From the NCBI GenBank assembly GCA_030390025.1, contig CM059431.1:138510001-138574000 (forward strand): a stretch of 64,000 bases of DNA. The letters run 5' to 3'. The notes below the pieces were generated by a model. It did not search any database. It was not told the origin of the DNA and worked only from the letters and a program-made list of their open reading frames with translations. Below, piece after piece: positions 1-64,000 of this stretch. The number at the start of each line of letters is the position of its first letter. The first letter of the stretch is position 1. The position numbers and the translations under genes were made by a program. Source of the stretch: Squalus acanthias. Its lineage: Eukaryota.

Positions 1-3000
1 GATCTCCTGCAGAGACTGACCGATACCTCCTCCAGAGACGGACCGATACCTCCTCCAGAGGAGACTGACCGAGACAACCTCCAGAGACTGACCAAAACCT
101 CCATCAGAGGAGACTGACCAAGACCTCCTCCAGAGGAGACTGACCGAGACCTCCTCCAGAGGAGACTGACCGAGACCTTCTCCAGAGACTGACCGAGACC
201 TCCTCCAGAGACTTTCCGAGACCTCCTCCAGAGGGGACTGACCGAGACCTCCTCCAGAAGAGACTGACCGAGACCTCCTCCAGAGGGGACTGACCGAGAC
301 CTCCTCCAGAGGGGACTGACCGAGACCTCCTCCAGAGGGACTGACCGAGACCTCCTCCAGAGGAGACTGACCGAGACCTCCTCCAGAGACTGACCGAGAC
401 CTCCTCCAGAGGAGCTGACCGAGACCTCCTCCAGAGGAGACTGACCGAGACCTCCTCCAGAGGGGACTGACCGAGACCTCCTCCAGAGACTGACCGAGAC
501 CTCCTCCAGAGACTGACCGAGACCTCCTCCAGAGGAGACTGACCGAGACCTCCTCCAGAGGGACTGACCGAGACCTCCTCAGAGACTGACCGAGACCTCC
601 TCCAGAGACTGACCGAGACCTCCTCCAGAGGAGACTGACCGAGACCTCCTCCAGAGACTGACCGAGACCTCCTCCAGAGGAGACTGACCGAGACCTCCTC
701 CAGAGGAGACTGACCGAGACCTCCTCCAGAGGAGACTGACCGAGACCTCCTCCAGAGGAGACTGACCGAGATCTCCTCCAGAGACTGACCGAGACCTCCT
801 CCAGAGACTGACCGAGACCTCCTCCAGAGGGGACTGACCGAGACCTCCTCCAGAGGGGACTGACCGAGACCTCCTCCAGAGGGGACTGACCGAGACCTCC
901 TGCAGAGGAGACTGACCGAGACCTCCTCCAGAGGAGACTGACCGAGACCTCCTACAGAGGGGACTGACCGAGACCTCCTCCAGAGGGGACTGACCGAGAC
1001 CTCCTCCAGAGGAGACTGACCGAGACCTCCTCCAGAGGGGACTGACCGAGACCTCCTCCAGAGGAGACTGACCGAGACCTCCTCCAGAAGAGACTGACCG
1101 AGACCTCCTCCAGAGGGACTGACCGAGACCTCCTCCAGAGGGACTGACCGAGACCTCCTCCAGAGGAGACTGACCGAGACCTCCTCCAGAGACTGACCGA
1201 GACCTCCTCCAGAGGAGGCTGACCGAGACCTCCTCCAGAGGTGACTGACCGAGACCTCCTCCAGAGGGGACTGAACGAGACCTCCTCCAGAGACTGACCG
1301 AGAACCTCCTCCAGAGACTGACCGAGACCTCCTCCAGAGGAGACTGACCGAGAAATCCTCCAGAGGAGACTGACCGAGACCTCCTCCAGAGACTGACCGA
1401 GACCTCCTCCAGAGGGGACTGACCGAGACATCCTTCAGAGACTGACCGAGACCTCCTCCAGAGACTGACCAATACCTCCTCCAGAGGAGACTGACCGAAA
1501 CAACCTCCAGAGACTGACCGAGACCTCCTCCAGAGGAGACTGACCGAGACCTCCTCCAGAGGAGACTGACCGAGACCTCCTCCAGAGGAGACTGACCGAG
1601 ACCTCCTCCAGAGGAGACTGACCGAGATCTCCTCCAGAGACTGACCGAGACCTCCTCCAGAGACTGACCGAGTCCTCCTCCAGAGGGGACTGACCGAGAC
1701 CTCCTCCAGAGGGGACTGACCGAGACCTCCTCCAGAGGGGACTGACCGAGACCTCCTGCAGAGGAGACTGACCGAGACCTCCTCCAGAGACTGACCGAGA
1801 CCTCCTCCAGAGGGGACTGACCGAGACCTCCTCCAGAGACTGACCGAGACCTCACCCAGAGGGCACTGACCGAGACCTCCTCCAGAGGGGACTGACCGAG
1901 ACCTCCTGCAGAGGAGACTGACCGAGACCTCCTCCAGAGGAGACTGACCGAGACCTCCTCCAGAGGAGACTGACCGAGACCTGCTCCAGAGACTGACCGA
2001 GATCTCCTGCAGAGACTGACCGATACCTCCTCCAGAGACTGACCGATACCTCCTCCAGAGGAGACTGACCGAGACAACCTCCAGAGACTGACCAAAACCT
2101 CCATCAGAGGAGACTGACCAAGACCTCCTCCAGAGGAGACTGACCGAGACCTCCTCCAGAGGAGACTGACCGAGACCTTCTCCAGAGACTGACCGAGACC
2201 TCCTCCAGAGACTTTCCGAGACCTCCTCCAGAGGGGACTGACCGAGACCTCCTCCAGAGGAGACTGACCGAGACCTCCTCCAGAAGAGACTGACCGAGAC
2301 CTCCTCCAGAGGGGACTGACCGAGACCTCCTCCAGAGGGGACTGACCGAGACCTCCTCCAGAGGAGACTGACCGAGACCTCCTCCAGAGACTGACCGAGA
2401 CCTCCTCCAGAGGAGGCTGACCGAGACCTCCTCCAGAGGTGACTGACCGAGACCTCCTCCAGAGGGGACTGAACGAGACCTCCTCCAGAGACTGACCGAG
2501 ACCTCCACTCGAGGAGACTGACCGAGAAATCCTCCAGAGGAGACTGACCGAGACCTCCTCCAGAGACTGACCGAGACCTCCTCCAGAGACTGACCGAGAC
2601 CTCCTCCAGAGGAGACTGACCGAGACCTCCTCCAGAGGAGACTGACCGAGACCTCCTCCAGAGGAGACTGACCGAGACCTCCTCCAGAGACTGACCGAGA
2701 CCTCCTCCAGAGACTGACCGAGACCTCCTCCAGAGACTGACCGAGACCTCCTCCAGAGGAGACTGACCGAGACCTCCTCCAGAGGAGACTGACCGAGACC
2801 TCCTCCAGAGCAGACTGACCGAGACCTCCTCCAGAGACTGACCGAGACCTCCTCCAGAGACTGACCGAGACCTCCTCCAGAGGGGACTGACCGAGACCTC
2901 CTCCAGAGACTGACCGAGACCTCCTCCAGAGGGGACTGACCGAGACCTCCTCCAGAGGGGACTGACCGAGACCTCCTGCAGAGGAGACTGACTGAGACCT

Positions 3001-6000
3001 CCTCTAGAGGAGACTGACCCAGACCTCCTACAGAGGGGACTGACCGAGACCTCCTCCAGAGGGGACTGACCGAGACCTCCTCCAGAGGAGACTGACCGAG
3101 ACCTCCTCCAGATGGGACTGACCGAGACCTCCTCCAGAGGAGGCTGACCGAGACCTCCTCCAGAGGAGACTGACCGAGAGCTCCTCCAGAGACTGACCGA
3201 GACCTCCTCCAGAGGAGACTGACAGAGAAATCCTCCAGAGGAGACTGACCGAGACCTCCTCCAGAGACTGACCGAGACCTCCTCCAGAGACTGACCGAGA
3301 CCTCCACTAGAGGAGACTGACCGAGAAATCCTCCAGAGGAGACTGACCGAGACCTCCTCCAGAGACTGACCGAGACCTCCTCCAGAGGGGACTGACCGAG
3401 ACATCCTTCAGAGACTGACCGAGACCTCCTCCAGAGACTGACCGATACCTCCTCCAGAGGAGACTGACCGAGACAACCTCCAGAGACTGACCGAGACCTC
3501 CTCCAGAGGAGACTGACCGAGACCTCCTCCAGAGGAGACTGACCGAGACCGTCTCCAGAGGAGACTGACAGAGACCTTCTCCAGAGACTGACCGAGACCT
3601 CCTCCAGAGACTGACCGAGACCTCCTCCAGAGACTGACCGAGACCTCCTCCAGAGGGGACTGACCGAGACCTCCTCCAGAGACTGACCGAGACCTCCTCC
3701 AGAGACTGACCGAGACCTCCCCCAGAGGGCACTGTCCGAGACCTCCTCCAGAGGGGACTGACCGAGACCTCCTGCAGAGGAGACTGACTGAGACCTCCTC
3801 CAGAGGGGACTGACCCAGACCTCCTCCAGAGGGGACTGACCCAGACCTCCTCCAGAGGGGACTGACCGAGACCTCCTCCAGAGGAGACTGACCGAGACCT
3901 CCTCCAGATGGGACTGACCGAGACCTCCTCCAGAGGAGACTGACCGAGACCTCCTCCAGAGGAGACTGACCGAGACCTCCTCCAGAGGAGACTGACCGAG
4001 TCCTCCTCCAGAGGAGACTGACCGAGACCTCCTCCAGAGGAGACTGACCGAAACCTTCTCCAGAGACTGACCGAGACCTCCTCCAGAGGAGACTGACCGA
4101 GACCTCCTCCAGAGGAGACTGACCGAGACCTCCTCCAGAGACTGACAGAGACGTCCTCCAGAGGAGGCTGAACGAGACCTCCTCCAGAGACTGACCGAGA
4201 CCTCCTCCAGAGACTGACCGAGACCTCCTCCAGAGACTGACCGAGACCTCCTCCAGAGGAGGCTGACCGAGAACTCCTCCAGAGGAGGCTGACCGAGACC
4301 TCCTCCAGAGGAGACTGACCGAGACCTCCTCTAGAGGGGACTGAACGAGACCTCCTCCAGAGACTGACCGAGACCTCCTCCAAAGACTGACCGAGAGCTC
4401 CTCCAGAGGAGACTGACCGAGACCTCCTCCAGAGGAGACTGACCGAGACCTCCTCCAGAGTAGACTGACCGAGACCTCCTCCAGAGGAGACTGACCGAGA
4501 CCTCCTCCAGAGACTGACCGAGACCTCCTCCAGAGGGAACTGACCGAGACAACCTCCAGAGACTGACCGAGACCTCCTCCAGAGGAGACTGACCGAGACC
4601 TCCTCCAGAGGAGACTGACGGAGACCTCCTCCAGAGGAGACTGACCGAGACCTCCTCCAGAGGAGACTGACCGAGACCTCCTCCAGAGGAGACTGACCGA
4701 GACCTCCTCCAGAGGAGACTGACCGAGACCTCCACCAGAGACTGACCGAGACCTCCACCAGAGGAGACTGACCAAGACCTCCTCCAGAGACTGACCGAGA
4801 ACTCCTCCAGAGGGGACTGACCGAGACCTTCTCCAGAGGAGACTGACCGAAACCTCCTCCAGAGGAGACTGACCGAGACCTTCTCCAGAGACTGACCGAG
4901 ACCTCCTCCAGAGGAGACTGACCGAGACCTTCTCCAGAGACTGACCGAGACCTCCTCCAGCGACTGACCGAGACCTCCTCCAGAGGAGACTGACCGAGAC
5001 CTCCTCCAGAGGAGACTGACCGAGACCTCCTCCAGAGGACACTGACCGAGACCTTCTCCAGAGACTGACTGAGACCTCCTCCAGAGACTGACCGAGACCT
5101 CCTCCAGAGACTGACCGAGACCTCCTCCAGAGGAGACTGACCGAGACCTCCTCCAGAGGAGACTGACCGAGACCTCCTCCAGAGGGGACTGACCGAGACC
5201 TCCTCCAGAGGGGACTGACCGAGACCTCCTCCAGACGAGACTGACCGAGACCTCCTCCAGACGAGACTGACCGAGACCTCCTCCAGAGACCAACTGAGAC
5301 CTCCTCCAGAGGCGGCTGACCGAGACCTCCTCCAGAGGTGACTGACCGAGACCTCCTCCAGAGGGGACTGAACGAGACCTCCTCCAGAGACTGACCGAGA
5401 CCTCCTCCAGAGACTGACCGAGACCTCCTCCAGAGGAGACTGACCAAGAAATCCTCCAGAGGAGACTGACCGAGACCTCCTCCAGAGACTGACCGAGACC
5501 TCCTCCAGAGGGGACTGACCGAGACCTCCTTCAGAGACTGACCGAGACGTCCTCCAGAGACTGACCGATACCTCCTCCAGAGGAGTCTGACCGAGACCTC
5601 CTCCAGAGGAGACTGACCGAGACCTCCTCCAGAGGAGACTGACCGAGACCGTCTCTAGAGACTGACCGAGACCTCCTCCAGAGACTGACCGAGACCTCCT
5701 TCAGAGACTGACCGAGACCTCCTTCAGAGACTGACCGAGACCTCCTCCAGAGACTGACCAATACCTCCTCCAGAGGAGACTGACCGAGACAACCTCCAGA
5801 GACTGACCGAGACCTCCTCCAGAGGAGACTGACCGAGACCTCCTCCAGAGGAGACTGACCGAGACCTCCTCCAGAGGAGACTGACCGAGACCTCCTCCAG
5901 AGGAGACTGACCGAGATCTCCTCCAGAGACTGACCGAGACCTCCACCAGAGACTGACCGAGACCTCCTCCAGAGGGGACTGACCGAGACCTCCTCCAGAG

Positions 6001-9000
6001 GGGACTGACCGAGACCTCCTCCAGAGGGGACTGACCGAGGCCTCCTGCAGAGGAGACTGACTGAGACCTCCTCCAGAGGAGACTGACCCAGACCTCCTAC
6101 AGAGGGGACGACCGAGACCTCCTCCAGAGGGGACTGACCGAGACCTCCTCCAGAGGAGACTGACCGAGACCTCCTCCAGATGGGACTGACCGAGACCTCC
6201 TCCAGAGGAGGCTGACCGAGACCTCCTCCAGAGGAGACTGACCGAGACCTCCTCCAGAGACTGACCGAGACCTCCTCCAGAGACTGACCCAGACATCCTC
6301 CAGAGACTGACCCAGACATCCACCAGAGGAGACTGACCGAGACCTCCTCCAGAGGAGACTGACCGAGCCCTCCTCCAGAGACTGACCGAGACCTCCTCCA
6401 GAGGGGACTGACCGAGACCTCCTCCAGAGACTGACCGAGACCTCCCCCAGAGGGCACTGACCGAGACCTCCTCCAGAGGGGACTGACCGATACCTCCTGC
6501 AGAGGAGACTGACCGAGACCTCCTCCAGAGGAGACTGACCGAGACCTCCTCCAGAGGAGACTGACCGATACCTCCTCCAGAGGAGACTGACCGAGACAAC
6601 CTCCAGAGACTGACCAAAACCTCCATCAGAGGAGACTGACAGAGACCTCCTCCAGAGGAGACTGACCGAGACCTCCTCCAGAGGAGACTGACCGAGACCT
6701 TCTCCAGAGACTGACCGAGACCTCCTCCAGAGACTTTCCGAGACCTCCTCCAGAGGGGACTGACCGAGACCTCCTCCAGAGGAGACTGACCGAGACCTCC
6801 TCCAGAAGAGACTGACCGAGACCTCCTCCAGAGGGGACTGACCGAGACCTCCTCCAGAGGGGACTGACCGAGACCTCCTCCAGAGGAGACTGACCGAGAC
6901 CTCCTCCAGAGACTGACCGAGACCTCCTCCAGAGGAGGCTGACCGAGACCTCCTCCAAAGGTGACTGACCGAGACCTCCTCCAGAGGTGACTGACCGAGA
7001 CCTCCTCCAGAGGGGACTGAACGAGACCTCCTCCAGAGACTGACCGAGACCTCCTCCAGAGACTGACCGAGACCTCCACTAGAGGAGACAGACCGAGAAA
7101 TCCTCCAGAGGCGACTGACCGAGACCTCCTCCAGAGACTGACCGAGACCTCCTCCAGAGGGGACTGACCGAGACCTCCTTCAGAGACTGACCGAGACCTC
7201 CTCCAGAGACTGACCAATACCTCCTCCAGAGGAGACTGACCGAGACCTCCTCCAGAGACTGACCGAGACCTCCTCCAGAGACTGACCGAGACCTCCTCCA
7301 GAGGGGACTGACCGAGACCTCCTCCAGAGACTGACCGAGACCTCCTCCAGAGGGGACTGACCGAGACCTCCTCCAGAGGGGACTGACCGAGACCTCCTGC
7401 AGAGGAGACTGACTGAGACCTCCTCTAGAGGAGACTGACCCAGACCTCCTACAGAGGGGACTGACCGAGACCTCCTCCAGAGGGGACTGACCGAGACCTC
7501 CTCCAGAGGAGACTGACCGAGACCTCCTCCAGAAGGGACTGACCGAGACCTCCTCCAGAGGAGGCTGACCGAGACCTCCTCCAGAGGAGACTGACCGAGA
7601 GCTCCTCCAGAGACTGACCGAGAAATCCTCCAGAGGAGACTGACCGAGACCTCCTCCAGAGACTGACCGAGACCTCCTTCAGAGACTGACCGAGACCTCC
7701 TCCAGAGACTGACCAATACCTCCTCCAGAGGAGACTGACCGAGACAACCTCCAGAGACTGACCGAGACCTCCTCCAGAGGAGACTGACCGAGACCTCCTC
7801 CAGAGGAGACTGACCGAGACCTCCTCCAGAGGAGACTGACAGAGACCTTCTCCAGAGGAGACTGACAGAGACCTTCTCCAGAGACTGACCGAGACCTCCT
7901 CCAGAGACTGACCGAGACCTCCTCCAGAGACTGACCGAGACCTCCTCCAGAGACTGACCGAGACCTCCTCCAGAGGGGACTGACCGAGACCTCCTCCAGA
8001 GACTGACCGAGACCTCCTCCAGAGACTGACCGAGACCTCCCCCAGAGGGCACTGTCCGAGACCTCCTCCAGAGGGGACTGACCGAGACCTCCTGCAGAGG
8101 AGACTGACCGAGACCTCCTCCAGAGGGGACTGACCGAGACCTCCTCCAGAGGAGACTGACCGAGACCTCCTCCAGATGGGACTGACCGAGACCTCCTCCA
8201 GATGGGACTGACCGAGACCTCCTCCAGAGGAGGCTGACCGAGACCTCCTCCAGAGGACACTGACCGAGACCTCCTCCAGAGACTGACCGAGACCTCCTCC
8301 AGAGACTGACCGAGACCTCCTCCAGAGACTGACCGGTACCTCCTCCAGAGGAGACTGACCGAGACAACCTCCAGAGACTGACCGAGACCTCCTCCAGAGG
8401 AGACTGACCGAGACCTCCTCCAGAGGAGGCTGACCGAGACCTCCTCCAGAGGACACTGACCGAGACCTCCTCCAGAGACTGACCGAGACCTCCTCCAGAG
8501 ACTGACCGAGACCTCCTCCAGAGACTGACCGATACCTCCTCCAGAGGAGACTGACCGAGACAACCTCCAGAGACTGACCGAGACCTCCTCCAGAGGAGAC
8601 TGACCGAGTCCTCCTCCAGAGGAGACTGACCGAGACCTCCACCAGAGGAGACTGACCGAAACCTTCTCCAGAGACTGACCGAGACCTCCTCCAGAGGAGA
8701 CTGACCGAGACCTCCTCCAGAGGAGACTGACCGAGACCTCCTCCAGAGGAGACTGACCGAGACCTCCTCCAGAGACTGACAGAGACCTCCTCCAGAGGAG
8801 GCTGAACGAGACCTCCTCCAGAGACTGACCGAGACCTCCTCCAGAGACTGACCGAGACCTCCTCCAGAGGAGGCTGACCGAGACCTCCTCCAGAGGAGGC
8901 TGACCGAGACCTCCTCTTGAGGGGACTGAACGAGACCTCCTCCAGAGACTGACCGAGACCTCCTCCAAAGACTGACCGAGACCTCCTCTAGAGGAGACTG

Positions 9001-12000
9001 ACCGAGACCTCCTCCAGAGGAGACTGACCGAGACCTCCTCCAGAGGAGACTGACCGAGACCTCCTCCAGAGACTGACCGAGACCTCCTCCAGAGACTGAC
9101 CGAGACCTCCTCCAGAGGGGACTGACCGAGACCTCCTTCAGAGCCTGACCGAGACCTCCTCCAGAGACTGACCGATACCTCCTCCAGAGGGAACTGACCG
9201 AGACAACCTCCAGAGACTGACCGAGACCTCCTCCAGAGGAGACTGACCGAGACCTCCTCCAGAGGAGACTGACCGAGACCTCCTCCAGAGGAGACTGACC
9301 GAGACCTCCTCCAGAGGAGACTGACCGAGACCTCCTCCAGAGGAGACTGACCGAGACCTCCTCCAGAGGAGACTGACCGAGACCTCCTCCAGAGGAGACT
9401 GACCGAGACCTCCTCCAGAGGAGACTGACCGAGACCTTCTCCAGAGGAGACTGACCGAGACCTCCTCCAGAGACTGACCGAGAACTCCTCCAGAGGGGAC
9501 TGACCGAGACCTCCTCCAGAGGAGACTGACCGAGACCTTCTCCAGAGACTGACCGAGACCTCCTCCAGAGGGGACTGACCGAGACCTCCTCCAGAGACTG
9601 ACCGAGACCTCCTCCAGAGACTGACCGAGACCTCCCCCAGAGGGCACTGTCCGAGACCTCCTCCAGAGGGGACTGACCGAGACCTCCTGCAGAGGAGACT
9701 GACCGAGACCTCCTCCAGAGGGGACTGACCGAGACCTCCTCCAGAGGAGACTGACCGAGACCTCCTCCAGATGGGACTGACCGAGACCTCCTCCAGATGG
9801 GACTGACCGAGACCTCCTCCAGAGGAGGCTGACCGAGACCTCCTCCAGAGGACACTGACCGAGACCTCCTCCAGAGACTGACCGAGACCTCCTCCAGAGA
9901 CTGACCGAGACCTCCTCCAGAGACTGACCGAGACCTCCTCCAGAGACTGACCGATACCTCCTCCAGAGGAGACTGACCGAGACAACCTCCAGAGACTGAC
10001 CGAGACCTCCTCCAGAGGAGACTGACCGAGACCTCCTCCAGAGGAGGCTGACCGAGACCTCCTCCAGAGGACACTGACCGAGACCTCCTCCAGAGACTGA
10101 CCGAGACCTCCTCCAGAGACTGACCGAGACCTCCTCCAGAGACTGACCGATACCTCCTCCAGAGTAGACTGACCGAGACAACCTCCAGAGACTGACCGAG
10201 ACCTCCTCCAGAGGAGACTGACCGAGTCCTCCTCCAGAGGAGACTGACCGAGACCTCCACCAGAGGAGACTGACCGAAACCTTCTCCAGAGACTGACCGA
10301 GACCTCCTCCAGAGGAGACTGACCGAGACCTCCTCCAGAGGAGACTGACCGAGACCTCCTCCAGAGGAGACTGACCGAGACCTCCTCCAGAGGAGACTGA
10401 CCGAGACCTCCTCCAGAGACTGACAGAGACCTCCTCCAGAGGGAACTGACCGAGACAACCTCCAGAGACTGACCGAGACCTCCGCCAGAGGAGACTGACC
10501 GAGACCTCCTCCAGAGGAGACTGACCGAGACCTCCTCCAGAGGAGACTGACCGAGACCTCCTCCAGAGGAGTCTGACCGAGACCTCCTCCAGAGGAGACT
10601 GACCGAGACCTCCTCCAGAGGGAACTGACCGAGACAACCTCCAGAGACTGACCGAGACCTCCTCCAGAGGAGACTGACCGAGACCTCCTCCAGAGGAGAC
10701 TGACCGAGACCTCCTCCAGAGGAGACTGACCGAGACCTCCTCCAGAGGAGACTGACCGAGACCTCCTCCAGAGGAGACTGACCGAGACCTTCTCCAGAGG
10801 AGACTGACCGAGACCTCCTCCAGAGACTGACCGAGACCTTCTCCAGAGACTGACCGAGACCTCCTCCAGCGACTGACCGAGACCTCCTCCAGAGGGGACT
10901 AACCGAGACCTCCTCCAGAGGAGACTGACCGAGACCTCCTCCAGAGGGGACTGACCGAGACCTCCTCCAGAGGGGACTGACCGAGACCTCCTCCAGACGA
11001 GACTGACCGAGACCTCCTCCAGAGACTAACTGAGACCTCCTCCAGAGGAGGCTGACCGAGACCTCCTCCAGAGGTGACTGACCGAGACCTCCTCCAGAGG
11101 TGACTGACCGAGACCTCCTCCAGAGGGGACTGAACGAGACCTCCTCCAGAGACTGACCGAGACCTCCTCCAGAGACTGACCGAGACCTCCTCCAGAGGAG
11201 ACTGACCGAGAAATCCTCCAGAGGAGACTGACCGAGACATCCTCCAGAGGAGACTGACCGAGACCTCCTCCAGAGACTGACCGAGACCTCCTCCAGAGGG
11301 GACTGACCGAGACCTCCTTCAGAGACTGACCGATACCTCCTCCAGAGGAGTCTGACCGAGACCTCCTCCAGAGGAGACTGACCGAGACCTCCTCCAGAGG
11401 AGACTGACCGAGACCGTCTCCAGAGACTGACCGAGACCTCCTCCAGAGACTGACCGAGACCTCCTCCAGAGACTGACCGAGACCACCTCCAGAGGAGACT
11501 GACCGAGACCTCCTCCAGAGGAGACTGACCGAGACCTCCTCCAGAGGAGACTGACCGAGACCTCCTCCAGAGGAGACTGACCGAGACCTCCTCCAGAGGA
11601 GACTGACCGAGACCTCCTCCAGAGACTGACCGAGAACTCCTCCAGAGACTGACCGAGAACTCCTCCAGAGGGGACTGACCGAGACCTTCTCCAGAGGAGA
11701 CTGACCGAGACCTCCTCCAGAGACTGACCGAGACCTTCTCCAGAGACTGACCGAGACCTCCTCCAGAGGAGGCTGACCGAGACCTCCTCCAGAGGTGACT
11801 GACCGAGACCTCCTCCAGAGGGGACTGAACGAGACCTCCTCCAGAGACTGACCGAGACCTCCTCCAGAGACTGACCGAGACCTCCTCCAGAGACTGACCG
11901 ATACCTCCTCCAGAGGAGACTGACCGAGAAATCCTCCAGAGGAGACTGACCGAGACGTCCTCCAGAGACTGACCGAGACGTCCTCCAGAGACTGACCGAG

Positions 12001-13204
12001 ACCTCCTCCAGAGGAGACTGACCGAGACCTCCTCCAGAGGAGACTGACCGAGACCTCCTCCAGAGGAGACTGACCGAGACCGTCTCCAGAGACTGACCGA
12101 GACCTCCTCCAGAGACTGACCGAGACCTCCTCCAGAGACTGACCGAGACCTCCTCCAGAGACTGACTGAGACCTCCTCCAGAGACTGACCGAGACCTCCT
12201 CCAGAGACTGACCGAGACCTCCTCCAGCGGAGACTGACCGAGACCTCCTCCAGAGGAGACTGACCGAGACCTCCTCCAGAGGACACTGACCGAGACCTCC
12301 TCCAGAGGAGACTGACCGAGACCTCCTCCAGAAGAGACTGACCGAGACCTCCTCCAGAGGAGACTGACCGAGACCTCCTCCAGAGGAGACTGACCGAGAC
12401 CTCCTCCAGAGAGACTGACCGAGACCTCCTCCAGAGGACACTGACCGAGACCTCCTCCAGAGGACACTGACCGAGACCTCCTCCAGAGGAGACTGACCGA
12501 GACCTCCTCCAGAGGGGACTGACCGAGACCTCCTCCAGAGACTTACCCAGACCTCCTCCAGAGGAGACTGACCGAGACCTCCTCCAGAGGAGACTGACCG
12601 AGACCTCCTCCAGAGACTGACCGAGACCTCCTCCAGAGGGGACTGACCGAGACCTCCTCCAGAGACTGACCGAGACCTCCCCCAGAGGGCACTGACCGAG
12701 ACCTCCTGCAGAGGAGACTGACTGAGACCTCCTCCAGAGGAGACTGACCCAGACCTCCTCCAGAGGGGACTGACCGAGACCTCCTCCAGAGGAGACTGAC
12801 CGAGACCTCCTCCAGAGGGGACCTCCTCCAGAGGAGACTGACCGAGACCTCCTCCAGAGGAGACTGACCGAGACCTCCTCCAGAGGAGACTGACCGAGAG
12901 CTCCTCCAGAGGAGACTGACCGAGATCTCCTCCAGAGGAGACTGACCGAGACCTCCTCCAGAGGGGACTGACCGAGACCTCCTCCAGAGGGGACTGACCG
13001 AGACCTCCTCCAGAGGAGACTGACCGAGACCTCCTCCAGAGGAGACTGATCGAGACCTCCTCCAGATGAGACTGATCGAGACCTCCTCCAGAGGAGACTG
13101 ACCGAGACCTTCTCCAGAGGAGACTGACCGAGACCTCCTCCAGAGACTGACCGAGACCTCCTCCAGAGACTGACCGAGACCTCCTCCAGAGGAGACTGAC
13201 CGAG
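1..13204. repeat. Tandem satellite of interspersed 23-bp (GAGACTGACCGAGACCTCCTCCA) and 26-bp (GAGGAGACTGACCGAGACCTCCTCCA) units; runs off the left edge
   Basis: Units read directly along the whole segment. Variant blocks recur (1-~230 is repeated at 2001-~2230). Ends abruptly at ...CCGAG|TTGTACC. Confidence 0.98.
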
Positions 13205-13519
13205 TTGTACCGAATGGGGCCCACGTCAGTTATGTGTGTTTATTGCCTGGGGTTCAATTTCCTCCCTGGGCCCTGGTTTTGTTATCTCTGGTTAACAAGT
13301 TCCTGTTCGATTGGGGCTCTTGTGCTTTAAAGAGGTTAAAGCCTGGGGTTAAAGTAGCCCGGCCTGCAATGTTACAAAAACACGTTAACTCGGTGCCTGA
13401 TGAACAGGGGCTGAGAGGAACTTAAAGTCGGAAACGTGAACCCGTGGATGGACATTTCAAAATAATGCTTGTGTTTCGGAGCGATGCGACAACTTTATGG
13501 GGACATGGGGGCCGATGAT

Positions 13520-13818
13520 GTGTTTTGACAGAGTAAATAGGGAGAAACTGTTTCCGGGGCAGGAGGCTGGGTAACAAGAGAACACAGGTTTAAAATAATT
13601 AGCAAAAGAACCAGAGCGGAGATGAGGAGGATGTTTTCTGCAGCGAGTTGTTCTGATCTGGAATATACTGCCTGAAAGGGTGGTGGAGGCAGATTGTACT
13701 TCTATACTTGTAAAGACACAGTTTGCAGGGTTACGGGGAGAGAGGGTCTAATTGAATCGCTCTTTCAAAGAGCTGGCACAGGCAGGATGGGCCGAATGGG
13801 CTGTGTGATTCTATGATT
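13520..13818 (+). mobile_element. Degenerate CR1 LINE 3' end fragment
   Basis: Resembles the CR1 3' ends elsewhere in the window (RT tail region, GGCCGAATGG 3' UTR motif, TTCTATG-type tail). Boundaries approximate. Confidence 0.65.
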
Positions 13819-14174
13819 TGTTGCAGATTGATGGGGGCCATTTTGCGGCAGGGTGATGTTGACCATTTTGTGACTGGTTCATGGCGGCCATTTCCCGTTG
13901 CCTGTGGGGCCATTTTTAGAGTCCCAGACGCGCTCTTTTGCTGACACTCAGTCTCACCATCTTGTGTAAATTGTATATCCAGCCTCCCGAGTAAGACCAC
14001 CCGCTACAATAGACCGACAGGTCACGTCTACAGTGTCGTTGGGAGAAGGTTGGAAGTACTTTTGAGGAAACTTTATTTAATATATTCAAACAATGAAGCC
14101 AGTTGTGATGAAAATGACGAGGAGACCAGGTGCGAGCTGAAGTAAGCGGTGGGGTTTTATTAACAAAACACAGG

Positions 14175-14475
14175 GACAACAACAATAACTTGCATTTATA
14201 TAGCGGCTTTAATATAATGAAACGTCACAAGGCAATTCACAGACAAAATTCGACACTGAGCCAAAGAAAGAAATTTTAGGACAGCTCGGTGAAACTGGTA
14301 GTTTTTAAGAAGCGTTGAAAGGAGGAAGAGAGAGAGGTAGAGCAGCGAAGAGGGTGAGGGAGGGTATTCCAGAGTTTTGGGCCTTGGCAGCTGAAGTCAA
14401 GGCGCCAATGTGGAGCAACGAAAATCGAGGATGTGCAACAGGTCAGAGGAGTGGAGATCGCGGAGGGTTGTAGGG
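14175..14475 (-). mobile_element. L2-like LINE 3' end fragment
   Basis: ACAACAACAATAACTTGCATTTATATAGC tail. Minus translation FSCQGPKLWNTLPHPLR...FQRFLKT matches the L2 ORF2 C-terminal pattern. Confidence 0.65.
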
Positions 14476-14570
14476 ACACTTGTTACAGAGTCTGACTCCT
14501 CACTGGGAGAGACACACACTGTACACACGGACACTTGTTACAGAGTCTGACTCCTCACTGGGAGAGACAC
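14474..14570. repeat. Two-copy direct repeat (~42-bp core, 55-bp spacing)
   Basis: GGACACTTGTTACAGAGTCTGACTCCTCACTGGGAGAGACAC at ~14474 and ~14529. Confidence 0.85.
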
Positions 14571-14768
14571 CCAGGAATACTGAGTGAAATTGTCAGTGTC
14601 CCACTGCAGCCCAGACTGAGCCCCATTGGGGAACATTCAGCCTCGGATATCCTGCAGAAGCAGCGCTGTGGGGCCGGGCGGCTGAGTCTCGTGACCCTGT
14701 GGCTGGGCCTCTGACATCACAGTGGGAGATGACGCTCGCTCAGCTTAAATTAATTAAGTTACTTCAAT

Positions 14769-14868
14769 TCAATCCGTTAATTTAAAAGCCACTCTCAGTC
14801 CAGGTCTTGTTCCCTGAAGAGACTTCAGCTGTCTCTCTCCGGTTGAACTGAACTGATTCCCCAACAGC
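14769..14868 (-). CDS. NLR terminal coding exon ((W)LLGNQFSSTGERQLKSLQGTRPGLRVAFKLTD*)
   Basis: Acceptor TTTCAG|G. Phase-2 continuation of the previous exon. TGA at 14769-14771. Confidence 0.85.
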
Positions 14869-15040
14869 CTGAAACAGATTAAAGATTAAACAGCAAATAA
14901 ACAGATTGAACAACAGTGCAAATAACAGGGAGACTGGGGCTAATATTTCAATAATAATTACAGACAAATATTACGCATAACAGTGACTGAATCCCATTGA
15001 TATTTTATTTATTACATTAAACATGAACACAAACACTCAC

Positions 15041-15208
15041 CAGATCCGCTGCAGACTCCTGCAGTTCAGTATGAGGCGGCGGAGAGCGGGGACAGATCGG
15101 TCTGTGAAGGAGTTAAATCTCAGGTCCAGAACCGTCAGTGACCGGTTTGTACTGAGAGCGGAGGAGAGATCCTCGGCACCAGAATCTGTGAGACCGACAT
15201 CACGTAGA
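15041..15208 (-). CDS. NLR LRR exon, 168 nt (LRDVGLTDSGAEDLSSALSTNRSLTVLDLRFNSFTDRSVPALRRLILNCRSLQRI)
   Basis: CCCCAG acceptor, GTGAGT donor, ribonuclease-inhibitor-type LRR. Confidence 0.92.
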
Positions 15209-15349
15209 CTGGGGATCAGAGAGAGTAATAACGGGAATCAGAGTAAATCCTCAGAGTTTATTAATAACACTATTACTGATACTAGTAATAATGTTCAGTG
15301 TCAAACATCCAGTTATTATAAACACAATCTCACACAGTCTGGTACTTAC

Positions 15350-15520
15350 TCCAGTTCCTGTATTTTACAGTCTGGATTCCTCAGAGCCGCAGACAATAGT
15401 TTCACTCCTGAATCTCCCAGTTTATTATAACCCAGGTTCAGATCCGTCAGTGACTGGTTTGTACTGAGAGCGGAGACGAGATCCTCGGCACAAGAATCTG
15501 TGAGACCGACACCAGCCAAC
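15350..15520 (-). CDS. NLR LRR exon, 171 nt (LAGVGLTDSCAEDLVSALSTNQSLTDLNLGYNKLGDSGVKLLSAALRNPDCKIQEL)
   Basis: CCGCAG acceptor, GTAAGT donor, phase 2-2, canonical 171-nt NLR LRR exon. Confidence 0.93.
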
Positions 15521-15664
15521 CTGCGGATCAGAGAGAGATAAATAACAGGAATCAGAGTAAATCCCCAGTGTTTAATACAAACACTATTACTGATACTAAT
15601 AATAATGTACAGTGTGTCGACATCCAGTTATTATAAACACAATCGCACAGAGTCTGGTACTTAC

Positions 15665-15835
15665 CCCAGTCTCTGTATTTTACATTCCGGGTTCCTCAGA
15701 GGGGCTGACACTAGTTTCATTCCTGAATCTCCCAGTTTATTTTTACTCAGGGTCAGATCCGTCAGTGACCGGTTTATAATGAGAGCGGAGACGAGATCCC
15801 CGGCACAAGAATCTGTGAGACCGACATCATACAGC
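15665..15835 (-). CDS. NLR LRR exon, 171 nt (LYDVGLTDSCAGDLVSALIINRSLTDLTLSKNKLGDSGMKLVSAPLRNPECKIQRL)
   Basis: CCCAG acceptor, GTAAGT donor; matches ORF 15661..15951. Confidence 0.93.
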
Positions 15836-15975
15836 CTGGGATCAGAGAGAGAAAGAACAGGAATCAGAGTAAATCCCCAGTGTTTATTAATGACACTATT
15901 ACTGACACTAATAATAATGTGCAGTGGCAGACATTCAGTTATTATAAACACAATTTCACAGAGTCTGGTACTTAC

Positions 15976-16146
15976 CCCAGTCTCTGTATTTTACATTCCG
16001 GGTTCCTCAGAGGGGCTGACACTAGTTTCACTCCTGAATCTCCCAGTTTATTTTTACTCAGGTCCAGATCCGTCAGTGAGCGGTTTGTACTGAGAGCGGA
16101 GGCGAGATCCTCGGCACAAGAACCCGTGAGACCGACATCATACAGC
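15976..16146 (-). CDS. NLR LRR exon, 171 nt (LYDVGLTGSCAEDLASALSTNRSLTDLDLSKNKLGDSGVKLVSAPLRNPECKIQRL)
   Basis: CCTCAG acceptor, GTAAGT donor; matches ORF 15972..16211. Confidence 0.93.
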
Positions 16147-16425
16147 CTGAGGATCAGAGAGAAATAACAGGAATCAGAACCTAAGTGTGGGCCCAGAACA
16201 GAGAGAAACAAAGCTGGAAGTGCAAGTTAGAAAAGTAGTCAGCAAAACTAGTAGGGAGCAGAAACAAAGGCCTACAGTAAAGAGGGTCAAACTGCAGAAA
16301 AATATTAAACAGGCAAAGTTGAAGGCACTTTATCTAAATGCACGTACCATTCGCAACAAGGTGGATGAATTAATGGCACTAATAGAAGTAAATGGGTATG
16401 ATTTAATTCCCATTACAGAGACATT

Positions 16426-17117
16426 GGGCTGGATTTTGATACTGGGGCGGGTTGGGGTCGTGTTATCCACCCGACTGCAATTGGATGTGGGAGATTGAAG
16501 CAATTTTCACCTAATTGGGCAATTGAGTTCCAGCATGTGGGAACCCATGAACCAATTAGTGGTTTCAGTCTGAAAGTCGCCTCTGATGATGTCATCATTG
16601 CTGCTGCATTGAAGCTCTTCAGAGACTGCCTGGCCTTTGCTGTGAGTGGACCTGGATGCAAAATGAGCAGGAGAGAGAGAGAAAGAGAGAGAGAGAGAAT
16701 GAGAATGAGAATCAGACTCCAGGTCCTCTCACAGCAAAAGCCAAGCAAATGCAGCAGCAGGAGATGCGACTTTCAGACCTAATACTACTACTACCTTCAT
16801 CACATCTCCGTTGTAATAGTGGACCTGCAGCTGATAGTCAGCTATCCACTTGTACTCCCGCCATCAGGCGTGCTTCACGTCAGAAAAGGGTTAAACTAGC
16901 TAAAACGTTTCAAAATGGCATTACAGAGCCAATTTAGGGCTTGTTAAGGGCTTTAAAGGCCTCTCCCGCCTCTTGGAGGCGGGACGGAGTCGGGAACACC
17001 GCACACGATTTTATCAAAATTGCGTGGAGGTGGAATGGAGGCGGGATCAGGTCCGCCTGCCACTTTTCGCAATTTTAACCCCGCACACGCCTCCAAAGCC
17101 CTATGAAAATCCAGCCC
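16426..17117. mobile_element. Non-autonomous Harbinger-like MITE (692 bp)
   Basis: Perfect 12-bp TIR GGGCTGGATTTT...AAAATCCAGCCC. Splits the CR1 ITET|WLQG codons. Flanks ATT/ATG fit a 3-bp TSD with one mismatch. Confidence 0.85.
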
Positions 17118-18504
17118 ATGGTTGCAGGGTAACCAAAGCTGGGAACTGAATGTTCCAGGGTACTCAACATTTATGAAGGACAGACAAAAAGGAAAAGGAG
17201 GTGGCGTAGCGCTGTTAATAAGGGATGAGATTGGTACGGTACAGATAAAAGATCTTGGCTCGGCAGATCGTGATGTAGAACTGGAATCAGTTTGGGTGGA
17301 GCAAAGAAACAGCAAAGGGCGGAAAACATTGGTGGGAGTTGTGTATAGGCCACCAAACAGTAATGATAATGTAGGACACAGTATCGGTCAAGAGATTAGA
17401 AGTGCATGTAACAAAGGTAATCATGGGGGACCTCAATCTACATATTGACTGGACAAATAAAATTACGACTAAGGGTGTGGAGGACGAATTCTTGGAATGC
17501 ATGCGAGATGGTTTCCTGGATCAGTATTTGGAGGAACCAACCAGGGAACAGGCTATTCTGGATCTGGTACTGTGTAATGAGAAAGGATTAATCAATAATC
17601 TTGTAGTAAAGGGGCCTTTAGGGACAAGTGACCATGATATGATTGAATTTACATTAAGTTTGAGAGTGATGTAGTCCGATCTGAAACTAAGGTCTTCAAT
17701 CTAAACAGAGGAAACTACAAGGGTATGAGGGACAAGTTTACCATGGTAGATTGGGAGACTACACTAAAAGGTATGAAGGTGGACATACAATGGCTAACAT
17801 TCAAGGAAATAATGCATAATTTGCAACAAACATATATTCCTCTAGGGCATAAAACCGCAAAAGCAAAAGTGATCCAACCATGGCTAACAAAAGAAATTAT
17901 AGCGAGTATTAAGTCAAAGGAGGAAGCTTATAAAGTTGCCAGAAAAAGCGGTCAACTTGAGGATTGGGATCTTTTTAGAAATCAGCAAAGGGAGACCAAG
18001 AAATTAATAAAGAAAGGGAAAATGGAATATGAACACAAACTAGCAAAAAATATAAACACGGATTGTAAAAGCTTCTATAGGTATGTGAAAAGGAAAAGAC
18101 TAGCGAAGGTAAATGTAGGTCCTTTACAGGCACAGACGGGAGAATTTATAATGGGGAATGAGGAAATGGCAGAGAAATTAAACAAATACTTTGTTTCTGT
18201 CTTCACGGAGGAAGACACAAAAAACCTCCCAGAAATACGAGAAAACCAAGGGTGTGACAAGAATGAGGAACTTAAAGAAATTATTAGTAGTAAAAAAACT
18301 GTACTAGCAAAATTAATGGGACTAAAAGTCCATAAATCCCAAGGACCGGATGACCTACATCCTTGGGTTTTGAAAGAGGTGGCCATTGGAATGGTGGACG
18401 CATTGGTTGTCATCTTCCAAAATTCAAAAGATACTGGAACGGTTCCTGCAGATTGGAAGATAGCAAATGTAACCCCGCTATTTAAGAAAGGAGGGATAGA
18501 GTAA

Positions 18505-19700
<1,196 letters not shown>

Positions 19701-21005
19701 CATGGATTTGTGAAAGGGAAATCATGCTTGACAAATCTTCTGGAATTTTTTGAGGATGTTTCCAATAGGGTGGACGGGGGTGAACCAGTAGATGTGGTGT
19801 ATTTGGACTTTCAGAAGGCCTTCGACAAGGTCCCACACAAGAGATTGGTGTGCAAAGTTAAAGCACATGGGATTGGGGGTAATGTGTTGACGTGGATTGA
19901 GAACTGGTTGGCACACAGGAAACAAAGAGTAGGAGTAAATGGGTACTTTTCAGAATGGCAGGCAGTGACCAGCGGGGTACCGCAGGGTTCGGTGCTGGGG
20001 CCCCAGCTGTTTACATTATATATTAATGATTTGGACGAAGGGATTAATTGTAATATCTCCAAATTTGCGGATGACACTAAATTGGGAGGCAGTGTGAACA
20101 ATGAGGAGGATGCTAGGAGGCTACAGAGTGACTTGGACAGGTTGGGTGAATGGGCAAATGTATGGCAGATGAAGTACAATGTGGATAAATGTGAGGTTAT
20201 CCACTTTGGTGGTAAAAATAGGGAGGCAGACTATTACCTGAATGGTGGCAGATTAGGGAAAGGGGAGGTGCAACGAGACCTGGGCGTCATGGTACATCAG
20301 TCACTGAAGGTGGGAAGGCAAGTGCAGCAGGCAGTCAAGAAAGCAAATGGCATGATGGCCTTCATAGCAAGGGGATTTGAGTACAGGAGTAGGGAGGTGA
20401 TGCTACAGTTGTACAGGGCCTTGGTGAGGCCACACCTGGAGTATTGTGTGCAGTTTTGGTCTCCTAACTTGAGGAAGGACATTCTTGCTATTGAGGGAGT
20501 GCAACGAAGGTTCACTAGATTGATTCCTGGGATGGCCAGACTGACATATCAAGAAAGACTGGATCAACTGAACTTGTATCCTCTGGAGTTCAGAAGAATG
20601 AGGGGGGATCTTATAGAGACGTTTAAAATCCTGACTGGTTTAGACAAATTAGATGCGGGCAGAATGTTTCCAATGTTAGGGGAAACTAAAACCAGGGGTC
20701 ACAGTCTAAGGATAAAGGGGAAGCCATTTAAGACTGAGATGAGGAGGAACTTCTTCACCCAGAGAGTGGTGAATCTGTGGAATTCTCTACCACAGATGGT
20801 TGTTGAGGCCAGTTCGCTAAATATATTCAAAAGGCAGTTAGATATAATACTCACAACTAGGGGGATCAAGGGGTATGGCGAGAAAGCAGGAATGGGGTAC
20901 TGAGGTAGCATGTTCAGCCATGAACGCACTGAATGGCGGTGCAGGCTCGAAGGACCGAATGGTCTACTCCTGCACCTATTTTCTATGTTTCTATGTTTTC
21001 TATGT
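19701..21005 (+). mobile_element. 5'-truncated CR1 LINE with open RT C-terminal frame
   Basis: HGFVKGKSCLTNL...FADDTKL...YGEKAGMGY* to 20903 without stops. (TTCTATGT)n tail at ~20980-21005. Confidence 0.93.
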
Positions 21006-22403
21006 AACATGGATTTACGAAAGGGAAATCCTGTTTGACAAACCTATTAGAGTTCTTTGAGGATGTAACTAGTGGAGTAGACAAAGCGGAACCGGTAGAT
21101 GTGGTGTATCTGGATTTTCAGAAGGCCTTCGATAAGGTCCCACACAAGAGGTTGGTGAACAAAATTCAGGCACATGGAATTGGGGGTAATATACTAGCAT
21201 GGATTGAGAATTGGTTAACAGACAGAAAACAAAGAGTAGGGATAAACGGGTCTTTTTCAGGATGGCAGGCTGTGACTAGTGGGGTACCGCAAGGATCGGT
21301 GCTTGGGCCCCAGCTATTCACAATCTATATCAATGATTTGGATGAGGGTACTAAATGTAACATTTCCAAATTTGCTGCTGATACAAAGCTAGGTGGCAGT
21401 GTCAGTTGCGAAGAGGATATGAAGAGGCTTCAAGGGGATTTCGACAGGCTCAGTGACTGGGAGGGAACATGGCAGATGGAATATAATGTGGATAAATGTG
21501 AAGTTATCCACTTTGGTAGAAAAAACAGAAAGGCAGAGTATTTCCTCAATGGTGAAAGATTGGGGAATGCAGAAGCTCAAAGGGACCTGGGTGTCCTCGT
21601 ACAAGAGTCACTGAAAGGGAATGTGCAGGTGCAGCAAGCCATTAGGAAGGCAAATGGTATGCTGACCTTCATTACAAGAGGATTTGAGTACAGGAGTAAA
21701 GAAGTCTTTCTCCAATTATATAGGGCCTTGGTGAGACCACACCTGGAGTACTGTGTACAATTTTGGTCTCCTTACCTAAGGAAGGATATACTTGCCATAG
21801 AGGGAGTGCAACGAAGGTTCAAGAGATTGATTTCTGGGATGGCGGGACTGTCGTATGAGAAGAGATTGAGTAAACTAGGCCTGTATTCTCCTGAATTCAG
21901 AAGAATAAGAGGGGATCTCATTGCAGCATTCAAAATTATTACAGGGCTTGATAGGATGGATGCTGGGAGAATGTTTCCCTTGGCTGGGGAGTCTAGAACC
22001 AGGGGCCACAGCCTCAAGATAAAGGGAAGGCCATTCAAGACTGAGATAAGAAGGAATTTCTTCACAAGGAGGGTGGTGAATCTTTGGAATTCTGTACCCC
22101 AGAGGACTGTGGAGGCTCAGTCATTGGGTATATTCAAAACAGAAGTCGATAGATTTCTGACTAGTAAGGGCATCAAGGGATATGGTGATAGTGCCGGTGA
22201 ATGGAGTTGAGGCAGAAGATCAGCCATGATCTCATTGAATGGTGGAGCAGGCTCGAAAGGCCGAATGGCCTACTCCTGCTCCTATTTCTTATGTTCTTAA
22301 ATCCCCAGCGTCTATTAATAACACTGTTACTGATACTAATAATAATGTTCAGTGTTAGACATCCTGTTATTATAAACACAATCTCACACAGTCTGGTACT
22401 TAC

Positions 22404-22490
22404 CACAGTTTCTGTATTTCACAGTCCGGGTTCCTCAGAGCCGCAGACAGTAGTTTCACTCCTGAATCTCCCAGGTTATTCTGATTCAGT
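22404..22490 (-). CDS. NLR first LRR exon, 87 nt (LNQNNLGDSGVKLLSAALRNPDCEIQKL)
   Basis: GTTTAG acceptor, GTAAGT donor, phase 2-2, homologous to the second half of the 171-nt exons. Confidence 0.9.
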
Positions 22491-22627
22491 CTAAACACAA
22501 ACAGAGAGAGAAACAAACTGAATCAAAGCCCAGATCTGATATATTTTTCTCTCTCGGATATTACAGCAAACACTGAAAGTACTTCAGGACATTAATAACC
22601 CGGTTTCCCCCTGCGATTTCCCTCACT

Positions 22628-23095
22628 GGGCGGGTCGGGTGCGGCCGGGGTCGGTGGCGGGTCGGGTGCGGCCGGGGTCGGTCGGGAGGGGCAGGGGGCG
22701 GTGGCGGGTCGGGTGCGTCCGGGGGCGGGTCGGGTGGGGCCGGGGGTGGGTCGGGAGGGGTGGCGGGTCGGGTGCAGCCAGGTGCGGGTCGGGTGGGGCC
22801 AGGGTCGGTGGCGGGTCGGGTGCGACCGGGGTCGGTGGCGGGTCGGGAGGGGCCGGGGTCGGTGGCGGGTCGGGTGCGGCCGGGAGTCGGGTGTGGCCGG
22901 GGTCGGTGGCGGGTCGGGTTGGGGTCGGGGGCGGGCTGGGTGGGGCCGGGGTCGGGGTCGGTGGCGGGTCGGGTGGGGCCGGGGCCGGTGACGGGTCGGT
23001 TGGGGCCGGGGTCGGTGGCGGGTCGGGGTCGGTGGCGGGTCGGGTGCGGCCGGGGGTCGGGTCGGGTGCAGATCGGGGTCGGGGTCGGGTCGCGG
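22628..23095. repeat. G-rich degenerate tandem repeat (~26-27-bp unit GGGGTCGGTGGCGGGTCGGGTGCGGCC)
   Basis: Read directly; almost no A on the + strand; dense GGG runs. Confidence 0.92.
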
Positions 23096-23696
23096 CCTCG
23101 CTCTGGAGAATTGGAGGAAGCGGGTTTGATGACGTCATTTGATGACGCACACATTGAGTTTGACCATTGTGATGTCAGTGTTCTACAGTATTGAGGTGCT
23201 GCAAACACTGACCATCTCTGCACAGAGGAGCACGGCTACACCCAGGCCATTCCATAACTCCCTCCATATGCTAATGGAGGGAGCCACCGCACGCAGGGAG
23301 GTTCTCTTCACTTCCAATGGGCGAAAGAGACCAACACAGCCTGGTTACACATTGCACAGTGGGGCTCAATCAGAAATGTCGTCAGGGGGACCAGGCTGCA
23401 GTGGTGCAAACATTTCAATGATCTCAGTGGATCACAAAACATTACTGCAAAGCCACCCTCAACCTCATCCTGCTGTGCCACTCATCACATCCCCATCACT
23501 CTGCCTTCCCTACCCTACTCCTGCACATTCAAACTCACACTAACTTACCTTGCACCTCCACCCATCCCTCTATCTATATTATCACGTCCCCATCTCACTA
23601 GCCACCCCTCACACTCACTCTCATCCTAGTCCAGTCATACCAACTAACAACATACAAGGGAAGGCAATTGTGTGTTTTAGCCAATGTTCACATGAA

Positions 23697-26600
23697 GGGC
23701 GGGATTTTGTCAGTGTGGGCGGGCTGAGGCGTGTCAGGTGGAAATCGTGTCAGGACCCTGACTCCTAAGTGATGTGTTGATAAAGTGGGATTTTCCCCTA
23801 ATTGGGCAATTGATTTCCTGCGTGTGGGAACCACTGGCCCAATGAGTCTTTTCAAACAGAAAGTCGCCTCCGATGATGTCATCAATGCTGTTGGATTTAA
23901 GGCCTGCAAGCAGCCTTGATTCTTCTGGAGACTGGAAACGCTTGGGACATTGTATGAAGGATTTCATTTCCCGACCATGTCCACCAGCAAGCAAAAGTGT
24001 GCACTTCGCTTTGATGAGCCCTCTCTCCAAGCTCTGGTGCAGGGAGCAAGATCTAATAAGGAGGTGCTCTTCCCTTCCTCAGGGAGAAAAAAGCCACCAC
24101 AACAGACTAAAGCTGTGTGGCTGCAAGTGGCCCAGGAGGTCAATGCCATCTCTATGTGCCGCAGAACCTGGCTGCAGTGCAGGAAGAGGTTTCATGACCT
24201 TCTCCGCACAGGAAAAGTGAGTATGACTTTCCCATCACCCTCAATCTCATCCCCATCGCCTCTCCTCACCAACACTCAGCTTTGCCAACCTCTTCCTCCA
24301 TATCCCACTTGACACTGACATCCCTGCACCCTTACCCATTCCCTCTCTCTCTATGGTCACATTCACTTAACTATTCGACCATGCAGCCCTCACACTCCCT
24401 ATCACTGTGACGCAATGATAACAACTTACAACACACAGGGAGGGCCCTTTGTCTCCTTCTAAGCATCTATGCTATGGATTCTCTACACTCACTCCGTCAT
24501 TCTCACTCAAACTCCACTTGTGTCACTCATTGCAGGGAAAGAGAGGCCACAATAAGAGGGAAAGAGCGAGGACAGGAGGAGGACCACCCTCAGTAGCCCA
24601 GCTCACCACCTCAGAGGAGGGGGCCCTGGAAATTGCCAGGATCGAGGAGGATTTCCAAGTCGGGGACGGACAGGCGGGCGCATCACAGCAAGCTGGTGAC
24701 AGAATAGTTTGGCGTCTCTCTCATTGACATTGCATGAGTGACTGATAATGATTCTGATGCTCCAACAGATTGACTTATGATAATCTGCACAATTCAATTT
24801 GCATGCAACCTTTACCTCACATCTCTAACTCTTTCCTTTACTCCCCCACAGGACCATCGAGAGCCCCCGTCCCCACTGTCCAGGAGGAAGAGCCTGAGCT
24901 TCCAGACTCCTCAGAGGAAGCTGCAACCTCTGAGGGCGCTCCTTCAGCAGAAATAAGCGCACCCTGCACCAGCGCAGACACACACACCTCGGTGGGACCT
25001 TCGGGACATAGAGTAGAGTTGTCACCTGGTGTATCACAGCTCACAAGTGAGCATCAGCAGATGGTGGAGACAGGGACAGCAGTGGAGAGTCCTCGTCGCA
25101 GTGGAAAGGACGCTCCCAGCTCGGCTCCGCTGCATGTCGACCCTGTGCCTCCTGGTCCATCCAGAAGGAGAGCAGTGCTGGAACTCCAGGAACAGGTGCA
25201 GGAGTCTCTGGCAGGTTTTGTCTCCAGGTTCGCTACGAGTGTGGAGTGGATGGAGGAGTCCATCGCTAACATGAGCAGAGCCTTTGTGGGGGCGTTGGTG
25301 CATGAACGCATCACCCCGGAAAGGATAGCAACCTCCTTGGAAAGGATGGCTACCTCCATGATAAGGCTGGCTACGGTAGAGGAGAGGATGGCTACGTCCA
25401 TGGAGGAGCTTAGTCGCCAGGGTATGGAAAACATGGTAATTGTTCAGAATAGACTGACATCTCTTGAGCGATGGTCAGCTATTGAGCAAAGAAACCAGAC
25501 CTTCATGCAAGTCCTCTAGAGTAGGACTTCCAGTGTAGAAACAGGTCCTCATGGCCCCCCTGCAGTGCAGCAAGGTGCTGTCCAGCCACCTTCTAGGTCT
25601 GAAGTGGGGCTGACCCATGAGAGGGATGTTGGTGGCATACAACAAGGAAGTTGGGGCTGCTCTCCAAGCACTCACACGACCATGCCACTGCAGAGCCCTC
25701 GGTCAGAGCCCCACCAGAGTCCCCACCCAACTGAGATCGGCGTCTCAACCCCTGCACAGCCGCAGGAGCAGCAGACTGTTGTTGAGCCCTCACAGGTTTG
25801 CAACCCCAGAGGACGCCCGCCAAAGGTGTCGAGACAGGATCAGCAAGAAAGTGAGCAAGGGGACTCCACATCTGCTGAAGCCACAGGGGAAGCACAACGG
25901 AGGAGCATGCGCAAGAGGAAGATAATGCCCAAGTAGTCACAAGGGTAGTCACTTGGGTGAAATGTTGTGTTTAATTTTGAAAAGCCATCAGTTGCTTGTC
26001 ATAAAAAGTTCTGATGGCAAACTGTTGCAGTTGTGGCGTTTGTCATTTCGCAAATGGGACTTCCACATTGAGGGCTTAGGGCAACTTGCAATTGTCAGTA
26101 TGGTGGTCAGAGTGATAGGAATCCGCAGGTTCTTGGCCATTGTCGATGGTCTGATAAGAAGGTGCGAGGCAAAAGTGTTTGATTTTGCAGGCTAAGCAAA
26201 TCTGGCCAAGAGGAGTAGGTCCCTTGTATCCCAGGCAGCAATGTGGTCGCGCGCTGGCGCCTTCTGGCCTGTGCAGCTTCAGCTGGGTGAGCAGCAGCCT
26301 GGCGCTCCTGTTGTTGCTGCTGCTGTTGGTGCTGCTGTTGTTCATGGTTCTGCTGCTGCCACGGCTGTTCTTTGTCAGAATCTGATATCCAGGAGGAAAG
26401 GAAATAAATGGTTCCTATGCTTCTGGTATATGCCTCAGTTGAAGAAGTCAAGGTGGCGAGAGGGGTTTCCCAGGAGCTCACACTGGAGATGGGTCTCAGG
26501 CTCCAAACTTCCACATCAAAGAGTGTGCCTGCTAAAAGTACCCCCAGACCTGAGACAACAAAGTTCTGCCACCTGCAAATGATGATTGCTGAAAACTCCT

Positions 26601-26928
26601 TTTTAATGGTGGAGCTGCAGCTGTTAGTAAGCAGTCCACTTGAGGCCGCCAGGATTCACTGGCGTGTTCCAGAGGAGACGAGCAGGACATGGGACAAGTG
26701 GTAAAAATCAGAAAGGCCTCTCAAAATTGGATTCTAGAGGCACTTAACTGGTTGTTAAGGGCCTTAAGTGCCTCTCCCGCCTCTTGGAGGCGGGATGGAA
26801 ACGGGTCAGAAAACACGCATTTGGGAAAATTGCTTGGAGGCGGGCCCGAGCCCGCCCGCCATTTTTTGCGATTTTACCACCTCACACCCCTCCAATCCCA
26901 CCTCCTCGGGCCTGGCAAAATCGAGCCT
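23697..26928 (+). mobile_element. Harbinger/PIF-type DNA transposon (3.2 kb, probable deletion derivative)
   Basis: Imperfect TIRs GGGCGGGATTTTG / CAAAATCGAGCCT, 3-bp TSD GAA, internal Myb/SANT gene. Confidence 0.85.
23977..25936 (+). pseudogene. Harbinger Myb/SANT-like (trihelix) DNA-binding protein gene, 3 exons (23977-24216, 24536-24695, 24852-25936), one in-frame TAG at 25517-25519
   Basis: RFDEPSLQALV..W..VA..VNA....RTWLQCRKRFHDL and RARTGGGP motifs. GT-AG introns in phase. Same frame continues past the TAG to a basic RRSMRKRK C-terminus. Confidence 0.8.
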
Positions 26929-28336
26929 GAAGTTTCTGTTAATGTGGTGTCAAACATTGAACTCTTTATTTTCAACACTTTTCGTTCTTCGACAGATTTG
27001 TGTGCACCTTTGGAAGTAGCTTAGTGAGTTGCAGTGAATGGTGAGACATAACAGTACCCCCCGCAATGCTGGTGAGTGTGACAGGAATGGTTTGGGCATT
27101 GTAGGGATGATTTATGTTGTCGGTGTGGGCTGGTGCCAACCTGGCGCATCATGTGGCATGCAGGACGTGCAGCGTCCAGTGAAGAAAATCTGGCCATGGT
27201 GAGGCCATCTCTGGGGTCCCGGTCAGCAATGTGGCCGGGTGTTGATGCCCTCTGTGCTGTGCAGCATCAGGAGTTGCGGAGCAGGTTGGTGGTGTTATTG
27301 GTGCTGCTGGTGTGCCTGGTGCTGCTGGTGTTGGGGCTGATCGTGGTGGGACTCTGAGGCCAAAGGTGAGACAGTATAAACCATAACCATGCTGATGTAA
27401 TAGATGGTAGGTGAACTGGAGATGACAGAAGCAATCTGTTAAAGGTGAGAGAGGTTGTTCTAATGAGGTGACACTGGATGGAGAGTTTGCACCAAACACT
27501 TGCAACCTGCATAAAGCTCAATCTGTCTTCAAAATGCAGGAAGCAACAGCTTCTGAGCTTGGAAAGTGAACAGCTGTGAGATGGGAGCTTTTATAGCACA
27601 TTTCCAGCTGTTAAGTAATGAAATAATTCCATGGCCATTCAACTCCCGCCCTGATTACCTGACGTGATCCCCGAGCAGCATGGACGACCTGGTAAACTCT
27701 GAAGTTGAGCTAAAATAGTTGTTAATCCTCTGTTAACAAAGGACAGAATGACCTGAATTGCCACCCCCGCCGCAAAATGTCGGGACTGCTCAGCACTGAC
27801 AGACCCGAGATTTGGAAACGGCGCATGGGCGGGGGGTTGACAGCGGGGTCCTGACCAGCTGGGGAAAAATCCAGTTTCCCCACTCGACCTGCCACCGATC
27901 GCACCCGCTGACCCCCGTGAAATTCCCTCCTATTCCTGTCACTGGGAATGAACCTCACTCTGTCCAACACCCCATATATTCAGGGACTGTGAGTAAATGT
28001 ATTTATTAAATAAAGTGCTGTCTTTGTGAAGCCTTTCAATGTCCCTCAGTCCGGTCTCATTCCCTGATGATCAGAATTACCCTCCTGGAGCTCAGTGACT
28101 GGCTTCGGCATGTTCGGAGAAACTTGCCTCATTTCTGCTGCTCCTTTAATCCCAGATTTTATGGGAATGGGGCGATTGTCCCAGTATTAAATGATAAAGC
28201 GGTGATTCCCTGTTCTTTATACTCTGTGCATTATATTAATCTGTATAATATCTCGGGGTGAGTTATATTGTGAAACGCTAACTGCTGCTGTAAAATCAGT
28301 CCCCCAGGATTTTATATAACACAGAGAATTTATTCT

Positions 28337-29634
28337 GAAATAAAAACAGAAAATGCTGGAAATACCCAGCAGGTCAGGCAGCATCTAGAGAGAGAAACAG
28401 AGTTAATGTTTCAGGTCGAGGACCCTTCGTCAGAACTGGAAAAAGTTACAGATGTAACAGATTTTTAAGCAAGTGTCGGGGCCGGGAAAGGTGGGGGGAG
28501 CGGAGGAAAGAACAAAGGGGAAGGTCTGTGATAGGGTGGAAGACAGGAGAGATTAAAACACAAAAGGGATGATGGTGCAAGCAAAAGGAGTTGGTAATGG
28601 GACAAGTTAAAAATCAAAAGATGAATCTAGATGAGGTGTGAATGGCAGAATCATCAACAGCTGTCATGCGACAGGAAAACAAAGGGAAAAGGAAAAACAA
28701 TAATGAAAAAAATAAAATGGCTGCTGAGTTTATAGTCTGAAATTGTTGAACTCGATGTCGAGTCCAGAAGGCTGTAAAGTGCCTAATTGAAAGATGAAGT
28801 GCTGTTCCTCGATCTTATGTTGTACTTTGTTGGAAGAGTGTAAGATGCCGAGAATGGAGAGATCAGAGTGGGAGTGGAGCAGAGAATTAAAGTGATAGGC
28901 GACCAGAAGCTCGGGGTTACACTTACGGACTGAGCGGAGGTGTTCCGCAAAGCGGTCCCCCAATCTGCGTTTCATCTCCCCAATATAGAGGAGACCGCAT
29001 CGTGAGCAGCGAATACAGTATATTAAATTGCAAGAAGTACAAGTAAATCGCTGTTTCACCTGGAAGGAGTGTTTGGGGCTCTGGACAGTGGGTAGGAAAA
29101 GGTAAAAGGGCAGGTGTTGCATCTCCTGTGCTTGCATGGGAAGGTACCGTGGGAAGGGGAAGGGGTGTTGGGGGTGATTGAGGAGTGGACCAGGGGGTCG
29201 TGGAGGGAGCGGTCCCTTCAGAATGCTGAAAGGGGAGGTGAGGGGAAGATGTGTTTGGTGGTGGGACCACGCTGGAGGTGGCGGAAATGGCGGAGGATGA
29301 TCCGTTGAATGCGGAGGCTGGTGGGGTGAAAGGTGAGGACAAGTGGAACCATATTGTGGTTCCGGGAGAAATGGGAAGGGGTGAGACCAGAAGTGCGGGA
29401 AATAGAATGGACACGGTCAAGAGCCGTGTCAACCACGGTAGAGGGGAATCCTCGGTTGAGGAATAAGGAAGACATGTCAGAAGCACTAGTATGGAACGTG
29501 GCATCGTCAGAGCAGATGCGGCAGAGACAGAAAAACTGGGAGAATGGACCAGCGTCCTTACAGGAAGCAGGGTGGGATGAAGTGTATTCCAGGTAGCTGT
29601 GGGAGTCAGAGGGCTAACAGTGAATGTTTGTCAA
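28337..29634 (-). mobile_element. Degenerate 5'-truncated Penelope-like element (GIY-YIG end plus pLTR)
   Basis: NLIYCIRCSRCGLLYIGE..RRLGDRFAEH..QPSGLDIEF. Same family as 61010-63270. Confidence 0.88.
28401..28437 (-). ncRNA. Decayed minimal hammerhead ribozyme in PLE pLTR
   Basis: AGUU CUGACGA AGGGUCCUCGACCU GAAA CAUU AACU. Stem III palindrome broken by a CG>CA change relative to 61080-61116. Confidence 0.6.
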
Positions 29635-30109
29635 TAGCAGCAATAGAGTTTGTTCTGTCCCGTTACAAGTTTTAAATGTCCCTGTGCTCCTAGTTTATAG
29701 GGGAGGGGAGTCTCTCACTGTATTCCCCATTAAACTGGCTCTACATTTATTTCAGGTGTAACTGGACCGACAGCACAGAAAGAGGCCCTTCGGCCCATCG
29801 TGTCCACGCCGGCCATCAAGCCCTGTCTATTCTAATCCCATTTTCCATGGTCCGTAGCCTTGTATGCTATGGCGTTTCAAGTGCTCATCTAAATGCTTCT
29901 TGAATGTTGTGAGGGTTCCTGCCTCTACCACCCTTTCAGGCAGTGAGTTCCAGATTCCAACCAAACTCTGGGTGAAAATGTTTTTCCTCAAATCCCCTCT
30001 AAACCTCCTGCCCCTTACCTTGAAACTATGCCCCCTGGTTATTGACCAGTCTGCTAAGGGGAAAAGTTCATTTCTATCTACCCTATCTATGCCCTTCATA
30101 AACTTGTAC

Positions 30110-30480
30110 ACCGGCAGCAGCAGCGAGAGCGGCCCTGGGTGGAGACTGAGCGAGGACACCAAGGATTTAAGCAGCGGGAGAGCAAGCGAGGCCCAGACTC
30201 ACCGGCAGCAGCAGCGGCCCTGGGTGGAGCCTGAGCGAGGACACCAAGGATTTAAGCAGCAGGAGAGAGAGCGAGGCCCAGACTCACCGGCAGCAGCAGC
30301 CCTGGGTGGAGCCTGAGCGAGGACACCAAGGATTTAAGCAGCAGGAGAGAGAGCGGCCCAGACTCACCGGCAGCAGCAGCAGCCCTGGGTGGACACTGAG
30401 CGAGGACACCGAGGATTTAAGCAGCGGGAGAGCGAGCGAGGCCCAGACTCACCGACAGCAGCGGCCCTGGTGGAGCCCTG
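30110..30480 (+). repeat. Tandem ~80-88-bp monomers in the CR1 5' UTR (~4.3 copies)
   Basis: CTCACCGGCAGCAGCAGC-type starts at 30198, 30283, 30363 and 30448, plus a partial at 30109. Confidence 0.88.
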
Positions 30481-30821
30481 AGTGCGGTTTAAACAGAGTG
30501 CTGAGAGTTGGGAATTTGTTCTTACTTTACACCAAGGAAAGAGTCCGAGAGCGGGAGCAGTCAAACAACAACAACTGCGAAACCGCTAAAGTGACGTCAC
30601 AACCAGGGAAGGAGCCGACTGGTAAGTAGGACCTGGTGAGTATTTCTACAGTCCAGTCGTTAAAGTAAAAGTAAGGTCTCTAGTTTAGAGTAAGTAGTGT
30701 TTAAAGGGAAATAAGGTTCCCAGTGTATTTAATATTCATTAATTTAAAGAAAGTAAAGGGAATACATTAAGGGCAGGACATGGCAGAGCAGCTCGGCTGC
30801 GTGGAGTGCTCCTCCTGTGCT

Positions 30822-32235
30822 CGCTGGAGTTTAGAAGAATGAGAGGAGATCTCATTGAAACTTATAAAATTCTAACAGGGCTAGACAGACTGGATGCAGG
30901 AATGATGTTCCCGATGGCGGGTGAGTCCAGCACAAGAGGTCATAGTCTAAAGATAAGGGGTAAGCCATTTAGGACAGAGATGAGGAGGAATTTCTTCACC
31001 CAGAGAATGGTGAACCTGTGGAATTCTCTACCACAGAAGGCAGTTGAGGCCAATTCATTAAATATATTCAAGAAGGAGTTAGATATATGGGTCCCCAGCT
31101 GTTCACAATTTACATTAATGACCTGGATCAGGGAGTCGGATGCAGCATTTCCAAATTTGCAGACGACACTAAACTAGGAGGGGGGGTGGGCTCAGAGGAG
31201 GAGACCAGGAAGCTCCAGAGCGATTTGGACAGACTGGGTGATTGGGCGGATAAATGGCAGATGCACTATAATGTGGACAAGTGCGAAGTTATCCACCTTG
31301 GGTGCAGGAACGGGAGGGCAAATTATTATTTAAATGGCAATAAATTGGGAGAGGGGGAAGTACAGAGACACCTGGGTGTTCTTGTACACCAGTCACTGAA
31401 GGCGAGCATGCAGGTGCAACAGGCGGTCAAGAAGGCAAACGGTATGCTGGCCTTCATAGCAAAAGGGTTGGAATACAGGAACAGGGATACCTTGCTGCAG
31501 CTGTACAGGGCACTGGTGAGACCACACCTCGAGTACTGTGTACAGTTTTGGTCGCCTCATCTGAGGAAAGATGTTCTTGCCATGGAGGGGGTGCAGCGGC
31601 GATTCACCAGGCTGATACCAGGAATGGCGGGATTGACCTATGAGGAGAGACTATGTAGTTTAGGGATGTACACACTGGAGTTTAGAAGATTGAGAGGGGA
31701 CCTCATAGAAGTGTATAAAATTCTGACAGGTCCAGACAGACTAGATGCAGAAGGAATGTTTCCCTTGGCGGGTGAGAACAGAACTAGAGGACATAATTTA
31801 AGGATAAGGGCTAAACCATTTAGGACAGAAATGAGGGGGAATTTCTTCACTCAGAGGGTGGTGAACCTGTGGAACTCATTGCCACAGAGGGCAGTGCACG
31901 CCAGCTCATTAAGTATATTTAAGAGGGAATTAGATATATTTCTACAGGCAAAAGGGGTTAAGGGTTACGGAGAGAAGGCGGGGACGGGATACTGAATTGG
32001 AGGATCAGCCATGATCTCATTAAATGGCGGAGCAGGCTCGAAGGGCCGGATGGCCTACTCCTGCTCCTATCTTCTATGTATCTATGTATTTCTTAAGGCT
32101 AAAGGTATCAAGGGATATGGAGACAAGGCAGGCACAGAGTACTGAGTTTGGATGATCAGCCATGATCTCATCGAATGGCGGAGCAGGCTCGAGGGGCCGA
32201 ATGGCCTACTCCTGCTCGTATCTTCTGTGTTTCTA
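30822..32235 (+). mobile_element. Short CR1 3' fragment inserted in ORF1, itself interrupted
   Basis: Flanked by TGTGCT direct repeats (30816-30821, 32236-32241). SLEFRRMRGDL...KELDI|FLKAKGIKGYG. Confidence 0.88.
31089..32086 (+). mobile_element. 5'-truncated CR1 with open RT C-terminus (innermost insertion)
   Basis: ORF 31087..31995 (FADDTKL), TCTATG tail, TAT flanks on both sides. Confidence 0.9.
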
Positions 32236-34419
32236 TGTGCTATGTGGGAAGTCAGGGACACTTTCAGTGTCCAGGGCGAACACATGTGCAGGAAGTGTCT
32301 CCAGCTGCAGCTACTCGAAATCCGCGTTTCGGAGCTGGAGCTGCGGCTGGAGTCACTGTGGAGCATCCGCGAAGCTGAGATCTTCGTGGATAGCACGTTT
32401 AACGAGGTGGTCACACCGCAGATAAAGAGTGCACAGGCAGACAGGGAATGGGTGACCGCCAGACAGAGTAAAAGAACTAGGAAGGTAGTGCAGGAGACCC
32501 CTAGGTCCATCCCCCTCTCCAACAGATTTTCCGTTTTGGATACTGCTGGGGGAGATGGTTTCTCAGGGGAATGCAGCAAGAGTCAAGTCCGTGGCACTAC
32601 GAGTGGCTCAGCTGCACAGGAGGGGAGGAAAAGAGTGGGAGAACAAGAGTGATAGGGGATTCTATCATAAGGGGAACAGATAGACATTTCTGTGGCCGCA
32701 GACGTGACTCCAGGATGGTATGTTGCCAGGGTCAAAGATGTCACTGAACGGCTGCAGGGCATTCTGAAGGGTGAGGGCGAACAGTTAGAGGTCGTGGTTC
32801 ACAATTGTACCAAAGACATAGGTAGAAAGAGGGATGAGGTCCTGCAACAAGAATTTAGGGAGCTAGGTAGCAGATTAAAAAGCAGGACCTCAAAGGTTAT
32901 AACCTCTGGATTACTCCCGGTGCCACGTGCTAGTGAGTATAGGAATAGGAGGATAGAGCAGATGAATGCGTGGCTAAAGAGTTGGTGCATGAGGGAGGGC
33001 TTTAGTTTCCTGGATCACTGGGTCTGCTTTTGGGGAAGGTGGGACCTGTACAAGTCGGACCCTGTACAAGTCGGACGGGTTGCACCTGAACCGGAACGGG
33101 ACCAACATCCTTGCGGGGAGGTTTGCTAGTGCTGCAGGCGGCGGGTTTAAACTAACTTGGCAGTGGGATGGGATACGGAGTGGAGCTATAGTAGGGGGTG
33201 ATAGAGGAAAAAAAACAACTCAGCCTGGAAGGTAGAGCAAATATGTAATGGCATAAGGGAGTATGGCAAGGCTGGATGGCATTTATTTTAATGCAAGGAG
33301 TCTTGTGAGTAAGGCAGATGAATTGTAGGTGTTGAACACATGGGAGTATGATATTGTTGCTATCACAGAGACATGGTTGTGGGAGGGGCAGGACTGGCAG
33401 CTCAATATTCCGGGGTATATAATCTTCAGGCGAGACAGAGGGGGGTGTAAAAGAGGAGGGGGTGTCGCAATATTAATCAAGGTGTCAATTACTGCTGTAA
33501 GGAGGGATGATGTCTTAGCAGGTTCCTCTAATGAGGCCATATGGGTAGAACTTAAAAACAAAATGCGGGAAGCACTTTGCTGGAAGTGTACTATAGGCCC
33601 CCAAACAGTCAGGGGGAGATAGAGGAACAGATATGTAGGCAAATCTCAGAAGTGTAGAAATAATAGGGTAATAATAGTATTAACTGGGATAATCAGAGTG
33701 TGAAAGGCTTAGAGGGGGCGGAATTCTTAAAGTGCATCCAGGAGAGCTTTTTGAGCCAGCATGTAGAAAGTCCTACAAGAGAGGGGGTGGTACTGGACCT
33801 AATTCTAGGGAATGTAGCCGGGCAAGTGGTAGAAGTGTCAGTAGGAGAGCATTTTGGTGACAGTGACCATAATTCGGTGAGATTTAAGGTAGTCATGGAA
33901 AAGGATAAAGATGGACCGGAAATAAAGGTTCTAAATTGGGGGAAGGCCGATTTTATTATGATAAGGCAGGATCTGGCCAAAGTGGACTGGGATCAGCTAC
34001 TTGTAGGAAAATCCACATCAGAGCAGTGGGAGTCATTCAGAAAGGAAAGAGAGTACAGCGCCAACATGTTCCCGTAAAGGTCAAGGGTGGGACCAACAAG
34101 TCCAGGTCCCCCCTCAGCCTTCTCTGCTCTAAGGAAAACAACCCCAGCCTGTCCAGTCTCTTCTCATAGCTGAAGCGCTCCAGCCCAGGTAACATCCTGG
34201 TGAATGCACTCTCTCTAATGCAATCACATCTCTCCTATAGTGTGGTGACCAGAACTGCACACAGTATTCCATCTGTGGCCGAACTAGCGTTTTGTACAGC
34301 TCCATCATAACCTCCCTGCTCTTATATTCTATGATGCGGAGATGCCGGTGTTGGACTGGGGTGGACAAAATTGAGAGGTCGCACAACACCAGGTTATAGT
34401 CCAACAGTTTTATTTGAAA

Positions 34420-34457
34420 TCACAAGCTTTCGGAACTATCGCTCCTTCCTCAGGTGA
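34420..34457 (-). ncRNA. Minimal type I hammerhead ribozyme (pLTR copy 1)
   Basis: UCAC CUGAGGA A GGAGC GAUA GUUCC GAAA GCUU GUGA: stem I UCAC/GUGA, core CUGANGA/GAAA, palindromic stem III. Confidence 0.85.
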
Positions 34458-34791
34458 AGTAAATTGGATACAGAATCGTCAGAGCATATATAGATGGAAA
34501 AAAAAAGCATGTGTACTTTACAATTGCAGACCAATAAATTAAATCATCCTGACTATCTGCCGAGGTGTGATAAAGTTAATTAAGTCAGCCAGGAAGGTAC
34601 CACATCAAAAGACATAGCAAGATACAACTGAGACAATGAGGTGAAGTCGCAGGGGTTCTAACGTGTCAAAAGCTGCCGTCTGTATGTAAAACGAAAAGCT
34701 TTAAAAAAAAATTACTTTTTTACTGGGAAAATTTTTACTTTTTTACTGGGAATCACATCTGTGAACAAGCTAACGACGACTCGAGTCCGGA

Positions 34792-37470
34792 TCACGTCAT
34801 GTATCGTGACATAAACCCAAGATCCCGATTGAGACCGTCTTCATGAGTGCAGAACTTGGCTATCAGTTTCTGCTCGATGATTTTGCGTTGTCGTGTGTTT
34901 CTAAGGTTGCCTTGGAGAACGCTTACCCGCAGATCCGAGGCTGAATGTCCTTGACTGCTGAAGTGTTCCCCGACTGGGAGGTAACAATCCTGCCTGGCGA
35001 TTGTTGCGCGGTGCTCGTTCATACGTTGTCTCAGTGTCTGCATGGTCTCGCCGATGTACCATGCCGCGGTGCATTCTTTCCTGCAACGTATGAGGTAGAC
35101 AACGTTGGCCGAGTCACATGAGTATGTACCATGTACCTGGTGGGTAGTGTCCTCACGTGTGATGGTGGTATCTGTGTTGATGATCTGGCATGTCTTGCAG
35201 AGTTTGCCATGGCAGGGTTGTGTGGTGTCGTGGTCGCTGTTATCCTGAAAGCTGGGTAATTTGCTGCGAACGATGGTACTTCTGAGGTTAGGCGGCTGTT
35301 TGAAGGCAAGTAGTGGAGGCGTGGGGATGGCCTTAGCGAGGTGTTTGTCGTCATCGATGACATGTTGAAGGCTGCGAAGAACATGTCGTAGTTTCTCCGC
35401 TCCGGGGAAGTACTGGACGACGTAGGGTACCCTGTTGGTTGTGTCCCGTGTTTGCCTTCTGAGGAGGTCTATGCGATTTTTCGCTGTGGCCCGTCGGAAC
35501 TGTCGATCGATGAGTCGAGCGTCATATCCCGTTCTTACGAGGGCGTTTTTCAGCGTCCGTAGGTGTCCATCGCGTTCCTCCTCGTCTGAGCAGATCCTGT
35601 GTATTCGCAGGGCTTGTCCATAGGGGATGGCTTCTTTAACATGGTTAGGGTGGAAGCTGGAGAAGTGGAGCATCGTGAGGTTGTCCGTGGGCTTGCGGTA
35701 GAGTGAAGTGCTGAGGTGTCCGTCTTTGATGGAGATTCGTGTGTCCAGGAATGAGACCGATTCTGAGGAGTAGTCCATGGTGAGTTTGATGGTGGGATGG
35801 AACTTGTTTATGTTATCGTGTAGTCTTTTCAGTGATCCTTCGCCATGGGTCCAAAGGAAGAAAATGTCGTCGATGTATCTGGTGTACAGCGTTGGCTGGA
35901 GGTCCTGTGCAGCGAAGAAGTCTTGCTCGAACTTGTGCATGAAGATGTTGGCGTATTGGGGTGCGAATTTGGTCCCCATGGCTGTTCCGTGTGTTTGGGT
36001 AAAAAAATGGTTGTCGAAGGTGAAGACATTGTGGTCAAGGATGAAGCGGATGAGTTGTAGGATGGCGTCTGGAGATTGGCTGTTGTTGATGTTGAGTACT
36101 GAGGCTGTTGCAGCGATGCCGTCATCGTGGGGGATACTGGTGTAGAGTGCCGATACGTCCATCGTGGCAAGGAGTGTTCCTGGTTCAACTGGTCCGTGGG
36201 TGCTGAGTTTCTGTAAGAAGTCTGTAGTGTCGCGACAGAAGCTGGGGGTTCCCTGTACGATGGGTTTCAGAATGCCCTCGACGTATCCAGAGAGGTTCTC
36301 ACACAGGGTTCCATTGCCTGATACGATAGGACGTCCGGGTGTGTTGGCTTTGTGTATCTTTGGGAGGCAGTAGAAGTCTCCCACGCGGGGAGTACGTGGG
36401 ATGAGAGCGCGTAGGATGTTTTGAAGGTCTGGATCGAAGGTCTTGATCAGTCTATTGAGTTGGCGGGTGTGTTCTTTGGTCGGATCTGCGGGTAGCTGTC
36501 TGTAGTGTTCCTGGTTGTCCAGTTGTCGGTATGCTTCTTTACAATAGTCCGTTCTGTTCTGTATGACGATGGCTCCTCCTTTGTCCGCTGGTTTGATGAC
36601 AATGTTGCGGTTGGTCTTGAGAGCGTGGATGGCGTTGCGTTGTGCTCGGGTGACATTCTGGACTGTCTTGTGAGTGCGGCTGATGAATCTGGCGTTGATG
36701 CATTTCCTGACAGCTTGAGCATACATGTCAAGCTTGGGGCAGCGACCCTCCGGAGGGGTCCAGTTTGACTCTTTTTTCTTCGGTTGCTGCACTGCGAGTC
36801 CCTCTGTCTGCTGTTCTGGATCATTGATTGTCTCATTGGGTTTGTTGCTGACATCTTGGGATTTGTGGAAGTATTCCCGGAGCCTCATTCTCCTGATGAA
36901 TTCCTCCGTGTCTGCCGCGAGACCGATGGGGTCCATTTTGGTGGTTGGGCAGAACTTGAGCCCTAGGGCGAGAACTTCGATTTCGTCTGGTTGAAGGGTA
37001 TGGTCGGACAAGTTGACGATGGACTTCCCTGTGGTTGCAGCCGTGGTACCGGGGGAGGCTTGGTTGCTGCTGGTGGTGATGCCGAGTTTCTCAAGCTTCC
37101 TGTTCTTGATGCGCATGTAGGCAGCGTAGTTCCGTTGCCTCGTCTGTTTGGTGGTGTCTCGTAACTGGTCTGCTGTGTCCTGAGCACAGGCTGAGAGCAT
37201 GGACTCTATCTTGGTTTCGAGGTTGTGGCGTTTGCTGTAGAGCTGGTGTACGAGATGGTTGAGGAGTGTGCGAGAGGTACGACGGCAGAGTCTCTCAGCG
37301 TAGTCTGTGTTGTATGTCGACTTGAGTGGGTTCGTGATCTGTAGTCCTTTCGGGATCTTGTCTGCTTTCTTGCATCTCTGTAGATACTTGATGTCGGTGT
37401 CGATATGCGCGATCTTCTTGGCGATTCTCTCCACTTTGAGCCGGCAGTTTGTGGTGTCGATAGTGGTCAT
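34792..37470 (-). CDS. PLE polyprotein RT + GIY-YIG endonuclease, intact, 892 aa from first ATG
   Basis: IKPADKG, DVSALYTSIP, GTAMG, RYIDD, Cys linker PCHGKLCKTC, VVYLIRC..WYIGET, GLN. The track start at 37542 is a TTG. Confidence 0.96.
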   Translation of the reverse strand: MTTIDTTNCRLKVERIAKKIAHIDTDIKYLQRCKKADKIPKGLQITNPLKSTYNTDYAERLCRRTSRTLLNHLVHQLYSKRHNLETKIESMLSACAQDTADQLRDTTKQTRQRNYAAYMRIKNRKLEKLGITTSSNQASPGTTAATTGKSIVNLSDHTLQPDEIEVLALGLKFCPTTKMDPIGLAADTEEFIRRMRLREYFHKSQDVSNKPNETINDPEQQTEGLAVQQPKKKESNWTPPEGRCPKLDMYAQAVRKCINARFISRTHKTVQNVTRAQRNAIHALKTNRNIVIKPADKGGAIVIQNRTDYCKEAYRQLDNQEHYRQLPADPTKEHTRQLNRLIKTFDPDLQNILRALIPRTPRVGDFYCLPKIHKANTPGRPIVSGNGTLCENLSGYVEGILKPIVQGTPSFCRDTTDFLQKLSTHGPVEPGTLLATMDVSALYTSIPHDDGIAATASVLNINNSQSPDAILQLIRFILDHNVFTFDNHFFTQTHGTAMGTKFAPQYANIFMHKFEQDFFAAQDLQPTLYTRYIDDIFFLWTHGEGSLKRLHDNINKFHPTIKLTMDYSSESVSFLDTRISIKDGHLSTSLYRKPTDNLTMLHFSSFHPNHVKEAIPYGQALRIHRICSDEEERDGHLRTLKNALVRTGYDARLIDRQFRRATAKNRIDLLRRQTRDTTNRVPYVVQYFPGAEKLRHVLRSLQHVIDDDKHLAKAIPTPPLLAFKQPPNLRSTIVRSKLPSFQDNSDHDTTQPCHGKLCKTCQIINTDTTITREDTTHQVHGTYSCDSANVVYLIRCRKECTAAWYIGETMQTLRQRMNEHRATIARQDCYLPVGEHFSSQGHSASDLRVSVLQGNLRNTRQRKIIEQKLIAKFCTHEDGLNRDLGFMSRYMT

Positions 37471-37557
37471 GATGCGGAGATGCCGGTGTTGGACTGGGGT
37501 GGACAAAATTGAGAGGTCGCACAACACCAGGTTATAGTCCAACAGTTTTATTTGAAA

Positions 37558-37595
37558 TCACAAGCTTTCGGAGCTATCGCTCCTTCCTCAGGTGA
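37558..37595 (-). ncRNA. Minimal hammerhead ribozyme (pLTR copy 2)
   Basis: Same fold; stem II is fully Watson-Crick here (GGAGC/GCUCC). Confidence 0.87.
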
Positions 37596-37929
37596 AGTAA
37601 ATTGGATACAGAATCGTCAGAGCATATATAGATGGAAAAAAAAGCATGTGTACTTTACAATTGCAGACCAATAAATTAAATCATCCTGACTATCTGCCGA
37701 GGTGTGATAAAGTTAATTAAGTCAGCCAGGAAGGTACCACATCAAAAGACATAGCAAGATACAACTGAGACAATGAGGTGAAGTCGCAGGGGTTCTAACG
37801 TGTCAAAAGCTGCCGTCTGTATGTAAAACGAAAAGCTTTAAAAAAAAATTTACTTTTTTACTGGGAAAATTTTTACTTTTTTACTGGGAATCACATCTGT
37901 GAACAAGCTAACGACGACTCGAGTCCGGA

Positions 37930-40016
37930 TCACGTCATGTATCGTGACATAAACCCAAGATCCCGATTGAGACCGTCTTCATGAGTGCAGAACTTGGCTA
38001 TCAGTTTCTGCTCGATGATTTTGCGTTGTCGTGTGTTTCTAAGGTTGCCTTGGAGAACGCTTACCCGCAGATCCGAGGCTGAATGTCCTTGACTGCTGAA
38101 GTGTTCCCCGACTGGGAGGGAACAATCCTGCCTGGCGATTGTTGCGCGGTGCTCGTTCATACGTTGTCTCAGTGTCTGCATGGTCTCGCCGATGTACCAT
38201 GCCGCGGTGCATTCTTTCCTGCAACGTATGAGGTAGACAACGTTGGCCGAGTCACATGAGTATGTACCATGTACCTGGTGGGTAGTGTCCTCACGTGTGA
38301 TGGTGGTATCTGTGTTGATGATCTGGCATGTCTTGCAGAGTTTGCCATGGCAGGGTTGTGTGGTGTCGTGGTCGCTGTTATCCTGAAAGCTGGGTAATTT
38401 GCTGCGAACGATGGTACTTCTGAGGTTAGGCGGCTGTTTGAAGGCAAGTAGTGGAGGCGTGGGGATGGCCTTAGCGAGGTGTTTGTCGTCATCGATGACA
38501 TGTTGAAGGCTGCGAAGAACATGTCGTAGTTTCTCCGCTCCGGGGAAGTACTGGACGACGTAGGGTACCCTGTTGGTTGTGTCCCGTGTTTGCCTTCTGA
38601 GGAGGTCTATGCGATTTTTCGCTGTGGCCCGTCGGAACTGTCGATCGATGAGTCGAGCGTCATATCCCGTTCTTACGAGGGCGTTTTTCAGCGTCCGTAG
38701 GTGTCCATCGCGTTCCTCCTCGTCTGAGCAGATCCTGTGTATTCGCAGGGCTTGTCCATAGGGGATGGCTTCTTTAACATGGTTAGGGTGGAAGCTGGAG
38801 AAGTGGAGCATCGTGAGGTTGTCCGTGGGCTTGCGGTAGAGTGAAGTGCTGAGGTGTCCGTCTTTGATGGAGATTCGTGTGTCCAGGAATGAGACCGATT
38901 CTGAGGAGTAGTCCATGGTGAGTTTGATGGTGGGATGGAACTTGTTTATGTTATCGTGTAGTCTTTTCAGTGATCCTTCGCCATGGGTCCAAAGGAAGAA
39001 AATGTCGTCGATGTATCTGGTGTACAGCGTTGGCTGGAGGTCCTGTGCAGCGAAGAAGTCTTGCTCGAACTTGTGCATGAAGATGTTGGCGTATTGGGGT
39101 GCGAATTTGGTCCCCATGGCTGTTCCGTGTGTTTGGGTAAAAAAATGGTTGTCGAAGGTGAAGACATTGTGGTCAAGGATGAAGCGGATGAGTTGTAGGA
39201 TGGCGTCTGGAGATTGGCTGTTGTTGATGTTGAGTACTGAGGCTGTTGCAGCGATGCCGTCATCGTGGGGGATACTGGTGTAGAGTGCCGATACGTCCAT
39301 CGTGGCAAGGAGTGTTCCTGGTTCAACTGGTCCGTGGGTGCTGAGTTTCTGTAAGAAGTCTGTAGTGTCGCGACAGAAGCTGGGGGTTCCCTGTACGATG
39401 GGTTTCAGAATGCCCTCGACGTATCCAGAGAGGTTCTCACACAGGGTTCCATTGCCTGATACGATAGGACGTCCGGGTGTGTTGGCTTTGTGTATCTTTG
39501 GGAGGCAGTAGAAGTCTCCCACGCGGGGAGTACGTGGGATGAGAGCGCGTAGGATGTTTTGAAGGTCTGGATCGAAGGTCTTGATCAGTCTATTGAGTTG
39601 GCGGGTGTGTTCTTTGGTCGGATCTGCGGGTAGCTGTCTGTAGTGTTCCTGGTTGTCCAGTTGTCGGTATGCTTCTTTACAATAGTCCGTTCTGTTCTGT
39701 ATGACGATGGCTCCTCCTTTGTCCGCTGGTTTGATGACAATGTTGCGGTTGGTCTTGAGAGCGTGGATGGCGTTGCGTTGTGCTCGGGTGACATTCTGGA
39801 CTGTCTTGTGAGTGCGGCTGATGAATCTGGCGTTGATGCATTTCCTGACAGCTTGAGCATACATGTCAAGCTTGGGGCAGCGACCCTCCGGAGGGGTCCA
39901 GTTTGACTCTTTTTTCTTCGGTTGCTGCACTGCGAGTCCCTCTGTCTGCTGTTCTGGATCATTGATTGTCTCATTGGGTTTGTTGCTGACATCTTGGGAT
40001 TTGTGGAAGTATTCCC
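37930..40016 (-). pseudogene. 5'-truncated PLE ORF copy ending at the inversion junction
   Basis: Matches the other copies from ..EYFHKSQD.. to the stop; N-terminus missing. Confidence 0.93.
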
Positions 40017-40298
40017 AGTAAATTTTCCCAGTAAAAAAGTAAATTTTTTTTTTAAAGCTTTTCGTTTTACATACATACGGCAGCTTTTGACACGTTAGAA
40101 CCCCTGCGACTTCACCTCATTGTCTCAGTTGTATCTTGCTATGTCTTTTGATGTGGTACCTTCCTGGCTGACTTAATTAACTTTATCACACCTCGGCAGA
40201 TAGTCAGGATGATTTAATTTATTGGTCTGCAATTGTAAAGTACACATGCTTTTTTTTTCCATCTATATATGCTCTGACGATTCTGTATCCAATTTACT

Positions 40299-40336
40299 TC
40301 ACCTGAGGAAGGAGCGATAGTTCCGAAAGCTTGTGA
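40299..40336 (+). ncRNA. Minimal hammerhead ribozyme (pLTR copy 3)
   Basis: TCACCTGAGGAAGGAGCGATAGTTCCGAAAGCTTGTGA. Confidence 0.85.
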
Positions 40337-40423
40337 TTTCAAATAAAACTGTTGGACTATAACCTGGTGTTGTGCGACCTCTCAATTTTGTCCACCCCAG
40401 TCCAACACCGGCATCTCCGCATC

Positions 40424-43102
40424 ATGACCACTATCGACACCACAAACTGCCGGCTCAAAGTGGAGAGAATCGCCAAGAAGATCGCGCATATCGACACCGA
40501 CATCAAGTATCTACAGAGATGCAAGAAAGCAGACAAGATCCCGAAAGGACTACAGATCACGAACCCACTCAAGTCGACATACAACACAGACTACGCTGAG
40601 AGACTCTGCCGTCGTACCTCTCGCACACTCCTCAACCATCTTGTACACCAGCTCTACAGCAAACGCCACAACCTCGAAACCAAGATAGAGTCCATGCTCT
40701 CAGCCTGTGCTCAGGACACAGCAGACCAGTTACGAGACACCACCAAACAGACGAGGCAACGGAACTACGCTGCCTACATGCGCATCAAGAACAGGAAGCT
40801 TGAGAAACTCGGCATCACCACCAGCAGCAACCAAGCCTCCCCCGGTACCACGGCTGCAACCACAGGGAAGTCCATCGTCAACTTGTCCGACCATACCCTT
40901 CAACCAGACGAAATCGAAGTTCTCGCCCTAGGGCTCAAGTTCTGCCCAACCACCAAAATGGACCCCATCGGTCTCGCGGCAGACACGGAGGAATTCATCA
41001 GGAGAATGAGGCTCCGGGAATACTTCCACAAATCCCAAGATGTCAGCAACAAACCCAATGAGACAATCAATGATCCAGAACAGCAGACAGAGGGACTCGC
41101 AGTGCAGCAACCGAAGAAAAAAGAGTCAAACTGGACCCCTCCGGAGGGTCGCTGCCCCAAGCTTGACATGTATGCTCAAGCTGTCAGGAAATGCATCAAC
41201 GCCAGATTCATCAGCCGCACTCACAAGACAGTCCAGAATGTCACCCGAGCACAACGCAACGCCATCCACGCTCTCAAGACCAACCGCAACATTGTCATCA
41301 AACCAGCGGACAAAGGAGGAGCCATCGTCATACAGAACAGAACGGACTATTGTAAAGAAGCATACCGACAACTGGACAACCAGGAACACTACAGACAGCT
41401 ACCCGCAGATCCGACCAAAGAACACACCCGCCAACTCAATAGACTGATCAAGACCTTCGATCCAGACCTTCAAAACATCCTACGCGCTCTCATCCCACGT
41501 ACTCCCCGCGTGGGAGACTTCTACTGCCTCCCAAAGATACACAAAGCCAACACACCCGGACGTCCTATCGTATCAGGCAATGGAACCCTGTGTGAGAACC
41601 TCTCTGGATACGTCGAGGGCATTCTGAAACCCATCGTACAGGGAACCCCCAGCTTCTGTCGCGACACTACAGACTTCTTACAGAAACTCAGCACCCACGG
41701 ACCAGTTGAACCAGGAACACTCCTTGCCACGATGGACGTATCGGCACTCTACACCAGTATCCCCCACGATGACGGCATCGCTGCAACAGCCTCAGTACTC
41801 AACATCAACAACAGCCAATCTCCAGACGCCATCCTACAACTCATCCGCTTCATCCTTGACCACAATGTCTTCACCTTCGACAACCATTTTTTTACCCAAA
41901 CACACGGAACAGCCATGGGGACCAAATTCGCACCCCAATACGCCAACATCTTCATGCACAAGTTCGAGCAAGACTTCTTCGCTGCACAGGACCTCCAGCC
42001 AACGCTGTACACCAGATACATCGACGACATTTTCTTCCTTTGGACCCATGGCGAAGGATCACTGAAAAGACTACACGATAACATAAACAAGTTCCATCCC
42101 ACCATCAAACTCACCATGGACTACTCCTCAGAATCGGTCTCATTCCTGGACACACGAATCTCCATCAAAGACGGACACCTCAGCACTTCACTCTACCGCA
42201 AGCCCACGGACAACCTCACGATGCTCCACTTCTCCAGCTTCCACCCTAACCATGTTAAAGAAGCCATCCCCTATGGACAAGCCCTGCGAATACACAGGAT
42301 CTGCTCAGACGAGGAGGAACGCGATGGACACCTACGGACGCTGAAAAACGCCCTCGTAAGAACGGGATATGACGCTCGACTCATCGATCGACAGTTCCGA
42401 CGGGCCACAGCGAAAAATCGCATAGACCTCCTCAGAAGGCAAACACGGGACACAACCAACAGGGTACCCTACGTCGTCCAGTACTTCCCCGGAGCGGAGA
42501 AACTACGACATGTTCTTCGCAGCCTTCAACATGTCATCGATGACGACAAACACCTCGCTAAGGCCATCCCCACGCCTCCACTACTTGCCTTCAAACAGCC
42601 GCCTAACCTCAGAAGTACCATCGTTCGCAGCAAATTACCCAGCTTTCAGGATAACAGCGACCACGACACCACACAACCCTGCCATGGCAAACTCTGCAAG
42701 ACATGCCAGATCATCAACACAGATACCACCATCACACGTGAGGACACTACCCACCAGGTACATGGTACATACTCATGTGACTCGGCCAACGTTGTCTACC
42801 TCATACGTTGCAGGAAAGAATGCACCGCGGCATGGTACATCGGCGAGACCATGCAGACACTGAGACAACGTATGAACGAGCACCGCGCAACAATCGCCAG
42901 GCAGGATTGTTCCCTCCCAGTCGGGGAACACTTCAGCAGTCAAGGACATTCAGCCTCGGATCTGCGGGTAAGCGTTCTCCAAGGCAACCTTAGAAACACA
43001 CGACAACGCAAAATCATCGAGCAGAAACTGATAGCCAAGTTCTGCACTCATGAAGACGGTCTCAATCGGGATCTTGGGTTTATGTCACGATACATGACGT
43101 GA
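40424..43102 (+). CDS. PLE polyprotein RT + GIY-YIG, intact, 892 aa
   Basis: Same motifs as 34792-37470; ATG at 40424. Confidence 0.96.
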   Translation: MTTIDTTNCRLKVERIAKKIAHIDTDIKYLQRCKKADKIPKGLQITNPLKSTYNTDYAERLCRRTSRTLLNHLVHQLYSKRHNLETKIESMLSACAQDTADQLRDTTKQTRQRNYAAYMRIKNRKLEKLGITTSSNQASPGTTAATTGKSIVNLSDHTLQPDEIEVLALGLKFCPTTKMDPIGLAADTEEFIRRMRLREYFHKSQDVSNKPNETINDPEQQTEGLAVQQPKKKESNWTPPEGRCPKLDMYAQAVRKCINARFISRTHKTVQNVTRAQRNAIHALKTNRNIVIKPADKGGAIVIQNRTDYCKEAYRQLDNQEHYRQLPADPTKEHTRQLNRLIKTFDPDLQNILRALIPRTPRVGDFYCLPKIHKANTPGRPIVSGNGTLCENLSGYVEGILKPIVQGTPSFCRDTTDFLQKLSTHGPVEPGTLLATMDVSALYTSIPHDDGIAATASVLNINNSQSPDAILQLIRFILDHNVFTFDNHFFTQTHGTAMGTKFAPQYANIFMHKFEQDFFAAQDLQPTLYTRYIDDIFFLWTHGEGSLKRLHDNINKFHPTIKLTMDYSSESVSFLDTRISIKDGHLSTSLYRKPTDNLTMLHFSSFHPNHVKEAIPYGQALRIHRICSDEEERDGHLRTLKNALVRTGYDARLIDRQFRRATAKNRIDLLRRQTRDTTNRVPYVVQYFPGAEKLRHVLRSLQHVIDDDKHLAKAIPTPPLLAFKQPPNLRSTIVRSKLPSFQDNSDHDTTQPCHGKLCKTCQIINTDTTITREDTTHQVHGTYSCDSANVVYLIRCRKECTAAWYIGETMQTLRQRMNEHRATIARQDCSLPVGEHFSSQGHSASDLRVSVLQGNLRNTRQRKIIEQKLIAKFCTHEDGLNRDLGFMSRYMT

Positions 43103-43436
43103 TCCGGACTCGAGTCGTCGTTAGCTTGTTCACAGATGTGATTCCCAGTAAAAAAGTAAAAATTTTCCCAGTAAAAAAGTAAATTTTTTTTTAAAGCTTT
43201 TCGTTTTACATACATACGGCAGCTTTTGACACGTTAGAACCCCTGCGACTTCACCTCATTGTCTCAGTTGTATCTTGCTATGTCTTTTGATGTGGTACCT
43301 TCCTGGCTGACTTAATTAACTTTATCACACCTCGGCAGATAGTCAGGATGATTTAATTTATTGGTCTGCAATTGTAAAGTACACATGCTTTTTTTTCCAT
43401 CTATATATGCTCTGACGATTCTGTATCCAATTTACT

Positions 43437-43474
43437 TCACCTGAGGAAGGAGCGATAGTTCCGAAAGCTTGTGA
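43437..43474 (+). ncRNA. Minimal hammerhead ribozyme (pLTR copy 4)
   Basis: Identical to 40299-40336. Confidence 0.85.
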
Positions 43475-43561
43475 TTTCAAATAAAACTGTTGGACTATAA
43501 CCTGGTGTTGTGCGACCTCTCAATTTTGTCCACCCCAGTCCAACACCGGCATCTCCGCATC

Positions 43562-46240
43562 ATGACCACTATCGACACCACAAACTGCCGGCTCAAAGTG
43601 GAGAGAATCGCCAAGAAGATCGCGCATATCGACACCGACATCAAGTATCTACAGAGATGCAAGAAAGCAGACAAGATCCCGAAAGGACTACAGATCACGA
43701 ACCCACTCAAGTCGACATACAACACAGACTACGCTGAGAGACTCTGCCGTCGTACCTCTCGCACACTCCTCAACCATCTCGTACACCAGCTCTACAGCAA
43801 ACGCCACAACCTCGAAACCAAGATAGAGTCCATGCTCTCAGCCTGTGCTCAGGACACAGCAGACCAGTTACGAGACACCACCAAACAGACGAGGCAACGG
43901 AACTACGCTGCCTACATGCGCATCAAGAACAGGAAGCTTGAGAAACTCGGCATCACCACCAGCAGCAACCAAGCCTCCCCCGGTACCACGGCTGCAACCA
44001 CAGGGAAGTCCATCGTCAACTTGTCCGACCATACCCTTCAACCAGACGAAATCGAAGTTCTCGCCCTAGGGCTCAAGTTCTGCCCAACCACCAAAATGGA
44101 CCCCATCGGTCTCGCGGCAGACACGGAGGAATTCATCAGGAGAATGAGGCTCCGGGAATACTTCCACAAATCCCAAGATGTCAGCAACAAACCCAATGAG
44201 ACAATCAATGATCCAGAACAGCAGACAGAGGGACTCGCAGTGCAGCAACCGAAGAAAAAAGAGTCAAACTGGACCCCTCCGGAGGGTCGCTGCCCCAAGC
44301 TTGACATGTATGCTCAAGCTGTCAGGAAATGCATCAACGCCAGATTCATCAGCCGCACTCACAAGACAGTCCAGAATGTCACCCGAGCACAACGCAACGC
44401 CATCCACGCTCTCAAGACCAACCGCAACATTGTCATCAAACCAGCGGACAAAGGAGGAGCCATCGTCATACAGAACAGAACGGACTATTGTAAAGAAGCA
44501 TACCGACAACTGGACAACCAGGAACACTACAGACAGCTACCCGCAGATCCGACCAAAGAACACACCCGCCAACTCAATAGACTGATCAAGACCTTCGATC
44601 CAGACCTTCAAAACATCCTACGCGCTCTCATCCCACGTACTCCCCGCGTGGGAGACTTCTACTGCCTCCCAAAGATACACAAAGCCAACACACCCGGACG
44701 TCCTATCGTATCAGGCAATGGAACCCTGTGTGAGAACCTCTCTGGATACGTCGAGGGCATTCTGAAACCCATCGTACAGGGAACCCCCAGCTTCTGTCGC
44801 GACACTACAGACTTCTTACAGAAACTCAGCACCCACGGACCAGTTGAACCAGGAACACTCCTTGCCACGATGGACGTATCGGCACTCTACACCAGTATCC
44901 CCCACGATGACGGCATCGCTGCAACAGCCTCAGTACTCAACATCAACAACAGCCAATCTCCAGACGCCATCCTACAACTCATCCGCTTCATCCTTGACCA
45001 CAATGTCTTCACCTTCGACAACCATTTTTTTACCCAAACACACGGAACAGCCATGGGGACCAAATTCGCACCCCAATACGCCAACATCTTCATGCACAAG
45101 TTCGAGCAAGACTTCTTCGCTGCACAGGACCTCCAGCCAACGCTGTACACCAGATACATCGACGACATTTTCTTCCTTTGGACCCATGGCGAAGGATCAC
45201 TGAAAAGACTACACGATAACATAAACAAGTTCCATCCCACCATCAAACTCACCATGGACTACTCCTCAGAATCGGTCTCATTCCTGGACACACGAATCTC
45301 CATCAAAGACGGACACCTCAGCACTTCACTCTACCGCAAGCCCACGGACAACCTCACGATGCTCCACTTCTCCAGCTTCCACCCTAACCATGTTAAAGAA
45401 GCCATCCCCTATGGACAAGCCCTGCGAATACACAGGATCTGCTCAGACGAGGAGGAACGCGATGGACACCTACGGACGCTGAAAAACGCCCTCGTAAGAA
45501 CGGGATATGACGCTCGACTCATCGATCGACAGTTCCGACGGGCCACAGCGAAAAATCGCATAGACCTCCTCAGAAGGCAAACACGGGACACAACCAACAG
45601 GGTACCCTACGTCGTCCAGTACTTCCCCGGAGCGGAGAAACTACGACATGTTCTTCGCAGCCTTCAACATGTCATCGATGACGACAAACACCTCGCTAAG
45701 GCCATCCCCACGCCTCCACTACTTGCCTTCAAACAGCCGCCTAACCTCAGAAGTACCATCGTTCGCAGCAAATTACCCAGCTTTCAGGATAACAGCGACC
45801 ACGACACCACACAACCCTGCCATGGCAAACTCTGCAAGACATGCCAGATCATCAACACAGATACCACCATCACACGTGAGGACACTACTCACCAGGTACA
45901 TGGTACATACTCATGTGACTCGGCCAACGTTGTCTACCTCATACGTTGCAGGAAAGAATGCACCGCGGCATGGTACATCGGCGAGACCATGCAGACACTG
46001 AGACAACGTATGAACGAGCACCGCGCAACAATCGCCAGGCAGGATTGTTCCCTCCCAGTCGGGGAACACTTCAGCAGTCAAGGACATTCAGCCTCGGATC
46101 TGCGGGTAAGCGTTCTCCAAGGCAACCTTAGAAACACACGACAACGCAAAATCATCGAGCAGAAACTGATAGCCAAGTTCTGCACTCATGAAGACGGTCT
46201 CAATCGGGATCTTGGGTTTATGTCACGATACATGACGTGA
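43562..46240 (+). CDS. PLE polyprotein RT + GIY-YIG, intact, 892 aa
   Basis: Protein appears identical to the 40424 copy; offset 3138 bp. Confidence 0.96.
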   Translation: MTTIDTTNCRLKVERIAKKIAHIDTDIKYLQRCKKADKIPKGLQITNPLKSTYNTDYAERLCRRTSRTLLNHLVHQLYSKRHNLETKIESMLSACAQDTADQLRDTTKQTRQRNYAAYMRIKNRKLEKLGITTSSNQASPGTTAATTGKSIVNLSDHTLQPDEIEVLALGLKFCPTTKMDPIGLAADTEEFIRRMRLREYFHKSQDVSNKPNETINDPEQQTEGLAVQQPKKKESNWTPPEGRCPKLDMYAQAVRKCINARFISRTHKTVQNVTRAQRNAIHALKTNRNIVIKPADKGGAIVIQNRTDYCKEAYRQLDNQEHYRQLPADPTKEHTRQLNRLIKTFDPDLQNILRALIPRTPRVGDFYCLPKIHKANTPGRPIVSGNGTLCENLSGYVEGILKPIVQGTPSFCRDTTDFLQKLSTHGPVEPGTLLATMDVSALYTSIPHDDGIAATASVLNINNSQSPDAILQLIRFILDHNVFTFDNHFFTQTHGTAMGTKFAPQYANIFMHKFEQDFFAAQDLQPTLYTRYIDDIFFLWTHGEGSLKRLHDNINKFHPTIKLTMDYSSESVSFLDTRISIKDGHLSTSLYRKPTDNLTMLHFSSFHPNHVKEAIPYGQALRIHRICSDEEERDGHLRTLKNALVRTGYDARLIDRQFRRATAKNRIDLLRRQTRDTTNRVPYVVQYFPGAEKLRHVLRSLQHVIDDDKHLAKAIPTPPLLAFKQPPNLRSTIVRSKLPSFQDNSDHDTTQPCHGKLCKTCQIINTDTTITREDTTHQVHGTYSCDSANVVYLIRCRKECTAAWYIGETMQTLRQRMNEHRATIARQDCSLPVGEHFSSQGHSASDLRVSVLQGNLRNTRQRKIIEQKLIAKFCTHEDGLNRDLGFMSRYMT

Positions 46241-46576
46241 TCCGGACTCGAGTCGTCGTTAGCTTGTTCACAGATGTGATTCCCAGTAAAAAAGTAAAAA
46301 TTTTCCCAGTAAAAAAGTAAATTTTTTTTTTAAAGCTTTTCGTTTTACATACATACGGCAGCTTTTGACACGTTAGAACCCCTGCGACTTCACCTCATTG
46401 TCTCAGTTGTATCTTGCTATGTCTTTTGATGTGGTACCTTCCTGGCTGACTTAATTAACTTTATCACACCTCGGCAGATAGTCAGGATGATTTAATTTAT
46501 TGGTCTGCAATTGTAAAGTACACATGCTTTTTTTTTCCATCTATATATGCTCTGACGATTCTGTATCCAATTTACT

Positions 46577-46614
46577 TCACCTGAGGAAGGAGCGATAGTT
46601 CCGAAAGCTTGTGA
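46577..46614 (+). ncRNA. Minimal hammerhead ribozyme (pLTR copy 5)
   Basis: Identical to 40299-40336; lies ~45 nt from the right end of the insertion. Confidence 0.85.
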
Positions 46615-49600
46615 TTTCAAATAAAACTGTTGGACTATAACCTGGTGTTGTGCGACCTCTTATATTCTATGCCTAAGCTAATGAAGGCAAGTATCCCATA
46701 TGCCTTTTTAACTACCTTATCTACCTGTCCTGCTGCCTTCAGGGATCTATGTACATGCACACCAAGGTCCCACTGATCCTCTGTCCTTCCTAGGGTCCTA
46801 CCATTCATTGTGCATTCCCTTGCCTTGTTAGTCCTCCCAAAATGCAACACCTCACACTTTTCAGGGTTAAATTCCATTTGTCACTGTTCTGCCCATCTGA
46901 CCAACCCGTCTATCTAGTCCTGTAGCCTGAGGATTCCCTCCTCACTATTTACCACTCCACCAATTTTCATGTCATCTGCGAACTTACTGATCATACCTCC
47001 TACATTCATATCTAAATCATTAATGTGCACGACAAACAGCAAAGGACCCAGCACCGATCCCTGCGGTACACCACTGGACACAGGCTTCCAGTCACAAAAA
47101 CAACCTTCGACCATCACCCTCTGCCTCCTGCCACTAAGCCAATTTTGGATCCAATGTGCCAAATTGCCCTGGATCCCATGGGCTCTTACCTTCTTAACTA
47201 GTCTCCCATGCGGGACTTGTCAAAAAGCCTTACTGAAGTCCATGTAGACTACATCAACTGCACTACCCTCATCCACACACCTAGTCACCTCCTCGAAAAA
47301 TTCAATCAAATTGTTTAGACATGATCTCCCCCTGACAAAGCTAATGCTGACTGTCCTTGATTAATCCTTGCTTCTCCAAGTGGAGACTAATTCTGTCCCT
47401 CAGAATTTTTTCCAATAATTTCCCTACCACTGATGTTAGGCACACTGGCCTGCAATTCCCTGATTTATCCCTACTACCCTTCTTGAATAATGGTACTAAG
47501 TTAGCTGTCCTCCAGTTTTCAGGCACCTCCCCTGTGGCCAGAGAGGAGCTGAAAATTTGTGTCAGAGCCCCTGAAATCTCCTCCATTGCCTCACACAGCA
47601 GCCTGGGATACATCTCGTCTGGGCCTGGGGATTTATCCACTTTTAAGCCCGCTAAAACCACTAATACCTCCTCCCTCTCGATGCGGATTTGTTCAAGTAT
47701 ATCACAATCCCCCTGCCTGATTTCTATGCTGACATCGTCCTTCTCCACAGTGAACACAGATGCAAAATATTCATTTAAAACGGCTCTACACACAGATTGC
47801 CACTTTGGTCCCTAATGGGCCCTACTCTTTTCCAAGTTATCCTCTTGCCCTTAATATACTTATAAAACACCTTGGGATTTTCCTTTATTTTGCCCGCCAG
47901 TATTTTTTCATGCCCCCTCTTTGCTCTCCTAATTTCTTTTTTAAGTAACCCCCTGCACTTTCTATACTCTTCTAGGGCTTCCACTGTTTTTAGTCCTTTG
48001 TACCTGCCAAAAGCCTCCATTTTTTTCCTAATCCATTCTTGTATATCCCTTGACATCCAGGGTTCCCTGGACTTGTTGGTCCCACCTTTGACCTTTACGG
48101 GAACATGTTGTCACTGTACTCTCTCTGTTTCCTTTCTGAATGACTCCCACTGCTCTGATGTGGATTTTCCTACAAGTAGCTGATCCCAGTCCACTTTAGC
48201 CAGATCCTGCCTTATTTAGAACCTTTATTTCCGGTCCATCTTTGTCCTTTTCCATGACTACTTTAAATCTCACCAAATTATGGTCACTGTCAGCAAAATG
48301 CTCTCCTACTGACATTTCTACCACTTGCCTAGAATTAGGTCCAGTACCACCCCCTCTCTGGTAGGACAGTCTACATGCTGGCTCAAAAAGCTCTCCTGGA
48401 TGCACTTTAAGAATTCCGCCCCTTCTCAGCCTTTCACACTCTGACTATCCCAGTTAATATTGGGGAAGTTGAAATCCCCTACTATTATTACCCTATTATT
48501 TCTACACTTCTGAGATTTGCCTACATATCTGTTCCTCTATCTCCCCCTGACTGTTTGGGGGCCTATAGTACACTCCCAGCAAAGTGCTTGCCCCCTTTTT
48601 GTTTTCAAGTTCTACCCATATGGCCTCATTCGAGGAACCTGCTAAGACATCATCCCTCCTTACAGCAGTAATTGACTCCTTGATTAATATTGCGACACCC
48701 CCTCCTCTTTTACACCCCCCTCTGTCTCGCCTGAAGATTATATACCCCGGAAGATTGAGCTGCCAGTCATGCCCCTCCCTCAACCATGTCTCTGTGATAG
48801 CAACAATATCATACTCCCATGTGTTCAACACCTTCAATTCATCTGCCTTACTCGTAAGACTCCTTGCATTAAAATAAATGCCATCCAGCCTTGCCATACT
48901 CCCTTGCGCCGTTACATATTTGCTGTGCCTTCCAGACTGACTTGGTTTTTTCCTCTATATTTGGCTTTGCATCACCCCCTACTATAGCTCCACTCCGTAT
49001 CCCATCCCCCTGCCAAGTTAGTTTAAACCGCCCTCAACAGCACTAGCAAACCTCCCCACAAGGATGTTGGTCCCGTTCCGGTTCAGGTGCAACCTGTCTG
49101 ACATGTACAGGTCCCACCTTCCCCAGAAACAGATCCAGTGATCCAGGAAACTAAAGCCCTCCCTCCTGCACCAACTCTTTAGCCACGCATTCATCTGCTC
49201 TTTCCTCCTATTCCTATACTCACTAGCACTTGGCACCGGGAGTAATCCAGAGATTACAACCTTTGAGGTCCCGCTTTTTAATCTGCTACCTAACTCCCTA
49301 AATTCTTGTTGCAGGACCTCATCCCTCTTTCTACCTATGTCGTTGGTACTAATGTGAACCACGACCTCTGACTTTTCACCCTCCCCTTTCAGAATGCCCT
49401 GCAGCCGTTCAGTGACATCCTTGACCCTGGCACCAGGGAGGCAACATACCATCCTGGAGTCACGTCTGCGGCTGCAGAAACACCTGTCTGCACCCCTCAC
49501 TATTGAGACTCCTACCACTATTGCCCTTCCACTCTTACTCCTCCCCACTTCTGCAGCTCAGGATAAAGACTGTAAAATCCCTACTTGTTCACAAGGATCC

Positions 49601-49782
49601 ATTTTAGATTCTCCAGTCCTTAGGGAATTTCTAACCGATCCTTTTATTATTGGTCATATTTGTGTTGAATCTGCTTCTCTCTGGTTTAACTGAACTGTTT
49701 GTTTCCCTTCATTACGGAGCAACAACACAATCCGTGACTGTTCTACAATTCGCCCAACAGTTAGAGACAAATAAACAGTTAC

Positions 49783-51520
49783 CTCAACACCCGGCATTTG
49801 TGCAGTACGGGTCCCAGCCGCTGGAGTCCCTCACACTGAATGGAGCAGAAGTCCAGATCGAGGTGTTTTACTGTATCACAGAGTCCAATGACATGAGACA
49901 GGACCGCACAGTCAATCGGGGTCAATGCCATGTCACTAAATGTGAGTGAGTTCACAGATCCCACTGTGGCCCGAGCCAGTGCTTTATTCTGAGACTCAAA
50001 CAGGTAGTGCAATGTGTTCAGGAGGTTCCTTTTACCAGTTTCACTCTCTGTGTCTCCAATCTGTCCCTCAACCTTCTCCTTCACCCAGTCAATCACTCGG
50101 CAGGTGGTTTGATGAAGAAATGGACCCAGAAACTCCTCCAGGGGCCGAGCTGACTGTGGAGAGGAGAGACCAGCAACAAAACGGAGAAATATCTCAAATC
50201 GCCCATCTTCCTCGCTGTGGGCTTCTCTGAGGAGTTTCAGGATGTCCCCGGGATCTGGAGTCAGGAATTGTGCGAGTGCGGCTACAAACTCTTGGATGGT
50301 GAGGTGCGGGAATGTGTACACCACGCTCTGGGCAGAATCATCCCTCTCCAAAAGTTCCATCATGAACCCAGACAGGAACTGGGAAGGTTGCAGATTGTAC
50401 TTGATCAAATCTCCATTTCTAAACACAATCTTCTTCTCGGAGACTCCTGTGAAGGCCATCTCACCAAGCTTCAGTAACACATCACGGGGGCTTTCAATCT
50501 CTCGGCCATGGTTTTTCAGAATGTTGTAGATATAGTAGGAATATAGTTGGGTGATGGTCTTGGGAACTCGCTGCTGATTCCTGTCTCTTTGTGTAAAGAA
50601 GGGACCCAGTGACAGACCGAGGATGAAGCAGTAGGAAGGGTTGAAGCTCATAGTGTACAGGATCTCGTTCTCCTCCACGTGTTTGAAAACAGCTGCTGCC
50701 ACCGTCTGATCTTCAAAAAACTTGTTGAAATATTCCTTCCGTTCTTCACCAACAAATCCCAGGATTTCAGCCCAGACACTGATCTCCGCCTTTTCCAATA
50801 AATGTAATGCAGTGGGGCGGCTGGTCACTAGCACTGAACATCCTGGGAGCAGCTTGTGCTGTATTAAACTGTACACAATGTCAGACACTTCACACCAGTC
50901 TTCAGGATCAGTGCACATGTGCTGAGGTTCTGTATTTCTCTGATTGTCAGCAAAATCGATACTGTCCTTGAATTCATCCAAACCATCGAATATAAACAGC
51001 AATCCCTCTGGGTTCTTCCAGAGCTCTCCCAGAATATTCCCAAAGTAAGGATACAGATCCAGTATCAGATTCCTCAGGTTTATTCTACAGTTAATAGCGT
51101 TCAAATCCCGGAATTTAAAGCTGAAAACAAATTGAAAATGTGGGAATATTTTCCCAGTGGCCCAGTCATGAACAATCTTTTGTACCATTGTTGTTTTTCC
51201 AATCCCCGGGACTCCGCTCACTGCACCTGAACTCCCACAATTGGATTTTCTCCGGGAAAAACTGCTCTGGAACAATTGATCAGTTCGGATTTTTTCCAGT
51301 TCTCTCCGGAGATGTTTCTCTCTCCACTCTTCATGGTCTCGGCCTCTTGCCAGCAGTTCATGTTCTACAAGTGTCCGATCTCGAACAGTAGAAATGACCG
51401 TTAGCTCAGCGTATCGATCAACCAGCTGGAAAATCTTAACCTTCTCCTTTATTAGGATAGTGTTCACTCTCAGTGTTTCAGTTTGTACCCGCAGTGTTTC
51501 CTTGTGTTTCTGTTGAACAT
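49783..51520 (-). CDS. NLR NACHT exon (1738 nt)
   Basis: (D)VQQKHKETLR..., Walker A GVPGIGKT, Walker B LLFIFDGLDE, VLVTSRP, winged-helix FPHLTIQEF. TTGAAG acceptor, GTAACT donor. Open throughout. Confidence 0.96.
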
Positions 51521-51567
51521 CTTCAATTAGAACAGACAGAAAGTGGTTTCAATGTTAGTTGCTAACC

Positions 51568-54025
51568 AAATTAATAACAATACTATGGAGGAGGAATTCC
51601 TGGAGTGTTTACGGGATGGTTTCCCGGACCAATATGTCGAGGAACCAACTGGAGATCAGGCCATCTTAGACTGGGTATTATGTAATGAGAAAGAATTAAT
51701 TAGCAATCTTGTTGTACGAGGCCCCTTGGGTCGGAGCGATCATAATATGATAGAATTCTTCATTAAAATGGAGAGTGAAGTAGTTGACTCAGAGACTAGG
51801 GTCCTGAATTTAAATAAAGGAAACTACGATGGTATGAGGTGCGAGTTGGGTAAGATTGATTGGGGAATGTCACTCAAAGGGTTGACGGTGGATAGGCAAT
51901 GGCAAACATTCAAAGACCGCATGGACGAACTACAGAATTTGTTCATCCCAGTTTGGCATAAGAATAAAACAAAAAGGGCGACTCAAACATGGCTAACAAG
52001 GGAAATTAGGGATAGCATAAGATCCAAGGAGAGGGCATATAAATTGGCCAGAAAAAGCAGTAACCCTGAGGATTGGGAGCAGTTTAAGATTCAACAAAGG
52101 AGGACAAAGGGATTAATTAAGAAGGGGAAATAGAATGGAGAGTAAGCTTGCAAGGAACATAAAAACTGACTGTAAAAGCTTTTATAGATGTGTGAAGAGA
52201 AAGAGATTAGTGAAATCAAGCATAGGTCCCTTGCAGTCAGAATCAGGGGAACTTATAATGGGGAACAAGGAAATGTCCGACCAATTAAATACATACTTTG
52301 GTTCTGTCTTCACAAAGGAGGACACAAATAACCTCCCAGAGATGTTAGGGAACATAGGGTCTGATGAAAGGGAGGAACTGAAAGAAATCAGTATTTGTAG
52401 GGAAATGGTGTTAGGGAAATTGGCAGGATTGAAGGCCGATAAATCCCCAGGGCCTGATAATCTACATCCTAGGGTACTTAAGGAAGTGGCCCTAGAAATA
52501 ATAGATGCATTGCTGATCATCTTCCAACATTCGATGGAATCTGGAACAGTACCCATGGATTGGAGGGTAGCTAATGTTACCCCACTATTCAAAAAGGGTG
52601 GTAGAGAGAAAACGGGGAATTACAGACCGGTAAGCCTGACATCGGTAGTGGGGAAAATGCTAGAGTCGATTATAAAAGATGTAATAGCTGAGCACTTGGA
52701 AAACAGTGACAGGATCGGACAAAGTCAACATGGATTTACAAAAGGTAAATCGTGCTTGGCTAATCTAGTGGAATTTTTTACGGATATAACTAGTAAAATA
52801 GATAAGTGAGAACCAGTGGCTGTGGCGTATTTGGACTTCCAAAAGGCTTTTGATAAGGTCCCGCATAAGAGATTAGCGTGTAAAGTTAAGGCACATGGGA
52901 TTGGGGGCAAGGTACTGACTTGGATAGAAAACTGGTTGGCAGACAGAAAGCAAAGAGTTGGAATAAACGAGTCTTTTTCCGAGTGGCAGGCAGTGACTAG
53001 TGGGGTACCGCAGGGATCTGTCCTTGGACCCCAGCTATTCACAATATATATTAATGATCTAGACAAGGGAACTAGATGTAATATCTCCAAGTTTGCAGAC
53101 GACACAAAGCTGGGTGGGCGTGTGTGCTGCGAGGAGGATGCCGAGAAACTCCATGATGATTTGGACAGGTTGGGTGATTGGGCAGAAGCGTGGCAGATGC
53201 ACTATAACGTCGATAAATGCGAGGTTATCCACTTTGGTGTCAAAAACAGAAAGGCAGATTATTATCTGAATGGCAATAGATTGGGAGAAGGGGAAGTGCA
53301 ACGAGACCTGGGTGTCCTTGTGCACCTGTCGCTGAAGGGAAGCATGCAGGTGCAGCAGGCGGTTAAGAAGGCAAATGGTATGTTGGCCTTCATAGCGAGA
53401 GGGTTTGAGTACAGGAACAAGGACGTCTTGCTGCAGTTGTACAGTGCCTTGGTGAGACCACACCTTGAGTACTGTGTGCAGTTTTGGTCGCCTTATCTGA
53501 GGAAGGATGTTCTTGCCATGGAAGGAGTTCAGCGAAGATTCACAAGGCTGATACCTGGGATGGCAGGAATGACGTATGAGGAGAGATTGGGTCGATTGGG
53601 CTTATACTCGCTGGAGTTTAGAAGAATGAGAGGGGTTCTCATTGAAACTTATAAAATTCTGACAGGACAGGACAGGACAGGACAAACTAGATGCAGGAAG
53701 GATGTTCCCGATGGTCGGGGAGTCCAGAACCAGGGGTCACCGTCTAATGATAAGGGGTAAGCCATTTAGGACTGAGATGAGGAGGAATTTCTTCACCCAG
53801 AGAGTGGTGAACCTGTGGAATTCTCTGCCACAGAAGGCAGTAGAGGCCAATTCATTAAATAGATTCAAGAAGCAGTTGGATATATTTCTTAAAGCTAAAG
53901 GGATCAAGGAATATGGGGAGAAAGCAGGGACAGGGTACTGAATTTGGATGATCAGCCATGATCGCATTGAATGGCGGAGCAGGCTCGAGGGGCCGAATGC
54001 CCTACTCCTGCTCCTATCTTCTATG
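51568..54025 (+). mobile_element. 5'-truncated CR1 LINE (EN end + RT; frameshifts and a stop)
   Basis: ORFs 51543..52133, 52135..52809, 52816..53760, 53702..53941; SDHNMI, FADDTKL; TTCTATG tail. Confidence 0.93.
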
Positions 54026-54369
54026 ATATACAGCTCTGCTTTTCAGTAAAATGTAACACGTACTATTTCGAAATTTTAATCGTAGACAGTTAGAAAACCA
54101 AAACAGTTCATGTGAAGCTTGGTTGACAGTAAATTTCTGAGAGAAGTTCCAATCTACATGGGACACCAATATTTAGTTAACTTGGCGAGTTGGGTGAAGG
54201 TGAAATGTTCCCTCTGATGGTGAATACTACCTGTCGCACAATGTACTGCAGACATCTCATTACAAATCCACAGGTGATTCTGGTTATATAGCTGTAGTGG
54301 TTATAATGGATAAATGATTGAACCCCCCACCCAGCAGAGCTGAGCTTTTGTACAAATAGCAAATCGGGA

Positions 54370-55273
54370 ATTGGGCAGCACTGAGAGAGGGACAGGCCCA
54401 CAATGTACTGATTGGGCAGCACTGAGAGAGGGACAGACTCACAATGTAATGATTGGGCAGCAATGAGAGAGGGACAGGCTCACAATGTGCTGATTGGGCA
54501 GCAGTGAGAGAGGGACAGGCTCTCAATGTACTGATTGGGCAGCACTGAGAGGGGGACAGGCTCACAATGTACTGATTGGTCAGCACTGAGAGAGGGAAAG
54601 GCCCACAATGTACTGATTCGGCAGCACTGAGAGGGGGACAGGCTCACAATGTACTGATTGGGCAGCAGAGAGAGAGGGACAGGCTCACAATGTACTGATT
54701 GGGCAGCACTGAGAGAGGGACAGACTCACAATGTACTGATTGGGCAGCACTGAGAGAGGGACAGACTCACAATGTACTGATTGGGCAGCACTGAGAGAGG
54801 GACAGGCTCACAATGTACTGATTCGGCAGCACTGAGGGGGGGACAGGCTCACAATGTACTGATTGGGCAGCAGAGAGAGAGGGACAGGCTCACAATGTAC
54901 TGATTGGGCAGCACTGAGAGAGGGACAGACTCACAATGTACTGATTGGGCAGCACTGAGAGAGGGACAGACTCACAATGTACTGATTGGGCAGCACTGAG
55001 AGAGGGACAGGCTCACAATGTACTGATTGGGCAGCACTGAGAGAGGGACAGACTCACAATGTACTGATTGGGCAGCACAGAGAGAGGGACAGACTCACAA
55101 TGTACTGATTGGGCAGCACTGAGAGAGGGACAGGCTCACAATGTACTGATTCGGCAGCACTGAGGGGGGGACAGGCTCACAATGTACTGATTGGGCAGCA
55201 CAGAGAGAGGGACAGACTCACAATGTACTGATTGGGCAGCACTGAGAGGGGGACAGGCTCACAATGTACTGAT
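54370..55273. repeat. 41-bp minisatellite, ~22 copies (TTGGGCAGCACTGAGAGAGGGACAGGCTCACAATGTACTGA)
   Basis: Period 41 read directly (54371, 54412, ...). Confidence 0.96.
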
Positions 55274-55386
55274 GTTCCCCAATTATTTGATCAGCTCTTG
55301 GGTGAGCTCTTGGGAAATGCTATACATTTCCGGTTAACATGTCACAGGGAAATGTAAATGTTATTGTGAAGGTAAAAAGGGGATTA

Positions 55387-56488
55387 ACAACAACAACTTG
55401 AATTGACATAGCCCCTTTCGCTTAGTAATAACGTCCCGAGAGAATCAGCAGGAGCGTATTCAGATAAAATGAAACACCGAGCCAAATAAAGAGATATTAG
55501 AACGGGTGACCAAAAGCCTGGTCAAAGAGGTGGAATTTTAAGAGTGAACAGGCGATAAGTAGAGGCGGATAGTGTTGGAGAGGGAATTCCAGAGTTCAGG
55601 GTCGAGGCTGCTGAGAACACAGCCGCCAATAGTGGAGAGGTGAAAATCAGAGGTGCACAAAGTTCAAAATTGAGGAGTGTGGAGATCTCGGAGGGTTGTG
55701 GGCCTGCAGTGTTAGGGATGGCTGAGGTCATGGAAGGATGGGAGACAAGGATGATAATTTCAAAATCAAGGCTTTGCCAGACCGGGAGCCGGTGTAGGTC
55801 AGCGAGCCCATGGGTGATGGGTGAACGGGACTCGGTGCGAGTTCCGATAGGCACAGCAGAGTTTTGGAGAAGCTCAAATTTACAGAGGATGGAACGTGGT
55901 TGGTTGACAAGCCTTAGCGTGTTGGAATAATTGAGACTGGAGATAACAAAGGCATAGATGAGGATTTCAGCATTTGATGGGCTGAGGCAGGGCGCAGACA
56001 GCGAATGTTACGGAGTTGGAAGTAGGTGGTCTTGTTGATGGAGAGGGTATGGAAGCGAAAGGTCAGCTCAGGATCTAATAGGATGCATTGGTTACAAACA
56101 GTCTGGTTCAGACTCACACAGTTGCCGGGAGAGGGATGGAGTCCGTGGCTAGGGAATGGTGTTTGTGGCCGCGACCAAAGATAATGGCTTTGCTCTGCCC
56201 AATATTTAATAGGAGGAAGTGTTTGCTCAGCCAATACTGGATGTCGGACAAGCTGAGTGATACATCAGAGACAGTGGAGGGCCTGAGAGAGATGGTGGTG
56301 CGGTCGAACTGGTCTCTTCAGTGGAATCTGACATTGTGTTTTTGGATGATGTCGCCAAGTGGTAGAATGTAGATCATAAACAGGAGGGGGTCAAGGATAG
56401 ATCCTTGGGGGATACCAGAGGTAACAGTGCGAGAGCGGGTAGAGAAGACAGTGCAGGAGATTCGATTCTCTTGCTACGATTGGATGAG
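55387..56488 (-). mobile_element. Degenerate L2-like LINE 3' portion
   Basis: ACAACAACAACTTG tail. Minus fragments SPITHGLADLHRLPV, YFQLRNI and a GIPQGS-like motif near 56400. Confidence 0.75.
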
Positions 56489-57431
56489 TCATAGTCGTAG
56501 AGTCATAACGGCATAGTAGGAGGCCATTCGGCCCATCGAATTCATGCCAGCTCTCTGCAGAGCAATCGAGTCAGTCCCATTCCCCCGCTCTATCCCCGTA
56601 GCCCTGCAAGTTTATTTCCACCAAGTGCCTATCCAGTCTCCCTTTGAAAACATTGAGTGTATCTGCTTCTACCACTTCCGTCGGCGGCGAGTTCCAGGTC
56701 CTCACCACTCGCTGCGTAAAAACGTTTTTCCTCACATCCCCCCTGTATCTCTTGCACAAAACCTTAAATCTGTGTTCCCTAATCCTTGTACCATCAACTA
56801 GTGGGAACAGCCTTTCCCTGTCTAGCCTATCCAAACCCATCATAATCTTGTACACCTCTATCAAATCACCCCTCAACCTCCTTTGCTCTATTGAAACCAA
56901 ATCCAGCTTCTCCAACCTGTCCTTGTAGCTAAGATGCCCGGAACCATTCTGGTAAATCTCCTCTGCATCCTCTCAAGGGCCTTCGCATCCTTCTTAAAGT
57001 GCGGTGACCAGAACTGGACGCAATACTCCAGTTGTGGCCTAACCAGCGCTTTATAAAGGTTCAGCATAACTTCTCTACTTTTGTACTCAATACCTCTATT
57101 TATGAAGCCCTAGATCCCATATGTTTGCTAACCACTCTCTCAGTAGGTCCTGCCACCTTCACGGACCTATGCACATTAACTCCCAGGGCCCTCTGTCCCT
57201 GCACACTCTTTAAAACTGTGCCATCATGTGTATATTCCCTCTCCCTTTCCTTCTGCTAAAATGCATCACCTCAAACTTCTGTTTTAAATTCCATCTGCCA
57301 CTTGTCTGCCCAGTCTGCTAGTCTTTCTATCTCCTGTTGCCGTCGATTGGTATCATCCTCACTGTTTCCCACACCCCCAAGTTTGGTGCCATCGGCAAAT
57401 TTAGAAATTCTACTTTTTATTCCAATATCCA
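56489..57431 (-). mobile_element. CR1 LINE 3' fragment
   Basis: EQRRLRGDLIEVYKIM..FTQRVVRTWN..GYGDRAGEWD. Confidence 0.88.
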
Positions 57432-58867
57432 GGCTCTCTCATGACTCCCTCCATATGCTTATGGAGGGAGTCACAGCACGCAGGGAGGTTCCCTTCTCTT
57501 CCAATGGATGGAAGACACCTCCCCAGGACACCAATGCAGCCTGTTTGCACACTGCATAGGAGGGCACAAGCAGGGATGTCGTCAGGAGGACCAGGCTGCA
57601 GTGGCACAAACCTTTCAATGATCTCAGTAGATTACAAAAAGTTACTGCAACGCACACTCAACTTCATCCTGCTGTGCCACTCATCAAATCCCCAACCATC
57701 TGCCTTCCCTATCCTACTCCTGCTAATCATTACTCACACCAACTTAGCTTGCACCTCCACCTCTATCTACACTATCTACATCTCACTAGCCACACCTCAC
57801 ACTCACCCTCAACCTACTGCAAGCATACCAAATAAGAACACACAAGGGTAGGCACTTGGGTGCTTTAGCCAATATTCATGTGAAGTTTGTGTTGATGTGC
57901 TGTGAAACATTGAAATCTTTATTTTCAACACACTGCGTTCTTGGACAGAATTGTGTGCATTTTTGGAATTGGCCTAGTGAGTTGCAGTGAATGGTGAGAC
58001 CCAATGGTATCCCCCACAATGCTGATGAGTGTGAATGGAATGGCTTGGGCATTGTAGAAATGTTTAATGGTGCTGGTGTGTGGTAGTGCCAACCTGGCAC
58101 ATCATGTGGCAGCCATGGTGTACAGTGTTAAGTGTAGCAAATCTGGCCATGGTGAGTCCATCCCTGGCAGCAATGTGCTCGGGTACTGATGCTCTGTGTC
58201 CTGTGCAGCATCAGGTTATTGCGGAGCAGGTTGATGCTGTTGTTGGTGATGCTGGTGTGCCTGGTGCTGCTGATCGTGGTGGGATTCTGAGGACCAAGGT
58301 GAGATTTTTTCAAGGGTACCGATGCTGCTGGATTAGATGGCAGCTGAAGTTGAGATGACAGAAGCGATCTGTTAATGGTGAGAGTTTGCTCCAAGGAGGT
58401 GACAGTGGATAGAGAGTTTACTCCAATCACTTCCTAACTGCATAAAGCGCAAAAGTGGGTTCCAAATCATGAAGGCTCCAGCTTCTAATTTTGGGAAATG
58501 AACAGCTGTAAAATGGTAGGTTTTAGACCACTTTGGCATCTGTCACCGACTCAGCAATGGAGTCATTGAGAACACGACATACTTACCTGACGTGATACCC
58601 GCTCTCCGGGAACCTCGTTAAAAACCTAGTCAAATGATAAGTACATGGGGAAATGATGCTTAACTACCTTTTAACAAGCTTTTAAGTATTTAAATTGGCT
58701 GACCCGCTATTTGGTGTCAGGTCTGTTCAGGGATGAAAGATCCGACATTTGGGAAACTCACGAGGAGGCGGGTTTACAGCGGGATACTGACCCGCTGTCA
58801 ATCTTTGTGCTTTTGACTGCGGACCCGCCTCCAAACCCGCACTCTGAGCGCCGGCAAAATTCCGGCC
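57432..58867 (+). mobile_element. Second copy of the degenerate Harbinger-derived element (left end lost)
   Basis: Collinear with 23240-23696 + 26932-27700. TIR-like end CAAAATTCCGGCC. Confidence 0.7.
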
Positions 58868-58869
58868 AA

Positions 58870-60797
58870 AGAGCTGGCACAAGGTTGATTCTTAATGATT
58901 TCTGTTAACTGTTACATTGAGATGCACTTGCATTGTTTGATGAAAGTGTTTATTGTTCTGAATTTGGTGTTGGTGTTGATCTTTGTAGTGGAGTGAGGGC
59001 CGGACCCATTAGGCTGGACTGAAGGAAGGCCACAGGATGGTGGCAGTAAGCACGGTGGTAAGGATTGTGGGACATTTGGGGTATTGGGAATGGAAGTGAT
59101 GATTTAGAGGAAGCGCTCTTCGATGAACTGATCTCGGAGAGCTGACTCAGCTCGGGGCACTGTGATCGATGCCTCTCCTCCTTCCGCTCTTTGTGCTCCA
59201 CTTGTTTCTTGAGCACTTCTCGTTGCTCCTCACGATGGCAATGGTTTGCAAAATGCAGCAGACGACTACAAATCTGAACACTAGCTTAGGGATGTAGCAG
59301 TGCTCGATTGTTTGGTCTGTGAGGTTTCTCACGACGGCATGGCTCTCATGGTAGGCCAGATCATCAGCTGTGCTTGGGTCCCTGACAGCAGTGAGCCCTG
59401 TCTAGAGGGACTAGTCCTTGTCGACAAGCACCAGCCTGAAACTTGAGGGCCTGGCTTGAATAAAGGCTTCACAGAGGACTGGCGCAGTATGAAAGAGTCA
59501 TGACTGCTCCCAGGATAATGGGAACAGGTCCGTATGACATGCTGCCTGTGGTCACTAACCAACTATGCGTTGAGGGAGTGAACTCCCTTACGATTGATCA
59601 ACATGCCAGGTTGGGGATGGGGAGCACTCAAGGCAAGGTAGCGGCGATCTATGGTACCTTGCACCCTGGGAAAGCCTGTCATGTGGACGCAGCCTAGTGC
59701 TCGCTCATCCTACTTCGCTCTCTCCTTATGGACAAACATATAGGTGTTCATCCTGGTACAGAGCCTCAGTGAACTCCCTGATACAGCAGTGGACTGCTAA
59801 CTCTGATAGATCACTGGTGTCACCTGCTGCAGCCTGAAAGGTGCCCATGGTTTTGAAGTTAAGGGCCACAGTGACTTTGTTGGCCACAGACAGCGATGCC
59901 CTTGCTGGACTTGTGTCTGCAGCAGGAGACATAGCCCGATGACTGCCCCCTTGGTGAAGTGAAGGCGCCTCAGTGACGCTACATAGAATTACCATTGAGT
60001 TTATAGCACTGAAACAGGCAATAGAGCCGAATAGGTCTGTGCCGGTGTATCTGCTCCGCACGAGCCTCATCCCACCGTACCATCTCACCCTATCAGCATA
60101 TCTATCTGTTCCTTTTCCCTCATGTACATATCCAGGTTCCCTTTAATGTCGGGGAAATGGCCCCGAATACTCGCTGTGGGCATGGCCTTCTGCGGAGTGC
60201 CTCTCCGGATCCCTCCTGTGTCAGCTGTTCTTGATCTCTGCTGGACTCCTCGCTGTTCTCTGCTCTATTCCCCGCTGCTCCCTCTCCTCCTTCAGTCCCA
60301 AAGGCAGTCCTAAGACACCACTCATGACTGCAGTCAAACTATCTATGAGTGTGTCAACATCAGTGCAAGATCAGCAGCATGTTGCTCTTTTTAGACAAAG
60401 CAACATTTCCAGAATGATAAAACACAGCAAGAAAAGCCCAGAAGTTAAGCAGCGGCCTGAACCGACAAGGCAATTACCAAACTGTAAGTTCCCCATGATT
60501 CCTTTCAATAGCGCTGGTGAGGGGTCCTTTCTGCCGGTTTGCGGCAGGTGTTGCTGGGCAGATTCAGCACATGGTGTGAGATGGTGCAGCATACCCAAAG
60601 CGGGAAAGGGTCCAGCAGGAAGCACTGGACCCTCATTTACATAATATATTCACTCTTAAATTATACTGGCGTCAACTCCCGACAGCACAGCAATGCCCGA
60701 TCCACAATTCAGGCTGGAAATGTGAGTGCGCTTCCTGCCCACAATATTGGCCGCAGGAGCTCGATAACCGGCAGTACGCGGCCCAATATCTAGGCCT
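58870..60797 (-). mobile_element. Degenerate Harbinger element with HARBI1-like transposase remnants (~59130-59960)
   Basis: Fragments KVTVALNF..GTFQAAAGD...AVHCCIREFTEALY, YPGSSHDSFILRQS and VVVCCILQTIAI. TIR-like end CCAATATCTAGGCC. A short CR1-tail-like insert lies at ~59980-60145. Confidence 0.75.
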
Positions 60798-61009
60798 ATG
60801 GCTAAACACTGCACTCACTGGTACATCATCCATTTGAGTCATCCAGGGAAGCCGCAATAAATTAATTTTCTCTGCTGATTAATCGGTGTATCAGACAGAC
60901 TGACCACTGGGAGTTTGATGTTTTATCCCGGTCAGTGACGTCCACTGGCAGCAAAGGCCAGTCACATGAACAGCTGGATAAACCACTGGAGTAATGACAA
61001 CATCTGCAA

Positions 61010-63270
61010 ATTTAAAATAAAAACAGAAAATGCTTGAAATACTCAGCAGGTCGGACAGAATCTGGAGAGAGAGAATCAGAGTTAACGTTTCAGGTCGATG
61101 ACCCTTCGTCAGAACTGGAAAAAGTTGGAGATGTAACAGGTTTTTAAGCAAGTGTAGAGGCAGGGAGTGGGGGGAGGGGATGAAAGGACAAAAGGAAAGG
61201 TCTGTAATAGGATGGAAGGCAGGAGAGATTAAAAGACAAAAGGAATGATGGTGCAAGGCAAAAAGAGATGGTATTGGGACAAGTTAAGAAACAAAAGATG
61301 ACTCGAGATGAAGTGTAAATGGCAATGGCAGAATCATCAACCGCTGCCATGTGAAAGAGAGAAAAAAATGATATGGACAGAGGTTATGGTCTGAAATTGT
61401 TGAACTCGATGTTGAGCCCAGAAGGCTGTAAAGTGCCTAATCGAAAGATGAGGTGCTGTTCCTCGAGCTTACGTTGAGCTTCATAGCAACAGTGTAAGAG
61501 GCCGAGGACAAAGAGGTCAGAGTGGGACTGGAGCGGAGAATTAAAGTGACAGGCGACCGGAAGCTCAGGGTCACCCTTATGGACTGAATGGACGTGTTCT
61601 GCAAAGCAGTCACCCAATCTGCGTTTGATCTCCCCAATGTAGAGGAGACCGCATCGTGAGCAGCGAATACTGTATACTAAATTACAAGTACAACAAGTAA
61701 ATCGCTGTTTTACCTGGAAGGAGTGTTTGGGGCCCTGGACAGTGGGAAGGGTGGAGGTAAAAGAGCAGGTGTTGCATCTCCTGCGCTTGCACGGGAAGGT
61801 GCCGTGGGAAGCAGTAGATTTGTTGGGGGTGAGAGAGGAGTGGACCAGGGTGTCGCGGAGGGAGCAGTCCCTTCGGAACGCTGAAAGGGGAGGTGAGGGG
61901 AAGATGTGTTTGGTGCTGGGATCACGCTGGAGGTGGCGGAAAATGATCCGTTGAATGTGGAGGCTGGTGGGGTGAAAGGTGAGGACAAAGGAAACCATAT
62001 TGTGGTTCCGGGAGGGAGAGGAACGGGTGAGAGTAGAGGTGCGGGAAATAGAATGGACACGGTCAAGAGCCGTGTCAACCACGGTAGAGGGGAATCCTCA
62101 GTTAGGAAAAAGGAAGACATGTCAGAAACACTAGTATGGAAGGTGGCATCGTCAGAGCAGATGCGGTGGAGACAGAGAAACTGGGAGAATGGAATAGAGT
62201 CGTTACAGGAAGCGGGTTGGCAGGAAGTGCAGTCCAGGTAGCTGTGGGAGTCAGTGGGCTTATAGTGAATGTTTGTCAAGAGCCTATCCCCAGAGATGCA
62301 GCAGAGAAGTCGAGGAAGGGAAGGGAAGAGTCGGAGATGGACCATGTGAAGGTGAGGGAAGGGTGGAAATTAGAAGCAAAGTGAATGAAATGATCTAGTT
62401 CAGGGCGAGAGCTGGAAACGGCACCGATACAGTCATCAATGTACCGGAAAAAAGAGGTGAGGGAGGGGACCCGAGTAGGACTGGAACAAAGAATGTTCCA
62501 CATATCCCACAAAAAGGCAGGCATAGCTAGGACCCATGCGGGTTCCCATAGCAACACCATTAATTTGGAGGAAGTTAGTGGAGTCAAAGGAGAAGTTGTT
62601 CAACGTGAGAACAAGTTCAGTCAGGCGGAGGAGGGTGGTGGCGGACGGGGACTGGTTGGGCCTTTGTTCAAGGAAAAAGCAGAGCGCTCTCAGGCCGTCC
62701 TGGTGGGGGATGGAGGTGTAGAGGGATTGGACGCCCATAGTGAAAAGGAGGTGTTTGGGGCCAGGAAACTGGCGTTGGAAGTGTCGGGGATGTAGGTGTG
62801 AAGAGACTGGACAAGGGGAGAAAAAAGAGTCGAGATAGGAAGAGATAAGTTCCGTGGGGCAAGAACAGGCTGAAACGATGGTTCTACCAGGGCAGTCCTG
62901 TTTGTGGATTTGGGGAGGAGGTATAAGCGGGCTGTGCGGGGTTGGGAAACTATGAGGTTGGCGGTCGTGGAGGGAAGATCTCCAGAGGAGATGAGGTCAG
63001 TGACAGTCTTGGAAACGATGGCTTGATGTTCGGTAGTGGGGTCATGGTCCAGGCGGAGGTAGGAGGAGGTGTCGGAGAGTTGGCTTTCAGCCTCCGCTAG
63101 GTAGAGGTTGGTTCACCAAACAACAACAGCACCACACTTGTCAGCAGGTTTAATGAGAATGCTGGGGTTGGATCTGAGAGAATGGAGTGTTGCAAGTTCA
63201 GAGGGAGGATGGTTGGAGTGAGTGAGGGGAGCAGAGAAAATCGAGACGGCCGACGTCACGCCGGCAGTTT
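61010..63270 (-). mobile_element. Degenerate Penelope-like element (RT + GIY-YIG fragments, pLTR)
   Basis: ILIKPADKCGAVVVW, SLYTSIPHQDG, GVAMGTRMGPSYA, FRYIDD, VYSIRCSRCGLLYIGE, GLNIEF in frameshifted pieces. Confidence 0.9.
61080..61116 (-). ncRNA. Minimal hammerhead ribozyme of the older PLE family
   Basis: AGUU CUGACGA AGGGUCAUCGACCU GAAA CGUU AACU: stem I AGUU/AACU, palindromic AACGUU stem III. Confidence 0.75.
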
Positions 63271-63491
63271 GCAATGAATATTTAAAGATAATCCCAAACC
63301 TGGTGTTAATGGTAACTTCATCCCACACATTTCAGAATCAGTGACAAGTGAAAATGAAGTTTAATTCTGTTTGCCCAGCTCTTGAACTTTTCACCCCAGA
63401 TTCTAGAAATCTCTTAACCAATGGTCAGAGTTAAAGCCTCTGATAATCAGAACCGTAATAATCTGTTTGAAATCTTCACCCCATCACCTAC

Positions 63492-63557
63492 CTTTCAGCT
63501 GACTGGGAACTTCGGATAAACATTCTGTGGCTTTCATGTCATTAAATCGAAAGAAAC
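63492..63557 (-). CDS. NLR linker exon, 66 nt ((G)FFRFNDMKATECLSEVPSQLK)
   Basis: AAACAG acceptor, G|GTAGGT donor, phase 1-1; bridges the CARD-like and NACHT exons in frame. Confidence 0.85.
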
Positions 63558-63648
63558 CTGTTTAAATAAATTAGTTTTCATCAAAACAAATCCGTGCACT
63601 ACTTTAGTAAAATATGTAATTTTAGATGTGAAATTGATTTTACCGTAC

Positions 63649-63820
63649 CGTGTTCCTGTATTTCTCTCAGTATTTTGTCCAGCTTTGGCACCCCATGGCG
63701 CATATTCACAAAGGATTTCCACATTGTCCTTCGGGCCCGAGAGCCTTTCTCCATCACCAGATTTAGGAGCAGTTTGGAACTGTCCGCCCGGTTTCCCTTC
63801 TCCGTGAGCTCAGTGACTTT
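63649..63820 (-). CDS. NLR death-fold (CARD-like) C-terminal exon, 172 nt (KVTELTEKGNRADSSKLLLNLVMEKGSRARRTMWKSFVNMRHGVPKLDKILREIQEH)
   Basis: CTACAG acceptor, G|GTACGG donor; LLxLVxxKG pattern of CARD helices. Confidence 0.85.
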
Positions 63821-64000
63821 CTGTAGAGAATAATGAATATATTGATGAGCGGAGTGAAGGGCCTGCAGTGAAAATGAACTGGGGCAGATTGTCCTCTTAC
63901 AGCACTTGGGCAAGAGGACTGTCTGGGTGGAGCAGGAGGAGGAAAACAAGTCGGTGTTGGTTTCCCACCGGGAACAGAGCCTGCTTTCGGTCCTGTGCAC

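Follow-up and report, generated by a model that had tools for sequence, protein, structure and literature searches.

The window, a 64,000-nucleotide stretch of Squalus acanthias DNA, carries a composite of 12,323 bp between two copies of a target site duplication (TSD), built from a 3138-bp unit and arranged as two mirror-image arms. We consider it very probable that this composite arose when an endonuclease-bearing Penelope-like element (PLE) integrated once into a decayed CR1-like LINE, with both target strands priming. The features of the locus are as follows.

34319-34333, no strand assigned: left TSD copy, 15 bp, with its last 3 nt (ATG) common to the element end
34333/34334-37470, minus strand: left arm, outer full unit (unit 1-3138; blastn), whose sense 3' end forms the left border and is the long 'tail' end (T)
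34792-37470, minus strand: open ORF of 892 aa with predicted reverse transcriptase (RT) and C-terminal GIY-YIG, residue 830 = Y (ORF scan, Pfam)
37471-40016, minus strand: left arm, inner 5'-truncated unit (unit 593-3138; blastn), with a truncated ORF
40011-40019, no strand assigned: centre joint of the two arms, a 3-nt filler or 6-nt overlap
40020-40423, plus strand: right arm, innermost partial unit (unit 2737-3138; blastn), the upstream pseudo-LTR
40424-43561, plus strand: right arm, full unit (blastn)
40424-43102, plus strand: open ORF of 892 aa in the right arm full unit
43562-46660, plus strand: right arm, outer unit (unit 1-3097; blastn), with its sense 3' end as the short end (S)
43562-46240, plus strand: open ORF of 892 aa in the right arm outer unit
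46657-46671, no strand assigned: right TSD copy, 15 bp, exact 15-mer match
46672-49557, minus strand: upstream part of the host, a probable CR1-like LINE, with RVT_1 at 46917-47219, AP endonuclease at 48505-48954 and a GDSL-type ORF1 at 49021-49557

Within the window, the 15-mer CTCTTATATTCTATG is present at the two TSD positions and nowhere else (expected 0; 100 shuffles), in agreement with the 15-bp TSD of the original prediction. Mapping by blastn with 40424-43561 (3138 bp) as the reference unit placed 1.8 units on the minus strand in the left arm (5.7 kb) and 2.1 units on the plus strand in the right arm (6.6 kb), with the sense 3' ends facing outward. In the mirror register, complementarity extends to 5537 of 6166 positions versus ~25% in adjacent registers, in agreement with the two outward tandem arrays that had been predicted. 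Both arms are head-to-tail arrays whose first unit is 5'-truncated, so that pseudo-LTRs are formed by partial tandem copies; the inverted 5'-truncated copy adjoins the upstream pseudo-LTR, and the TSD encloses the whole composite. The window sequence is free of N. A read assembly covering 32800-35000 only gave contigs of 60-81 nt, derived from thousands of repeat copies.

At the left border, the element runs to unit 3138 plus the AT of ATG and has 3 nt (ATG) in common with the target, while at the right border it stops at unit 3093-3097 and has 4 nt (CTCT) in common. The two outer ends are thus 41-45 nt apart, close to the ~45 nt and the 3-4 nt of target sharing originally predicted, and the tail is present at the left end only. 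From each TSD copy inward, the strand with the free 3' end runs on as the antisense of the ORF through the 3-nt (left) or 4-nt (right) overlap. At the centre, ~1 kb is present in the right arm and absent from the left, just as the 41-nt tail is present in the left arm and absent from the right. The centre connects unit 593 to unit 2716/2737 without a palindrome and allows two readings. In one, 40017-40019 is a 3-nt filler (AGT); in the other, the arms overlap by 6 nt (ATTCCC), and the right arm begins at unit ~2716 and has a 10-nt slippage deletion. The same joint was found at no other locus among 40 scored of 851 candidates.

Judged by its RVT_1, AP-endonuclease domain and GDSL-type ORF1, the flank fits a CR1-like LINE. 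Its frame resumes in 34129-34333, beyond the insertion; once the empty site is reconstructed in silico, 137 aa can be read through it without a stop, including the motif quoted in the original prediction, which had rightly described the host CR1 frame as continuous across the insertion. A paralogous locus on the same contig, 9.2 Mb away, serves as an empty site, since both flanks abut there with a single 15-mer: C7:147716255-147717270 (95% to the left flank) is directly joined to C7:147717271-147718260 (97% to the right flank), with identities to the flanks of 116/120 and 119/120. Among 40 candidates scored for each flank, none was a second allele contig carrying an empty site.

The three intact ORFs predicted for the composite correspond to three open frames of 892 aa; a fourth ORF is 5'-truncated. 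The element has a single ORF with a PLE-type reverse transcriptase (RVT_1, 35.1 bits against a cut-off of 29.6) and a DKG motif (KPADKGG), a motif named for PLEs in excerpts of PMC8557442. Its protein has 669 relatives at E<=0.001 (7999 candidates scored), the best named being from sharks (83-92%). The C-terminal GIY-YIG is marginal in Pfam (PF01541, E = 2e-4, 22.0 bits with a cut-off of 22.6, last 153 aa); along VVYL...YIG(E/Q)T...R...N.HR, this region can be aligned to a relative of 39% identity that has a precomputed PF01541. Together with the pseudo-LTRs, the inverted copy, the TSD and the one-sided tail, these protein features place the element among the EN+ PLEs of the C-terminal GIY-YIG type.

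To place the locus in its family, we surveyed 6-kb loci and small end pieces of the best-scoring full-length copies (29 scored of 3234 candidates). The sample comprised 20 loci representing 19 distinct insertions, one extra locus, and the window locus. Ten of the 19 distinct insertions are two-armed, five single-armed and four ambiguous. The predicted two-ended layout recurs in other copies: a TSD of 11-15 bp surrounds the whole composite in 11/12 two-armed insertions, the exception being L014, and the layout is found with its own TSD at 10 other loci on different contigs. The outer ends cluster in two zones, unit 3097-3109 and unit 3135-3149, and in 11/12 two-armed insertions a short end (~3102) is paired with a ~37-nt longer one (~3139; permutation p = 0.0097). 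Target sharing at the family ends averages ~2 nt. The centres of the 12 two-armed insertions display an overlap of 1-5 nt (8) or a filler of 1-6 nt (4), and one of them, in L015, is nearly symmetric (unit 3005 vs 3006). Four of the five single-armed insertions have a 12-15-bp TSD. Separately, single-armed L003 carries a 5-nt filler that could be a micro-arm; no micro-arms were seen in single-armed L011, L013, L020 and L009. The ORFs are open in 19/19 sampled copies, and candidate copies, at ~0.2% divergence, number in the thousands in the host genome. The family is young and the insertion very young; the suggestion that the family is probably active now is backed as far as recent activity is concerned.

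Under the proposed mechanism, the element endonuclease would nick the target strands 15 bp apart, leaving 5' overhangs. Each free 3' end would then prime reverse transcription on element RNA, aided by 3-4 nt of chance pairing, one at the short zone (unit ~3097-3109) and the other ~37-41 nt further 3' (unit ~3135-3145), which would produce the one-sided 'tail'. Both cDNAs would pass through more than one unit, so that either each template exceeded one unit in length or the enzyme switched from RNA to RNA. The cDNA 3' ends would meet centrally and join via a few nucleotides of pairing, each templating the other strand, and repair would fill the 15-nt overhangs to give the TSD. The anatomy, the TSD, the empty paralog, both end zones, the regularities across the family and the allele pattern are observed directly; we infer the order of events, the two RNA templates and the joining by pairing of cDNA ends. 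The reading as a single event with both strands primed is supported by the TSD around the composite in 11 of the 12 two-armed insertions and the short/long pairing in 11. A single event, as originally proposed, is also supported by the enclosing 15-bp TSD and the empty paralog. Priming from both target strands, another part of that proposal, is supported by the inward antisense cDNA and its overlaps, by the sequence that each arm has and the other lacks, and by an in vitro precedent in Anolis (PMC11167929); the overlap or short filler at all 12 centres supports the predicted central joining of two cDNAs.

The five unit copies differ at 5 substitution sites and 3 indel columns (two homopolymer runs), in keeping with the few differences noted originally, of which DCSLP/DCYLP corresponds to unit 2489 C/A (residue 830 S/Y). 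Alleles in the left arm are 2489 A and 2792 G in the outer unit, and 2489 C, 2792 G and 3036 C in the inner unit. The right arm full unit has 2489 C, 2792 T and a private T at unit 219, and the outer unit has a private T at unit 2328; the right-arm units differ only at these two private sites and in homopolymer lengths. Unit 2792 is G in both left-arm units and T in all three right-arm units. Both alleles are common in the family at 2792 (G in 24/38 copies) and at 2489 (A in 19/31), and 3036 C occurs in 6/45 copies elsewhere; the differences among copies are therefore partly pre-existing family alleles, not solely new changes. Barring later conversion, the left-arm units do not come from one monomer, since they differ at 2489 and 3036. 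The allele argument consists of single sites, namely 2792 for the contrast between arms and 2489 plus 3036 for the contrast inside the left arm, and gene conversion between the arms after insertion could have moved these alleles.

A hammerhead core was read by hand in five copies:

46581-46610, plus strand: putative minimal hammerhead core (CUGAGGA ... GAAAGCUU)
34424-34453, minus strand: putative core copy
37562-37591, minus strand: putative core copy with one change, a helix II G.U to a G-C pair
40303-40332, plus strand: putative core copy
43441-43470, plus strand: putative core copy

The hand-read core, for which Rfam gave no match, has a 4-bp helix I, CUGAGGA, an unpaired A, a 5-bp helix II, GAAA, and a palindromic AGCU, traits that excerpts of PMC4209133 give for PLE minimal hammerheads. 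Rfam found no hammerhead in the composite (E<=1 on 15 kb; E<=10 on 131 nt). Neither outer end coincides with the predicted ribozyme cut; they lie ~50 and 92 nt 3' of it. In the start zone 43440-43680, the RNA fold was no better than shuffles (z = -0.33).

The original prediction had also suggested a circular, rolling-circle-like template, and this part was not supported. If both strands had primed on a ribozyme-cut, ligated, circular RNA of unit length, rolling-circle copying would give arms longer than one unit, as the lengths of 1.8 and 2.1 units would allow; the right-arm units, with their private sites and homopolymer lengths, are compatible with it, and the idea has been published for PLEs (PMC4209133) and retrozymes (bioRxiv 10.64898/2026.07.22.740005). 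We nevertheless regard it as unlikely: the left-arm units differ at the family-polymorphic 2489 (A/C) and 3036, the arms differ at 2792, and both ends are displaced from the cut. Multimeric transcripts could instead be supplied by genomic arrays of at least 2.5 units (C1494), and in vitro, ribozyme mutants still insert and reads never start or end at the cut site (PMC11167929). Still less probable are two insertions, in which a C-T type element was followed by an A-G type exactly at its 5' border in the opposite orientation. The arm alleles, which differ at unit 2792 and, in the outer units, at 2489, agree in 6/6 other informative two-armed loci, so that the window locus is atypical and slight room is left for two events; cutting of self sequence has also been reported for PLE endonucleases (PMC11167929). 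A second insertion should have its own 12-15-bp TSD, as seen in 4/5 single-armed and 11/12 two-armed insertions, but the centre has none, merely the 3-nt filler or 6-nt overlap; one 15-bp TSD encloses both arms, and the short/long end pairing of single composites is present here as well.

Self-priming, a hypothesis from rotifer Penelope elements (excerpts of PMC3846280) in which the cDNA snaps back and copies itself into a second arm, would fit the head-to-head layout and the near-symmetric centre of L015. For the window locus it is already contradicted by the anatomy and is very improbable: a copied arm cannot contain sequence that its template lacks, yet the right arm has ~1 kb more at the centre and the left arm the 41-nt tail, the centre is non-palindromic, and at unit 2792 all left-arm units differ from all right-arm units. 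Least credible of all is a fold-back artefact of assembly. Long, near-identical inverted repeats are difficult to assemble, as noted in excerpts of PMC8557442 and PMC3846280, but the clean TSD and empty paralog, the N-free sequence, the non-identical arms and the 10 other loci with the same layout all speak against it.

The layout closely resembles that of EN+ PLEs in excerpts of PMC3846280 (Pen2a_Av, Adineta vaga) and PMC8557442 (scheme), where the pseudo-LTRs are typically both direct and inverted, a TSD is present, and one end carries a tail of 30-40 bp. Common to both are a single RT + GIY-YIG ORF, partial-tandem pseudo-LTRs, an inverted 5'-truncated copy, a TSD around the whole and the tail at one end; the putative hammerhead-type motif in the pseudo-LTR, read by hand here, would be a further similarity. 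The window locus differs in that both arms have at least 1.8 units with three open ORFs, whereas in these excerpts the inverted part is usually a short pseudo-LTR; in its TSD of 15 bp, compared with 8-10 bp in the rotifer examples (PMC3846280); and in arms with different family alleles. The circular RNAs of retrozymes, as excerpted from PMC4209133 and the bioRxiv preprint, share a type-I style minimal hammerhead per unit (putative and hand-read here) and tandem genomic copies, but retrozymes are described there as small and non-coding, and the window locus gives no sign of circle templates.

Compared by description, PAc, a Poseidon-type PLE of Anolis carolinensis (PMC11167929), likewise uses both target strands: its purified protein cleaves and extends both. 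In PAc two adjacent internal RNA start sites, like the two zones here 30-40 nt apart, define the tail; reverse transcription begins tens of nt 3' of the hammerhead cut, and a multimeric RNA template has been proposed. Starts in PAc are 111-118 nt inside the ORF, whereas the long zone here is at the ATG and the short zone ~40 nt upstream. PAc showed neither a start-site difference between strands nor primer homology in vitro, in contrast to the differing ends in 11/12 insertions and the ~2 nt of target sharing; since the start site in vitro is equal for both strands (PMC11167929), the pairing of one short with one long end is unexplained. A leading/trailing model (two enzymes on one RNA, the short-start cDNA ahead) was rejected: the long-end arm is longer in 6/11, which is no bias, and the arm alleles differ. 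Because the arms carry different family alleles and the left arm is mixed, the two templates may be separate RNA molecules. Tentatively, PLE integration could proceed by an asymmetric two-template complex, with one strand always using the short start and the other the long start, as the ends of 11/12 insertions would suggest, and templates that can be different RNAs.

LINE-1 twin priming, reportedly described by Ostertag and Kazazian in 2001, is said to involve a second target strand that primes on the RNA and a microhomology joint, and the window locus is similar in that the second strand primes, two cDNAs are joined internally, and an inverted segment lies within one TSD. Twin priming draws its two parts from different, non-overlapping stretches of a single RNA, and its second start falls at an arbitrary internal position. 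In contrast, the arms at the window locus both begin within one defined 3' zone and span the same sequence, overlapping by ~5.3 kb and differing at 2792, unlike the non-overlapping parts of twin priming.

The window locus adds no new kind of element: its layout, one-sided tail and TSD have been published before, as has the circular-RNA idea (PMC4209133). The copy is unusually large and clean. PLE integration is only partly worked out, with the first in vitro system dating from 2024, and this locus offers a clean, naturally formed product of the proposed mechanism, whose primer-template joints, centre joint and empty site can be followed to the single base. It speaks against the older self-priming idea, at least for this event. 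Even without experiment, the thousands of copies would permit statistics on start sites, the length of TSDs, centre joints and the mixing of templates. Should the asymmetric complex be real, these near-pristine insertions would provide in vivo evidence that the PLE particle is a dimer carrying two RNAs, that its start sites are divided in a fixed way, and that templates are exchanged; the particle, the division and the exchange would all be additions to the published in vitro results, where they are absent.

The window contains two copies of the 15-mer CTCTTATATTCTATG (34319–34333 and 46657–46671), where none would be expected by chance, and the 12,323 bp between them are made up of one repeated 3138-bp unit of a Penelope-like element (PLE). 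Mapping of a reference unit (40424–43561, beginning at the ORF ATG) onto the window by blastn resolved two arms:

34333–37470, minus strand: left arm, outer unit (unit 1–3138)
37471–40016, minus strand: left arm, inner unit (unit 593–3138)
40020–40423, plus strand: right arm, inner partial unit (unit 2737–3138)
40424–43561, plus strand: right arm, full unit
43562–46660, plus strand: right arm, outer unit (unit 1–3097)

In mirror register the arms are complementary at 5537 of 6166 positions, compared with about a quarter in other registers; their 5′ ends meet centrally and their sense 3′ ends face outward. Three ORFs of 892 aa each are open, and a fourth lost its start through 5′ truncation. 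These data agree with the original prediction of two outward-pointing arrays with three intact ORFs. The window contains no N. The centre can be read as a 3-nt filler or, alternatively, as a 6-nt overlap accompanied by a 10-nt slippage deletion in the right arm. This joint was absent from every other locus scored (40 of 851 candidates in the host genome), and the composite therefore did not arise as a full copy of a master.

The RVT_1 domain of the ORF exceeds the Pfam cut-off and a DKG motif is present. The C-terminal GIY-YIG domain gave a marginal Pfam match (22.0 bits against a cut-off of 22.6; E = 2e-4 for the isolated domain), with catalytic motifs that align with a 39%-identical relative bearing that domain. 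The best named relatives are uncharacterised shark proteins (83–92% identity). Rfam returned no hammerhead match in 15 kb at E ≤ 1 or in 131 nt at E ≤ 10. By eye, a motif at unit 3018–3047, present in each unit (five copies), combines CUGAGGA, a single unpaired A, a 5-bp helix II, GAAA, a palindromic AGCU and a 4-bp helix I, which are traits listed for PLE minimal hammerheads in the excerpted text of PMC4209133. A putative hammerhead ribozyme in each unit is likely. A T>C change at unit 3036 converts a G.U pair in helix II to G-C in one of the five window copies (37562–37591, minus strand), and C is also found in 6 of 45 copies elsewhere, loci L008 and L018 among them. Contigs from sequencing runs of two other organisms (X9 and X10), assembled against window 32800–35000, cover the ribozyme/start zone and the ORF end at a level of at least 97%, with scarcely any coverage of the 3′ untranslated part between them (34354–34500 versus 34502–34797); they hint at a start zone conserved across species.

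The insertion appears to lie in a CR1-like LINE: RVT_1, AP-endonuclease and GDSL-type ORF1 domains on the minus strand of the flank fit this host, GDSL ORF1 being associated with CR1-like elements. When the empty site is rebuilt in silico the host frame is open over 137 aa, in keeping with the continuity across the insertion that had been predicted. A paralogous piece on the same contig, 9.2 Mb away (L028, C7:147716255–147718260), matches 1000 bp of left flank at 95% and 1000 bp of right flank at 97%, at directly adjoining coordinates. It contains the 15-mer once, with identities to the flanks of 116/120 and 119/120; judged by its sequence, it is an empty site, paralogous rather than allelic. 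This single 15-mer, with the two copies in the window, upholds the predicted single 12.3-kb inverted-tandem insertion within a 15-bp target-site duplication (TSD). Since the match spans the junction of two different repeats at window ~34106, L028 is an old segmental duplicate, more than another LINE copy. Reads assembled on 32800–35000 were uninformative because flank and element are both high-copy repeats; in two other organisms, loose ends at position 34333 resemble the right flank and probably belong to further copies of the host LINE.

Most of the window consists of retroelement sequence, including further LINE RVT_1 ORF fragments on the plus strand (17650–22210, 31051–31995 and 52813–53760). 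It also holds a 13.2-kb minisatellite at 12–13204 (26-bp unit, ~528 copies, 89% matches, G+C 0.61, strong strand skew). Adjoining the host LINE, a 589-aa open stretch at 49782–51548 (minus strand) with NACHT, NOD2 winged-helix and NLRC4 HD2 domains is, by its domain content, an NLR-type immune-receptor exon or pseudogene.

The left arm extends through unit 3138 and the AT of the following ATG; its final 3 nt coincide with the final 3 nt of the TSD, and the right arm ends at unit 3093–3097, sharing CTCT with the TSD. Ends just past the hammerhead, one at the ORF ATG, with 3–4 nt common to the target, had been correctly anticipated. Inward from each TSD copy, the strand whose 3′ end is free runs on as ORF antisense. 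Nicks 15 bp apart would leave 5′ overhangs, and each 3′ end would prime cDNA synthesis on sense RNA. The strand geometry at both TSD copies is that expected from priming on both strands; the priming step itself we infer.

The two-ended layout, which the original prediction proposed to look for in other copies, recurs in the family. Searching the unit against the host genome (3.7 Gb) gave 3234 candidates, and the 29 scored were 99–100% identical to the unit. Twenty fetched loci represent 19 distinct insertions: ten two-armed, five single-armed (both ends visible) and four assigned to neither type. Every ORF readable to its end in these loci (19/19) is open at 892 aa, and full units diverge between loci by a mean of 2.0 substitutions per kb (250 pairs). 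Both ends were read in 12 two-armed insertions (the ten surveyed, one more locus, C9, and the window), and a duplication of 11–15 bp brackets the whole composite in 11 of them, L014 being the exception; four of the five single-armed insertions have 12–13-bp duplications. Outer ends fall in two zones, unit 3097–3109 and unit 3135–3149. Eleven of the 12 insertions combine an end from one zone with an end from the other, and in the remaining insertion both ends are short (permutation p = 0.0097, binomial p = 0.003, n = 12). Their centres show overlaps of 1–5 nt (eight) or fillers of 1–6 nt (four).

Independent insertions share a target position within a given host repeat family, in one orientation or the other (L010/L012; L011/L015; L009/L013/window 34300–34333). 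Together with several TSDs terminating in ATAG(A/T)-like strings, this suggests that the endonuclease of the family has a sequence preference. A tiny, older two-armed Penelope remnant (L018:630–785, 88–95%) lies 0.7 kb from a young insertion, and neighbouring young copies (L022:1–50; L017:1–81) have ends 113 nt and 1.4 kb from other insertions; these cases point to local clustering.

Units within the window differ partly at pre-existing family alleles and not solely by new changes. Two sites carry linked alleles of the family, unit 2489 (A in 19 of 31 copies outside the window) and unit 2792 (G in 24 of 38), with A-G and C-T as the main haplotypes among the fetched loci and C-G as a rarer one (L011 and the window's inner left unit) that could be an evolutionary intermediate or a recombinant. 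All right-arm units are C-T, and in the left arm the outer unit is A-G and the inner unit C-G with the minority C at unit 3036. The two arms therefore had templates that differed in sequence, and no single monomer served as template for both units of the left arm. Elsewhere, tandem units carry matching alleles at unit 2489 in 7/7 cases, and arms match in 6/6; the discordance in the window, between units and between arms, is unusual. Possible explanations are a switch of template from one RNA to another, a source array that was itself mixed, and gene conversion between the arms after insertion. Private changes number just two (unit 219 T, C in 21/21 elsewhere; unit 2328 T, C in 29/29), so that the insertion is very young or these sites are copying errors. 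Homopolymer-length differences between units may be sequencing noise.

Could the second arm have arisen by fold-back self-priming on the first? Each arm holds sequence missing from the other, ~1 kb at the centre in the right arm and a 41-nt tail in the left, so neither can be the product of fold-back on the other; this speaks against self-priming here. Rolling-circle copying of circular RNA, part of the original prediction, is weakened by the mixed alleles of the left arm and by outer ends ~92 nt (left) and ~50 nt (right) 3′ of the ribozyme cut as read by eye (after unit 3047), neither at it; it may apply to the right arm. Two sequential insertions are very improbable, as the second would have to sit exactly at the border of the first without a TSD. 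An assembly artefact is unlikely, since the insertion has a TSD and an empty paralog and ten further loci show this build.

The typical Penelope insertion, as described in excerpts of PMC3846280, has an ORF between two direct pseudo-LTRs and an adjacent inverted pseudo-LTR, a TSD around all, and a 31-bp tail on one of the inverted repeats; the excerpted PMC8557442 states the same layout in general terms. Compared with it, the window layout is standard and its scale larger. With purified PLE protein from Anolis, both target strands are cut and extended, and synthesis begins at two neighbouring sites within the RNA that correspond to the tail; ribozyme cleavage is dispensable, and multi-copy mRNA was proposed as template (PMC11167929). 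Ribozyme-made circles as templates for more-than-unit PLE copies had already been put forward in the part of PMC4209133 consulted. Taken together, these accounts show that the predicted mechanism largely coincides with the view now in print. The observation itself is confirmed, and most of its interpretation holds, the circular template excepted. What this locus adds is an argument against self-priming, inherited family alleles between units, and few private sites.

Follow-up and report, generated by a model that had tools for sequence, protein, structure and literature searches.

The inverted array that spans 12.3 kb of the window (the whole 64,000-nt stretch of Squalus acanthias DNA that was analyzed) consists of about four units of 3138 nt and is almost certainly, judging by the sequence, one young, intact insertion of a Penelope-like element (PLE) with a hammerhead in every pLTR. 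By their sequence, the array motifs are the pLTR half-ribozymes of this one element; motifs of this kind are already known, and because the class is in print the ribozymes alone are no surprise. The shape of the insertion provides a good test of how Penelope-like elements copy themselves.

Architecture and ends of the insertion

The array and its target comprise the following features.

34107 to 34333, minus strand: CR1-type LINE, 3′ part, the insertion target; its RT reading frame resumes from 46657 upward
34319 to 34333, plus strand: left copy of the 15-bp target-site duplication, its final 3 nt common to the element end
34331 to 40016, minus strand: minus arm, 1.81 units; 5′-truncated within the ORF, stops 93 nt beyond the cut site (long tail)
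40011 to 40016, unstranded: inversion junction with 6-nt microhomology, then a short slip in a 23-nt pLTR repeat
40011 to 46660, plus strand: plus arm, 2.12 units; begins within the pLTR and stops 50 nt beyond the cut site (short tail)
46657 to 46671, plus strand: right copy of the 15-bp target-site duplication, its initial 4 nt common to the element end

The CR1 reading frame continues across the 15-bp duplication, and each array end has microhomology (3 and 4 nt) to its own target strand. There are five substitution sites in the 12.3 kb. One pLTR site separates the arms, with T in all three plus pLTRs and G in both minus pLTRs; G was the sole letter at this site in three other sequencing runs. 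The left array end coincides with the common 3′ junction of the family in another data set, where loose ends fall at 40425 (15 contigs) and 40427 (11 contigs; run X4). The units are colinear and have no internal tail or target duplications, for which reason sequential self-insertion of the element into its own pLTR was rejected.

The end microhomology to the own strand, together with the arm-separating allele, indicates that the two DNA ends probably acted as primers on two templates. We consider it very probable that the endonuclease cut both DNA strands with a 15-nt stagger, that each 3′ end primed RT inside the tail (+93 and +50) on its own, separate RNA, and that the two cDNAs were joined where they met, at the 6-nt microhomology. 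The protein of a related PLE acts on both strands, cutting and extending them, and its RT starts at two internal tail sites (PMC11167929). The inversion might instead be a fold-back copy of the plus arm, made by self-priming or as a palindromic read or assembly artefact. Self-priming is one proposal for inverted PLE junctions (PMC3846280), a 1-kb fold-back could be primed from the 6-nt microhomology, and one homopolymer length in the array matches in mirror register; yet that register sets G against T at both paired pLTRs, the tail of the minus arm is longer by 43 nt than that of the plus arm, and both array ends abut the target duplication, which leaves a fold-back origin highly improbable.

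The encoded protein

Three of the four ORF copies are intact.

34792 to 37470, minus strand: intact ORF 3, with one S830Y change
37930 to 40016, minus strand: 5′-truncated ORF copy
40424 to 43102, plus strand: intact ORF 1, 892 aa, with RT, CX4CxxC linker and GIY-YIG endonuclease
43562 to 46240, plus strand: intact ORF 2, protein identical to that of ORF 1

The single ORF carries the RT motifs DKG and YIDD and, at its C-terminus, a GIY-YIG domain with CCHH residues, as in EN+ PLEs. Profile searches of the 892-aa ORF matched RVT_1 (E 1.4e-8) and GIY-YIG (E 1.7e-4; 22.2 bits, just below the 22.6 cut-off). Between RT and EN, at residues 753-761, lies a CX2-5CxxC linker that is nearly invariant in an alignment. 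The layout is that described for EN+ PLEs (PMC8557442), namely pLTRs from partial tandems, an inverted 5′-truncated copy and a tail at one end. The linker is common to the Neptune and Nematis clades, and the element probably belongs to Neptune, which we preferred because a 2026 preprint found only Neptune and Poseidon in vertebrates. At 3138 nt with an 892-aa ORF, the unit is not the short non-coding form of non-LTR retrozymes.

A sequence search for solved PLE structures returned none, giving only weak matches to retron RTs. Modeled as a homodimer, the N-terminal 200 residues scored 0.42 (best control 0.20), passing a mark that 7 of 16 animal dimers but none of 30 eukaryote monomers attain; the prediction runs had at least 3% of contacts in common and pLDDT of at least 57, and one of the three scored 0. 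The model lends weak support to an N-terminal homodimer of the RT-endonuclease.

Hammerhead motifs and their relatives

A motif pattern search found five minimal type I hammerheads in the array, two on the minus and three on the plus strand, and none in 100 shuffles, so that the five motifs of the sequence-only reading are real.

34420 to 34457, minus strand: outer copy of the minus arm; core start 34453, predicted cut 34424/34423
37558 to 37595, minus strand: inner copy of the minus arm, stem II G-C variant; core start 37591, predicted cut 37562/37561
40299 to 40336, plus strand: plus arm copy 1; core start 40303, predicted cut 40332/40333
43437 to 43474, plus strand: plus arm copy 2; core start 43441, predicted cut 43470/43471
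46577 to 46614, plus strand: plus arm copy 3; core start 46581, predicted cut 46610/46611

The earlier parse, UCAC-CUGAGGA-A-GGAGC-GAUA-GUUCC-GAAA-GCUU-GUGA, held on re-examination, as did the assignment to the minimal type I hammerheads of PLE pLTRs, which have a palindromic stem III and require a partner; core, stems and extra A are as described for PLE motifs (PMC4209133). Specifically, the motifs contain the catalytic core (CUGANGA, GAAA and UH), an extra nucleotide placed after position 9 and before 10.1, with a G10.1-C11.1 pair, a helix I of 4 bp and a helix III palindrome, AGCU. Helix II has 5 bp rather than the 7-8 bp of the type examples, a length that we did not take as defining because relatives span 4-8 bp. 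The spacing of one unit given for the motifs applies inside each arm (3138 nt in one; 3138 and 3140 nt in the other) but not across the arms, which are inverted head to head. A sixth full motif, at 61084-61112 on the minus strand, comes from an older, different PLE family.

An Rfam covariance-model scan gave no matches at E≤1 for hammerhead families, presumably because helix III is absent. Folding energy does not raise a single motif above its shuffles (z -1.4), so the case for a ribozyme lies in the catalytic core and in the relatives rather than in that energy. Predicted energies are about -11 to -14 kcal/mol for the motif and -20 to -25 kcal/mol for the dimer; two monomers are predicted to be more stable than the active dimer fold by 2.5 kcal/mol, and stem I to be poorly formed in its sequence context (pairing 0.02-0.16). 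The substitution in the copy at 37558-37595 does turn a stem II G-U into G-C, at 37573 (-11.3 to -13.7 kcal/mol), but does not bear out the suggestion of a conserved fold. We rejected it as covariation: it is one-sided, one of four copy-private substitutions, and the copies stem from a single event. The chance of a copy-private substitution landing in a motif is 6%, and the change is uninformative.

Among related loci, 22 motifs occurred in 20 of 78, all on the sense strand, with none antisense and none in 20 shuffled sets. This stricter count missed one related motif that a looser parse takes in; without a demand for pairing, stem II and the palindrome were present in 23 of 64 sense core pairs (one of which, in L070, looks spurious) and in 0 of 18 antisense pairs. 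That core-pair count is the independent test of pairing; the changes on both sides of helix I at all four pairs come from rows chosen for pairing and are hence circular. G-C stood at position 10.1-11.1 in 13 of 15 aligned rows, and H17 was U in 11 of the 22 motifs. An exact tail pattern search of metagenomes gave no matches, and viral contigs held no relatives among 39 stretches.

Predicted promoter, transcript start and tail

Signals around the first plus-strand hammerhead are listed below; the predicted promoter elements recur in each pLTR.

40264 to 40300, plus strand: predicted promoter at the hammerhead 5′ edge, with a TATA-like box (40264) and a pair of initiator-like matches (A+1 either 40291 or 40296)
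40342 to 40347, plus strand (also 43480 and 46620, plus; 37552 and 34414, minus): AATAAA, candidate signal, 10 nt after the cut
40350 to 40407, plus strand: predicted tail stem-loop; the +50 end lies in the apical loop and the +93 end just beyond

The TATA-like box of this element lies at -39 relative to the core, a position that predicts the ribozyme to be at the 5′ end of the transcript. Of 32 related loci, 8 have such a box 33-48 nt ahead of the core and 24 have none there; among 288 background windows, 11 have one (permutation P 0.004). The AATAAA reported within about 10 nt was confirmed, beginning at 40342; it follows the cut in 2 of 22 relatives, about chance level, and was rejected as a conserved signal. 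The first ATG, at 40424, is 91 nt after the cut, with no ATG upstream.

Copying of the array

Cleavage after CUU had been predicted to release a 3138-nt RNA starting about 90 nt before the ATG. The geometry stood, but not the use of that cut linear monomer as the copied template: none of the five passages of the array through the cut site bears a scar, and its two ends lie 50 and 93 nt further on. Because every arm crosses in this way, the template must have been uncut or re-ligated.

Of these two, we tentatively prefer a re-ligated, circular template, to which we give somewhat less than an even chance. The pLTR promoter would start the RNA a few bases before hammerhead 1 and transcription would carry on across the ORF as far as hammerhead 2; both hammerheads would pair via the palindromic AGCU as a slow, probably protein-assisted double hammerhead that trims both ends, the 3138-nt monomer would be ligated into a circle, and RT, beginning in the tail, would travel the circle about twice to give seamless tandem arms. 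Circles have been proposed for PLE hammerhead RNAs (PMC4209133), and retrozyme circles with RtcB ligation have been shown (PMC7229834). Against a circle stand the weak dimer energetics and poor stem I, the mirror-register homopolymer, the unconserved AATAAA and the TATA box missing from 24 of 32 relatives; the arm allele is a single site, for which gene conversion or a source locus of several units would also account. In related loci L024 and L059, with two motifs each, the repeats start 9 and 6 nt before the core, as fits copying of uncut linear RNA, and one of the two has a tail joined directly to the ribozyme 5′ edge.

Alternatively, tandem source loci could have yielded an uncut, multi-unit read-through RNA that was copied into the same insertion, with the ribozyme acting at another stage or rarely. 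The published model and data on PAc (Poseidon of Anolis carolinensis) speak for this: in vitro the template was chiefly uncut RNA and ribozyme mutants left insertion unaffected, and no RNA-seq reads ended at the cut site (PMC11167929). PLE hammerhead dimers and trimers cleave weakly in vitro (PMC4209133), the dimer energetics here are weak, and four related contigs (L001, L039, L066 and L069) close on themselves, as collapsed tandems do. Because the plus arm holds pLTR sequence upstream of the predicted start, the source would need at least four pLTRs, and the transcript would have to pass several AATAAA; moreover, purely linear copying would only shorten arrays, so that some lengthening process would be required. 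Read-through is a serious possibility, though an unlikely one.

Less likely again is an uncut unit-plus-tail RNA with redundant ends, on which RT jumps by homology to the 3′ repeat, LTR-like, without ribozyme cleavage. A start at the ribozyme 5′ edge would supply the terminal redundancy, and the repeat starts in L024 and L059 agree with it; but an unguided jump leaves a duplicated junction, as in L059, which none of the five junctions of the array has, and strong selection on the catalytic core is left unexplained.

Cleavage might also serve the mRNA, either turning translation off by removal of cap and leader or permitting cap-independent translation of the ORF 91 nt downstream. The ribozyme lies at the predicted 5′ end without an upstream ATG, and type I hammerheads in 5′-UTRs drive cap-independent translation in some RNA viruses, according to the available text of PMC13725137. 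The geometry is not general, the PAc cut lying 26 nt inside the ORF (PMC11167929), and we judge such a role improbable. It is compatible with the preferred circle.

In its fullest form, the circular reading makes the array a DNA record of rolling-circle RT by an autonomous vertebrate PLE, with a promoter before the first half-ribozyme, a 3.1-kb coding circle and an RT-endonuclease dimer that uses both strands of the 15-nt staggered cut to prime on two circles; this combination is doubtful as a whole. In three runs, sequence depth steps 12- to 45-fold just beyond the ribozyme, and many short copies stopping at the cut site may account for this as a fossil of in vivo cleavage. The run data listed no position at which numerous molecules start or stop, though contigs do not reveal ends. 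The in vivo role of PLE hammerheads and the origin of tandem and inverted insertions are still open (PMC4209133, PMC8557442, PMC11167929). Three intact ORFs in a near-unmutated element, together with exactly defined ends, a duplicated target and alleles specific to each arm, make circle versus read-through and both-strand priming directly testable; if the rolling-circle reading is true, this intact young element is a direct system for the unsolved PLE cycle.

The host NLR gene

The array sits in a 27-kb intron of an NLR gene with an open reading frame, and the intron thereby holds a 5.6-kb inverted repeat.

49783 to 51520, minus strand: NACHT exon, upstream of the array-holding intron
14758 to 22490, minus strand: six downstream exons, LRR-like, in frame with the NACHT exon (22404-22490, 15976-16146, 15665-15835, 15350-15520, 15041-15208, last from 14868)

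It had been proposed that the two minus-strand motifs could cut the NLR pre-mRNA, which would lower expression. They are indeed sense, intronic and paired in an open gene, and the CPEB3 intronic ribozyme affects its own mRNA (PMC10274809, available text). Effective cutting is nevertheless very unlikely: transcription reaches the complementary arm before the motifs, and ribozymes of this type work slowly. This 5645-nt arm, 99.9% complementary, covers both motifs, its pairing at -84 to -88 kcal/mol far exceeding the motif and dimer energies given above; dimers of such motifs are weak cleavers (PMC4209133), and slow intronic hammerhead cuts spared splicing, as PMC2995048 relates from its refs 13 and 38. 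Any effect on the NLR gene would more plausibly come from the long RNA hairpin, from transcription running antisense in the direction of the NACHT exon, or from the intronic AATAAA. With the preferred circular template, the NLR gene is a bystander.

Comparison with known systems

Within the available text of the published account, PLE minimal hammerheads resemble those of the array in core, extra nucleotide 9/10.1, G10.1-C11.1, short helix I and palindromic 15.2-16.2, and in occurring once per pLTR about 3 kb apart. That text names no sharks. It gives Schistosoma PLE hammerheads a helix II of 7-8 bp, unlike the 5 bp here, and stresses heterogeneity, whereas the array has five near-identical copies within one insertion. 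The accessible part of PMC1636495 has no data on CUU, and that of PMC2220036 merely mentions a newt promoter. Set beside a host-regulating intronic ribozyme of the CPEB3 kind, which would be fast, accessible and at a conserved intron position, the array is a recent insertion in which a complementary arm overlies the motifs.

Metazoan non-LTR retrozymes (PMC7229834; bioRxiv 10.64898/2026.07.22.740005) share tandem units with a type I hammerhead and a circle model, but are non-coding, 51-972 bp in the preprint, with demonstrated circles; the present unit is 3138 bp and autonomous, and its circle is only proposed. PAc (PMC11167929) likewise has a hammerhead near the ORF start, an AT-rich target, use of both strands, two internal RT start sites in a stem-loop and a predicted N-terminal dimer. 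As a Poseidon it is without the linker motif; it is cut within the ORF rather than ahead of it, and its priming is described as non-homologous, whereas the ends here show 3-4 nt of target microhomology. Neptune-clade EN+ PLEs (PMC8557442, PMC3846280) share RT with C-terminal GIY-YIG, the CX2-5CxxC linker, partial tandems, an inverted 5′-truncated copy, a target duplication and a tail difference between ends, 43 nt here. Where their inverted part is a pLTR or a short truncated copy, that of the array amounts to 1.8 units, and the array differs further in its three intact ORFs, its five substitution sites per 12.3 kb and its allele-separable arms.

Hammerhead motifs in the array and its relatives

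The array of Penelope-like element (PLE) copies has a minus arm (34331-40016), a plus arm (40011-46660) and a unit of 3138 nt, with one motif in each pLTR:

34420-34457, minus strand, hammerhead, predicted cut 34424/34423
37558-37595, minus strand, hammerhead, predicted cut 37562/37561
40299-40336, plus strand, hammerhead, predicted cut 40332/40333
43437-43474, plus strand, hammerhead, predicted cut 43470/43471
46577-46614, plus strand, hammerhead, predicted cut 46610/46611

A motif search returned these 5 copies in the window and 0 in 100 shuffles. Each opens with 4 bp of stem I and continues with CUGAGGA, one additional A, stem II (5 bp), GAAA, the palindromic AGCU, a U, the cut and stem I again. 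The spacing of one unit described by the sequence-only reading holds inside the arms (3138, 3138 and 3140 nt) but not across them, as the arms are inverted (two minus, three plus copies). An Rfam scan of the window gave no match, and the predicted folding of a single motif does not stand out from that of shuffled sequence (z -1.4, or -2.4 for the G-C copy). The active dimer fold was computed at -20.1 kcal/mol and two separate monomers at -22.6, with stem I pairing of 0.02-0.16 in sequence context, as would suit a ribozyme that is slow or needs assistance. PMC4209133 reports minimal hammerheads with the same features in fish Neptune, Poseidon and Xena elements, inactive as monomers and of low activity as dimers or trimers; the motifs of the shark array and its relatives have the features listed there. 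Judged from sequence, the motifs are real and of an already known kind.

The relatives are 78 loci at 28-43% identity, drawn from the 80 top-ranked of 491 confirmed stretches. On the coding strand, 20 of the 78 contain 22 motifs that fit a structural descriptor; the antisense strand and 20 shuffled sets gave none. Because the descriptor itself demands pairing, we repeated the test without that demand on all core pairs 10-40 nt apart: stem II and palindrome were both present in 23/64 sense pairs versus 0/18 antisense pairs. In a selected set of 15 rows, two-sided changes are present at 9 of the 11 pairs, a circular count that serves as illustration only. Direct repeats start from the ribozyme 5' edge in two related loci (L059, 1-140 and 5411-5520; L024, 21-158), and in L059 a tail end is fused directly to this edge. 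Four contigs (L001, L039, L066, L069) have terminal repeats of 55-127 nt and so represent circular units or collapsed tandems; L001, a unit of 3131 nt, carries a single ORF and a single hammerhead. Further hammerhead motifs, at 61084-61112 (minus) and about 28407-28433 (minus, palindrome broken), belong to a distinct and older PLE family and lie at ends of decayed elements (61.0-63.0 kb and 28.4-29.6 kb).

Over its 12.3 kb, the array shows 4 substitutions private to a copy, one site specific to the arms and a few homopolymer differences. The stem II change at 37573 (G-U to G-C), previously read as a sign of a preserved fold, is one one-sided change among these 4. Since the chance that one of 4 falls in a motif is 6%, and copies made in a single event are not selected one by one as RNA, it says nothing on function.

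Predicted promoter and protein

A TATA-like box 39 nt upstream of the core and initiator-like matches at 40291 and 40296 precede the ribozyme, which therefore probably opens the transcript, and a one-unit transcript would have exactly the two halves a dimer requires. Among 32 related loci, 8 have a TATA-like box 33-48 nt upstream of the core, compared with 11 of 288 background windows (P 0.004 by permutation over all windows, pattern and window having been picked after the first hits were seen; 4 of 36 candidates, duplicates or with no upstream sequence, were left out).

The unit ORF (892 residues) has RT, GIY-YIG (E 1.7e-4, slightly short of the Pfam threshold) and a CX4CxxC linker, a type that marks Neptune and Nematis (PMC8557442). 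All three full ORFs are open, with a single residue difference among them, and the closest named proteins are all from sharks (Heptranchias 92%, Scyliorhinus 86%, Mustelus 83%). In structure prediction the N-terminal 200 residues as a homodimer scored 0.42 (best control 0.20), narrowly passing a mark reached by 7/16 animal dimers and 0/30 eukaryote monomers; the runs had at least 3% shared contacts and pLDDT of at least 57, and one of three scored 0. In 13 rows from four coded organisms (sequencing runs X1, X4 and X17 among them), at least half of the sampled words from 40025-43160 recur, which marks near-identical elements there, whether through close kin, a slow clock or transfer. A piece of P0013, a shark gene model named epn2, is 94% identical to the element ORF, possibly an exonised or mis-annotated copy.

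The NLR host gene

The NACHT exon and six downstream exons form 867 open codons, so the array is intronic (27-kb intron 22491-49782) and its two minus motifs are sense in the NLR pre-mRNA, as had been proposed. The further suggestion that they could cut it fares less well: transcription reaches the plus arm first, and its complementary RNA, a 99.9% match over 5645 nt, covers both motifs; 46 nt of that duplex were computed at -84 to -88 kcal/mol. Hammerhead cuts in introns left splicing efficient, only a fast HDV ribozyme blocking it (PMC2995048), although the CPEB3 intronic ribozyme is a counter-example (PMC10274809). Any effect on the NLR gene is more likely to come from the long hairpin, pLTR promoters or intronic AATAAA than from cleavage.

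Other features of the locus, with CR1, LRR and Harbinger as provisional labels, are as follows.

12-13204, satellite of 26-nt period, 528 copies, 13 kb, directly past the NLR gene end
15119-16178, four LRR-like exons plus introns as a 311-nt tandem repeat
22629-23097, G-rich minisatellite adjoining the first LRR-like exon
32607-34106 and 48066-49561, two CR1-type 5' halves, inverted, 87% alike, flanking the array; the target CR1 stops short at 34107, where the other half starts
51520-52133, CR1 piece stopping a few bases short of the NACHT exon splice acceptor, apparently still usable
54370-55273, 41-nt minisatellite, 22 copies
59332-59562, minus strand, weak, sub-threshold DDE_Tnp_4 hit (E 0.012), probably a Harbinger-type relic

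The copied RNA

At none of its five passages across the scissile bond does the array show a scar or duplication, so the copied RNA was uncut or re-joined; the cut linear monomer envisaged earlier cannot alone be the template. A circle, proposed for PLEs (PMC4209133) and demonstrated for retrozymes (PMC7229834), would arise if the two half-ribozymes of a one-unit transcript paired as a dimer and trimmed the RNA, which was then ligated. RT starting in the tail and rolling round it would leave arms without seams, 1.8 and 2.1 units long, and rolling on one template would explain an allele common to a whole arm. Against the circle, ribozyme mutants left insertion unaffected and no RNA ends were found at the cleavage site in PMC11167929; just 2 of 22 relatives have AATAAA after the cut; and in L024 and L059, the two relatives with two motifs, repeats start 9 and 6 nt upstream of the core, with a tail attached to the ribozyme edge in L059, the pattern expected if uncut RNA was copied. 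Summed contig depth in three runs (not copy numbers) rises from about 4,400, 4,100 and 100 at 40314 to 172,000, 183,000 and 1,200 in 40340-40444, which may reflect short copies ending at the cut or, instead, better conservation of the tail.

One insertion and its ends

A 15-bp word present at both array ends (34319-34333 and 46657-46671) sits within a CR1-type RT frame that stays readable across the gap. Both element 3' ends point outward, the left ending +93 nt and the right +50 nt beyond the cut site. In run X4, 15 contigs diverge at 40425 and 11 at 40427, and +93 is therefore the usual end of the family. Each array end has 3 or 4 nt in common with the 3' end of its own target strand, and the arm junction shows 6-nt microhomology. 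One pLTR site is T in all three plus copies and G in both minus copies, and only G in three other runs; two templates are likelier than a fold-back copy, which needs the G/T change twice.

Our literature search, in which subscription papers and older Penelope work were thinly covered, found none on shark Neptune elements, on a TATA box before a PLE ribozyme, or interpreting tandem or inverted forms as both-strand priming on two templates. Tandem and inverted PLE forms with duplications are already published (PMC8557442, PMC3846280, PMC8969392). What makes this array valuable is the structure of its insertion, which can serve as a test case. Its 43-nt end difference matches the tail at one end of known PLE insertions, which PMC11167929 attributes to two internal RT start sites; the PLE protein of that study cut and extended both DNA strands.
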